Virus record (IMG/VR): IMGVR_UViG_3300029500_000006 | Location: 1-37,549 of that record | Length of the DNA stretch: 37,549 nt | Direction: 5' to 3' (one strand) | Source of the DNA: a virus | In this document: piece after piece, positions 1 to 37,549 of the stretch | Numbering within the stretch: position 1 is the stretch's first letter | How the letters are laid out: each line of letters begins with the position of its first letter | Position numbers and translations under genes: made by a program | Notes under the pieces: model-generated | Seen by the model: the letters and a program-made list of their open reading frames with translations, nothing else | Databases searched by the model: none | What the model was told of the DNA's origin: nothing

Positions 1-99
1 ATCAGGCTGACCTTTAATCCGGTGAATAAAAACCACTGGATAAAAAAGGTCTTTTTTGATATTCCGGATCCGAATGTGCTGACACATCACAGCACCTAC
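1..99. repeat. Terminal overlap; identical to 37451-37549 (circular closure of the contig)
   Basis: Read directly: both copies run atcaggctgacctttaatcc ... cacatcacagcacctac. The overlap lies inside the terL frame and joins it in phase. Confidence 0.95.
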
Positions 100-783
100 C
101 TGAACAACCGGTTCATAGATGAGGCATACCGTGCCAGAATGGATAGACGAAAGATTGTTGATCCGGAAGGGTATCAGATCTATGGACTGGGTGAATGGGG
201 CGAGATCGGCGGTCTGATTCTTCACAACTGGGAAGTACGGGAGTGCAGCCAGAATATAGCAGATTATGATGATTTTGCAATTGGGCAGGACTTTGGTTTT
301 AATCATGCCAATGCTATCTTGCCGCTCGGCTGGAAAGATGGAAACATCTATATCCTGCGTGAGCTGTATGGATTTGAAAAAGATACCGCTGAATGGATCG
401 CAGAAGCAAATGCAGCGGGCATTCCCAAAAAGCGGCAGATGTGGTGTGACTCAGCGGAACCGGATCGAATTAAAATGTGGAAAGATGCAGGATTCCGGGC
501 AAAGGGAGTAGATAAAGGCGGCTCTGCCGGATCCGTGAAAGCACAGATTGAATGGCTGAAAGGAAGCCCGGACCCGAAGGACAAAAGCAAAGTGATTGCT
601 CGAAAAATATTTGTGGATCCATCTTGCACCAATACAATAAAAGAACTGCAGCAGTGGAAATGGAAAAAGGATGAAAAGACAGGCGAATACCTGGATGAAC
701 CGGTGTCTGTGATGGATGATGCCATGGCAGCACTGCGATATGGAGTAGAAGGCTGGCGGAAGGCAAAACGCTGGCTTATTTAA
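1..783 (+). CDS. terL: Terminase large subunit, C-terminal part (continues from 36965-37549 across the circular junction)
   Basis: Frame 1 is open from base 1 to the stop at 781-783. The same frame continues from the ORF that runs off the window end. It sits between terS and portal. The joined product is about 422 aa. Confidence 0.9.
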   Translation: MRLTFNPVNKNHWIKKVFFDIPDPNVLTHHSTYLNNRFIDEAYRARMDRRKIVDPEGYQIYGLGEWGEIGGLILHNWEVRECSQNIADYDDFAIGQDFGFNHANAILPLGWKDGNIYILRELYGFEKDTAEWIAEANAAGIPKKRQMWCDSAEPDRIKMWKDAGFRAKGVDKGGSAGSVKAQIEWLKGSPDPKDKSKVIARKIFVDPSCTNTIKELQQWKWKKDEKTGEYLDEPVSVMDDAMAALRYGVEGWRKAKRWLI

Positions 784-811
784 TAACGAGAATTGCCAGA
801 AAGGAAGAAAT

Positions 812-2302
812 ATGCTGACAACAGAAGAAATAAGACAATTCATGGAAGAAGATAATGCTTCCAGAAAGAAGCAGTTCGCCAGAAAAGGGCAGGCATACTA
901 TGATGGTGATCACGACATAAAGGATTACCGGCTGTTCTATTACAACGATGATGGAGAACTGGTGGAAGATAAGACACGGAGCAATGTGAAAATAGCACAT
1001 CCATTTTTTACAGAACTTGTGGACCAGGCAGTACAGTATATTCTTTCTGGTGATGATGGCTTTGTAAGGACGGATGATCCAGCACTGCAGAATGAACTGG
1101 ATAAATATTTCAACCAGAATGAAGATTTTCTTGCAGAGTTATCTGAAGCACTGACCGGATGCCAGGCAAAAGGCTTTGAATATATGTTTGCCTATCGGAA
1201 CAAAGAGGATATGCTGTCTTTTATGTGTGCGGATTCTGTTGGTGTGGTGGAAGTCAGAGAGAAAGATACTGACGATGGTTGCGCTTATGTGATTTACTGG
1301 TACATTGACCGTATCGATAAAGGTGAAAAGACAATCAAACGTATTCAGGTATGGGATTCTGAAAAAGTATACTATTACGTCCAGAGTGACGAGGGAGAGA
1401 TTGAACCGGATGAATCTGAAAAAATCAATCCCAAACCACATGTTACATATCAGAAAAAAGGGGATAAAGCCATTTACTACAAAGATTTTGGCATTATTCC
1501 TTTTTTTCGTTTGGATAACAATAAAAAGCAGTTCAGCAGTTTAAAGACAGTAAAGGATCTGATCGATGACTATGATCTGATGGCATCCAGTCTGTCAAAC
1601 AACCTGATTGATTTTGACACACCGATTCATGTAGTCAAAGGGTTCCAGGGAGATGACCTGGGCGAATTGCAGCAGAATCTGAAAACAAAGAAGATCATCG
1701 GTGTGGATGAGGATGGTGGTGTAGAAGTTCATACCGTAGACGTTCCGTATCAGGCAAGGGAAGCCAAACTGAATCTGGATGAGAAGAATATCTACCGGTT
1801 TGGAATGGGACTGAATACAGCCGGTTTAAAGGACACCAACGCAACCACCAACATTGCAATTAAGGCTGCATACTCTTTGCTGGACCTAAAATGTTCAAAA
1901 CTGGAAATTAAGTTAAAACAGATGCTACGCAAACTTGTGAAGCTGGTAATCGATGAGATTAATGAGAAAAACAAAACTGCGTATCTGACCAGCCAGGTAC
2001 ATTTCGATTTTAGCCATGAAGTAATGTCAAATGAACAGGAAAATGCGCAGATTGCTTTGAATAACGCACAGGAGCAGCAAACACGTATTAATACACTGCT
2101 GTCACTGGCAGCACAGCTTGACAATGAAACACTGATGAAAAATATCTGTGATGTCCTAGATATCGATTATGAGAAAATCAAAGATAAACTTCCTGATCCA
2201 GACGAAGCAGACAATGATTTGAGTAGGGCACAGAACATTTTGGATGGGGTGAAGGCAGATGACGAAGGAACAGAAGGCGGTACTCCAGAGCCAACTGAAT
2301 AG
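812..2302 (+). CDS. Portal protein (SPP1 gp6-like)
   Basis: 496-aa ORF directly after terL, with RBS gaaaggaag. Size and position are typical of siphovirus portals. Confidence 0.85.
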   Translation: MLTTEEIRQFMEEDNASRKKQFARKGQAYYDGDHDIKDYRLFYYNDDGELVEDKTRSNVKIAHPFFTELVDQAVQYILSGDDGFVRTDDPALQNELDKYFNQNEDFLAELSEALTGCQAKGFEYMFAYRNKEDMLSFMCADSVGVVEVREKDTDDGCAYVIYWYIDRIDKGEKTIKRIQVWDSEKVYYYVQSDEGEIEPDESEKINPKPHVTYQKKGDKAIYYKDFGIIPFFRLDNNKKQFSSLKTVKDLIDDYDLMASSLSNNLIDFDTPIHVVKGFQGDDLGELQQNLKTKKIIGVDEDGGVEVHTVDVPYQAREAKLNLDEKNIYRFGMGLNTAGLKDTNATTNIAIKAAYSLLDLKCSKLEIKLKQMLRKLVKLVIDEINEKNKTAYLTSQVHFDFSHEVMSNEQENAQIALNNAQEQQTRINTLLSLAAQLDNETLMKNICDVLDIDYEKIKDKLPDPDEADNDLSRAQNILDGVKADDEGTEGGTPEPTE

Positions 2303-3851
2303 AGAAAAGAGAACGCTGAATGAACTGAAACAGGTATACCGGCAGGCATTGATGGACTGTGAAAAGAAAATCATGGAGCTGTCTGCCAGAACCGATCTGG
2401 AAAATCTGCAATCTATTATCTACCAGACGCGGTATCAGGAAGCAATACGGCAGCAGCTGGAGGGAATCTTGACAGCATTGCAGTCTGATTCCTATTCGAC
2501 AGTGTCTGATTACCTGTCCCGGTGCTATCAGGATGGCTATATTGGTGTGATGTATGATCTGCATGGTCAGGATATTCCGCTTATCATGCCGATTGACCAG
2601 AAAGCTGTGGTACGGGCAATACAGACAGATTCCAAGATCAGTAAAGGACTGTATAACCGGCTGGGAGAGGATGTTGGAAAATTAAAGACATCTATTCGGG
2701 CGGAAGTGTCCCGGGGAATTGCTGCAGGTTTTACCTGGAATGAAGTGGCTAAAAAGTTGGCAAAATCATTTAAAACTACAGAATTTTCAAAAGCTTACAA
2801 TAATGCAATGCGGATTGTCCGGACAGAAGGGCATCGGATACAGATTCAGTCAGCTATGGATGCGCAGCAGTTGGCAAAGGATCATGGTGCAGACATCGTA
2901 AAACAGTGGGATGCAACATTGGATGACAGAACCAGAGAAACGCACCGGATGCTGGACGGTCAGATCAGAGAACTGGATGAGCCGTTTGAGGTTGGTGGAA
3001 TGCAGGCAGATGCGCCGGGAATGTTTGGAATCGCTGCACAGGATTGTAACTGCAGGTGCGCACTGCTCCAACGAGCCAGATGGGAACTGGATGAAGATGA
3101 GCTGAATACCTTGAAAGAACGTGCAGAGTTCTTTGGACTTGACAAGACAAAGGATTTTGAAGATTTTAAGGAGAAATATTTTAAAGCAGCGGAGCAGTAT
3201 GAGGACAGAAAAGAAAAAACGATAAAAAATAATGTAGATGCTGCAGATATTCTCACACAGGAAGAAACAATTGAAAAGGCAAAGAAATACGGTCAAGAAT
3301 TATTGGATGATGTTTCGGTATTAAAATATGATAATGGTGATCCAATTACAGACTATTTGAATTTTAAGTTAAAATATGATGCTTTGCCGAGGGTGATTTC
3401 TGATGCAGAATTTGAAAATGAAAAAGTAAAAAAACAGGTTTGGTACCGGGGAGTTGCAAGCACTTCTGACATGTCTGCAAAAGATATGGTAGAAGCGTTT
3501 AAATATGGAAAAATGTATGCTGGCCGCGGAGTTTACGGATATGGTACCTATGCAGATAAAGATAGGAAAGTAGCAGAACTCTATGCTGGCAAAGATGATT
3601 CTGGTCGAATTATTGAAATGTTATTAACAGATGATGTAAAAACAGTTGATTTTGTAGAAATATTTACAGAATACGAAAAAACGGGAATTCCCAAAATTGT
3701 TGGCAATAAACCAGAGGCATATCAGGACATTCTTGGAAATGTTGGAGCTTATGCTGCAGTCAAAGGTTATGATGCAATTCTTTTAAATGGTTTTCAGAAT
3801 AAACAGCATGTGGTAATATTAAATCGTGGTAAAGTAATCGTTAAGGAGTGA
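2259..3851 (+). CDS. Head morphogenesis protein (MuF / SPP1 gp7 family) fused to a C-terminal ART-like domain
   Basis: MuF core motifs RIVRTEGHR, DDRTRETHRMLDGQ and CNCRCAL lie at about aa 185-270. An extra domain of about 200 aa (aa 330-530) carries WYRG, GYGTYAD-x-ELY and KQHVVILNRG. Its start overlaps the portal 3' end by 44 nt, and the RBS is ggggtgaagg. Confidence 0.85.
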   Translation: MTKEQKAVLQSQLNREKRTLNELKQVYRQALMDCEKKIMELSARTDLENLQSIIYQTRYQEAIRQQLEGILTALQSDSYSTVSDYLSRCYQDGYIGVMYDLHGQDIPLIMPIDQKAVVRAIQTDSKISKGLYNRLGEDVGKLKTSIRAEVSRGIAAGFTWNEVAKKLAKSFKTTEFSKAYNNAMRIVRTEGHRIQIQSAMDAQQLAKDHGADIVKQWDATLDDRTRETHRMLDGQIRELDEPFEVGGMQADAPGMFGIAAQDCNCRCALLQRARWELDEDELNTLKERAEFFGLDKTKDFEDFKEKYFKAAEQYEDRKEKTIKNNVDAADILTQEETIEKAKKYGQELLDDVSVLKYDNGDPITDYLNFKLKYDALPRVISDAEFENEKVKKQVWYRGVASTSDMSAKDMVEAFKYGKMYAGRGVYGYGTYADKDRKVAELYAGKDDSGRIIEMLLTDDVKTVDFVEIFTEYEKTGIPKIVGNKPEAYQDILGNVGAYAAVKGYDAILLNGFQNKQHVVILNRGKVIVKE

Positions 3852-3857
3852 TATGGG

Positions 3858-4079
3858 ATGAATAGACAAGATGTGGAATGGAGCAAATTTGCTTCTGGAT
3901 TGCTTGGCTATATTGATGCAGGACTTAGCAGGTTTATAGAAACAGATTATAAAATCGATTTAAATATGTCGATGGGGGAGATTCTTCATGAGTTACAGGA
4001 AAGTACCAGCATAGATCAGCTATCATCCGATTTGCAGCGTGTGGCAAAAGAATATGAACGGCATTCTAAAAAGCAATAA
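3858..4079 (+). CDS. Hypothetical 73-aa protein; candidate immunity or partner of the MuF C-terminal domain
   Basis: Strong RBS aaggag 7 nt upstream. It starts 7 nt after the MuF stop, in AT-rich DNA. Confidence 0.6.
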   Translation: MNRQDVEWSKFASGLLGYIDAGLSRFIETDYKIDLNMSMGEILHELQESTSIDQLSSDLQRVAKEYERHSKKQ

Positions 4080-4085
4080 AGTAAA

Positions 4086-4244
4086 ATGAAAATAGTTGAA
4101 GCCATACAAAAAGACGAAGAAATTAAAACGTTAAAAAGGGAGTACAAAGAAAAATATCATAAGAATGCTCCGCCATATAATTATGATCAGTTTAAAGGGC
4201 TGGATGATTATAAAGCATATCTGCGGAAGCAGTTGGAGAAATAA
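4086..4244 (+). CDS. Hypothetical 52-aa protein
   Basis: Hand-translated ORF MKIVEAIQKDEEIKTLKREYKEKYHKNAPPYNYDQFKGLDDYKAYLRKQLEK. The RBS is weak and the ORF is below the track size cutoff. Confidence 0.35.
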   Translation: MKIVEAIQKDEEIKTLKREYKEKYHKNAPPYNYDQFKGLDDYKAYLRKQLEK

Positions 4245-4246
4245 GT

Positions 4247-4348
4247 ATGATTGATTTATATTTGAAAATCAAAATCGGATGCTTTGTCATATCGGTGATA
4301 TTTTATGTGGTATGCATCATTTATACAGTTTGGAAAAATAGACACTGA
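4247..4348 (+). CDS. Hypothetical 33-aa hydrophobic peptide
   Basis: Hand-translated MIDLYLKIKIGCFVISVIFYVVCIIYTVWKNRH. GGAG lies 8 nt upstream, and a terminator follows immediately. Confidence 0.35.
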   Translation: MIDLYLKIKIGCFVISVIFYVVCIIYTVWKNRH

Positions 4349-4383
4349 TACCACTGATCAGAAATGGTTAGTGGTATTTTTAT
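4348..4383 (+). terminator. Intrinsic terminator
   Basis: Stem ATACCACT / AGTGGTAT with a 14-nt loop, followed by tttttat. Confidence 0.7.
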
Positions 4384-4683
4384 ACGCATTTTTAGAAAAA
4401 ACATTATTTTCTATGATTTATACAAAAATGAAATAGCCATGCCTGCTTTGAATATGTCAGCATGTACAATGTCAATTTCAAAACACGACATATATATGAC
4501 AATGATAAAAAAATGACAAATTGTGGTATTTGCATAAAAACAGTGGTATGAATATGTGCAGGGTGAATAAAAGTGAGAAGATGAGCAAAACTAGGTGATT
4601 TGCGCAACGTGAGAAAAGGTGTTATATATGAATTGTCGATGAGACAATGAAATTGCGCTGGCGCAAAAAAAGTAGTTAACTTT

Positions 4684-4719
4684 TGGAACTCATAAGTTAT
4701 AATAGACTTATGGAACTCA
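4684..4719 (+). promoter_or_regulatory. Promoter/operator of the RHH gene
   Basis: TATAAT at 4698-4703 sits between inverted repeat CATAAGT / ACTTATG (4691-4697, 4706-4712) and direct repeats TGGAACTCA (4684-4692, 4711-4719). The -35 element is weak. Confidence 0.55.
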
Positions 4720-4735
4720 AAAGTGAGGTGATTAC

Positions 4736-4903
4736 ATGAGTCCGAGAACTGGAAGACCAACAGAGTGTAGAAAAGACCATGATGTAAAAGTAAGAATTGA
4801 TGATTCTACTCACAAAAAATTATTGCAATATTGCGAAGAACATGGAGTAACGAAAGCAGAAGCTATTCGACAAGGAATTCAGTTGGTATTACAGAAAAAG
4901 TAA
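4736..4903 (+). CDS. Ribbon-helix-helix (CopG/Arc-like) DNA-binding protein, 55 aa
   Basis: Hand-translated MSPRTGRPTECRKDHDVKVRIDDSTHKKLLQYCEEHGVTKAEAIRQGIQLVLQKK. It shows the basic N-terminal strand plus two-helix pattern of RHH proteins. RBS is gtgaggtg. Confidence 0.7.
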   Translation: MSPRTGRPTECRKDHDVKVRIDDSTHKKLLQYCEEHGVTKAEAIRQGIQLVLQKK

Positions 4904-4947
4904 AAACAGTCGTAGCACCGACCAAAGCACAAACGACTGTTTAGGTT

Positions 4948-4991
4948 AGAAGTTTCCTTCTGTAAATATTATAATGCAGATCGAAACTTCT
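4948..4991 (+). promoter_or_regulatory. Second promoter/operator candidate, upstream of the antirepressor operon
   Basis: The 9-bp inverted repeat AGAAGTTTC / GAAACTTCT flanks TATAAT (4970-4975). TTAGAA lies 18 nt upstream. Confidence 0.45.
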
Positions 4992-5025
4992 TTCAAGAAC
5001 CAAAAATTGAAAGGAGTTTTTTGAA

Positions 5026-5253
5026 ATGGAACAGATTGAAAAAATGTTTTATGACTGGACAGATGATCAGACTGATAGCTGTGAGTTAAGAACAATGTAT
5101 GTAAAATTAGAAGATGAACTTACAAAACAGATTGGTAAAGAAAAATATTCAAAGTTTGAAGACCTGATTATGGATTGTATACTTTGCGAGAGATTGGAAG
5201 CGTTTAAAGGCGGTTTCAAACAGGCAACAAGTTTATGGAAGGAATGCCTTTAG
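5026..5253 (+). CDS. Hypothetical 75-aa protein
   Basis: RBS gaaaggag. It lies between the RHH and antirepressor genes. Confidence 0.65.
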   Translation: MEQIEKMFYDWTDDQTDSCELRTMYVKLEDELTKQIGKEKYSKFEDLIMDCILCERLEAFKGGFKQATSLWKECL

Positions 5254-5267
5254 GCGGAGGTAGTGAC

Positions 5268-6035
5268 ATGGAATTAGTAAGTACATCAACACAGACACCC
5301 ATTGAAATCGCGTTGGGAATTGATGAAGACGGAATGACAACAGCAAGAGCACTATATGATTTTTTGGAGTTAAGGAAAGCAGATTTTGCAAGGTGGGCCA
5401 AATCAAACATCACAGGAAATGAGTTTGCTATAGAAAATGAGGATTATTGGCGAGTCCGCATTGATGCGGAGACGCCGACAGGTGGAGTGGTAAAGCGAGA
5501 GGATTACAAACTCACAGCGGGATTTGCCAAGAAACTTTCCATGCAGTCAAAAAGCGAGCGTGGTGAACAGGCTCGTCAGTATTTCCTTAAGGTAGAAGAA
5601 AAATTAAAAGAGGCTACCCGTCGGGCTCCGATGACAGTTCCGGAGCAGATCCAGCTTCTTGCCATGGGAAATGTGGAACTTAACCAGAAGGTTGACAACC
5701 TCGACAAAAAGATTGAGCAGTTGGAATACGATTTGCCGATCCTTGGCATTGAAATTGATAAAATCACAACAGCGGTGAAAAAGAAAGGTGTACAGTGCCT
5801 TGGAGGAAAGAACAGTAATGCCTATCAGGATAAATCACTCCGGGGAAAGGTATACAATGATATTTACCGGGAACTGAAACGTCAGTTTGGAGTAAGTACA
5901 TACAAAGCAATTAAACGAAGCCAGTGCGATACGGCAGTTGGAATAATTACCGAATATCAGCTTCCTTATGTACTGGTGGAACAGGTACAGCTTCAAAATG
6001 GCCAGTTAGGTTTATGGGGCAGTACAGGAAATTAA
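5268..6035 (+). CDS. Phage antirepressor (AntA/ANT-like N-terminus, ORF6C-like C-terminus)
   Basis: Contains TARALYDFLEL, FARWAKSNI, YKLTAGFAKKLSMQSKSERGEQARQYF and a C-terminal KRQFGVSTYKAIKRSQ segment. Start moved to ATG 5268 (RBS ggaggt); the track ORF begins at 5235. Confidence 0.8.
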   Translation: MELVSTSTQTPIEIALGIDEDGMTTARALYDFLELRKADFARWAKSNITGNEFAIENEDYWRVRIDAETPTGGVVKREDYKLTAGFAKKLSMQSKSERGEQARQYFLKVEEKLKEATRRAPMTVPEQIQLLAMGNVELNQKVDNLDKKIEQLEYDLPILGIEIDKITTAVKKKGVQCLGGKNSNAYQDKSLRGKVYNDIYRELKRQFGVSTYKAIKRSQCDTAVGIITEYQLPYVLVEQVQLQNGQLGLWGSTGN

Positions 6036-6048
6036 ATAATTGAGATGG

Positions 6049-6078
6049 AGAGAGCTTGGGAACAGGCTCTCTTTTATA
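6049..6078 (+). terminator. Intrinsic terminator after the antirepressor gene
   Basis: Stem AGAGAGC / GCTCTCT with a 10-nt loop, then tttata. Confidence 0.65.
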
Positions 6079-6177
6079 ATTCAGAAAGAAGGTGTTGACT
6101 ATGAAGAAGCAGGGAAAAAGAGCAGGGTAGAAAGGCGGTGATCCAATATCTCCCAGCTATGGGTAAAATAGCACGTG

Positions 6178-6197
6178 GCACCCGCAAGGGTGTTTTT
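6178..6197 (+). terminator. Small terminator-like hairpin
   Basis: CACCC-gcaa-GGGTG followed by ttttt. Confidence 0.45.
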
Positions 6198-6326
6198 CTT
6201 ATGTCCTGAATCATGACAATAAATCGATTCATGTCATATTCGTCAGTGATGACGTAAAACATCGGCAAATATCAAGTGTAATCGAGACATAACTCGTAAA
6301 AATTGTAGAATGAAAGGAACGATGAG

Positions 6327-6974
6327 ATGACATTAGAGGAATTATTAAAAGCACAGAATCTTACAGGCAAACAGGTAACCGCAATCATCGATGGTATGAA
6401 AGAAAATAAAATCTTCACAGCTTCAGAGGAAAATCTGGACATCAGATACGGAAAATTAAAGACCGATCATGATGCTTTGGTTGCAAAGGATGCAGAAAGC
6501 CAGAAATTGATTGAAGAACTCCAGAAGGCGACAAAAGGACAGGACGCTGTTCAGGCAAAGATCACAGAGTATGAAGCAACCATTACACGGCAGCAGGAAG
6601 AACTACAGCAGGCAAAAACGGAAGCTGCATTAAAGGTGGGACTGCTTTCAGAAGGAGCAAAGGCAACTGACATCGATTATCTGATTTTCAAACTGAATCA
6701 TGACAGTGACTGGAAGCCGGAACTTGGCGAGGACGGTCAGATCAAAGGCTTCAAAGACAAAATGGAGTCACTGAAAACACAGTGCCCGAACCAGTTTGAG
6801 ACAGCTTCCGGTGATGGTGATGACGGATACAGACGCATGGATGATGGAAAACTTCCGGGTGGCGATGATCCAAAAGATTCTGTAACAAAAGAGGAATTTG
6901 CAAAAATGGGTTATAAATCCAGAGTGGAGCTGAGAGAAAGCAATCCGGATTTATATGAAAAACTGACAAAGTAA
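6327..6974 (+). CDS. Scaffolding protein (GP20-like minor structural protein)
   Basis: 215-aa coiled-coil-rich acidic protein immediately upstream of the capsid gene. RBS gaaaggaa. Confidence 0.8.
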   Translation: MTLEELLKAQNLTGKQVTAIIDGMKENKIFTASEENLDIRYGKLKTDHDALVAKDAESQKLIEELQKATKGQDAVQAKITEYEATITRQQEELQQAKTEAALKVGLLSEGAKATDIDYLIFKLNHDSDWKPELGEDGQIKGFKDKMESLKTQCPNQFETASGDGDDGYRRMDDGKLPGGDDPKDSVTKEEFAKMGYKSRVELRESNPDLYEKLTK

Positions 6975-6986
6975 AAGAAAGGATGA

Positions 6987-7991
6987 ATGAGAATGGCAGA
7001 TTTAAGCAAAACTACAACACTTGTAAATGGTGACGTATTTGATCCACAGGTTGTGTCTGATATGATCAATGCGAAAGTGGAAAAGAAAGCGGTAATGACC
7101 GGGTATATCACAGTGGATAATACATTGCAGGGACAGCCGGGCAGCACGGTGACAATTCCAAAATGGGGTTACATCGGTGAAGCAGAGGAGTATGCAGAGG
7201 GAGAGCCGATCGACAAGAGCAAAATGGCATTTACTACTGCATCTTATGGTATCAAGAAAATCGGTAAAGGTGTCCGCCTGACAGACGAGGCGCAGCTTTC
7301 CGGTTATGGCAACCCGATGGGAACAGCGGTCAACCAGATTGCAATGTCCATCAGCGAAAAGCTGGATAATGATCGTGTAAAAGTCATGTATGAGTCTCCG
7401 AATATCGTAGATGATACATCTGCAGTGATCAAATATACCGCAATCGTTGATGGTGTGGATAAGTTCGGCGAGGAAGAGGACAGCAAAAAAGTAATCCTGA
7501 TTCATTCCAAACAGAAGACGCAGCTTCGAAAAGATCCGGATTTCATTTCCGCAGATAAATACGAGTCTGGTGTAATGGTAAACGGTTCTATCGGCAGAAT
7601 CGCAGGCTGTGATGTTGTAGTATCCAACAAAGTTGAAAGCCATAAAGAATGGTATAAGATCGACAGCGCCGGCAAAGAAGTTGTAGAAAGCGGTGGAGAC
7701 GGAAGCACCAAGTTCAATCTCTCAGATGTTATCAAATCCCTTCCGTTTGCGAAAGTTGGTGACAAAGTAACAAAGGTGACTACAGAAGCATTTTTCAATC
7801 CGATCATCAAACTGAACAATGATGCCGAGACAGAGGATGATATGCCGGCAATTACTTACTTCCTGAAGCGTGGAAACCTTGTGGAGCATGACCGCGAACC
7901 GGGTGTTGCTGACGATATTGTCTGCACCGCTTATGGAATGCCGGCATTAACCAATGATGAGAAGGTCGTAATTTTAAAGGTTAAAGCCTGA
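6987..7991 (+). CDS. Major capsid protein
   Basis: 334-aa ORF after the scaffold gene. The N-terminus MADLSKTTTLVNGDVFDP is typical of capsid proteins of this phage type. ATG 6993 is an alternative start. Confidence 0.85.
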   Translation: MRMADLSKTTTLVNGDVFDPQVVSDMINAKVEKKAVMTGYITVDNTLQGQPGSTVTIPKWGYIGEAEEYAEGEPIDKSKMAFTTASYGIKKIGKGVRLTDEAQLSGYGNPMGTAVNQIAMSISEKLDNDRVKVMYESPNIVDDTSAVIKYTAIVDGVDKFGEEEDSKKVILIHSKQKTQLRKDPDFISADKYESGVMVNGSIGRIAGCDVVVSNKVESHKEWYKIDSAGKEVVESGGDGSTKFNLSDVIKSLPFAKVGDKVTKVTTEAFFNPIIKLNNDAETEDDMPAITYFLKRGNLVEHDREPGVADDIVCTAYGMPALTNDEKVVILKVKA

Positions 7992-8011
7992 TCAGAAAGA
8001 GGTGAGCTCCG

Positions 8012-8518
8012 ATGATTATGTCAGTGGAAGAATTCCGGATATACGTTCCAACGGCAGAAAATATGGATGATGGTGTCCTGAAAGGAAAATTACAGGCAGT
8101 GGAGCTTCTGATCCGGAAATATACGAATAATAATTTTCAGGATAGGAATAGGCGCTTTTATACTGGGATAGCAGATGGAGTATTCACCAAAGCATATCCA
8201 TATATCAAAAAAGGGGATACAGTTCAGATTTCAGAATCAAAACTGAATAATGGGCTGTATCTCTTTTCAAATAATATGGAGCTTATGGATGAAGAACATT
8301 GCATGGTGACAAAAGTAGTGTACCCGATGGATGTAAAAATGGGAGCTGTGAATATGTTGAAATGGGATCTTGAGAACCGTGATAAGGTCGGAATACAGTC
8401 TGAAACAATCTCACGGCACGCTGTGACGTATTTCAACATGGATGGTGACAATTCTACCGTCGGATATCCAAAGTCCCTGATTGGCTTTTTAAAACCATAC
8501 AGGAAAGCACGATTCTGA
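8012..8518 (+). CDS. Head-tail connector (gp6-like)
   Basis: Position after the capsid gene, 168 aa, RBS agaggtgag. Confidence 0.7.
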   Translation: MIMSVEEFRIYVPTAENMDDGVLKGKLQAVELLIRKYTNNNFQDRNRRFYTGIADGVFTKAYPYIKKGDTVQISESKLNNGLYLFSNNMELMDEEHCMVTKVVYPMDVKMGAVNMLKWDLENRDKVGIQSETISRHAVTYFNMDGDNSTVGYPKSLIGFLKPYRKARF

Positions 8519-8532
8519 AAGGCGGTGGAACG

Positions 8533-8865
8533 ATGATAGGTGGAAATACAATCGCACAGCTGCAGATCAGCACATCTGAGAAAACTGAAATTGGTGCCGG
8601 AGTGAAACGCTGGTCAACAGTTATGGAACTTTCCGGATTTCTGGATCTTTCCTCTGGTGATAGCAAATACACCACATACAATGCAAAGGTGCAGGAATCT
8701 TCCCATATCTTTATCTGCGACTGGAAGCCGGTTGATGCGTCGATCAAGGCGGAGAACAGCCGGCTGCTGGTAAATGGTGGTGTATATGATGTCATGCTGA
8801 TCGATGATCCGATGGGATTGCACCGGCAGCTTGAAATCTATCTGCAGTACAGAGGTGGTCAGTAA
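8533..8865 (+). CDS. Head closure / head-tail adaptor protein
   Basis: 110 aa. Position and size match SPP1 gp16-like adaptors. Confidence 0.7.
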   Translation: MIGGNTIAQLQISTSEKTEIGAGVKRWSTVMELSGFLDLSSGDSKYTTYNAKVQESSHIFICDWKPVDASIKAENSRLLVNGGVYDVMLIDDPMGLHRQLEIYLQYRGGQ

Positions 8866-9272
8866 TGTCAGTGAAATTTGAAGATAATTCCATCAAAGTA
8901 AAGGCTGCATTGAATCATGCCACCATCCAGTGGCTGTACGAAGCGTCCGGTGAACTGGAAGCGCAGGTAAAGCGAAATACCAGAGTTGATACAGGACAGA
9001 CAAAAGGATCCTGGACTTACAAGGTGGATGAAGCAAACGGTGAGGCAATGGTCGGCAGTCCGCAGGAAAATGCGATCTGGGAAGAGTTTGGAACCGGTCA
9101 GTATGCATTGAACGGTGATGGCAGAAAGACAGCATGGAAGTATCAGGACCATGCTGGAAATTGGCATACCACAACCGGTAAAAAGCCAACCAGGGCACTG
9201 AATAAGGCTTTCAATTCGTCGAAAGTGAAATTGAAGAAGCTGCTGGAAGCAATGCTGAAAGGAATGGGATAA
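8865..9272 (+). CDS. HK97 gp10-like tail completion protein
   Basis: 135 aa with the motif RVDTGQTKGSW. TAATG coupling to the preceding gene. Confidence 0.7.
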   Translation: MSVKFEDNSIKVKAALNHATIQWLYEASGELEAQVKRNTRVDTGQTKGSWTYKVDEANGEAMVGSPQENAIWEEFGTGQYALNGDGRKTAWKYQDHAGNWHTTTGKKPTRALNKAFNSSKVKLKKLLEAMLKGMG

Positions 9273-9655
9273 TGACAAATGCAGGATTAAAATTTATAAA
9301 TGATGCGATGGCATCAGCACAGATTCCATATGAATTTATGGAATATACATCATCCATTGATTCCATTTCTGCATACTGGGTAGGTGAATATAACGAGGTT
9401 GAGTCATTTAACGAAGACGGACAGCAGGAAACGCAGTTTATTCTGACCGGCACGGGAAAAGAATGGGATGAACTGGAAGCGCAAAAGAACAAAATCAAAA
9501 AGTTATTCCCTAGCATACAGGGCAGAAGGGCAATTCTTGGGGATGGATCAGGGATTGCTGTTTTTTATGGAAATGCATTCCCGATTGCAACGGTGGATGG
9601 ATTCCTGAAACGGATACAGATTAATTTAACAGTTAAAGAATGGAGGACAGAGTAA
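9272..9655 (+). CDS. Tail terminator / tail completion protein
   Basis: 127 aa. Called by position, directly upstream of the major tail gene. Confidence 0.6.
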   Translation: MTNAGLKFINDAMASAQIPYEFMEYTSSIDSISAYWVGEYNEVESFNEDGQQETQFILTGTGKEWDELEAQKNKIKKLFPSIQGRRAILGDGSGIAVFYGNAFPIATVDGFLKRIQINLTVKEWRTE

Positions 9656-9657
9656 AT

Positions 9658-10296
9658 ATGGCAGCAGATTGGACAGAATTTGCAGTATCAGGTGTATCAG
9701 AGACCACACCGCAGAACATCATGCTTGGTGCAGGTACTTTGTATAAGAATTTTACCTATGAAAAAGCGCAGAACAAATGGAAAGGAACGATCCTTGGTGC
9801 GACTTCCGGCGGCAATAAGCTGACAATCAAACCGGAGACAACGGATATCCCTGTTGATGGTGTTACAGTCAAAGCAAAAGGACTGGTTCAGAAGATCGGT
9901 GAGACAGCACAGATTGAAACAAATATGGTGGAGATCACGAAAGAGTTCCTGCAGTCCACGGTGATCGGACAGACTGGAACATCGGAAGACGCCAGATTTG
10001 ATGTGATTGAATCCAAGGCACTGATTGAGGATTCTGATTATATCGAAAACTTTGCCTTTGTAGGATTTAAGACAAACGGCAGCCCGATCATTATCGTCTT
10101 TGATTATGCAATCTGTACAGATGGTCTGGAATCAGACAACAAAGACAAGGAAGCGTCTGTGATCCCGGCAACCTTCCAGTGTGTGGCTGATCTGGTAGCT
10201 GGCGGCAGCACAAATAAGCTTCCGTATCATATCTATGTGCCGAATGCATCTGCAACACAGGCCACACAGGGAACACAGAAAGCGGTAAAAGCGTAG
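9658..10296 (+). CDS. Major tail protein
   Basis: About 212 aa, RBS ggagga 8 nt upstream of ATG 9658. It precedes the chaperone and tape measure genes, and no sheath gene is present. Confidence 0.8.
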   Translation: MAADWTEFAVSGVSETTPQNIMLGAGTLYKNFTYEKAQNKWKGTILGATSGGNKLTIKPETTDIPVDGVTVKAKGLVQKIGETAQIETNMVEITKEFLQSTVIGQTGTSEDARFDVIESKALIEDSDYIENFAFVGFKTNGSPIIIVFDYAICTDGLESDNKDKEASVIPATFQCVADLVAGGSTNKLPYHIYVPNASATQATQGTQKAVKA

Positions 10297-10310
10297 GAGG
10301 TAGTTGAACA

Positions 10311-10751
10311 ATGAGTGAAACAGTTGATGAAACTGAAAAGAAGTATGAATTGAGACCGTTGGCAGCTTCTGATCTGGGAATGGTGTGCAAAATCATTTCT
10401 GAAATCGGTGTGAGACAGTTCAAAGAGTGTTTCAATGTCGACCAGATCAAAGAAAGCATGAAAGCAGATGCGGATAAAACTGAAGAAACGGAAGATTTCA
10501 AGGAAGCAAAGGATACCAGACTGGAATCCATTGGTTTCAGTGTGGTATTCGACATTGCCGGTATCGTAATCTCCAATATTCCGGCAGCAGAAGCAGACAT
10601 TCAGAGATTTATCGCTTCTCTGACCGGATTGAATGTGCAGCAGGTAAAGGCATTGCCACTGGCAGACTATGGCGAGATCATTCTGGATGTGGTCACAAAC
10701 GAGGATTTCAAAGATTTTTTCAAACGTGTCATGAAATTGTTCAATCGATAG
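10311..10751 (+). CDS. Tail assembly chaperone (gpG-like)
   Basis: 146-aa acidic protein between the major tail and tape measure genes. RBS aggagg. Confidence 0.8.
   Translation: MSETVDETEKKYELRPLAASDLGMVCKIISEIGVRQFKECFNVDQIKESMKADADKTEETEDFKEAKDTRLESIGFSVVFDIAGIVISNIPAAEADIQRFIASLTGLNVQQVKALPLADYGEIILDVVTNEDFKDFFKRVMKLFNR
10715..10721 (+). other. Slippery heptamer T_TTT_TTC for a -1 programmed frameshift (G to G-T)
   Basis: In the zero frame it reads gaT TTT TTC. I checked the -1 frame codon by codon and it is open from here into ORF 10766-11065. Confidence 0.7.
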
Positions 10752-10765
10752 GATACATTAAATAT

Positions 10766-11065
10766 ATGGATTTGCTGTCTCAAAGATATGCAGATCCATA
10801 TTTGATTTTAGATGATTTTATTCGATTGCAGCAGCTTCATGAGTTTTTGGAAACGATCATGCAGAGCATTGCAGAAGAAAAGGTGCAGGACATCCAGTGG
10901 GAATATTATCTGCATAAGGTATGGGATATGTCCTTTGAAGAGTATGTTGCAGCCTGCGACAGAGAAGCAAGGCCAGCGCAGACACCGACATTGGAGAAGG
11001 GGGACATTGTGCAGATCATCGAGGAGTCAAACAGTATTCTGGATGGATTTGTATTGGAACCATAA
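10766..11065 (+). CDS. Tail assembly chaperone extension (gpT-like), probably made as a G-T fusion
   Basis: The ORF lies in the -1 frame relative to 10311-10751. It has no convincing RBS of its own, and its frame is open well upstream of its ATG. Confidence 0.7.
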   Translation: MDLLSQRYADPYLILDDFIRLQQLHEFLETIMQSIAEEKVQDIQWEYYLHKVWDMSFEEYVAACDREARPAQTPTLEKGDIVQIIEESNSILDGFVLEP

Positions 11066-11095
11066 TTCTGAACATGGAAAGAAGGTGAGAAATAG

Positions 11096-14000
11096 TTGGA
11101 ATTATTTAAACTTTTTGGAACGATTGCCATAAATAACGGCGATGCAAATAAGGCGATTGATGATACGACCGGGAGAGCTGAGAAATCCGAATCCAGAATG
11201 AGCAGTGCTTTTAAAAAGATTGGTGCTGCGATCACTACCTACTTTGCAGTAGATAAGTTGGTTTCCTTTGGAAAATCCGTAGTGGATACCACAGCATCTT
11301 TTGAAGATGGAATGCTGAAAGTACAGTCCTTGTCCGGAGCAACGCAGGATGAATACCAGAAGTTGTCTGATGCAGCCTTAAATTATGGCTCCACAACGGC
11401 TTGGACGGCTAAAGATGTTTCAGATGCAATGGGTTACATGGCTTTGGCAGGTTTTGATACAAATGAAATTCTGGAATCGACATCCGGAATGCTTTCTCTG
11501 GCATCTGTATCCGGTGAAGATCTGGCTACGGTTACAGATATTCTGACCGATTCCATGACGGGATTTGGAGACAGCGCATCGGATGCAAGTCGATATGCGG
11601 ATGTACTGGCTACGGTCCAGGCAAAGTCAAATACCACAGTCGGTGATCTGGGAGAAGCATTTACCTATGTTTCTTCACTGGCAGGTACCTATAAGTATTC
11701 TCTGGAAGATGTATCGGCTGCCTTGGGAACGATGGCGAATGCCGGAGTAAAAGGCTCCATGGCAGGTACTTCGTTATCCAGTATCATCACTCGTCTTGGA
11801 ACCAATACCAGTGGTGCACGAGATGCAATTAAAGCACTGGGAGTTGAATTTTATAACCAGGATGGTACAGCACGCAGCTTGGGAGATGTTATCAAAGACC
11901 TGTGTGATGCGACAGAGGGCATGGATGTGGAACAGAAAGCCGCTCTTGCATCAACGGTGGCCGGTGCAGAAGCTCAGAAAGGTTTGCTGGCCATTTTGAA
12001 TCAGGGATCCGGCGCATATACAGATCTTCAGGAAAAGCTGAATAACTGTACCGGAGCGGCCAATGACATGGCTTCTAATATGGAGGCTGGTCTTGGAGGA
12101 GCCATCAGAAGTATGTCATCTGCATGGGAAGGGTTCAAAATCAATCTGGGAGAGAAATTTGAGGAACCTATCGGAAATGCAATCCGGAATGCAGCATCCT
12201 GGCTGTCAGAAACGGCAACACCAAAGCTTATGGATTTTATCGACCGGGCTGTAAGCGGATTTGAAACATTAAGAGAGCACCTTCAGCCGGCCGTTGACAA
12301 GATAAAGGATGCCTTTGATCATCTGGCAACAGCTCTCGCACCAATCAAAGAGAAAATAGATGAATATGTATCCAGCGGTAAGGCAGCGGAAGATGCATCG
12401 AATTTGTTGGATACAGCATTGGATCTGGTTGTTGGTGCGCTTGAGGTGGCTGCTGACAGTATCAATGTCCTGAGTGACTTTATCGAAAATATCATTCAGG
12501 GATTTAAGGACATGAAACAGTGGTGCAGCGAAAATAAGACTGCATTGGAATTACTGGCAGTGGCGGCAGGAACGATCACTGGGCTGATCATTGCGGCAAA
12601 TGCCAGTCAGATTGCCCTGAATGCAACTATGGGAGTCGCAAATGGATTGCTGATTGCCGGATCCGTAGCGGAAGGCATCATGAGTGCGGCAACCACCATT
12701 TGGTCCGGTGTATGCACGGTAGCTACCGGAGCAACCACGGCTCTTGGCGCAGCATTTACATTTCTTACATCACCGATTGGTCTCATCATCATTGCGATTG
12801 GAGCGGCGATTGCAGTAGGAATCCTGCTGTATAAGAACTGGGACAAGATCAAGGAAAAACTGTCTGAACTTTGGAAACATGTCAAAGAAATCTGGGAAAA
12901 GATCCGGTCAGCGATTGTTGAAAAGGTAGAGGAAATCAAAGAAAAAGTTGAAAGTGGATTTAACGTTGTCAAGGAAACAGCTGAGAATATCTTCAACGGT
13001 ATCAAAGATTTTATTTCAACGGTGTGGGAAGGCATCAAAAATGTAGTAAAATTTGCACTTTTATTCATCGGTGAACTGATGTCAGCTGCTTTCCAGATCA
13101 TTACCATTCCGTTTCAGCTTATCTGGGAGAATTGTAAGGAATACATTATTGCGGCATGGGAGTTTATCAAAAATGCTGTGATAAGTGCGCTGGATACCAT
13201 CAAATCAGTGATTGAAACGGTATGGAATGCCATTGTAGGTTTCTTTGAACCAATCCTTCAGACGATAAGTGGACTGTTTCAGACAGCATGGGATTTCATT
13301 TCGACAACCATCACAACAGCATTGACGATTATACAGACCATAATTGAAACGGTATGGAATGCAATCGTGGATTTTCTGACACCAATTCTTGAGACAATAA
13401 AAAATGTTGTACAGACCGTGTGGGATGGAATAACAACTACGATCACAACCATACTGGGAGTGATCCAGACTGTGATCACAACCGTATGGGATGTGATTAA
13501 AGCGGCAATCTCGACAGTCCTGGATGCAATCGAGTCAGTGATCACAACCGTGTGGGATGCCATCAAGTTGGTTATTATGACGGTCATGGGTGCCATTAAG
13601 GGAGTGTTCACGGCGGCCTGGGATGCAATCAAGACAACGGTCAAAAATGCAATCGATACTGTAAAAAATCACGTATCAAACGGTCTGAACGGCGCCAAGG
13701 AAATTGTATCGAATAATCTGGGGGCGATCAAAGACAAATTTTCCAGTATTTTTGAGACGATAAAGAATGTGGTAAAAAATGCCATTGATAAGATCAAAGG
13801 TTTTTTCAATTTCGAATGGTCTTTACCGAAGCTGAAGATGCCACATCCGAAGATTGAAGGTGAGTTCAGTTTGAATCCGCCATCGGTACCGCATTTTAGC
13901 ATTGACTGGTATAAAAAGGCAATGAATGATCCGATTTTAATGACAAAACCGACTGCGTTTGGAATTAATAATGACGGACAGATCATGGCTGGAGGCGAGG

Positions 14001-14221
14001 CCGGTGATGAAGTTGTGAGTGGTGCTTACAAGTTGAAAATGATGATTTCAGAAGCGGTGGCGGAACAGAATGAAGGCATGATCACAATCCTTTCCAAAAT
14101 ACTTGACGCAATTCTTGCCATTGATGAGAATATGGGCGGAAATCTGCGGAAGGCACTGGAAGGGGCAAGTATTGCGATAAATCGAAGAGATTTTGCACGG
14201 TTAGTAAATGAGGTACGGTAA
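11096..14221 (+). CDS. Tape measure protein
   Basis: 1041 aa, TTG start with RBS gaaggtgag. It has a hydrophobic central segment and a helical repeat-rich C-terminal half. Confidence 0.9.
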   Translation: MELFKLFGTIAINNGDANKAIDDTTGRAEKSESRMSSAFKKIGAAITTYFAVDKLVSFGKSVVDTTASFEDGMLKVQSLSGATQDEYQKLSDAALNYGSTTAWTAKDVSDAMGYMALAGFDTNEILESTSGMLSLASVSGEDLATVTDILTDSMTGFGDSASDASRYADVLATVQAKSNTTVGDLGEAFTYVSSLAGTYKYSLEDVSAALGTMANAGVKGSMAGTSLSSIITRLGTNTSGARDAIKALGVEFYNQDGTARSLGDVIKDLCDATEGMDVEQKAALASTVAGAEAQKGLLAILNQGSGAYTDLQEKLNNCTGAANDMASNMEAGLGGAIRSMSSAWEGFKINLGEKFEEPIGNAIRNAASWLSETATPKLMDFIDRAVSGFETLREHLQPAVDKIKDAFDHLATALAPIKEKIDEYVSSGKAAEDASNLLDTALDLVVGALEVAADSINVLSDFIENIIQGFKDMKQWCSENKTALELLAVAAGTITGLIIAANASQIALNATMGVANGLLIAGSVAEGIMSAATTIWSGVCTVATGATTALGAAFTFLTSPIGLIIIAIGAAIAVGILLYKNWDKIKEKLSELWKHVKEIWEKIRSAIVEKVEEIKEKVESGFNVVKETAENIFNGIKDFISTVWEGIKNVVKFALLFIGELMSAAFQIITIPFQLIWENCKEYIIAAWEFIKNAVISALDTIKSVIETVWNAIVGFFEPILQTISGLFQTAWDFISTTITTALTIIQTIIETVWNAIVDFLTPILETIKNVVQTVWDGITTTITTILGVIQTVITTVWDVIKAAISTVLDAIESVITTVWDAIKLVIMTVMGAIKGVFTAAWDAIKTTVKNAIDTVKNHVSNGLNGAKEIVSNNLGAIKDKFSSIFETIKNVVKNAIDKIKGFFNFEWSLPKLKMPHPKIEGEFSLNPPSVPHFSIDWYKKAMNDPILMTKPTAFGINNDGQIMAGGEAGDEVVSGAYKLKMMISEAVAEQNEGMITILSKILDAILAIDENMGGNLRKALEGASIAINRRDFARLVNEVR
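13205..13650 (+). repeat. Degenerate in-frame repeats within the tape measure gene (TVWxAI motif)
   Basis: The motif recurs as ETVWNAIVGFFEPIL, ETVWNAIVDFLTPIL, QTVWDGITT, TTVWDVIKA, TTVWDAIKL and AAWDAIKT. The string attgaaacggtatggaatgc occurs twice. Confidence 0.8.
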
Positions 14222-14222
14222 T

Positions 14223-15047
14223 ATGCTGGAAGAATTTATTTATAAAAATCATATGAATGAAGAACTTTTGTTTGGAAAAAGGAATATTTTTGCAAATGAA
14301 AATGACCTTCATGATTTTGCATGGAGTATCACATCAAAAAGTAATAAGATAACCGGTTTCAACAAGGGGATTGTAACTAGGACAATCCCCACGATTATTC
14401 AATGCGATTCCGAAACGGACGGTACAGCAATCAGAAATGCCCTGTTTGAGTGCACAGAAAAAGATGTATTGGCTATGAAGTATGGAAGGATTGTGATCGG
14501 TGATTATTATCTGCAGTGTTACATTACCGCTTCAAAGAAGATGGATTATTTGATTCACAAAGGATATATGCGGGTATCGCTGGAAGTTTCAACAGACCGC
14601 CCGTACTGGGTAAGGGAATCAAAGTACATTTTCCAGCCACAGGAAACATCTGACAGTGGAAATAACATGGACTATCCACACGATTATCCGTTTGACTATT
14701 ACAACGGGATGTCCAGCCGGATCCTGTTGAACGAAGCTATCTCGGATGCAGATTTTGAAATGGTAGTTTATGGCCCCTGTGAAAATCCGGAGATTCTGAT
14801 CGGCAGCCACAAGTACCATGTGAACTGCCAGCTGGAGACCGGGGAATATCTCGTCATTAATTCGCTGACAAAGAAGATTTATAAAGTCAAAAACGACGGC
14901 GAACAGGTCAATCAGTACAACCTGCAGGACAGAGACTGGTATGTGTTTCAGAAGATTGCTTCCGGAAGTCATTCCGTATTCTGGAGCGGATTGTTCGGGT
15001 TTGACATCACCCTGTACGAGAGGAGGTCTGAGCCAAAATGGAGTTAA
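14223..15047 (+). CDS. Distal tail protein (Dit-like)
   Basis: About 274 aa directly after the tape measure gene. Start chosen at ATG 14223 (RBS gaggt); the track ORF begins at 14208. Confidence 0.75.
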   Translation: MLEEFIYKNHMNEELLFGKRNIFANENDLHDFAWSITSKSNKITGFNKGIVTRTIPTIIQCDSETDGTAIRNALFECTEKDVLAMKYGRIVIGDYYLQCYITASKKMDYLIHKGYMRVSLEVSTDRPYWVRESKYIFQPQETSDSGNNMDYPHDYPFDYYNGMSSRILLNEAISDADFEMVVYGPCENPEILIGSHKYHVNCQLETGEYLVINSLTKKIYKVKNDGEQVNQYNLQDRDWYVFQKIASGSHSVFWSGLFGFDITLYERRSEPKWS

Positions 15048-16027
15048 TACATGCAGATGCTAATCATGTGATGCTTGGAACACTTGAAAGATACGAACTG
15101 GATCTGGCTTTCGGATCAGATGAAAACAATTTTGAGTGCGTTATGGTAATTTCAGATTATTGTTGCAGAACCGGCGAGTACCTGGCAATGCAGGATGTGG
15201 TGGCCGGGCATGTGAAATATACGGAGTACGGTGGTCGGATCGATGGTGTTTGCGTGGATACTGGAAAAGAGACGGTTACCTATTCCGGAAGGACCTGGCA
15301 GGGGATACTGTCCAAGAAGATAGTGTGTCCGGATGACGGGCAGGATTATCTGGTGTTATCCGGAGACGCCAATGAGGTGTTGGGATTTCTGATACAGCGC
15401 ATTGGAGCTGGAGATCTGTTTGAGACACCCAGCGAGAAAGCAGGCATTACAATCACTTCATATCAGATGGATCGTTATATTGATGCATACACAGGCATGC
15501 GGAAAATGTTAAAATGCGCCGGCGCAAAACTGGTCATGTATTATCGTGAAGGAAAGGTGCATTTGTCTGCGGTAGCTTTGGTGGATTATAGCCAGGATGA
15601 AGAGTGGGATTCTGACCAGATGAATTTTCAAATCGGCAGCAATGAACGGCCGGTAAATCATCTGATCTGCCTGGGAAAAGGAGACCTCAGTGAGCGGATG
15701 GTCCGGCATCTGTACATGGATGCGCGGGGAAATATATCAGAAACACAGACGTTTTTCGGCGTGGATGAAGTGACAGAGACTTACGACTATTCCAACGTGG
15801 AATCAGAGGAAGAGTTGATTACCGGCGGTACACAGCGACTGCAGGAAACTTGGGCGGCAGCAAATACGTTGGAAACAGATTTTGAAAATAATACAGAGTA
15901 TGATGTCGGTGATATCGTGGGAGCACGGGAGACAATTACCGGAGTTACGATAAAACGAGACATCGTGAAAAAGATACTGAAAGTCAACAGCAGTGGCATC
16001 AGTGTAGAATGCCAAATTGGAGAATAG
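15038..16027 (+). CDS. Tail tip / baseplate protein (Tal-like)
   Basis: 329 aa, overlaps Dit by 10 nt. Called by position after Dit. Confidence 0.65.
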   Translation: MELIHADANHVMLGTLERYELDLAFGSDENNFECVMVISDYCCRTGEYLAMQDVVAGHVKYTEYGGRIDGVCVDTGKETVTYSGRTWQGILSKKIVCPDDGQDYLVLSGDANEVLGFLIQRIGAGDLFETPSEKAGITITSYQMDRYIDAYTGMRKMLKCAGAKLVMYYREGKVHLSAVALVDYSQDEEWDSDQMNFQIGSNERPVNHLICLGKGDLSERMVRHLYMDARGNISETQTFFGVDEVTETYDYSNVESEEELITGGTQRLQETWAAANTLETDFENNTEYDVGDIVGARETITGVTIKRDIVKKILKVNSSGISVECQIGE

Positions 16028-16039
16028 GAGCGTGATGAA

Positions 16040-16903
16040 ATGGCAGTGGAAATTATTACAGGGCACACCGGAAAAGAACATGTGACAGCGGAAGCAGCCG
16101 GAGCATTACATGCCGGAGTGATTGGAACAGGGAAATACGTCCTGGCCGGCGGCAATCAGTTCGCAGCGGAGATTGTATCAAATAACCTGATCAAGATTAA
16201 ATCCGGTGAGCTGGTCAACCAGGGACGGCACATGCGTATCCCGGTGAACAGTTATGAGGAAGTGACCATTCAGAATGGTACGCAGAAGATGTACCGGAGT
16301 GATTTAATAGTGATGCGTTATAAAAAAAATACCAGTTTACAGGTAGAATCGGCGGAACTTGTGGTGATTAAAGGGAAAGCCAGTTCATCCATTCAGGCGG
16401 GTGTTCCGAGTTATGTCAACGGAAACATTCTGTCCGGAGCAACGCAGGATGATTTCCCGTTGTACCGGGTATCGCTGAGCGGTCTGACGATTACAAGCGT
16501 GACGAAGCTGTTTTCCGTGTCGCCGACAATCGAGATGTTGTCGAAACGGATGGACGATGTAGGAAAGATTAGTACGGCAAAGTTATTAACAGAATTTCAA
16601 TGTGAATCCAATATAATCACTAAAACGGCGGACGGGATGGTTTCGCTGTCTGTGTATATGCACACGGGTGCTATCGGAGCCAATGCAGGAACGTGGTGGA
16701 CTGCCGGCACGATTCCGGAAGGATACAGACCGAACAGCACAGTATATGGGACAGGCATGGTATGCGGAGATGGCTGGCTGAATGCGGTACCTACAGCTTT
16801 CATGATCTCTAACGGACTGCTGTATTTGTATGGGCAGAATTCAGCAGCAACCATGCTGGTGATCAACATGGCCTATGCCGTAGCGGGGAGTGTAGTGGCA
16901 TGA
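16040..16903 (+). CDS. Putative receptor-binding / tail fiber protein
   Basis: 287 aa, last structural ORF before the lysis genes. Confidence 0.55.
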   Translation: MAVEIITGHTGKEHVTAEAAGALHAGVIGTGKYVLAGGNQFAAEIVSNNLIKIKSGELVNQGRHMRIPVNSYEEVTIQNGTQKMYRSDLIVMRYKKNTSLQVESAELVVIKGKASSSIQAGVPSYVNGNILSGATQDDFPLYRVSLSGLTITSVTKLFSVSPTIEMLSKRMDDVGKISTAKLLTEFQCESNIITKTADGMVSLSVYMHTGAIGANAGTWWTAGTIPEGYRPNSTVYGTGMVCGDGWLNAVPTAFMISNGLLYLYGQNSAATMLVINMAYAVAGSVVA

Positions 16904-16965
16904 GAATAAAGGTGCTGATCCGATGATTGCGATTGATGAGCCGATAGCGTAGGTTGAGGGGAGTG

Positions 16966-17289
16966 ATGAAAAAAGTGAATGATTTGCTACTGCAGACATA
17001 CCTTGTAGCCCTCCCGATCATACTAACGGCATTGATGGGTTACATAGTATGGTTGCTGAAAAAACAGAAAAGGGACAGGGATGCAAACAGCAAGGGAACC
17101 ATGCTGCTTCTGCGTGTACAGCTGATTGAATATCATGATAAATATATGCGGCTTGGAGAAATTCCATCTTACGCTTACGAAAATTTCAATGAGATGTATG
17201 ATGCGTATCATAAATTAGGTGGGAATGGAATGGTGACAAAAATGAAACAGGAAATTGAAGAATTGCATTTAAAAAAGAAAGGACAGTAA
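16966..17289 (+). CDS. Membrane-anchored protein of the lysis cassette (function unknown)
   Basis: One N-terminal TM helix (LVALPIILTALMGYIVWLL). Start at ATG 16966 after gagggga. It sits immediately upstream of the holin gene. Confidence 0.6.
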   Translation: MKKVNDLLLQTYLVALPIILTALMGYIVWLLKKQKRDRDANSKGTMLLLRVQLIEYHDKYMRLGEIPSYAYENFNEMYDAYHKLGGNGMVTKMKQEIEELHLKKKGQ

Positions 17290-17290
17290 A

Positions 17291-17566
17291 ATGACAGATT
17301 TAGGATTTTTAGCGGATTTTATGATTCCGGTAATCGTAGGGATTTGCCTGTGTGTTGGCTATGTGATCAAAAAATGGGTAAAAGACGTGGATAACAAATA
17401 CATTCCGACAGTCTGTGCACTGCTGGGAGTGATCCTTTCTATCTGGATCAGCGGATGGAATGTTTCCCCTGCTGTGATCTTGAGCGGATTATTCAGCGGT
17501 CTGGCATCCACAGGACTGCATCAGCTGTTCAAACAGTATATCGAAAAGAAAGAAGGTAATGAGTAA
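17291..17566 (+). CDS. Holin
   Basis: 91 aa with multiple TM segments and a charged C-terminus, directly upstream of the endolysin gene. Confidence 0.8.
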   Translation: MTDLGFLADFMIPVIVGICLCVGYVIKKWVKDVDNKYIPTVCALLGVILSIWISGWNVSPAVILSGLFSGLASTGLHQLFKQYIEKKEGNE

Positions 17567-18543
17567 TGGCATACAACACGAAGGAAATATGGGCTTCTGC
17601 AACCAACTATGGAGCGCATAGAGCATTGCACAGTATCAGATATATCGCAGTGCATTTTACCAGTAATGATGGAGACACAGCAGAAAATAACGGTAAATAT
17701 TTTCGAGGTGAAAACAGGAAGGCATCAGCGCACTACTTCGTGGATGATACGACTGTGGTGCATTCGGTTCCCGATGATCGTGTGGCATGGGCTGTTGGTG
17801 GAAGCAAGTACAACAACGGTGGCGGCCGGCTATATGGAATTGCCAAAAATGCAAACACGCTGAACGTGGAGCTGTGCGACACGATAAAAAATGGAACCGT
17901 AAAAGCAACAGAAGCGACGATCAATAACGCGCTGGATCTTATAAAAGGGCTGATGAGCAAATACAACATCCCGGTTGATCGTGTAATCCGACACTACGAC
18001 GTCAACGGAAAGCCATGCCCGTCCTACTGGGTGGATGATGCACTCTGGGAGCAGGAGTTTCACGGTAGACTAACGCAACCAAGTATTCCGGACGGACTTG
18101 CTGATCAGGCGGCAGCTGACGGAAACTGGTACTATTACAGAAACAATCTGGTGGCGGCAGATTACACCGGGCTTGCACAAAATGTGAACGGTTGGTGGTA
18201 TGTCCGGAACGGTGCGGTTGATTTCGGGGCAAATACCGTAGCTCAGAATGAGTATGGCTGGTGGAAGATAACCAACGGAGCTGTTGATTTTAACTACACA
18301 GGAATCGCCCAGAATGAAAATGGCTGGTGGAGAATTGAAAATGGAAAAGTAAACTTTGATTATACTGGTTTGGCAAAAAATGAAAATGGATGGTTCTACC
18401 TGCGGGAAGGCGCAGTAGACTTCAATTATACCGGACTGGCAAAAAATGATCAGGGCGTGTGGTTCGTACGCGATGGAAAAGTCGACTTTGATTATTCCGG
18501 AGAAGTGACCTGTAAGATTGTAAAAGGACAGGTCGCGGTATAA
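17566..18543 (+). CDS. Endolysin: N-acetylmuramoyl-L-alanine amidase plus cell-wall-binding repeats
   Basis: The N-terminal domain is amidase_2-like (IAVHFTSNDGDTAENN, AHYFVDD, LNVELC, VIRHYDVNGKPCP). The C-terminal half holds about six 20-aa repeats. Confidence 0.9.
   Translation: MAYNTKEIWASATNYGAHRALHSIRYIAVHFTSNDGDTAENNGKYFRGENRKASAHYFVDDTTVVHSVPDDRVAWAVGGSKYNNGGGRLYGIAKNANTLNVELCDTIKNGTVKATEATINNALDLIKGLMSKYNIPVDRVIRHYDVNGKPCPSYWVDDALWEQEFHGRLTQPSIPDGLADQAAADGNWYYYRNNLVAADYTGLAQNVNGWWYVRNGAVDFGANTVAQNEYGWWKITNGAVDFNYTGIAQNENGWWRIENGKVNFDYTGLAKNENGWFYLREGAVDFNYTGLAKNDQGVWFVRDGKVDFDYSGEVTCKIVKGQVAV
18118..18516 (+). repeat. About six tandem 20-aa cell-wall-binding repeats (coding)
   Basis: Repeated pattern NGWWY/K/R-x-NGAVDF-x-YTGLA/IAQN, read from the translation. 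Confidence 0.85.
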
Positions 18544-18578
18544 TATAGCCACATATGCGATATAATATAGCCACATAT
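18539..18578. repeat. Two 18-nt direct repeats, TATAATATAGCCACATAT
   Basis: Exact copies at 18539-18556 and 18561-18578, overlapping the lysin stop codon. Confidence 0.9.
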
Positions 18579-18594
18579 AATAAAGAATGAACAT

Positions 18595-18622
18595 AAACGG
18601 TTAGTAACAAGTTAGTAACAAA
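18595..18622. repeat. 28-nt repeat copy A (aaacGGTTAGTAACAaGTTAGTAACAaa); putative attP / integrase-binding element
   Basis: Matches 18806-18833 at 27 of 28 positions. Each copy holds two tandem GTTAGTAACA units. Confidence 0.85.
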
Positions 18623-18723
18623 CTTTTTACAGAAACGGCGTAATTACTGGGTTTGCAAAAGAATAAAAATTAAGGGTATCTTAATTTTGTGCGTTTTCGG
18701 GCATCCCTTATAAATCAAAGAAA

Positions 18724-18769
18724 AAGTGCCACAAAGCCTTATTTTACGGGCATTGTGGCACTTCTTTTT
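18724..18769. terminator. Bidirectional intrinsic terminator between the lysin and integrase genes
   Basis: Stem AAGTGCCACAA / TTGTGGCACTT, with an A-run upstream and a T-run downstream. Confidence 0.75.
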
Positions 18770-18805
18770 GATTATGGATAAACATGAAAAAATGCAAATA
18801 AACGC

Positions 18806-18833
18806 AAACGGTTAGTAACACGTTAGTAACAAA
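18806..18833. repeat. 28-nt repeat copy B, overlapping the integrase stop codon
   Basis: See copy A. The integrase stop (18823-18825) lies inside the second GTTAGTAACA unit. Confidence 0.85.
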
Positions 18834-19968
18834 TCTTTATCTTCTCAATTTCACTCCGGAGGTCTTCCAGAGTACGGTGTCCGTAGACATCGTTTGTAAC
18901 ATCTCCACCAAAGCTGTGGCCGAGCATTCGTTTCCGGTCGTTCTCCTTTACTTCATATTTTTCACATAAGGAAGAGAAGGTATGCCGGCAGTCATGCGGG
19001 GTATGCTTTTCACCTGTTGGAGCAATGGCAATGCCAAGGTCAGACAGGGCAGCGTTCATATCTTTCCGGAACTTCTGTGTTTGACAGCCAAGTATATTTT
19101 GGATTCCGTATTTCTCGCAACGATCTGCAACCATATTATAAATTCCGGAATAGATCGGTACAGTCCGGATCTTACTGGAACGTGTCTTAATACCGCCGTG
19201 AAAACTTTTATCGTCCAAATTGATTGCTATTTTGGAATATTCTGTAATCCGGAAACCGCTGTAACACATGATCAGCAGCATCTGGATTACATCATTTTCT
19301 TTATTTTCCCAGAGAATTTTCATCTCATCATCTGTAAACGGCACTCCGTGCTCGTCATCGTCCTCTGTATTGATTCGCACATGTACAGAGTAATCTTTAT
19401 CACACAATTCATAAATTTCAGCGTAAGCGTACATCTGATGCATCAGAGACACGATCAGTTCTTTGCTGGCATGTTTCAACGGGCAGGAATCAATGATGTT
19501 TTGCAGATCCTGATGGCGCAGATCGGCAAATACTTTATCGTGTATGGCAGAACAGTTTTTATATGCAGCCCGGGTGGAATTTTTTGACGATTCAGATAAC
19601 TTCCGGCTCTGATCACGCTCATATTTCCACTGATAGAATTCCTCATACACATCGGAAAAGGTCTTTTTGGCAGCTTCCAGCTTCTCGTCAGATGCTTTTG
19701 TAAGATTGTAGTCCGCCAGGATAGATTGGATCAGCTTGCTGCCGGAAATATCTGCAGTCGCGGCAACCGTTTTTTCGTACCCTGGATAATAAGTACCGGC
19801 TCGGTAAGCAGTCAACACCGCAAAGCCAACCATCCAGTCGGAAACATAACAGATTGCTTTTGGAGTTTTTGGGACACCGTTCAGCGTAAATTCCGTGGTA
19901 GGCGGATGGACTGCATAAGGATTGCGCCGCCCTTTGCCAAGATATTTGATGGAGCCGTTAGTAGCCAT
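18823..19968 (-). CDS. int: Tyrosine site-specific integrase
   Basis: 381 aa. The C-terminal catalytic region reads HTPHDCRHTFSSL ... MLGHS ... VYGHRT (R-H-R-Y type). Confidence 0.92.
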   Translation of the reverse strand: MATNGSIKYLGKGRRNPYAVHPPTTEFTLNGVPKTPKAICYVSDWMVGFAVLTAYRAGTYYPGYEKTVAATADISGSKLIQSILADYNLTKASDEKLEAAKKTFSDVYEEFYQWKYERDQSRKLSESSKNSTRAAYKNCSAIHDKVFADLRHQDLQNIIDSCPLKHASKELIVSLMHQMYAYAEIYELCDKDYSVHVRINTEDDDEHGVPFTDDEMKILWENKENDVIQMLLIMCYSGFRITEYSKIAINLDDKSFHGGIKTRSSKIRTVPIYSGIYNMVADRCEKYGIQNILGCQTQKFRKDMNAALSDLGIAIAPTGEKHTPHDCRHTFSSLCEKYEVKENDRKRMLGHSFGGDVTNDVYGHRTLEDLRSEIEKIKICY

Positions 19969-20002
19969 TAGGAATCTTTGGGTATTTTTTCCTTTTTGGC
20001 AT
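19958..20002 (-). CDS. 14-codon upstream ORF (MPKRKKYPKIPNGY) overlapping the int start; possibly the true int N-terminus displaced by a 1-nt frame change
   Basis: Strong RBS aaggtga 5-6 nt upstream. The annotated int ATG has no RBS. A +1 shift at TAC-TAA-C would join it to NGSIKYLGKG. Confidence 0.4.
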   Translation of the reverse strand: MPKRKKYPKIPNGY

Positions 20003-20077
20003 ATACATCACCTTCTTTCGTGAAAATGGTTAAAAATGGGTATAAAAATAACAGCCAGCAAAGAACGGGTGTTCCGC

Positions 20078-20106
20078 TTGCGAAGCTGTTCCGAAGATGA
20101 TACAAT
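20078..20106 (+). promoter_or_regulatory. Sigma-70-type promoter, TTGCGA-17-TACAAT with a TG extended -10
   Basis: TTGCGA at 20078-20083, a 17-nt spacer ending aTGa, and TACAAT at 20101-20106. Confidence 0.65.
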
Positions 20107-20112
20107 ATTTTT

Positions 20113-20222
20113 GGTCTGAAGCTGTAGCATCTCCGGAGGTGTTATAGTAAAATCGTCCTAGTTAGTGTCCGCTGTGCGGATGGGGCGTTTACCGGTTCCT
20201 GTTGCAGCAGGAGCCGGTTTTT
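20113..20222 (+). ncRNA. Candidate sRNA of about 110 nt, convergent with the NYN gene and antisense to NYN-to-int readthrough
   Basis: A promoter and an intrinsic terminator bracket about 110 nt that holds no ORF. It contains internal hairpins (TCCGC-tgt-GCGGA, CTCCGGAG). Confidence 0.45.
20191..20222 (+). terminator. Intrinsic terminator (+ strand)
   Basis: Stem CCGGTTCCTG / CAGGAGCCGG (one G-U pair), loop ttgcag, then ttttt. It abuts the NYN stop codon. Confidence 0.75.
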
Positions 20223-20915
20223 CTATTTATGAGTATGTGTGGTGTAAGATTTATTGCATGTACGAAGTCCGTCAATGTGTTCGAAGAGATCTGGTTTTAT
20301 TGGAGCACCTAATGGATCGAGAATAAAGTCAATTCCTTCTCTTCGTGCAAGTTTGGCAGCAGAAACAAAATCACTATCTCCAGATATAAGAACAATTTGA
20401 TCTACTTGATGCTTATATGCCATAGATGCAATATCTAAACCTATTTTCATATCTACACCTTTTTGATCGATTTCAAGACAGAAATCATTTTCTTGCAAAT
20501 CTGAAAACTGGATGCTTCCATTACATAGCTTCTTTACTGTTTGCGGGCGAATAGTATAATGAGCTTGTTCTTCAGCTAATTTTCCTAATCGAATAGCAAA
20601 TTTCCTTTTCTTTTTTAATTCGTTAAAAAAGCGTATAGTCCATTCATACAAGTCTGTTTTGCCTAAATCAACCTGTTGTTTTAAAAACGGGTGATAGATA
20701 CGTTTATTGGATGGAGCACAATCGTAGTAAAAGATTCTATACAAATCATTGTTTTCACCATGAGAATTTAAGTGACGTTTACAGTAGTTTGCCAATTCTA
20801 TGGCACGTTCTTCTGCTGTGGTATCACCAAAGACTGCTTGTGCGCGTCGTCTGTAAAAACCGCCATCAACCAAAATTGCTGTTTTCAAATGTTGCTGTGA
20901 ATGTCGTGAACTCAT
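20223..20915 (-). CDS. NYN-domain (LabA/PIN-like) putative ribonuclease
   Basis: 230 aa with TAILVDGGF near the N-terminus, QKGVDMKIGLDIASMAY, and QIVLISGDSDFVSAAKLARREGIDF. RBS ggagg. The DNA is AT-rich. Confidence 0.8.
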   Translation of the reverse strand: MSSRHSQQHLKTAILVDGGFYRRRAQAVFGDTTAEERAIELANYCKRHLNSHGENNDLYRIFYYDCAPSNKRIYHPFLKQQVDLGKTDLYEWTIRFFNELKKKRKFAIRLGKLAEEQAHYTIRPQTVKKLCNGSIQFSDLQENDFCLEIDQKGVDMKIGLDIASMAYKHQVDQIVLISGDSDFVSAAKLARREGIDFILDPLGAPIKPDLFEHIDGLRTCNKSYTTHTHK

Positions 20916-20936
20916 ATATGTAATCCTCCAGATACT

Positions 20937-20992
20937 AAAAAAGCTCTAGGGTTCGGTCATTCCCATATACTGAGAGACGTACAACCTAGAGC
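20937..20992 (-). terminator. Terminator-like hairpin plus U6 in the 5' leader of the NYN gene
   Basis: The minus-strand RNA folds as GCUCUAGG ... CCUAGAGC followed by UUUUUU, about 20 nt upstream of the RBS. Confidence 0.55.
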
Positions 20993-21024
20993 ACTATTAA
21001 CATGTAACCTCTGCTACATGTATT

Positions 21025-21053
21025 ATAATATATGCAATAAGTTGAAAAATCAA
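21025..21053 (-). promoter_or_regulatory. Promoter of the NYN unit, TTGATT-17-TATTAT (minus strand)
   Basis: Read from the reverse complement: -35 at 21053-21048 and -10 at 21030-21025. Confidence 0.5.
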
Positions 21054-21126
21054 TACATATCGTTAAAAATTAACAGAAATTTTACAAAATAAACACAAAT
21101 AGAGTTATTTGCAAGGTTTTATTGCT

Positions 21127-21151
21127 TCCCCTGCCCACATGGAGCAGGGGA
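21127..21151 (-). terminator. GC-rich hairpin downstream of the lipoprotein gene
   Basis: TCCCCTGC / GCAGGGGA with a 9-nt loop. There is no clear U-tail on either strand. Confidence 0.4.
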
Positions 21152-21156
21152 GTGAA

Positions 21157-21798
21157 TTATTCTGAATCACTTGCCAGATCTGAAGAATCAGAAGAGGAAA
21201 TCACTTCTCCAGAATCTGCATTTACAAAGTCAACATGTACATTGTCAATAGATGTTCCATTGAATGCATAGTACATTCCAGACATCATATAAAGGCTCAT
21301 AACAGCCACTGTTTCACTCAAATCCGGTTCGGAATTAGTGGTTGTAATTGTGTAGCTGGTAAAATCTGAATTGGCGGTAACATCGGTAATGTTTGGATAG
21401 TCCTCAGATCCGACCATTTCTGAAAGGAAGCTGTTGATGTTGTCAGCACATTTTTCCATGAGCTGTTTGTGTTGCTTTTTAGTCATTACATAAGTTGCGC
21501 TGCCATCCTCGTTGAGTGTGACTTTATATCCACTTTCTTTGGCAGAAGCGTCAAGTTCTTCCTGTGTTGTTTCTCCGACATATTCAGCAGGAACAGTCAC
21601 GGTAACGTCAAACACACCTTTATCAACATCGACATCACCAATGGAAGAAATGTCAGATGCTTCATCGGAAGCAGATGTATCTTCCACTTGCTTTACAGAT
21701 TCTTCTTTTGGTGCGGATGAATTCTGTTGAGCAGCAGATCCGCAACCAGAAAATAAAAATGTTCCAACTAACAACAGTGCTACAATTTTTCTTTTCAT
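21157..21798 (-). CDS. Secreted lipoprotein, 213 aa
   Basis: Signal peptide MKRKIVALLLVGTFLFSGC with a lipobox, and RBS aggaga. The start is trimmed from the track ORF (21942) to ATG 21798. Confidence 0.8.
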   Translation of the reverse strand: MKRKIVALLLVGTFLFSGCGSAAQQNSSAPKEESVKQVEDTSASDEASDISSIGDVDVDKGVFDVTVTVPAEYVGETTQEELDASAKESGYKVTLNEDGSATYVMTKKQHKQLMEKCADNINSFLSEMVGSEDYPNITDVTANSDFTSYTITTTNSEPDLSETVAVMSLYMMSGMYYAFNGTSIDNVHVDFVNADSGEVISSSDSSDLASDSE

Positions 21799-21823
21799 AA
21801 CAATTCTCCTATGTATTAAAAAA

Positions 21824-22198
21824 TTACAGAATAAACTGTGAAATAGTTCTTCCAATTTCAACAATATTGCTGGATCCAGTAAATTCAAATTTAACTTTTC
21901 CAAGACTGCTGAAATAGAGTTCCAACTCGCTATCAAGATCAATCACACCGGCTGTCTCAATAGAAAATGCCTGGATCTTTGAATATGGAAGCGTAGTAAA
22001 ATCTTTTTTCTTTCCGGTCATGCCCTGAACATTGACAGCAATTACTCTCTTGTTTGTAAAGATAACAAAATCTCTGATTGCCTGGTACTCACCGAGAAAT
22101 TCCTCGCCAGGGACAAAAAGTGGCTTGATTAGGCTTTCATTGTGGAATTTTTTTGTGTCTTTCAGCTTGATAAAGCTTCCGTTTTTGAAATCAATCAT
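21824..22198 (-). CDS. Bacterial PH-domain protein (YokE-like)
   Basis: 124 aa with IFTNKRVIAVNVQGMTGKKKDFTTLPYSKIQAFSIET. RBS aaggag. Confidence 0.7.
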   Translation of the reverse strand: MIDFKNGSFIKLKDTKKFHNESLIKPLFVPGEEFLGEYQAIRDFVIFTNKRVIAVNVQGMTGKKKDFTTLPYSKIQAFSIETAGVIDLDSELELYFSSLGKVKFEFTGSSNIVEIGRTISQFIL

Positions 22199-22360
22199 AG
22201 TAAAAATCTCCTTTGTAAAAAATATTTATAAAATGCCGTAGCAAATTACCATAAATTGTCATTAGTAGTATATAAAGCATAAAAATTATGGTTATTTAAA
22301 TTTCATAATTGCCGGTTCGTTCATGACAATCAACGATGGAATAAAATAAATGATATAGTA

Positions 22361-22996
22361 TTATAGCTTTCTGCGAAGCTCCACAACTTTTCCCAGAATC
22401 TTCACAGGTTTTTCTGCTACATCTTGATTAGAGAAGTACATTGGATCATAAGATGGGTTATTTGAAATCAGTTCAATACCATCTTTATATTTCCGAAGTC
22501 TCTTGCATGTTGCGTCATTTCCATTGACAGTAGCAATAACGGTATCACCATTTTCGGCATCTTCCTGGCATCGAATGATTACTATGTCGCCATCACAGAT
22601 ATTTGGAACCATGGAATTCCCTTTTATAATCAAACCAAAGTATTCGCCAGTTTTTGCCATATCCTCAGAGATTTCTTCTGTATCAACAATATCTTCGATC
22701 ATTTCAATCGGTATGCCAGCAGCTACACGACCGTATATATTTATAGTAACTCCTTTTTTATGCACCTGAGGAATGTTGTTGCGTTCTTCAACTAAATCGG
22801 CTTTTGTAATGCCAAAATAATTTGCCATGAGTTCAATTTTATCAATACGTGGATATGAGTTGCCTTTGACCCAGTCTGTAAAAGTTGTGTATTTTACTCC
22901 AAGAGCATCACACATATCATTTCTAGTTTTTTGATGTTTATCCATATAATACAGAATATTTTTTGCCATTATTTCTTTATTTCCAAGACTACTCAT
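22361..22996 (-). CDS. CI/LexA-like repressor: XRE HTH plus S24 autopeptidase
   Basis: The N-terminal HTH reads QKTRNDMCDALGVKYTTFTDWVKGNSYP. The C-terminal part carries GNSMVP (Ser) and ATCKRL (Lys). RBS agaggtga. Confidence 0.9.
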   Translation of the reverse strand: MSSLGNKEIMAKNILYYMDKHQKTRNDMCDALGVKYTTFTDWVKGNSYPRIDKIELMANYFGITKADLVEERNNIPQVHKKGVTINIYGRVAAGIPIEMIEDIVDTEEISEDMAKTGEYFGLIIKGNSMVPNICDGDIVIIRCQEDAENGDTVIATVNGNDATCKRLRKYKDGIELISNNPSYDPMYFSNQDVAEKPVKILGKVVELRRKL

Positions 22997-23082
22997 TTAG
23001 ATCACCTCTTCTTTCATAATATAAGTGTATTATAAAATCGTAAAAAAATCAAGAAAAAACGGGAAAATTACGAAAAAACCGT

Positions 23083-23111
23083 TGACATTACGGTTAAAAC
23101 GTAATATACTT
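23083..23111 (+). promoter_or_regulatory. Early rightward promoter, TTGACA-17-TATACT, with an embedded palindromic operator
   Basis: TTGACA at 23083-23088 and TATACT at 23106-23111. The palindrome ATTACG-n7-CGTAAT occupies 23088-23106. Confidence 0.75.
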
Positions 23112-23141
23112 AAATCATCAAATGAGAGGGAGGTGAATACA

Positions 23142-23261
23142 ATGAGCCAGAAAAAGGGTAATAAAAAAGACAAACGCGATATCGCAACTATCGCGCTTGT
23201 CACAGCCGTAATCAGTTTGATAGATCATATCATTGATCTGATCAGCAAACTGATTAAATAA
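23142..23261 (+). CDS. 39-aa peptide with a basic N-terminus and a hydrophobic helix
   Basis: MSQKKGNKKDKRDIATIALVTAVISLIDHIIDLISKLIK, with RBS gagggaggtg. The start is trimmed from the track ORF (23025). Confidence 0.55.
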   Translation: MSQKKGNKKDKRDIATIALVTAVISLIDHIIDLISKLIK

Positions 23262-23268
23262 AAAGAAT

Positions 23269-23290
23269 AGAGGGAGAGAAATCTCCCTCT
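23269..23290. terminator. Hairpin AGAGGGAGA-gaaa-TCTCCCTCT
   Basis: A perfect 9-bp stem. A T-rich tail is present only on the minus-strand reading (attcttttt). Confidence 0.5.
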
Positions 23291-23362
23291 TAGAAAAAAA
23301 TACCTTTTAAATGGCGCATTGTCAAGATAGATACTGAAATAAATTTGAAAGGTGGTGGCAAA

Positions 23363-23449
23363 ATGGTTGGAATTGCAATTAATATTGTGCAGATTGTGAT
23401 TGATATTATACTGATAGTACTTCTTGTGAAGATGATTAAATCGAAATAG
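23363..23449 (+). CDS. 28-aa hydrophobic peptide
   Basis: Hand-translated MVGIAINIVQIVIDIILIVLLVKMIKSK, with RBS aaaggtggtgg. Confidence 0.45.
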   Translation: MVGIAINIVQIVIDIILIVLLVKMIKSK

Positions 23450-23505
23450 GTATATATAGCTGTCCTATCGGCTATACGGGGGGAAAGAAACGAGGTGAAT
23501 GGAAA

Positions 23506-23736
23506 GTGAGTGAGTATACTCCAACTTTAAAACAGGCAAGAGAATTGAAAGGATATACACAAGCTGAAGCTGCAGCACTTATCGGAGTAAGTGTAGACAC
23601 GCTCGGAAATTATGAGCGCGGAAAATCGTATCCGGATATTCCAGTTTTACGAAAAATAGAAGATGTGTATGGTTTCCCATATAATCGACTTATTTTTTTA
23701 CCGTTGGATTACGACAAAACCGTAAACAAATATTAA
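23506..23736 (+). CDS. Cro-like XRE-family HTH regulator
   Basis: 76 aa with LKGYTQAEAAALIGVSVDTLGNYERGKSYP. GTG start after gaggtg. Confidence 0.8.
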   Translation: MSEYTPTLKQARELKGYTQAEAAALIGVSVDTLGNYERGKSYPDIPVLRKIEDVYGFPYNRLIFLPLDYDKTVNKY

Positions 23737-23748
23737 GTACGAATGTTC

Positions 23749-23777
23749 TTGACAAACCTCTATTATTTTGCTATCAT
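23749..23777 (+). promoter_or_regulatory. Promoter, TTGACA-17-TATCAT
   Basis: TTGACA at 23749-23754 and TATCAT at 23772-23777. Confidence 0.65.
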
Positions 23778-23802
23778 TTTGATACCAGAAAGAGGTGATG
23801 AG

Positions 23803-23919
23803 ATGATACAGACAACAATACGGCTTCCGGAAAAGCTGTATGAGAAATTAAAGTTGGAAGCCAAAAAAAGAGGGATGTCATTGAATGCATATTTGCTCAG
23901 TGTTTTATGGAGTACATAG
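23803..23919 (+). CDS. Small RHH (Arc/CopG-like) protein, 38 aa
   Basis: Hand-translated MIQTTIRLPEKLYEKLKLEAKKRGMSLNAYLLSVLWST, with RBS agaggtg. Confidence 0.6.
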   Translation: MIQTTIRLPEKLYEKLKLEAKKRGMSLNAYLLSVLWST

Positions 23920-23981
23920 GAAGCTATTTAAAACAGAAGAAGATCCAGCAGAGAGGAATGCGTAGAGAGGAGGGGAGAGCG

Positions 23982-24305
23982 ATGGCGAGAACAAATAACG
24001 AAGTGTCAGTAAACAAAGGTGTGTTGGATGCAACAGCAGGTATGGTAAAGTCAGTTATTAAATTTATAACAGAAAAAGATAGCCTGAGTGCTGGTGACAC
24101 AGAGGCTATCAGAGCGGATCATAGCCCGATTGGAGAAATTATAGAGACTGAAAGAAAATACGTCAGTGAAGCGGACGGCCTAGTGGAAGTTTCTTTTCAA
24201 ATACCTTGCCGCGATTGGATGATACTGAAAAAGTCAATTCAGTGGCATTGGATGGGAAAGAAACTTCGGGAAATTCGAAACAAATATATCCGGAAGTTCC
24301 ACTGA
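23982..24305 (+). CDS. Hypothetical protein; the 3' third overlaps a convergent gene
   Basis: RBS ggagggga before ATG 23982. The last 143 nt are antisense to 24163-24660 and translate to an atypical W/K-rich tail. Confidence 0.35.
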   Translation: MARTNNEVSVNKGVLDATAGMVKSVIKFITEKDSLSAGDTEAIRADHSPIGEIIETERKYVSEADGLVEVSFQIPCRDWMILKKSIQWHWMGKKLREIRNKYIRKFH

Positions 24306-24660
24306 GAGAAGAAATGTTAATTGGTATGGAAAGAGAAGAGATTGCTCTATGCGAAACAACTGCACCGTTTACTTTTTTTGTTTCTTCGTAAGCAATAATT
24401 GGAGGCTGTAAGCAAGGATAGTATGTATCGTCTATTTTAATACAGATATCTGTAACGGATATAGGAAGCCTGGATTTATTTGCGAATGAGACATAAAGAA
24501 CAATCATTTTTTTTACGTCACCAAATACATGACCATTTACACGCATTTGAAGCTGCTTTCTGTTAATTAAAAATGTATGAATTAATGTGAATAAAGTTCC
24601 TAAGCTTCCAAAAATTGATAATGCGAAAGTTATATTTTCTTTTGTAAAAATGTGAGACAT
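24163..24660 (-). CDS. Membrane-anchored 165-aa protein of unknown function, oriented against the early operon
   Basis: N-terminal TM helix FALSIFGSLGTLFTLIHTFLI followed by a beta-rich domain. It has its own promoter, and the DNA is AT-rich. Confidence 0.65.
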   Translation of the reverse strand: MSHIFTKENITFALSIFGSLGTLFTLIHTFLINRKQLQMRVNGHVFGDVKKMIVLYVSFANKSRLPISVTDICIKIDDTYYPCLQPPIIAYEETKKVNGAVVSHRAISSLSIPINISSLSGTSGYICFEFPEVSFPSNATELTFSVSSNRGKVFEKKLPLGRPLH

Positions 24661-24712
24661 AATAGCAAATCCTTTCTTTGATATTCGATTCTGGCGGGAG
24701 TCTACATATCAA

Positions 24713-24741
24713 AGTATAGGAAAAAACGGCAGAAAAAGCAA
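24713..24741 (-). promoter_or_regulatory. Promoter, TTGCTT-17-TATACT (minus strand), for 24163-24660
   Basis: Reverse complement: -35 at 24741-24736 and -10 at 24718-24713. The 9-bp inverted repeat CTTTGATAT / ATATCAAAG (24675-24713) lies in the leader. Confidence 0.65.
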
Positions 24742-24802
24742 TTAGGAACCGTAACCAGACAACCTACAAACACATATCTTCTATGAGAGGAAGGTGAGAT
24801 AC

Positions 24803-24997
24803 ATGGAGCCTCATGAACTCATGAGTGCATCTGAGGCAGCACGTTTACTTGGCTGTTCACCAGAAAAAGTAAGACAGCATATTAGAGCCGGTGTATGGAA
24901 GTTTGGAGTTTGTATTCCAAAGCAAAAAGGTGGAAAGAAAGACTCGTTCATTATCTACCGCCGGCAACTAATGAAAACACTGGAGGGAGCACAATGA
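24803..24997 (+). CDS. Excisionase-like / MerR-type HTH DNA-binding protein
   Basis: MEPHELMSASEAARLLGCSPEKVRQHIRAGV. RBS gaggaaggtgag. The start is trimmed from 24794. Confidence 0.6.
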   Translation: MEPHELMSASEAARLLGCSPEKVRQHIRAGVWKFGVCIPKQKGGKKDSFIIYRRQLMKTLEGAQ

Positions 24998-25191
24998 GCA
25001 AATTAAAAATTGCCGGAATCATCACATCGATAGTGGCAGCATCCGTGTTCGTGTTTCTGTATTTTGGCAGACCACACACGGTAATAAATGCAATCCTGGT
25101 GTTGTTGGCAGGAGGCGTTGCAGTGCTTGGATTAATGATGGTTTCGGTAGTAGAAGAAATTAATCTGGAGGATACAGAAGATGAAAAATAA
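24994..25191 (+). CDS. Small membrane protein, 65 aa with two TM segments
   Basis: ATGA overlap with the preceding gene and RBS ggaggga. Confidence 0.6.
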   Translation: MSKLKIAGIITSIVAASVFVFLYFGRPHTVINAILVLLAGGVAVLGLMMVSVVEEINLEDTEDEK

Positions 25192-25381
25192 GATTGCATT
25201 TGGGCTGTGCGCCACAGGACTTGGAATAGCCTCCATCGGAATGATGGGGCTGTCTAGTGAGGGACAAGCCGGATTCGTTCTGGCGGTGAAGATCACAGCT
25301 ATTGGACTGGCGATTGCCGGTGCAGGAATAATTCTGAACAAAATAAAAGAGCGTGTCACCTTCGACAATCACACGCTCTAA
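25181..25381 (+). CDS. Small membrane protein, 66 aa
   Basis: RBS ggagga. The sequence is Gly/Ala-rich and hydrophobic. Confidence 0.6.
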   Translation: MKNKIAFGLCATGLGIASIGMMGLSSEGQAGFVLAVKITAIGLAIAGAGIILNKIKERVTFDNHTL

Positions 25382-25431
25382 ACCAATGACATAGGTAATA
25401 AAACCTATGTCTGGAGTATAACAGACAGGAG

Positions 25432-25701
25432 ATGAAAATGCAAATGGAAAAAGCAAAGTTAAAGTACATAGAAGAGCAGTGCAACCGGATCGCTAATGGA
25501 ATGGAGCGGATCAGCGGATTTACAGGAAAAGGACAGCTGCATATATATGAACACGTAGACATCAGCAAGGGAATTGAGGTGATAGCTGCGGCGCTGCATC
25601 TTCCGGTAAAAATTCGCTGTGGAAGAGCTTGCTACTGGCGCACTGTGACCTATGGCGAAGTGACGTTTCAGCAGATGGGGTTCTATTCCACTATGTGTTG
25701 A
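25432..25701 (+). CDS. Hypothetical protein
   Basis: 89-aa ORF. The start could be ATG 25438 or 25444, given aggag at 25427-25431. Confidence 0.55.
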   Translation: MKMQMEKAKLKYIEEQCNRIANGMERISGFTGKGQLHIYEHVDISKGIEVIAAALHLPVKIRCGRACYWRTVTYGEVTFQQMGFYSTMC

Positions 25702-25713
25702 TAAAAAAAGAAT

Positions 25714-25843
25714 ATTCCACCGTCCTGCAGTCGGACGTTTGAACCCCAAACCCCTCAAATAATTATTGATAGTTAACTGCAGTAGACACCTTCTTACTTT
25801 GATTATAAATATACACAAACGTCCGACTGCAGGGCGGTGGAAT
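25714..25843. repeat. 28-bp inverted repeat (27 of 28 matches) with a 74-nt spacer; putative replication origin structure
   Basis: ATTCCACCGTCCTGCAGTCGGACGTTTG at 25714-25741 faces CAAACGTCCGACTGCAGGGCGGTGGAAT at 25816-25843. CTGCAGT recurs in the spacer. Confidence 0.9.
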
Positions 25844-25955
25844 CATATAGTCCGGCCAGGTTTTCCTGTCCGGACATTAAAAAACCTTTTTTCGGAATAT
25901 TTCAGAGTTACAACCGGTTTAAAGCCGGTATTCAGACTCGATAAAGATATTAAAG

Positions 25956-26753
25956 TTGGGACAAACAGCTATGATCAAGAGAAAAAAATACAACTTCCAG
26001 AAGGGAGACATAATCGATGTAGAAGAGTTCCATGATGGCAGGTATGGGGCACCCGGCGAGAAACGGCAGAAGAGAGTCAAGCCGACACAGGAACAGATTC
26101 GCATGGTCAATGCACAGAATAAAGCGAAGCGGTGCAGGCAGAAGATGCTAGCATATTTCAAGACAGGAGATATTTTGGCCACATGGACCTATGAGGTAGA
26201 AAATAGACCACCGACCATGCAGGATGCACTGAAAGATTTCAAGAAGGCAATGCGGTATGTGCGACGTGAATACAAGAAACGTGGTTATGAGGCGTTCTGG
26301 ATCCGGAACATCGAAAAAGGAACAAAGGGAGCCTGGCATATCCATCTGGTAATCAATGAGATCGGGGATACGGTCAGCATCATACAGAAAGCATGGACGA
26401 AGGGTGGCACCTGGTCCATAGAAATCAAACATAGCAAATACTATGATGAGGATTTCACAAAGTTAGCCAACTACATGACGAAAGATGAGCACACCACCGA
26501 AAAAAAGATAGATGGCACACGTGGAAAACCAAGAATAGCAGAAGCAAACTACAACACTAGCCGGAACATGCCGCTACCAGAGCCGAAGGTGGACAAGCTG
26601 CATAGATGGAAAGCTGAGCCGAAGCCGAAAAAAGGTTACTACATAGCACGGATCCATGAAGGCATCAATCCGGTTACGGGATATAAATACCGCAGATACA
26701 CAATGATTAGGTTGATACCGGAAAAAGTAAGAAGAGGAGTGAAGCGAGAATGA
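25956..26753 (+). CDS. rep: HUH rolling-circle replication initiator (Rep)
   Basis: Motif I-like ILATWTY, HUH motif AWHIHLVIN, and catalytic Tyr motif KLANYMTKDE. The RBS is weak, so the start is uncertain (alternative ATG 25971). Confidence 0.75.
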   Translation: MGQTAMIKRKKYNFQKGDIIDVEEFHDGRYGAPGEKRQKRVKPTQEQIRMVNAQNKAKRCRQKMLAYFKTGDILATWTYEVENRPPTMQDALKDFKKAMRYVRREYKKRGYEAFWIRNIEKGTKGAWHIHLVINEIGDTVSIIQKAWTKGGTWSIEIKHSKYYDEDFTKLANYMTKDEHTTEKKIDGTRGKPRIAEANYNTSRNMPLPEPKVDKLHRWKAEPKPKKGYYIARIHEGINPVTGYKYRRYTMIRLIPEKVRRGVKRE

Positions 26754-27217
26754 TGGGAGTAGACCTGTACATAGAAGTATCCAGTAAACGGATCAAACCG
26801 GGGAAAGCCAGTTTTTGTTATGTACTGGAATACATCTCGCCTGCAGGTAATACTTACACCAAGTCAGAAATTGGATGCATAGAAGCTTCCGGAAACCGTC
26901 TGGTATTGTCGGCGGTGATCCGGGCACTGGGGCACCTTAAACCTGGATGCGGTGTAGTGATCCACACAGATCTGCGTTATCTGGAGTCTGCCTTGATGCT
27001 TGGATGGATGCAGGAATGGAAAACGGATGGATGGACAAGATCTGATGGAAAAGAGATTAAGAACAGGGATTTGTGGGAACAGATTGAGCAGCAGACGAAA
27101 ATTCATAACCTGCAAGTGAAATATACATGTAAAAGTCCGTATACTGCCTGGATGCAAAATGAAATGAAAAAGACAGATCTTGAAATAGGGCAATACAAAG
27201 AAATCAAAGGACAGTAA
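26750..27217 (+). CDS. RNase H-like protein
   Basis: Alignable by eye to RNase HI: HTDLRY versus STDSQY, and GWTRSDGKEIKNRDLWEQI versus GWKTADKKPVKNVDLWQRL. Confidence 0.65.
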   Translation: MMGVDLYIEVSSKRIKPGKASFCYVLEYISPAGNTYTKSEIGCIEASGNRLVLSAVIRALGHLKPGCGVVIHTDLRYLESALMLGWMQEWKTDGWTRSDGKEIKNRDLWEQIEQQTKIHNLQVKYTCKSPYTAWMQNEMKKTDLEIGQYKEIKGQ

Positions 27218-27276
27218 AAGCCTGTCCGTAAGATAAAAATCAACGTTTGCGAGCATTTGAAAGGAGAAAAAGAAAC

Positions 27277-27705
27277 ATGAATAAAGTCATTTTAATGGGG
27301 AGGTTGACCAGAGATCCGGATATTCGGTACACACAGTCGAACTCCGCGCAGGAGCAGACATGCATTGCACGTTATTCGCTGGCAGTAAACAGGAGATTCA
27401 ACCGTGATGGGGAACAAAAGGCTGACTTTATCAGCTGTGTAGCATTTGGCCACCAGGCAGAGTTTACAGAAAAATATCTGCGCAAGGGAACCAAGATTGC
27501 CCTCACAGGCAGAATTCAGACAGGCAGCTATACCAACCGTGATGGACAGAAAGTTTACACCACGGACGTAGTTGTTGAGGAGCAGGAGTTCGCGGAGAGC
27601 AAAGCAGCAGGACAGAACACGCAGCAGAATCCGGCTCCAATGGCCAGAGAGGACGGATTTATGGAAATCCCGGATGGGCTGGAAGAGGAGCTGCCGTTTA
27701 GCTGA
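27277..27705 (+). CDS. ssb: Single-stranded DNA-binding protein
   Basis: MNKVILMGRLTRDPDIRYT plus an OB-fold pattern and an acidic tail EEELPFS. RBS aaaggag. Confidence 0.92.
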   Translation: MNKVILMGRLTRDPDIRYTQSNSAQEQTCIARYSLAVNRRFNRDGEQKADFISCVAFGHQAEFTEKYLRKGTKIALTGRIQTGSYTNRDGQKVYTTDVVVEEQEFAESKAAGQNTQQNPAPMAREDGFMEIPDGLEEELPFS

Positions 27706-28121
27706 TGAGTAAAAGCATCGTACAACGGGAGAAAGAGTGCTATATCTGCAGATACCTGGCTGGTGAACAGGGATATTACGGAGAACTGCCATCTACAGGG
27801 CTGCACAGACACCACATTATGTTTGGAACCGCGAATCGTAAGAAATCAGAGCGTTACGGCCTGTGGATATATCTATGTGTGGCGCACCACGAATATGGAC
27901 CAGATGCAGTTCATTCTAACCGGGACGTGCGGATCTTCCTGTGCCAGATCGGGCAGCAGGCATTCGAACACAAATATTCCCACGAAAAATACATGCAGGA
28001 GTTTGGCCGGGACTGGATGTGCGAAGAACTTTCTGGAAAATGGAAGCAGGAGAGCACTGAAGAACACGAAGAGGGCAGTATAGAGTTCCTGGATATCAAC
28101 CTGGGAGAACTGCCATTTTGA
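27705..28121 (+). CDS. HNH-type (NinG/DUF968-like) nuclease
   Basis: CYIC ... GLHRHHIMFGTANRKKSE ... LCVAHHEYGPDAVH, a Cys/His metal-binding pattern. Confidence 0.6.
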   Translation: MSKSIVQREKECYICRYLAGEQGYYGELPSTGLHRHHIMFGTANRKKSERYGLWIYLCVAHHEYGPDAVHSNRDVRIFLCQIGQQAFEHKYSHEKYMQEFGRDWMCEELSGKWKQESTEEHEEGSIEFLDINLGELPF

Positions 28122-28132
28122 AAGGAGACACA

Positions 28133-28360
28133 ATGTTCAAGGTAGGACAGAGATATAGAATTTATAAAACAGGAGCCTTAGAGTTAAAGGATAAAAAGTG
28201 GATAAATGCCGTAGTGGAGCATATCCCGGAGCATGAAAGGTTCGTCAGATTCCGGCTGCATTTTGTGAACATGTTCGGTGATCACACAAGCTATGTGGAA
28301 TCATTTTCAATGAATGAGCTGGCACACATGGCTAAAAGCGGCGAACTGGTAAGAAGATAA
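28133..28360 (+). CDS. Hypothetical protein
   Basis: RBS aaaggag before ATG 28133. Confidence 0.6.
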   Translation: MFKVGQRYRIYKTGALELKDKKWINAVVEHIPEHERFVRFRLHFVNMFGDHTSYVESFSMNELAHMAKSGELVRR

Positions 28361-28379
28361 GGACAGGAGATATAGACAG

Positions 28380-28673
28380 ATGGAATATGACGTGGAAAAC
28401 GAAGCTGAATGCAGACAGGCGTTACAACGATTCTATGAGGAATATGATGCGGTGCGCCGAAAATATGGACTGACGATGTCGGCCCACGCATCCGTTTTTG
28501 ATGATTGCCGGATTCACATCTGGCAGGGTAGCGGAATCAAGAAACGAATGATCATCAAAGTAGAGAATGAATCGGAGACGCAGTGCTACTGTGTGGCAAC
28601 AGAAGCTCTGATCAGTTGGGTGGCAAACAAAGAAGCTTGTCAGAATGGCAGAGAGGAGATAAACAATGTTTGA
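28380..28673 (+). CDS. Hypothetical protein
   Basis: 97-aa ORF with RBS caggag. Confidence 0.6.
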   Translation: MEYDVENEAECRQALQRFYEEYDAVRRKYGLTMSAHASVFDDCRIHIWQGSGIKKRMIIKVENESETQCYCVATEALISWVANKEACQNGREEINNV

Positions 28674-29160
28674 TAAATTCGGAGAGATGGATTCGTTTGG
28701 GGAAATCAATGAACTCGCAGACAACCTGTTCAATGAGGGCGATACAGCATCGATCAAAACTATGGCCAAGGAGAATGGCATCGATAAAGAATACGTGGAC
28801 ATGTATCTGGCTGGCGATATCCCGGTGCTGTGCGATGCCATGACGGCGGCACTGGGAAAGATCGATGTAGAAGCGGCAGATCTGAAACCAAAAGAGATTA
28901 TGGAGGACTGGGTAGAGTACCTGAGAGGTCAGTGCGCGGAGAATGAGATACTGGCTTTCAATATCCGGAAAAAAGGAAAAACGCTCAAAGGGTGCATTGC
29001 AGCACTTCTGTCATGGTCATTCAAAAATCAGCAGGCCATAGATAAGGACATCATAAAGGCAGCAGGCGTATCTGCCGGTAAGGTCACTTTAGGAATTCCT
29101 GGGATGGCCAGAGCGAAGCAGATCATCACGGATTACTACATGGGAGGCGAGAAGAAGTGA
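28666..29160 (+). CDS. PcfK-like protein (the family that includes AcrIIA9-type Cas9 inhibitors)
   Basis: 164 aa with LKGCIAALLSWSFKNQ and LGIPGMARAKQIITDYY. It pairs with a PcfJ-like gene downstream. The family call is from memory. Confidence 0.55.
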   Translation: MFDKFGEMDSFGEINELADNLFNEGDTASIKTMAKENGIDKEYVDMYLAGDIPVLCDAMTAALGKIDVEAADLKPKEIMEDWVEYLRGQCAENEILAFNIRKKGKTLKGCIAALLSWSFKNQQAIDKDIIKAAGVSAGKVTLGIPGMARAKQIITDYYMGGEKK

Positions 29161-31088
29161 GAGCGGCAAAATTCTTAAAATGTGAACCATGTGGTACATC
29201 GGGGAATACGGGAAGGGGCAAAATAACCGCTGTAAGTCAGATTCTGGAAGTAAATGGAGAGCAGGCGATAGAAATCAGTCTGTTTCATAAAGGAGTTTTG
29301 AAAGGCAGGTATTTCGCAAACGAAGATGGTTATAATGCTTGGATCAATGGAACATGGCGCATCTGCAAACTGAACAATGCAGCCAGAGTGTGTATGGGAA
29401 AGGAACCGGTAAAAAGCTATTATTGCGATTTTGATGATTGTATCGCATGGGAATCCATCGAGGATAAACAGAGAGCGGTGGATTTCCTGGATACATGGAG
29501 AATAGGTGCTTATGAGGACGAAATAAATGAAGCGAACAGGCAAAAAGCAATGGAGCGGAAAGTGGACCGGATTAATGATATGATGGCAGAAATTCCATGC
29601 GTACCGGATAAAGTAGAGGATTGGTTGGAGCAGAAGATTTTTCCGGGGCACATTCTCTTTGTAAAAAAAGAGAAAAAGAGAACTACATATAGCTGTACTG
29701 CCTGTGGATGCAGTAGTTGGAGAAAGAAAGGATGGAAACACGGAGAAAAAACAACCTGTCCGAAATGCGGTCGGCCGGTAACGGCAAATAGCAGACAACA
29801 GGAGAAAGTAAGAAAGGCACCAGTTATCCTATTGCAGCAGTATGGAGAAAAGTGGGTAGAACGTCAGTTTAAAACAATCTGCAGATGGAGCGCAGGGAAA
29901 AAAGAAATCCAGATGTTTGAGGAAATCCGGGCAATTATCCCTAAAGGCAAAGATTGGGGAAAAGTCTGGTACGGAACACGAATAGAGGCAGATGAGTTCG
30001 AACAGGATTTCTGGGACAGAAATCAGCAGAACAAAAGGTTTGTACCATCGTATCTGTATCCTGACAATCTGCAGGAAGTCTTGCCATGTGGAAATCTGGA
30101 ACGGAGCGGAATTGACGCACTGGCCAATAGCGGAACGAAATTTAACGTCAACAAATTTATTACATCATTCCGGGCAAGACCATATTTCGAATACATAGCA
30201 AAAGCCGGGTTGTACAGATTAATAGCAGATATTGTAGACCAATACGGTTGGTGGGGCGAACCAAGTTGCATGTGTACACACGAAAAAAAACTGAAAGATG
30301 CATTGCAGCTGGATGGAAACAGAACGAACCGGATGAAACAGATAGACGGCAACTTATATACATTAAATTGGCTGCAATATGAGCAGATGAAGGGGATAAA
30401 AATTTCTCAGGAAGCCTTACAGTATTTGACTGATAAAAAAATGAGTGTCGGTGAATGCAAGGATATTTTAAAAGAACTGAAAAGTGTAAACCGAATGGTC
30501 AATTACATGAAAAAACAGAAGATATCTCCAAAGAATCTGACTACCACATGGACGGACTATCTAGCGATGGCTAAAGCTGAAGGATACGACACAAAGGACG
30601 ATATCGTAAGATTGCCAAAGGATTTAAAAGCCAGACATGATGAGCTGGTTGAATTAAGGAATCAGCGCGCAAACAAAGAACGGTTGAAAGGATACACTAA
30701 ACTGGATCAGCAAATCCAAGAACGGTTACCAGAGGTGCAGAAATATTTCTGGGAAGATAAAACGTACATGATCATTCCAGCAGGAAACTGTGAGGAACTG
30801 ATGACAGAGGGACAGACGTTACACCACTGCGTAGGCAGCAGTGATCAATACATGAAGAAAATGGCAGCAGGAGAAACATGGATCTTGTTTCTTCGAAAAA
30901 AGGAAGATCTGGAAAAAGCGTATTATACCGTGGAAATAAACATGAAAGATGACCGGATCATTCAATATTATTCCGCATTCGACCGACAGCCAGATAAAGA
31001 AACCATCAGTGAGGTGTTAAAAAGATTCAAACAGAGCATAAAAGCCAAACGAGTACGAATCACAGTACCAGTGACAAACATAGCGTAA
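29157..31088 (+). CDS. PcfJ-like protein with an internal zinc ribbon
   Basis: 643 aa with CTACGC-x16-CPKCG and a C-terminal LHHCVGSSDQYMKKMAAGETWILFLR. GTG start. Confidence 0.65.
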   Translation: MRAAKFLKCEPCGTSGNTGRGKITAVSQILEVNGEQAIEISLFHKGVLKGRYFANEDGYNAWINGTWRICKLNNAARVCMGKEPVKSYYCDFDDCIAWESIEDKQRAVDFLDTWRIGAYEDEINEANRQKAMERKVDRINDMMAEIPCVPDKVEDWLEQKIFPGHILFVKKEKKRTTYSCTACGCSSWRKKGWKHGEKTTCPKCGRPVTANSRQQEKVRKAPVILLQQYGEKWVERQFKTICRWSAGKKEIQMFEEIRAIIPKGKDWGKVWYGTRIEADEFEQDFWDRNQQNKRFVPSYLYPDNLQEVLPCGNLERSGIDALANSGTKFNVNKFITSFRARPYFEYIAKAGLYRLIADIVDQYGWWGEPSCMCTHEKKLKDALQLDGNRTNRMKQIDGNLYTLNWLQYEQMKGIKISQEALQYLTDKKMSVGECKDILKELKSVNRMVNYMKKQKISPKNLTTTWTDYLAMAKAEGYDTKDDIVRLPKDLKARHDELVELRNQRANKERLKGYTKLDQQIQERLPEVQKYFWEDKTYMIIPAGNCEELMTEGQTLHHCVGSSDQYMKKMAAGETWILFLRKKEDLEKAYYTVEINMKDDRIIQYYSAFDRQPDKETISEVLKRFKQSIKAKRVRITVPVTNIA

Positions 31089-31097
31089 GGAGCTGAT

Positions 31098-31445
31098 ATG
31101 GTAGAGGATTACAGAATCAAATATCATACTGGAAGAGCGGAGCTGACAGGGCAATATACGGTAAATCGAAGAGGCAATACAAAAGCAATCACCAAATATG
31201 TAGAACGCTATGCAACACCGATGGGAGCGTTTCTCCCGGAGATTTGGAGAGAAAAAGCAAAAGAAGAGATAAAGGCCGCTGGGGAGATAGAACTTTTAGA
31301 ACAGGTTAAGGAGCACTGTAGAAATCATTGTGCTTGGCTTAAAAAAGAAAACGAGCTGGAAGACTATGCTATTAGCTGCGTGTGCAATAGATCATACAGG
31401 GCTTGGAAAGATTTTGAGTACGAAGAAACAATAATTTGGATGTAG
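31098..31445 (+). CDS. Hypothetical protein
   Basis: 115-aa ORF with RBS aaggag. Confidence 0.6.
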   Translation: MVEDYRIKYHTGRAELTGQYTVNRRGNTKAITKYVERYATPMGAFLPEIWREKAKEEIKAAGEIELLEQVKEHCRNHCAWLKKENELEDYAISCVCNRSYRAWKDFEYEETIIWM

Positions 31446-31454
31446 GAGGCAATT

Positions 31455-32744
31455 ATGGAATATGTGCAAATGACACTGGATGACTGGGTGCAGATAAAAC
31501 AGAAATTAAAACAAGAGCTTTTAGGAGTTAAGCAGAGCTTCGTCCGAATCGGATACGCACTCAGACAGATTGATGATCAGAAACTCTATGAGCGGGATGG
31601 CTATAAAAGCGTGGCAGAATTCGCCAAGGCTGAATATGGACTGGAACCATCAACTACAAGCCGTTTTATGAGCATTAACAGGGAGTATTCGATTGACGGA
31701 TACTCCGAACGACTCCGGCCGGAATATGCAGAACTCGGACGCAGCCAGTTAGAAGAGATGCTGAAACTTCCGGACAGCGACAGGCAGATGATCCAGCCGG
31801 AGGCATCCAGAGAGGATATCCGGGAGCTGAAACGGTTTAACAAGACTGAGCCGGAGACAGGAGAAGCCGATGATATTCAACAGCTGGTAGAGAAATTCTA
31901 TCAGGATCATATGGATGTACTCAATACGGTGTTTAGTGAAGTAACAGAGTTCGGCAAACCAACAGCAGAGCGATTCAAGGAAATTGTAAATCCAGGTGGA
32001 AACCGGTCATATAAAAAAGGGCTTTTTTTTCTGATGATGTACGAAAATCGCGTATCAGTGAAAAGATTTGGCAGTCCACCACAAGATATGACTTGGGAAG
32101 AATTCTATCAAATGACGATGGATATCTTCGGAGCGTCGGCAGCAGGACCTAAGACTTGGCAGAACTATTTCGGTACCGAGGAAGAAATTCCGGAAAGGAC
32201 AGAGCCGGAAGAACAACCGGAGCAGGTTGAACTGAAAGAAGTCGCGTCAGCCGAACCGGAGAAAAGAAAGGCAGAAGAGGATATAGCGCAGCAGGAGTAT
32301 AGCCAGCCGCAGGAGAAAATGACTGGTACAGCAGATAAAAATGTGGTTGAGCAGGAAGAACCGGAGCTATTTGAAAAAGAAAATGAGCCGGAAGAAAAAC
32401 CTTGGAGTAAACCAGTAAAAACAGAAATTGCGCCGGCGCAAAAATCAGAAGAAATACAGGAAAATGAAGGCATGGACGAGCCTATCAGTGAAGACTATGA
32501 AGTGAAAAATGAAAAGCTGGAAGCAGAAAAAACTGAGGCAGAGATTATAGAACCACCATACGAGACAAGAAAAGAGTATATGGATAGCCTGAGCACCTAT
32601 GAACTGGCTGGATATCTGGCAGACGAATATAGAATCCAGTGTAAAAAGGAAATGGATCTGGGGCAGCAGGAGAAGGTATACGAATGGCTGAAGCAGAGAG
32701 TAGATGGATATGGAAAGGCGGTGGAAGAAAATGAAGAAGACTGA
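31455..32744 (+). CDS. Putative DNA-binding protein with a long acidic low-complexity region
   Basis: 429 aa. The N-terminal 130 aa look HTH-like (GYKSVAEFAKAEYGLEPSTTSRFMSI). Residues of about 235-370 are E/P/Q-rich. RBS aggagg. Confidence 0.6.
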   Translation: MEYVQMTLDDWVQIKQKLKQELLGVKQSFVRIGYALRQIDDQKLYERDGYKSVAEFAKAEYGLEPSTTSRFMSINREYSIDGYSERLRPEYAELGRSQLEEMLKLPDSDRQMIQPEASREDIRELKRFNKTEPETGEADDIQQLVEKFYQDHMDVLNTVFSEVTEFGKPTAERFKEIVNPGGNRSYKKGLFFLMMYENRVSVKRFGSPPQDMTWEEFYQMTMDIFGASAAGPKTWQNYFGTEEEIPERTEPEEQPEQVELKEVASAEPEKRKAEEDIAQQEYSQPQEKMTGTADKNVVEQEEPELFEKENEPEEKPWSKPVKTEIAPAQKSEEIQENEGMDEPISEDYEVKNEKLEAEKTEAEIIEPPYETRKEYMDSLSTYELAGYLADEYRIQCKKEMDLGQQEKVYEWLKQRVDGYGKAVEENEED

Positions 32745-32958
32745 TAAACAGTTGCAGCAGGAAGTGACAGAGATCAGACGGTTTATAGATGGAGATTCCA
32801 AGCAGACAGCAAAGAAAGTGACCCCTATCGCATATAATGCGACAATTGGAACGATGATAGGCTACTGCCCAGTGTGCGAAACAATTCCATTACGGGAATG
32901 TGATTGCGCATATTGCCCGAACTGCGGGCAGAAATTAGATTGGAATGAAATGGAATGA
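32731..32958 (+). CDS. Small zinc-ribbon protein
   Basis: CPVC-x11-CAYCPNCG. The start is trimmed to ATG 32731. Confidence 0.55.
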   Translation: MKKTDKQLQQEVTEIRRFIDGDSKQTAKKVTPIAYNATIGTMIGYCPVCETIPLRECDCAYCPNCGQKLDWNEME

Positions 32959-33299
32959 GGTTAATTGACACAGATAAGCTATTGGCTCATTTGAACGACT
33001 GTGCATTGTCAGCATCACCAGGTGGTGGAAGTCTTAAAGACCAGATGATTGCAAAGGTGGAATATGATACTATCCAGAACTGCATGAAAGCAGTGGAAGA
33101 GCAGTCGACAGCTTATGATGTGGAAAATATGATAAGCGAAGTGGAGGTAAAGATGAAGGCTATGTGGTACTTTTTAGACTGCCATTCAGCACAATGCGAT
33201 AATGAGAGTGGTGGAGATTGCAGTTATTGTAAAAAAGATTTCTACGATGAGATTGATAAAATCGTTGAACAGTTAAAGAATGAGTTGAGCAATCATTGA
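32955..33299 (+). CDS. Hypothetical protein
   Basis: 114-aa ORF with ATGA coupling to the preceding gene. Confidence 0.6.
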   Translation: MRLIDTDKLLAHLNDCALSASPGGGSLKDQMIAKVEYDTIQNCMKAVEEQSTAYDVENMISEVEVKMKAMWYFLDCHSAQCDNESGGDCSYCKKDFYDEIDKIVEQLKNELSNH

Positions 33300-33422
33300 C
33301 AATTCTTGATTACCTTGCAGCAGTCGGCGGTAATCCGGAATGGAGCCTGTCATATCTGATATGGCAGCAGATACAACAAAGCGGTAGCAGGGCAACGCTG
33401 CAGGAGAGGAATAAGGGAGGCG

Positions 33423-33842
33423 ATGCCGTTGGAGAAAATGACAAAGGAAAGACTGAAAGCGTATCGGAGCAATAAAGCGGAGATACTGGAACTGGACTAT
33501 ACGTTGCAGAACCGCTGGAAGTCAGATACGATGATCGGGAATGATGTAATATTTGATTACAGCAAAGGTTATCCGATGCCACAATGTGTGGTTGGGTTTG
33601 ACCAGGAGAAATACGAGCGATTGCAGGATCGTGATCTGAAGCGGAAGAAAGCACTGGAGCAGGAGTGTAAAGCGGTGGAGCAGTTTGTGGATGCAATACC
33701 GGATAGTCTGGCACACCGTATCTTCCGGAAGCTGTTTATCGATGGTAGGAAGCCGGTGACACAGGAGCAGGTTGCAAAGAGTGTGCATTTGGATCAGAGC
33801 AGAATCAGTAGAAAAATTGATGATATTCTGAAAAACGCATAA
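33423..33842 (+). CDS. Sigma-70 region-4-like late transcription regulator
   Basis: 139 aa with a C-terminal HTH (TQEQVAKSVHLDQSRISRKI). It occupies the last early position before the packaging/structural genes. RBS gggagg. Confidence 0.65.
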   Translation: MPLEKMTKERLKAYRSNKAEILELDYTLQNRWKSDTMIGNDVIFDYSKGYPMPQCVVGFDQEKYERLQDRDLKRKKALEQECKAVEQFVDAIPDSLAHRIFRKLFIDGRKPVTQEQVAKSVHLDQSRISRKIDDILKNA

Positions 33843-33962
33843 AATGCATAAAAAACATATATATAATAATACTTGAGCCAAAGGCGGAAACCAGCGGCTC
33901 GATTTCTCCCCTATGAGAATAAACCGACTTAAAAGGCATTTGGAAACGGATGTCTTTTTCGT

Positions 33963-33991
33963 TTGCATATTAGTTCGGAATGGAATATTAT
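33963..33991 (+). promoter_or_regulatory. Promoter, TTGCAT-17-TATTAT, for the two-gene cassette
   Basis: TTGCAT at 33963-33968 and TATTAT at 33986-33991. Confidence 0.5.
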
Positions 33992-34031
33992 AAAAGTAGG
34001 TTTATTTTGATATGACAGGGAGATACATAAG

Positions 34032-34484
34032 ATGATAGAGAACAAGAATTTATTATTGTATAGTGCAGAAAAGTCTGTGAATGCTATATTTAAAGCAGGG
34101 GCAGAAAATGCAGATACAGAAGATGTTTATTTCGTTGTTGGAACAGCAATACATTGGATGTCAGATTGCATTGATCGTATTCCAATTGCCCAAATAAAAG
34201 AGGAGCATAAAAAATTATTTTCAGCATTGCGGTTTGCAAATAATTGTTTGAAGCATAATATAACATTTGAAAATGCACATAAAGTGAAAAGGTTTGGTTA
34301 TCCTTATGATTATGCATATGATTATGGAACACATTATAACTGGATATCATTAGAACAAGTGAAAATAAGTGAAAAAAGTGAAAACCAACGGAAAAATTAT
34401 AAAAGTGAATTGGAAGGAAAAAATATTGCAATTACATTGTTGGAAATACTAAATATTGTAAAAGAATATTATGATATGGTTTAG
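34032..34484 (+). CDS. Hypothetical 150-aa protein (AT-rich cassette, gene 1)
   Basis: RBS gggag. It contains GYPYDYAYDYG. I recognise no family. Confidence 0.65.
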   Translation: MIENKNLLLYSAEKSVNAIFKAGAENADTEDVYFVVGTAIHWMSDCIDRIPIAQIKEEHKKLFSALRFANNCLKHNITFENAHKVKRFGYPYDYAYDYGTHYNWISLEQVKISEKSENQRKNYKSELEGKNIAITLLEILNIVKEYYDMV

Positions 34485-34493
34485 GGAGTTTTT

Positions 34494-34709
34494 ATGGTAA
34501 AAAAAGTATCTGATTATCCCGAATTTGAAAAATATAAAAATTTACTTGAGAAAATAAATAGTGAAAGAGTTTTTTCAATACAGAATAAAAACAATGAATT
34601 TTGGCTAGTGGAAGAATGTGATGAATATTTTTTTCATGAACTTACAAAACAAGATTGTTTAGAATTATCAGAGTTATTTGCTGAAATTGCAAAACTCATA
34701 AAAGAATAA
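34494..34709 (+). CDS. Hypothetical 71-aa acidic protein (AT-rich cassette, gene 2)
   Basis: RBS gggag, starting 9 nt after gene 1. Confidence 0.6.
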   Translation: MVKKVSDYPEFEKYKNLLEKINSERVFSIQNKNNEFWLVEECDEYFFHELTKQDCLELSELFAEIAKLIKE

Positions 34710-34727
34710 GTAGCAAACATTGACTAG

Positions 34728-34756
34728 GGCAGCAGGATTTACCTGCTGTCTTTTTA
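34728..34756 (+). terminator. Intrinsic terminator ending the cassette
   Basis: Stem GGCAGCAGG / CCTGCTGTC with loop attta, then ttttt. Confidence 0.75.
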
Positions 34757-34788
34757 TTATACAAAAAAAATAACCGGAGGAGAGGACT

Positions 34789-35844
34789 ATGGCAGGAAGC
34801 AGGTTGATCACAATTTCAAAAGCAGAACTGAGTCCGAACCCGGTCCAGGCAGGAAAAAGTTATGTAATCCGCGTTACGCTGGAAAAGAAAGCGTATTGGC
34901 TGGATTATCCATATGATTATGCACACGATTATGCGAAAGGAGACGAAAGTATGAGTGTAAAAACAGTACAGGCGGTCATTAATGGCCAGACTTATACGCT
35001 TACAAAAAACACCAGCACAGGCAAGTACGAAGCAACCATTACAGCTCCGTCAAAATCCAGTTATACCTTATCCGGACATTATTATCCGGTAACGGTAAAA
35101 GCAACCGATGATGCTGGAAACGTAACCACAAAAGATGCAACAGACAGCACATTGGGTGCAAGCCTGAGATTGCAGGTAAAAGAGAAAGTTGTTCCTGTGA
35201 TCACAATCACCGCACCGACTGCAAGCCAGTATCTTGCAAACAGCACACCTGCCATTGCATGGAAGATCACAGATGATGATTCCGGAGTTAATCCGTCTAC
35301 AATCGCTCTGAAAGTTGACGGTACTGCGGTAGATGCATCCAAGATCACAAAGACTGCAGTGACAGGCGGCTACACTTGCAGCTACACACCAACATCAGCT
35401 CTGTCAGATGGAGCACATACCGTTGTGGCAACTGCGAGTGACTACGATGGAAATGCAGCTGCGCAGAAATCCGTAACATTTACTGTTGATACGATTCCTC
35501 CGACATTGTCTATCTCTGCACCGGCCGAAGGATTTATTACAAATAAATCTACTGTAACGGTTAAAGGTACCACAGACGATGCAACCAGCAAGCCGGTTAC
35601 ACTTACTGTAAACGGAGACCACATCCCCGTTACTAATAGTGGAACCTTCAGCAAAGATGTAACGCTGAAAGAGGGCAGCAATACCATCACCATTGTCGCA
35701 AAAGACAAAGCAGGAAAGACAACAACCGTAACCAGAACAGTGAAACTGGATACTGCACCTCCGGTTATCAAATCTGCAACTATCACACCGAACCCGGTTG
35801 ATTGTGGTAAGACATTCGTTATCTCTGTAGAGGTAACAGACTAA
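34789..35844 (+). CDS. Ig-like / beta-sandwich repeat protein
   Basis: 351 aa, T/V/A/K-rich, with repeated modules (TVKATDDAGN, VVATASDYDGN, TIVAKDKAGK). RBS ggaggag. An internal SD plus ATG lies at 34951. Confidence 0.75.
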   Translation: MAGSRLITISKAELSPNPVQAGKSYVIRVTLEKKAYWLDYPYDYAHDYAKGDESMSVKTVQAVINGQTYTLTKNTSTGKYEATITAPSKSSYTLSGHYYPVTVKATDDAGNVTTKDATDSTLGASLRLQVKEKVVPVITITAPTASQYLANSTPAIAWKITDDDSGVNPSTIALKVDGTAVDASKITKTAVTGGYTCSYTPTSALSDGAHTVVATASDYDGNAAAQKSVTFTVDTIPPTLSISAPAEGFITNKSTVTVKGTTDDATSKPVTLTVNGDHIPVTNSGTFSKDVTLKEGSNTITIVAKDKAGKTTTVTRTVKLDTAPPVIKSATITPNPVDCGKTFVISVEVTD

Positions 35845-36242
35845 TGACCACGCAGGTATGGGGCTTGCTTGGCAGCAGTAAGATCATCTTCGACCGAACA
35901 GATGGAAATATCTGGAAGGTGACAGTCCCATTTTTAGAGAGCGGCGAGTATATCGTCGCTCTTTATGCGTTGGATGATGCAGGAAATCAGGCTTATGTTG
36001 CGACTATTTTGTATGTGGTTGACATTGAGAACATCCAATATGAAATTCGGATGCTGGATTACGCATCAGAAGCACAGACGACTGGTTTTACGATTGAAGC
36101 ACAGATGGCAGATTTTACAATTGAAGCACAGACGACTGGTTTTACAATTGAAGCACAGCTGCAGAAGTATTCGATTGAGCAGGAAAGGCTGGAAAGGAGG
36201 GCGGCTTATTTTGCAGAAAACACAGACGCTGCGAATGTATAA
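35844..36242 (+). CDS. Beta-sandwich fragment protein with 9-aa tandem repeats
   Basis: TAATG coupling to the preceding gene. The N-terminus contains IVALYALDDAGN, like the upstream modules. It carries EAQTTGFTI repeats. Confidence 0.65.
   Translation: MTTQVWGLLGSSKIIFDRTDGNIWKVTVPFLESGEYIVALYALDDAGNQAYVATILYVVDIENIQYEIRMLDYASEAQTTGFTIEAQMADFTIEAQTTGFTIEAQLQKYSIEQERLERRAAYFAENTDAANV
36069..36176 (+). repeat. Four tandem copies of a 27-bp repeat (coding, in frame)
   Basis: The unit gaagcacagacgactggttttacgatt and its variants start at 36069, 36096, 36123 and 36150. Confidence 0.9.
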
Positions 36243-36498
36243 AGGTGAGAAACGAAAATTGTATGTGACAGTGACTTCATGTGATAAGTTACCCTTTCAG
36301 ATTACAGATGCGCAGTATGAATTCTGGAATTGCGATATGGATATGTGTGAGGCAGAAGGTACCTGTGATGTGGATGGTCATGTGCTTAGAATTTCAGTTT
36401 GCCCGGCGAGACCCGGCATATATAAAGTTATATATTTTTTGAAAATTGCGGATGAAACTGTAATCTGTAGGGCGATGATAAACGTGAGTGAAGCATAG
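36211..36498 (+). CDS. Small beta-rich protein, about 95 aa
   Basis: TTG 36211 lies 10 nt after AAGGAGG (ATG 36235 is an alternative start). This is the 3' part of track ORF 35965-36498; the upstream part overlaps 35844-36242. Confidence 0.55.
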   Translation: MQKTQTLRMYKGEKRKLYVTVTSCDKLPFQITDAQYEFWNCDMDMCEAEGTCDVDGHVLRISVCPARPGIYKVIYFLKIADETVICRAMINVSEA

Positions 36499-36512
36499 AT
36501 AGAGATAGGAAG

Positions 36513-36968
36513 GTGAGACTGGTGGCATTGACTGAAAAACAGAAAAGGTTTTGTGATGAGTATCTGATTGATTTGAATGCCACACAGGCAGCTATCAGGG
36601 CAGGATACTCAAAGAAAACGGCGTCCGTTATTGGTATTGAAAACTTAAGAAAACCTAATATTAGTGAATATATAGAAAAACGAATGGCTGAAAAAGAAGC
36701 ACAACTCATTGCCGATCAGGATGAAGTCCTGAAATATCTCACTTCCGTTCTACGTGGTGAGAGCCAATCGACAGAAATTGTGGTGGAAGGAACAGGCGAT
36801 GGCTGTTCAGAAGCCAGAGCAATCGAGAAGAAACCATCTGAAAAGGACCGGTTAAAGGCGGCAGAGCTGCTTGGTAAGAGATATGGTTTATATACAGAGA
36901 AAATCGAAACAGACGTTGACATGGAACTCAACATCAATATTGATTATGGAGAGGATGATTCCGGATGA
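36513..36968 (+). CDS. terS: Terminase small subunit
   Basis: LTEKQKRFCDEYLIDLNATQAAIRAGYSKKTA is typical of the Terminase_2 N-terminus. GTG 36522 is an alternative start. ATGA overlap with terL. Confidence 0.88.
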   Translation: MRLVALTEKQKRFCDEYLIDLNATQAAIRAGYSKKTASVIGIENLRKPNISEYIEKRMAEKEAQLIADQDEVLKYLTSVLRGESQSTEIVVEGTGDGCSEARAIEKKPSEKDRLKAAELLGKRYGLYTEKIETDVDMELNINIDYGEDDSG

Positions 36969-37549
36969 ACATAAACGTCCAGATGAATCCCTGCTTCAAA
37001 GAAGTAGACCGAAGCAGAAAACGCTATATTGTCATGAAAGGATCTGCCGGATCAGGAAAGAGTGTTGACACGGCGCAGAATTATATCCTGCGGCTGATGA
37101 AAGACAAAGGCAGGAATCTGGTCTGCATCCGGAAATCAGACATTACAAACCGGGACAGCACATTTGCCGAGCTGACTGGTGCTGTGTACCGGATGTTTGG
37201 GGATAAGGCGGACCGGTACTGGCAGGTCAACATGTCACCGTTGAAATTGACCTGCCGGGCAAACGGCAATCAGATTATTTTCCGTGGCATGAATGATGAG
37301 AAGCAGCGTGAAAAACTGAAATCCATTACCTTCCAGCGTGGAAAACTGACGGATGTATGGTGTGAGGAAGCAACGGAGCTGACACAGGCAGATCTGGAGA
37401 TCATCGATGACCGTCTGCGTGGTGAACTTCCGGAAGGACAATTTTATCAGATCAGGCTGACCTTTAATCCGGTGAATAAAAACCACTGGATAAAAAAGGT
37501 CTTTTTTGATATTCCGGATCCGAATGTGCTGACACATCACAGCACCTAC
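36965..37549 (+). CDS. terL: Terminase large subunit, N-terminal part (runs off the window and continues at base 100 via the circular junction)
   Basis: Hand-translated MNINVQMNPCFKEV ... MKGSAGSGKS (Walker A) ... VWCEEATE (Walker B-like). There is no stop before the window end, and the frame is in phase with 1-783. Confidence 0.9.
   Translation, partial: MNINVQMNPCFKEVDRSRKRYIVMKGSAGSGKSVDTAQNYILRLMKDKGRNLVCIRKSDITNRDSTFAELTGAVYRMFGDKADRYWQVNMSPLKLTCRANGNQIIFRGMNDEKQREKLKSITFQRGKLTDVWCEEATELTQADLEIIDDRLRGELPEGQFYQIRLTFNPVNKNHWIKKVFFDIPDPNVLTHHSTY
37451..37549. repeat. Terminal overlap; identical to 1-99
   Basis: See the first feature. Confidence 0.95.

Follow-up and report, generated by a model that had tools for sequence, protein, structure and literature searches.

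A MuF head protein of a temperate gut phage carries an exchangeable ART-fold domain with a co-inherited small partner, a candidate inhibitor

The window analysed here is a 37,549-nucleotide stretch of viral DNA, the IMG/VR record IMGVR_UViG_3300029500_000006. Family identification places in it a terminase gene (22-783), an SPP1-type portal gene (812-2302), a capsid gene (6987-7991) and, on the minus strand, an integrase gene (18823-19968); a scaffold-position gene (6327-6974) is assigned by its place in the head module, not by a family match. Directly downstream of the portal gene, in the head module, lies a gene for a 530-residue putative MuF-effector fusion (2259..3851, plus strand, as are all the features described below), identified from the ORF list, Pfam and the PHROG head/minor-head families. 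Prophage DNA about 95% identical to this phage is present in Eubacterium ramulus ATCC 29099, and the source of the MuF fusion is a temperate gut-Firmicute siphophage. The conserved carrier part of the protein, the MuF core (amino acids 145-269; 2691..3065), matches Phage_Mu_F (PF04233) in Pfam with an E value of 1.9e-17 and 64.5 bits, against a gathering cutoff of 29.6, while the NCBIfam model of SPP1 gp7 (TIGR01641) gives 33.6 bits, under the model cutoff. The original prediction had the MuF core end near CNCRCAL, and the Pfam match indeed stops just past this motif. It also had the remainder of the ORF lying in AT-richer DNA, which is borne out by a drop in GC content at about nt 3150, from 0.51 (2851-3150) to 0.32 (3151-3450), followed by values of 0.30-0.37 up to about nt 5250.

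The GC drop begins at a junction and Lys/Glu-rich linker (about amino acids 300-330; 3156..3248) that carries a conserved EDFKEKY motif, the point at which C-terminal cassettes are swapped, and was delimited from the extensions of relatives, blastn and GC content. The C-terminal extensions of 75 MuF relatives all start with (E/D)(E/D)FK(E/Q)KYL and then diverge. The first 300 amino acids of the gene product are 59-100% identical in 79 viral contigs, 73 of which carry other C-termini, including Gln_amidase, PBECR2, HExxH-type and JAB-like domains. These 79 relatives sort into 11 C-terminal clusters, and at least ten C-termini other than the ART-like domain are found on MuF relatives at 59-95% identity. 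Most representative loci of the other cassette types have a small downstream ORF of their own. The proposal of a polymorphic MuF cassette, checked by this comparison of C-termini, is thus upheld, and the limits first suggested for it, 3160-4383, coincide with real recombination breakpoints: one close relative (L095) aligns collinearly with this phage until nt 3179 and resumes at nt 4349 (blastn; realigned segment 4349-4398), and other relatives lose collinearity at nt 4381. The swap unit is 3180-4348.

Beyond the linker, amino acids 331-530 (3249..3848) make up the putative effector domain, modelled by AF2 with high confidence (pLDDT 94, pTM 0.89) as a helical N-terminal part followed by a beta core. 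The tail sequence alone has no match in Pfam, PHROGs, NCBIfam or PDB sequences, nor in GenBank phages by megablast and tblastn. Searched as a profile against the PDB, it gives nothing but non-significant matches, one of them to the Y-motif of PARP10 (E 2.1); this sole weak sequence match to a solved ART pairs the Tyr motif of the domain with the GxGVYFA segment. Relatives of the domain have weak Pfam matches to ART-PolyVal and PARP. When the model was compared with the PDB by Foldseek, the matches were almost all ARTs, namely ParT, PARP10/12/13/14/15, RES, AcrIF11, exotoxin A and cholera toxin, with tRNA 2'-phosphotransferase also among the structural neighbours; TM-scores to solved ARTs are low (0.31-0.39). 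Against BFVD, uncharacterised phage proteins come first (TMq 0.63-0.68), followed by ART-PolyVal-like proteins at E values of about 1e-4. Judged from this model, the tail is an ART-fold domain, as had been proposed from the letters of the sequence. The top PDB match, an ejection-protein chain of cyanophage A4 (9k3a_B), was discarded; it aligns poorly (rmsd 20.6) and its source paper does not describe an ART.

The motifs to which attention had been drawn are found where expected: W395-Y396-R397-G398, Y431 and Y442, which are 11 positions apart, and Q516-H517 within KQHVVILNRG. Conservation was scored over 198 copies of the domain. R397 (codon 3447-3449) is kept in 196 and is never His; Y431 (3549-3551) is kept in 192, and Y442 (3582-3584) in 179, with Phe in 11 more. 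These counts, together with the weak PARP10 GxGVYFA alignment, support the view that Tyr-x10-Tyr is a PARP-like feature. The suggestion that Q516 and H517 stand in for the catalytic Glu fared less well: they are not conserved over the 198 copies, the two columns varying among D/N/K/S and Y/H/E/F, and it is D505 (3771-3773) that is kept instead, in 192 copies. This residue belongs to the GYDAI strand, which precedes KQHVVILNRG. In the last strand, N522 is kept in 193 copies and R523 in all 198 (3822-3827). There is no conserved Glu in the domain over the 198 copies; the only one near the core, E453 in the strand IIEML, was weighed for the role of catalytic Glu and dismissed, being R, E or K across the family. 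The six residues R, Y, Y, D, N and R hardly vary across more than 190 copies whose overall identity is 20-30%, and in an alignment of 72 diverse proteins, made without the giant proteins, R, G, Y, D and R are invariant. In the secondary structure of the model, R397, Y431 and D505 stand at or beside the predicted strands E64-69, E100-103 and E176-178, in ART order. From this order, the conservation and the H-Y-D precedent discussed below, the three residues would correspond to the canonical strand-1, -2 and -5 positions, with D505 on the catalytic strand, and the signature is best read, on sequence grounds, as R-Y-D. This combination has no counterpart among the triads described in those parts of the ART literature that were compared here.

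Six nucleotides past the MuF stop codon begins an ORF for 73 amino acids (3858..4079), preceded by a Shine-Dalgarno sequence, AAGGAG (3843..3848, read from the sequence), which lies within the last MuF codons, 9 nt upstream of the ATG. The AF2 model of its product has three helices (pLDDT 88) and no fold match in the PDB (Foldseek; best E 2.8), and the protein has no match in Pfam, NCBIfam or PHROG; its 74 homologs are all unnamed. Homologs 48-51% identical occur in four loci (L001, L003, L081, L083), either 3-6 nt downstream of the domain gene or overlapping it by 4 nt. Such spacings led to rejection of the idea that readthrough of the MuF TGA could extend translation into the 73-aa ORF, which is in the same frame. 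When 6799 ORFs were scanned with HMMs of the small family, 73 of the 81 matches were directly downstream of an ART-like ORF, a count that is partly circular because the HMMs were built from downstream ORFs; a reverse search from the small protein also retrieves MuF-ART genes upstream. A partner of this family lies directly downstream of 52-56 of 69 distinct ART-like genes, and about 19-25% of ART-like genes are without a recognised one. The co-variation expected of a cognate pair is seen among homologs: domain and partner identities to this phage fall in step (65/51, 62/49, 60/52, 54/49, 51/42, then 43-46/20-33%), whereas the carriers of those pairs are just 21-32% identical to the carrier here, or absent. 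The pair also occurs alone in a non-phage chromosomal context (L001/L002); taken over all these loci, domain and partner travel as a two-gene cassette among MuF, portal-MuF and standalone contexts. Partner genes also occur as orphans, in L073 next to a MuF cassette of another type and in L174 on a chromosome, a pattern typical of orphan immunity genes. The 73-aa ORF, singled out early as the obvious partner candidate, is a real, co-inherited partner of the domain, and its product is probably the inhibitor of the domain. Even in very distant members of the family, the small proteins have motifs in common that follow one another in the same order, h-[S/D/E]-R-h-[A/G] close to the N-terminus and D-L-P/S close to the C-terminus; an hhalign comparison between the group that resembles the protein of this phage and the most distant groups is marginal (P 0.009). 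To our knowledge, such sharing is unusual for immunity proteins, and it could point to a common cofactor or chaperone role instead.

Two further ORFs follow, one of 52 aa (4086..4244), which matches phrog_8816 at E 1.1e-9, and a hydrophobic mini-ORF of 33 aa (4247..4348) of uncertain coding status, taken from the ORF list, with weak holin/DUF1056-like matches only (Pfam, PHROG). Folding and collinearity mark the right border of the swap unit with an intrinsic-terminator-like structure (4347..4383), made of a 14-bp hairpin at 4347-4378 (dG -18.7 kcal/mol, z -5.0, none of 200 shuffles as stable) next to a U-run, although a simple terminator scan did not pick up the hairpin. The original prediction, that two mini-ORFs and a terminator close the unit, therefore stands as far as the ORFs, hairpin and U-run are concerned; but both ORFs are confined to copies of this phage that are at least 97% identical, and so they are inside its swap unit but outside the conserved two-gene module.

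Clustered at 50% identity, the family of the tail domain comprises 2385 clusters. In roughly two thirds of the members sampled, the domain is fused to MuF; PF04233 is present in 39 and PF06152 in 9 of 72 diverse members. Other settings of the family are multidomain proteins of the polyvalent type and contigs that appear to come from lytic or jumbo phages; a fusion to NUDIX and DUF3626 is seen in one member, and an additional ART of the classical kind in two. A high-GC member used as query matched only 'hypothetical protein' genes, those of Gordonia phages GodonK and Phendrix. Both domain and partner belong to large families that are unannotated in current databases. Two existing names, Jamet's Ct_MAD and Iyer's MuF-C, were weighed for the domain and set aside; in the parts of these sources considered, both denote the C-terminal region of Mu gpF-type MuF (COG2369), a region that Iyer assigns to the PBECR nuclease fold.

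The arrangement recalls the MuF polymorphic toxins of temperate phages described by Jamet et al. 2017 (PMC5576092). In both, the MuF N-terminus adjoins a portal gene in the DNA-packaging/head module, the N-termini of close relatives are joined to exchanged, unrelated C-termini, a small, toxin-type-specific ORF (less than 150 amino acids; 73 here) is directly downstream, and the phage is temperate and of a Firmicute, as the integrase and prophage DNA indicate here. Unlike Jamet's toxins, the cargo here is outside annotated toxin domains, and the toxin and immunity roles are putative. Experimental precedents for a MuF toxin with an adjacent, non-enzymatic immunity protein are Bxa/Bsi and Apk2 (PMC11699363; PMC5576092), and Gln-deamidase cassettes on sister MuF proteins have been reported for the Bxa relatives (PMC11699363), as is the case here. 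Bxa is described as Arg-specific, with a catalytic Glu, E820, and is accompanied by Bsi/BAH (PMC11699363), whereas the domain studied here has R-Y-D and no ADP-ribosylhydrolase gene nearby.

[quoted passage not shown] The MuF protein of this phage has no Pfam match to PF18760 at E <= 1; weak matches are seen in 5 of 34 and 6 of 72 relatives, with a best E value of 3.5e-6, and two individual matches (16.8 and 25.6 bits) are under the 31.2-bit cutoff. As far as PMC5512222 and PMC9503650 were covered, the domain and ART-PolyVal have in common the ART fold, an Asp in place of Glu on what is here the presumed strand 5, a Tyr on what is here the presumed strand 2, and an occurrence in phage virion-associated proteins, in MuF fusions and sometimes as several copies in giant proteins. 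The domain differs by an invariant Arg (YRG), not His, on its presumed strand 1, by the Asn-Arg, which is a further invariant feature, and by a helical extension at its N-terminus; the portions of the two papers considered make no mention of a conserved small partner gene for ART-PolyVal. MuF-ART fusions of the VIP2 type are known from the E. faecalis EFV toxin and from Microbacterium phages Percival and Goodman (PMC7302621). The present protein resembles these and T4 Alt in being a MuF-ART fusion and in carrying an ART-like domain that would travel in or on the head and presumably enter the cell along with the DNA; however, T4 Alt and the VIP2 type are R-S-E enzymes (PF03496), while the domain here keeps the Arg but, as read from the sequence, has GxGxY and not STS on its presumed strand 2, and the MuF protein has no Pfam match to PF03496. 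With the H-Y-E ARTs of the PARP/diphtheria type, Tyr-x10-Tyr is held in common, His being replaced here by Arg and Glu by Asp. ParT/ParS and RES-Xre, whose toxins are among the best structural matches, show the same two-gene toxin-neutraliser logic and also occur as a standalone chromosomal pair. Their antitoxin is encoded upstream and binds DNA (Xre/DUF2384). The partner of the present domain is encoded downstream, 70-110 residues long, helical and without a DNA-binding signature, and there is no sequence similarity to these systems.

The reading we favour, with a probability of about 0.55, is that the gene encodes a polymorphic MuF effector carried by the virion and countered by a cognate inhibitor. 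The N-terminal 300 residues are the carrier, a MuF minor head protein that, if it behaves like SPP1 gp7, would sit on the portal within the capsid, and the C-terminal 200 residues are the cargo, an exchangeable domain of ART fold from a large uncharacterised clade. Its presumed NAD pocket would be formed by the Arg of strand 1 (YRG), the Tyr-x10-Tyr of strand 2 and the next helix, and the Asp of strand 5 (GYDAI), with the clade-specific Asn-Arg lying on the last strands. The fold and its conservation are established; that its activity is an NAD-dependent ADP-ribosylation of a cytoplasmic target is what we infer. The effector would enter with the DNA at infection or be freed at lysis, and the 73-residue protein, translated from its own RBS, would most likely act as an immunity protein that binds and blocks the domain in the producing cell or lysogen. 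Domain and partner move together as a cassette between the contexts listed above.

That the domain instead serves host takeover or counters host defence, as an enzyme like T4 Alt that modifies host proteins, for example RNA polymerase or defence factors, early in infection, with the small protein acting as a folding or packaging chaperone, specificity subunit or activator, seems somewhat unlikely. The fusion of the domain to a virion protein, seen in roughly two thirds of members, is as proposed for head-packaged ARTs in the parts of PMC5512222 and PMC9503650 considered, and the presence of the family in polyvalent-type proteins and on apparently lytic or jumbo contigs is in keeping with such an enzyme. 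Close spacing or start-stop overlap of the two genes suggests stoichiometric co-production, and the motifs common to the small proteins across the family point the same way. Yet small genes orphaned from any ART-like gene (L073, L174) would be odd if the small protein were a chaperone or subunit dedicated to the domain, the pair persists as a standalone module in a non-phage context, and the domain is interchangeable on the same MuF backbone with the recognised toxin domains Gln_amidase and PBECR2.

A small chance is left to an ART-like fold with another chemistry, either that of an NAD+ glycohydrolase (RES/Tne-like) or that of a nucleic-acid ADP-ribosyltransferase (DarT-like). The architecture would then be as in the effector-inhibitor reading, the substrate alone being different. 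Such a chemistry is suggested by the RES toxin and tRNA 2'-phosphotransferase, which stand beside protein ARTs among the structural neighbours, by the extra Asn-Arg and strand-1 Arg, which depart from the H-Y-D given for ART-PolyVal, and by the members with NUDIX and DUF3626 or a second, classical ART; the closest sequence family, ART-PolyVal, is nevertheless predicted to modify proteins (PMC5512222, in the part considered). It is very improbable that the domain is a catalytically dead structural or binding part of the head protein and the downstream ORF an unrelated small phage gene. A non-canonical triad and the lack of a sequence match between the protein of this phage and any curated ART model would fit, and the original prediction did offer an inactive binder as an option. 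This option is unlikely, since D505, N522 and R523 are near-invariant; the six signature residues persist through more than 190 divergent copies, the small gene accompanies the domain into unrelated carriers and non-phage DNA, and the domain is dispensable for the MuF backbone, as 73 of the 79 relatives are without it.

MuF-toxin fusions and head-packaged ARTs are established ideas of which few members have been studied (Bxa, Apk2, EFV, T4 Alt). The present locus is an entry to a far larger clade, with an odd catalytic signature, unannotated in the libraries searched and accompanied by a candidate inhibitor. Because the prophage that contains it resides in a human gut bacterium that can be cultured, it is directly testable. 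We put forward tentatively, as a possibility short of an even chance, that domain and small partner constitute an unrecognised two-component family, over 2000 clusters strong at 50% identity, and a major MuF cargo lacking annotation in Firmicute, actinobacterial and jumbo phages; that the R-Y-D plus N-R site has a chemistry or a target (nucleic acid, small molecule, immune signal) unlike those of known ART clades; and that the three-helix partner represents a new class of ART regulator, serving also as an orphan protective gene in chromosomes. If the domain is active, it would define a new clade of ARTs together with a new family of inhibitors, it would provide better annotation for thousands of phage 'hypothetical' C-termini, and it would bear on the use of virion-borne effectors by temperate gut phages.

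The window is the genome of a temperate SPP1-like siphophage, with genes for the small terminase (36513-36968), the large terminase (22-783), a capsid protein (6987-7991), a tape measure (11096-14221), an amidase endolysin carrying an Amidase_2 domain and four choline-binding repeats (17566-18543) and, on the minus strand, an integrase (18823-19968). An NYN-domain protein is encoded near the integrase (20223-20915, minus strand), a 643-aa PcfJ-like protein at 29157-31088 (plus strand), and a product containing Ig-like and glucodextranase-B domains at 34789-35844 (plus strand), just 5' of the small terminase gene. The MuF gene (ORF 2259-3851, 530 aa) lies directly 3' of the SPP1-type portal gene (812-2302). 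Its product matches Pfam Phage_Mu_F at aa 145-269 (E 1.9e-17), and the PHROG minor-head families span about its first 350-400 aa.

The tail of this protein (aa 331-530) has no match in Pfam, PHROGs, NCBIfam, PDB sequences or GenBank phages. A word-indexed protein search gave 9, then 44 relatives, and HMMER on 1.84 billion cluster representatives returned 2385 clusters at E <= 1e-3, of which 885 also pass E <= 1e-10. In most clusters the domain forms the C-terminus of proteins of 450-620 aa; some family proteins, of 1000-2700 aa, carry 3-8 matched stretches. Four giant proteins (P0052, P0054, P0074 and P0085, 964-2703 aa) show 6-8 stretches, P0052 also ending in a classical ADPrib_exo_Tox domain, and in P0101 the domain occurs alongside NUDIX and DUF3626. 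A jumbo-phage contig (L049, the 327-kb IMG/VR contig 3300028800_000001; also L064) encodes at 1216-7800 five ART-like paralogs that stand alone and measure 329-345 aa. Four lie in tandem, and two have a recognisable small partner 3' of the gene or overlapping its end; a 1019-aa family member lies elsewhere on the contig. Two relatives resemble assembly artefacts: P0001, in which roughly aa 445-482 (window-protein numbering) have no counterpart, and P0009, with unrelated sequence after ...VASTSD.

The ART fold originally proposed for the tail domain is well supported. An AlphaFold2 model built from a 34-sequence alignment has pLDDT 94 and pTM 0.89. In a Foldseek search of the PDB, the first match, the cyanophage A4 ejection protein, was rejected: it aligned poorly and is not called an ART in its paper. 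It was followed, at modest TM-scores of 0.31-0.39, by ParT, PARP14/15/13/10/12, a RES toxin, an anti-CRISPR protein (6kyf, which we take to be AcrIF11), exotoxin A, cholera toxin and KptA. Uncharacterised phage proteins head the BFVD list (TMq 0.63-0.68, E 1e-14 to 1e-9); then come a Microbacterium 'protease and MuF-like fusion' (TMq 0.51, E 2.8e-7) and proteins annotated ART-PolyVal-like (about E 1e-4). Several domain relatives have sub-threshold Pfam matches to ART-PolyVal and PARP. The sole sequence-level match to a solved ART places GvYGnGtYF on the PARP10 GKGVYFA segment (E 2.1).

From 165 diverse proteins, 198 near-complete copies of the domain were aligned to the family HMM and scored for conservation. 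The motifs quoted in the original prediction all lie at the residues it assigned, and its PARP-like Tyr-x10-Tyr pair is real: Y431 is kept in 192 copies and Y442 in 179, with Phe in 11 more. R397 (196/198), G398 (187), G427 (194), G429 (197), G503 (194), Y504 (187), D505 (192), N522 (193) and R523 (all 198) are likewise retained; a separate alignment, with 72 members, shows no variation at all at R, G, Y, D and R. The model places R397 in strand E64-69, Y431 in E100-103, Y442 in the next helix, D505 where E176-178 begins, and N522-R523 just past E187-190. Since R397, Y431 and D505 are ordered as ART strands 1, 2 and 5 should be, the signature was read as R-Y-D plus N-R, and its R-Y-D residues would line the NAD pocket. 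Q516-H517 had been assigned the position of the catalytic Glu. These columns are variable, as is E453, and the model and conservation point to D505 as the most likely catalytic acid.

The domain is an exchangeable part of the head protein. GC content falls from 0.51 at 2851-3150 to 0.32 at 3151-3450 and stays low until about 5250, in agreement with the AT-richer DNA noticed after the MuF core. Among 79 viral contigs with relatives of the first 300 aa of MuF, the tail domain is confined to 6, whose identity is at least 97%. The remaining 73 (59-95% identical) bear at least 10 unrelated C-termini, among them Gln_amidase (PF15644), the PBECR2 nuclease (PF18810), several HExxH types and a JAB-like type; this is the cassette swapping that the suggested comparison of C-termini was to reveal. 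They part ways right after a common motif, (E/D)(E/D)FK(E/Q)KY, located near aa 300-308, and in most representative loci a different small ORF lies just 3' of the MuF gene. At the DNA level, a relative with 89% identity (L095) shows collinearity as far as nt 3179 and aligns again at 4349-4398; the swap unit in the window lineage is therefore 3180-4348, almost exactly the interval first singled out (3160-4383). The prophage of Eubacterium ramulus ATCC 29099 (L080) has an identical tail domain and DNA about 95% identical over nt 1-4381, and is collinear again from 6128, so that 4382-6127, between the terminator and the scaffold gene, constitutes a second variable slot. In this prophage, as in most of the near-identical contigs, the slot is occupied by another segment, about 1.15 kb long. 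In the window, the slot encodes a ribbon-helix-helix protein (4736-4903) preceded by a promoter-like TTAACT-16-TATAAT (4676-4703), a 75-aa ORF (5026-5253) and an AntA/ORF6C antirepressor (5235-6035).

The 73-aa ORF (3858-4079) predicted as partner starts 6 nt past the MuF stop codon, with AAGGAG 9 nt upstream. Two mini-ORFs follow, at 4086-4244 (phrog_8816, E 1.1e-9) and 4247-4348 (a hydrophobic product), and a 14-bp hairpin with a U-run (4347-4378, dG -18.7 kcal/mol, z -5) ends the block. The hairpin is the terminator-like element of the original prediction; the mini-ORFs, seen only in near-identical copies of the window phage, are outside the conserved domain-partner module.

Partner homologs (48-51% identity; 41% in the L012-L016 group) begin 3-6 nt 3' of the domain gene, or have a 4-nt overlap with it, as in L081, L083 and L012-L016. 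In L003 the domain is a standalone 199-aa gene behind a 701-aa head protein, with the partner homolog 3' of it. In L001/L002 a standalone 224-aa domain gene and its partner (1410-2299) stand among non-phage chromosomal genes (DUF4300, SurE, TetR, alcohol dehydrogenase), a setting seen in two or more gut metagenome samples, and look like a toxin-antitoxin-like remnant or mobile pair. Behind more distant domain genes lie small proteins of either of two other types. The first (103-110 aa, VLWDRLAG...DYEI...ELP..LK.LV) aligns well with the window type, W8, Y18, D30-Y31, L55 and L59 being invariant; the other (50-125 aa, M-x-P-E-L-S-R-R-L-G ... D-L-P-x-W) shares just two colinear motifs with it (hhalign P 0.009). 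HMMs of the three types match 81 of 6799 ORFs across all loci, 73 of them directly 3' of an ART-like ORF, a count that is partly circular because the HMMs were trained on such ORFs; the remaining 8 are start-codon artefacts, an L025 copy split from its ART-like gene by an ORF, or orphans. A partner is present for 52-56 of 69 distinct ART-like genes. A search seeded with the small protein found 74 homologs, all unnamed, those on phage contigs again 3' of MuF-ART genes.

As predicted, the partner co-varies with the domain, their identities to the window declining together: 65% (domain) and 51% (partner) in L081, 62 and 49% in L001, 60 and 52% in L003, 54 and 49% in L083, 51 and 42% in L014, and 43-46 and 20-33% in L085-L088. 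The carrier is 27, 32 and 21% identical in L081, L083 and L014, absent in L001 and L003, and 28% identical or without meaningful alignment in L085-L088. The domain-partner pair is mobile, and the small helical protein, closely spaced and with its own ribosome-binding site, is inherited with the domain. AF2 models the small protein as three helices (pLDDT 88), and the search for structural neighbours of this model found none.

By analogy with Bsi, the counterpart of Bxa, and with the immunity proteins of Apk2 (PMC11699363), the partner would bind and block the domain in the producer. That it is a chaperone is less favoured, given the standalone chromosomal pair and the orphan copies, none of which has an ART-like gene: one beside a MuF with a JAB-like C-terminus (L073, 3989-4261), a frameshifted one (L079, 3918-4189), and one on a bacterial chromosome (L174, 3501-3833), just 3' of a 23S_rRNA_IVP-family gene and with no ART-like remnant within 3.5 kb. 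Both favour an inhibitor; what chiefly calls for caution is that distant partners have motifs in common.

PMC5512222 gives H-Y-D as the signature of ART-PolyVal, the closest curated family. The tail-domain clade has Arg instead of His at strand 1 and misses the Pfam threshold; it is a relative of ART-PolyVal, not a member, and assignment to PF18760, PF03496 or the PARP family was rejected. A full-text literature search found no description of the R-Y-D branch or of the partner family, which is absence of evidence only. Five defining genomic features of MuF polymorphic toxin systems are present at the locus, whose architecture is of this kind. By analogy with SPP1 gp7 and T4 Alt (PMC5576092, PMC5512222), the MuF protein may keep its cargo tethered within the capsid so that it enters the cell together with the DNA, and the domain would then use NAD+ to modify a cytoplasmic target. 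The exchangeable domain of this head protein, with its conserved putative active site, represents a separate R-Y-D lineage of the ART fold whose nearest neighbour is ART-PolyVal.

Follow-up and report, generated by a model that had tools for sequence, protein, structure and literature searches.

A TEG147-class leader paired with an NYN gene and an integrase-linked small RNA gene as two probable modules in a Lachnospiraceae prophage

Results

Organization of the integrase-proximal region

The window, meaning the whole stretch of 37,549 nucleotides that was analyzed (IMG/VR record IMGVR_UViG_3300029500_000006, positions 1 to 37,549), contains a minus-strand tyrosine integrase gene (int) at 18823-20002 (ORF 18823-19968; Pfam Phage_integrase, phrog_1), an NYN/LabA-type gene on the same strand at 20223-20915, whose structured leader and promoter extend to 21053, and, between the two genes, a plus-strand small RNA (sRNA) gene that ends at 20222. 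A conserved start of int with a Shine-Dalgarno (SD) sequence was found at 20002, but a +1 shift after codon 14 takes it out of frame, as detected by comparison with the int of phiRgPS_6, a phage of R. gnavus; the frameshift region is identical in sequence in the independent contig L219. All of the sequence features listed in an earlier sequence-only reading of this DNA were recovered in place. NYN genes usually adjoin the integrase, just upstream of it, and the other cargo found in this slot comprises Abi_2, SIR2_2, ThsB_TIR, PemK, HicB, PBECR nucleases and restriction-type domains.

The NYN/LabA-type protein

The coding sequence (minus strand; SD GGAGG at 20925-20929, ATG at 20915, stop codon at 20223-20225) encodes a protein of 230 aa that matches phrog_5783 (E = 5.8e-85), a family annotated as function unknown, and is 100% identical to a Eubacterium ramulus protein. 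The motifs ILVDGGF, KGVDMKIGLD and LISGDSDF, from which an NYN protein had been proposed, are all present, and the family assignment, for which a profile search had been named beforehand as the check, was borne out. Pfam NYN (PF01936) scored 41.3 bits over residues 136-196 (cut-off 24.2 bits; E = 2.8e-10), and in 33 homologues with 52-89% identity to the window protein D17, D155, D161, D180 and D182 do not vary. These invariant Asp residues appear to be the conserved acidic residues of a PIN-like active site, and ribonuclease activity is predicted.

The AlphaFold2 model (pLDDT 88.7) predicted a compact α/β fold, and its best matches in BFVD were NYN/LabA-like, with two of the top three so named (probability 1.0, TM 0.38-0.51). 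Foldseek against the PDB returned only generic α/β (Rossmann-like) matches with TM of 0.2-0.4, none of them convincing, and the PDB sequence search gave 2qip as the sole match (E = 0.66), with no close solved structure. Searches of PADLOC-DB 2.0 yielded only marginal local matches over GVD...SGDSDF (HEC-09, E = 1.4e-4; NYN model, E = 3e-4), and the NCBIfam search yielded marginal matches to the NYN motif only. The profile match and the invariant acidic residues tie the window protein to the Pfam NYN/LabA-like (DUF88) proteins, toward which the best BFVD matches also point and from which the window protein differs in having a large insertion (approximately residues 25-135) between the first strand and the Pfam-matched core.

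Promoter and structured leader of the NYN gene

The proposal that the NYN gene forms a unit of its own was supported from promoter to stop codon. The minus-strand sigma-70-type promoter that had been assigned to it, TTGATT-17-TATTAT, is present at 21025-21053 and matches the consensus at 9 of 12 positions. The promoter scan alone was not above chance (6 promoter-like sites versus 4.8±2.0 in shuffles); in homologous NYN loci, including that of S. aureus L212, TTGACA/TATAAT-like boxes precede the leader by an equal distance. Transcription is predicted to start near 21018, so that a leader RNA ending at the U-run would measure about 80-90 nt (about 60 nt in Staphylococcus). The predicted mRNA starts with a 5'-terminal hairpin, CAUGUAGC-AGAG-GUUACAUG (21001-21020, minus strand, predicted fold), followed by a conserved GUUAAUA. 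This hairpin is found in the same place with a different sequence in most Clostridia-type homologues and is absent in Staphylococcus.

Downstream of the hairpin, a structured leader at 20930-21000 (minus strand) is supported by a covariance model (R1) and by covariation. Its core of about 60 nt contains three helices (P1, P2 and P3), a sarcin-ricin-type GUA/GAA internal loop and a conserved AUA hairpin loop, arranged as the P1 5' arm (20985-20992), UGUA, P2, the P3 hairpin, P2', GAA, the P1 3' arm (20943-20950) and U6 (20937-20942). The outer helix P1 is followed by the U-run, which ends 7 nt before the SD. The hairpin plus U6 described in front of the SD was located with both P1 arms, U6 and GGAGG; P1 and U6 together are predicted to form an intrinsic terminator.

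The single-sequence fold of the leader was unremarkable (z = -1.8). Covariation of the hairpins in homologues had been suggested as a check and, when run for the leader, was strong. The leader element lies upstream of 86 of the 87 homologous NYN genes, and in the leader alignment 94.8% of the cells at 14 base pairs are paired, with 123 cells carrying compensatory (double) changes against 30.9±5.5 in shuffled alignments (0 of 500 shuffles reached 123); controls in which the alignment was slid gave pairing of only 21-59%. Model R1 scored 70.4 bits on the window leader (E = 4.8e-15), and in 906 kb of DNA from related phages it detected no more than two copies, each directly upstream of NYN. Further matches of R1 ahead of NYN genes came from Phascolarctobacterium, Streptococcus, S. 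aureus and an Actinomycetes-type lineage. Judged from these sequence comparisons, the leader and the NYN gene are inseparable across Clostridia, Bacilli, Negativicutes and an Actinomycetes-type lineage.

A role of the leader as terminator of the upstream gene was rejected, as the NYN promoter intervenes and the leader accompanies NYN whatever gene is upstream. When an antiterminator was sought in the leader, both as an alternative fold and as pairing between the 5' hairpin and P1, no alternative pairing recurred across homologues. Sarcin-ricin-type loops are typically protein-binding motifs. It is improbable that the leader works independently of the NYN protein, as a riboswitch for a small molecule or some other attenuator that senses a ligand: the unpaired GUA, GAA and AUA loop are conserved in a compact fold that ends in a terminator, but the core is very small, it carries this loop type, alternative structure is not conserved and the element is found upstream of one protein family only.

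Relationship of the leader to TEG147

By comparison with Rfam, the window leader is a divergent relative of TEG147 (RF03535) and belongs to the same RNA class. The window copy itself scored 17 bits against TEG147 (E = 4.8), below the gathering score of 56.1 bits, while its relatives in L002, L109 and L051 scored 35-36 bits and the staphylococcal copies 72-87 bits. In S. aureus L212, TEG147 was detected at the gathering score 18 nt upstream of an intact NYN gene, and TEG147 is likewise found ahead of NYN in S. borealis and S. intermedius; the NYN homologues behind TEG147 in these three species share 55-61% identity with the window protein. The leader is also kept in S. schweitzeri and S. simulans, where the NYN gene survives only as a remnant. 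A joint alignment of phage and staphylococcal copies supported a single structure, in which 13 of the 14 pairs show compensatory changes. P1, P2, P3, the GUA/GAA loop and the U-run are common to the window leader and to S. aureus TEG147 (Teg147/sRNA85/srn_0960), P3 is C-rich/G-rich with an AUA loop in both, and both lie directly upstream of an NYN homologue. The window copy differs in residing in a Clostridia prophage, in having the extra 5' hairpin and in reaching the 17 bits only.

Teg147 has been listed as an expressed RNA of 56-60 nt in S. aureus (SRD 386298-386353; Liu et al.; PMC5826253), and TEG147 contains a sarcin-ricin motif (PMC13085918). It has been catalogued as an orphan sRNA/cis-regulatory element from a genomic island (PMC5826253, PMC3053349, PMC7779021), and no gene partner is given for it in these three sources.

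The integrase-linked sRNA gene and its control region

The plus-strand extended -10 promoter proposed opposite the NYN gene, TTGCGA-17-TGaTACAAT (the TGATACAAT promoter), was found by consensus scan at 20078-20106. The predicted sRNA spans 20113-20222 (plus strand, 5' end estimated) and, as had been described, is an RNA of about 110 nt ending in a hairpin and a T-run. It folds into hairpin 1 (20121-20148), hairpin 2 (20154-20187) and a terminator hairpin (20191-20218) with its U-run, which abuts the NYN stop codon, and the three-hairpin fold has an energy of -49.3 kcal/mol (z = -5.0). When the terminator was also checked as a terminator for the cargo gene, no U-tract was found on the opposite (minus) strand.

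Between the divergent int and sRNA promoters lies a control region (20040-20077) that is conserved across loci with unrelated integrases. It contains GTATAAAAATAACAGCCAGC at 20040-20059, whose minus-strand reading TGtTATTTT is a candidate extended -10 box for int, and the palindrome GAAC-N4-GTTC at 20063-20074, which adjoins the -35 box of the sRNA promoter. The region would thereby combine promoter and operator roles, in which the palindrome between the two promoters may act as the operator.

In IMG/VR, the 19-mer that surrounds the -10 box of this promoter, CCGAAGATGATACAATATT, recurs unchanged in at least 120 viral contigs. Among the matches listed, 110 unique versions of the sRNA were obtained, which have the architecture in common, and 105 of them end in a terminator. 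This architecture consists of a near-invariant promoter, a 5' single strand, a hairpin that is usually UUCG-capped, zero to three more hairpins and the terminator. Hairpin 1 is 86.8% paired versus 64.4±1.5% in shuffles, and RNAalifold gave compensatory changes in 10 of 12 pairs, with the covariation located in hairpin 1 and the terminator. Such changes in hairpin 1 speak for selection acting on how the sRNA folds. Separately, the conserved promoter and terminator of the gene could partly reflect recombination joints between modules.

In all of the matches listed, the sRNA adjoins the integrase start and is divergent from int, whether the integrase is of the tyrosine or the serine type; these integrases fall into at least nine unrelated clusters of both types. 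On the cargo side, the ORFs at 117 sRNA loci among the matches listed form 48 clusters, nearly all convergent with the sRNA, and NYN accounts for one cluster of four loci. A tblastn search for NYN detected it in five of the approximately 120 sRNA-bearing contigs among the matches listed, in addition to the window, and conversely 8-9 of about 80 NYN loci have the sRNA. The identical NYN cassette was also found joined to a phage that has a serine integrase and another sRNA body.

These co-occurrence counts contradict the placement of the convergent promoter-terminator unit within the NYN cassette. According to the sequence-only reading, NYN, the leader and the convergent RNA would make up one gated-nuclease system in which the convergent RNA serves as antitoxin or regulator of NYN. 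The position of the sRNA terminator against the NYN stop codon in the window, and its retention where the NYN cassette is joined to another integrase, would agree with such a system. However, the convergent RNA occurs with 48 different cargo clusters, approximately 90% of the NYN loci do not have it, and it does not overlap the NYN coding sequence, leaving the single system highly improbable. Since only about 10% of the NYN loci have it, the convergent RNA is not a NYN antitoxin.

In Rfam 15, the sRNA of the window had no match at the gathering score and only chance-level matches at E up to 10, and the best match of the copies in L003 and L004 was L10_leader (E = 4). Literature searches for an RNA described beside the integrase in phages of Lachnospiraceae or R. 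gnavus yielded no relevant report, and the integrase-linked sRNA gene is apparently undescribed.

Discussion

We consider it probable, at about 60%, that the region consists of two independent conserved modules, rather than a single cassette, in a Lachnospiraceae (Eubacterium ramulus-type) prophage. Module 1 (20223-21053, minus strand), with its promoter, 5' hairpin, 60-nt leader carrying the predicted intrinsic terminator in its outer helix, SD and NYN/LabA-type protein, would be a self-contained NYN moron in an integrase-proximal cargo hotspot. Module 2 (approximately 20040-20222, plus strand), with a promoter, a hairpin RNA of 61-157 nt and a terminator, would be a small RNA gene that is part of the integrase module and travels with phage integrases, not with the nuclease. 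The functions of both modules are those that we infer, and termination, read-through and both RNAs in this phage are predictions.

The leader ends in a conserved terminator hairpin, and NYN expression is therefore plausibly dependent on read-through. Of the earlier claim that the RNase needs terminator read-through, the hairpin thus stands, and the dependence is plausible only. Most transcripts would end at the leader, yielding a stable short RNA and little NYN mRNA. The likely partner of the leader RNA would be the NYN protein itself, through feedback binding, cleavage or sequestration like that by a type III antitoxin, and this interplay may limit the level of a potentially harmful nuclease until some trigger, for example infection by a phage, arrives.

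Autoregulated leaders are known for RNA-binding proteins and RNases, among them those of ribosomal proteins and the 5' UTRs of rnc and rne. The NYN leader resembles them in being a gene-family-specific structured 5' leader with an internal loop of protein-binding type and a terminator, and differs in that its binding by NYN is only putative and that no alternative structure was found in it.

The resemblance to toxin-antitoxin (TA) systems that had been proposed for the locus holds for the layout of type III in the case of the leader RNA, and neither for the convergent RNA nor for type I. Type I toxins are small and hydrophobic, and an antisense RNA overlaps their mRNA; here the convergent RNA stops 4 nt before it reaches the NYN stop codon, and the NYN protein has 230 aa and a predicted compact α/β fold, both of which disagree with this type. 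Type III loci have a palindromic terminator in front of the toxin gene and a promoter further upstream, and the terminator has been proposed to determine the RNA:protein ratio (PMC3401426). Like ToxIN, CptIN and TenpIN, the NYN locus has a promoter, a non-coding RNA, a palindromic terminator and then an RNase-type gene. It differs in the RNA, which is a tandem repeat array in type III and a single structured unit here, with no tandem or direct repeats within 20916-21053, and in the protein, which is NYN/PIN-like and not of the ToxN/CptN/TenpN (AbiQ-like) kind; Pfam and PADLOC searches with it gave NYN-type matches only and no ToxN, CptN or TenpN. Type III toxins are neutralised by direct RNA binding, and for the NYN-leader pair toxicity and neutralisation are only hypothetical. 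A literature search for a link between NYN and TA systems found nothing.

It is therefore conceivable, though rather unlikely in our estimate, that the leader is a trans-acting RNA antitoxin of a type III-like system with NYN as the toxin, where the abundant terminated RNA would bind and neutralise the nuclease, and where the loss of transcription during phage infection would free it and lead to abortive infection. The succession of promoter, structured RNA, terminator and nuclease gene displays two of the locus criteria for type III (PMC3401426), the RNA and the gene are strictly coupled, with leader-only remnants occurring and NYN almost never seen without the leader, the cassette is located in a hotspot for defence and TA genes, and the homologous S. 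aureus leader is listed as a stable short RNA (PMC5826253). However, the leader lacks tandem repeats, the protein is NYN and does not have the ToxN/AbiQ fold, and leader remnants would also be expected of a purely cis-acting element.

For the sRNA, an action on integrase control or on read-through into int is probable. The sequence-only reading had offered an effect on NYN-to-int read-through or int expression as its alternative, and this appears more plausible than a role in the NYN cassette. The sRNA or its transcription would oppose read-through of lysogeny or cargo genes into int, or otherwise tune int. Phage lambda OOP RNA and int retroregulation are known comparison systems for int-linked RNA control. 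As in these systems, the sRNA is a short, strongly promoted and terminated RNA convergent with lysogeny-region transcription, and its putative context is the control of int expression from read-through transcripts. It differs in that it overlaps no coding sequence, is divergent from int, has no sequence relation to the lambda systems and is kept beside both serine and tyrosine integrases. Pairing in trans with the translation start of its own int was rejected, with duplex energies of -15.0 kcal/mol for self versus -14.6±3.3 kcal/mol for cross pairs.

It is possible, but doubtful, that the sRNA is instead a trans-acting regulator with host or phage targets, or that it has no RNA function and its promoter and terminator are mere module boundaries that favor recombination. 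The 5' single-stranded region is variable with the hairpins conserved, a recombination joint lies inside the sRNA gene and the terminator loop is seen in both orientations, all of which would be in line with these explanations. On the other hand, hairpin 1 carries compensatory changes, the position beside the int start and the palindrome is fixed, and no target was identified in the duplex-energy test. The further proposition that the TEG147-class RNA with NYN is a new TA or abortive-infection system, and/or that the integrase-linked RNA is a new regulatory class, is speculative, and we regard it as having a low probability overall.

With the NYN nuclease family phrog_5783, the orphan Rfam family TEG147 gains a consistent genetic partner. 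Conservation of the pair extends from genomic islands of staphylococci to prophages of gut Clostridia. It sits in a hotspot of defence genes and could reveal a new RNA-controlled nuclease system. If this is true, the TEG147-class RNA and NYN would form a ribonucleoprotein system that is widespread in the prophages and genomic islands of Gram-positive bacteria, with a type III-like layout that uses a single structured RNA and a PIN-like toxin, and the orphan S. aureus RNA Teg147 would get a function. The abundant integrase-linked RNA marks the integrase/cargo boundary in many temperate phages of the human gut and may explain how int expression is insulated or tuned in these phages; its conserved sequence marks cargo hotspots and could help in mining for defence genes. 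If its proposed role is true, this RNA would control either how int is expressed or the directionality of lysogeny in Lachnospiraceae phages of the gut, whatever the type of integrase.

Genomic Setting and the Integrase Start

The window is a Lachnospiraceae temperate siphovirus-type genome or prophage. Its NYN protein matches a Eubacterium ramulus protein at 100% identity, and its closest named phages have Ruminococcus gnavus, Dorea and Roseburia as hosts. An amidase endolysin (17566-18543, +) is followed by a tyrosine integrase (18823-19968, -), the NYN cassette and the convergent RNA (20078-21053, both strands), a lipoprotein-like ORF (21157-21942, -), a bPH protein (21824-22198, -), a LexA/S24-type repressor (22361-22996, -) and, past 23000, the rightward early genes (+). 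In the related R. gnavus phage phiRgPS_6, attP lies between lysin and int (PMC10072058), and the cassette is therefore located on the inner side of int. In the ORF at 21157-21942 an internal Met is followed by a lipobox (MKRKIVALLLVGTFLFSGCGS), which makes the product probably a lipoprotein, of the superinfection-exclusion type of cargo; 3' of the ORF's stop codon lies a GC hairpin (21121-21150) that lacks a U-run.

From its conserved start at ATG 20002, which has an SD, int reads MPKRKKYPKIPNGY up to a stop (19960-20005, -), and the long int ORF runs in the +1 frame from ATG 19968, without an SD. Compared with int of phiRgPS_6, the window has a 1-nt insertion here. Since a second, independent metagenome contig shows 100% identity across 2333 nt, the frameshift did not arise as a one-off error of sequencing; int could be decaying, translation could begin at an internal start, or the frameshifting could be programmed.

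All the features that the sequence-only reading had listed within 20078-21053 were found in place, and its interpretation proved right in part. As isolated consensus matches, neither promoter is above chance; the leader fold by itself is unremarkable (z=-1.8), and the convergent RNA has a strong fold (z=-5.0). The real test of promoters and RNAs, beyond such single-sequence scores, is the comparative evidence, by which both the leader and the convergent RNA are real.

The NYN Protein and Its Conserved Leader

The assignment of the CDS at 20223-20915 (-) to the NYN family was borne out by a PF01936 (NYN) match above the Pfam cut-off, a full-length phrog_5783 match (E=5.8e-85, annotated 'unknown function') and five invariant aspartates. 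The AlphaFold2 model was confident (pLDDT 88.7), with NYN/LabA-like proteins as its best matches among predicted viral structures; no close structure was found in the PDB.

Homologues were collected from 80 viral contigs (58-87% identity), plus phage and genome loci, and a homologous leader element (20930-21000, -, in the window) was found 5' of 86 of 87 NYN genes, about 10-25 nt from the SD and start codon and preceded by a promoter-like TTGACA/TATAAT pair. Across an alignment of 39 distinct copies, the element reads P1 (8 bp), (A/U)GUA, P2, P3, P2', GAA, P1' and a U-run, P3 being CCC-loop-GGG with a near-invariant AUA, and Clostridia-type copies carry an extra 5' hairpin of variable sequence. 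Paired cells amount to 94.8% in this alignment, against only 21-59% when partner columns were slid as a control, and compensatory double changes occupy 123 cells, against 30.9±5.5 in shuffles (0/500). A covariance model of the leader returned only two copies from 906 kb of related phage DNA, both immediately 5' of NYN, and it also matched 5' of NYN in Phascolarctobacterium, Streptococcus azizii, S. aureus and an Actinomycetes-type lineage.

The Rfam family TEG147 (RF03535) matched the window leader weakly (17 bits), below Rfam's own threshold, so that by this measure the leader is not a member; the leaders of three relatives gave consistent full-length matches of 35-36 bits. Scanning GTDB genomes with the TEG147 consensus revealed four staphylococcal loci: in S. 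borealis and S. intermedius a NYN homologue lies directly 3' of TEG147, and in S. schweitzeri and S. simulans TEG147 is kept with the NYN gene reduced to a short remnant (VAILIYGEF*), which may account for the cataloguing of TEG147 as an sRNA on its own. One S. aureus genome has an intact NYN gene, at a locus adjoining ssl genes; its TEG147 copy (86.6 bits) stops 18 nt short of the NYN start codon. Published lists give Teg147 as a 'bona fide sRNA' of 56-60 nt, expressed from a genomic island (PMC5826253, PMC3053349). A sarcin-ricin motif occurs in the family (PMC13085918), which Rfam classes as 'Cis-reg'; no link to any gene was found in the published accounts examined. Taken together, the scores and the position of TEG147 upstream of staphylococcal NYN place the window leader in the structural class of TEG147, as a divergent member.

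Proposed Role of the Leader and NYN

We prefer to read the leader as a putative attenuator specific to the NYN nuclease and probably recognised by it, in which P1 and the U-run would form a predicted intrinsic terminator between promoter and SD. Termination at the U-run would agree with the 56-60 nt annotated for Teg147 in S. aureus. The main alternative, more novel than an attenuator, is that the leader acts as a type III-like antitoxin of NYN; the locus matches type III toxin-antitoxin loci in two criteria, a terminator immediately before the toxin gene and, farther 5', a promoter (PMC3401426), but tandem repeats were sought and none were found, and the NYN protein is not ToxN-like. The idea of a gated nuclease with a structured RNA is kept, the relevant RNA being the leader and not, as first proposed, the convergent RNA.

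NYN is usually found at the prophage end, immediately upstream of an integrase. In related phages this slot is occupied by Abi_2, SIR2_2, ThsB_TIR, PemK/MazF, HicB and PBECR nucleases (PBECR2/3), and further Uma2, HSDR_N, HNH, DUF4041+T5orf172, restriction-type domains and several lipoproteins. Because NYN adjoins the integrase in a slot otherwise occupied by genes such as Abi_2, ThsB_TIR and PemK/MazF, this context supports a conflict or defence role for it.

An Integrase-Linked RNA

The convergent RNA (20113-20222, +; promoter 20078-20106, +) had been taken as part of the NYN system, yet it is present in only 8-9 of about 80 NYN loci, and its distribution indicates a separate unit that belongs to the integrase. 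Conservation of the region 5' of int extends to R. gnavus, Roseburia and other phages with a non-NYN neighbour gene, and the 19-mer CCGAAGATGATACAATATT of the sRNA promoter occurs in at least 120 viral contigs. Among the matches listed, there are 110 distinct versions of the sRNA and 48 clusters of cargo on its far side, almost all convergent, with NYN as one cluster of four loci (by tblastn, five sRNA-carrying contigs plus the window). On the divergent side stands an integrase start, usually 65-90 nt away, from at least nine unrelated clusters including large serine recombinases and tyrosine integrases. In a related phage locus (L109, 4977-5106, +), the type I toxin RNA family BsrG was weakly matched (30 bits, E=0.002; gathering score not reached).

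The sRNA ranges from 61 to 157 nt and comprises a 5' single strand, hairpin 1 (cap usually UUCG; CCGG in the window), 0-3 more hairpins and a terminator. Hairpin covariation, suggested as a check in the sequence-only reading and seen in the leader, is also seen in hairpin 1 (86.8% paired vs 64.4±1.5% in shuffles), and RNAalifold, which recovered both this hairpin and the terminator, showed compensatory changes for 10 of 12 pairs. No Rfam family matched this sRNA, and no description was found in the literature searched. The terminator loop is TTGGCG (L010, L013, L020, L029, L049, L108) or its exact inverse CGCCAA (L003, L096 and others) between identical stems, a pattern pointing to a quasi-palindrome whose loop has inverted; this flip is the chief difference between L029 and L096. 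UUGGCG-type loops are often present in the middle hairpins too.

Two conserved sequences lie between int and the sRNA promoter. The first, GGTAYAAAAATAACAGCC, reads TGtTATTTT on the minus strand, a candidate extended -10 box for int. The second, a GAAC-N4-GTTC palindrome (20063-20074) in the same position in the sRNA-carrying contigs (L003-L126), between the divergent int and sRNA promoters, is retained in phages whose integrases are unrelated, which makes it a candidate operator. The sRNA would control the integrase, or block read-through from cargo and lysogeny genes; pairing with the int start site was tested, with a negative result.

In the prophages L220-L222, which adjoin Mn-catalase and infC-rpmI-rplT, a NYN protein and leader identical to those of the window are joined to a 528-aa serine integrase. 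Their sRNA region (about 4694-4875), compared with 20113-20222 in the window, has the same promoter and terminator and a different sRNA body and hairpin 1, so a recombination joint between modules lies inside the sRNA gene. Across L003-L126, the conserved sRNA promoter offers a possible anchor for mining the cargo hotspot between sRNA and repressor.
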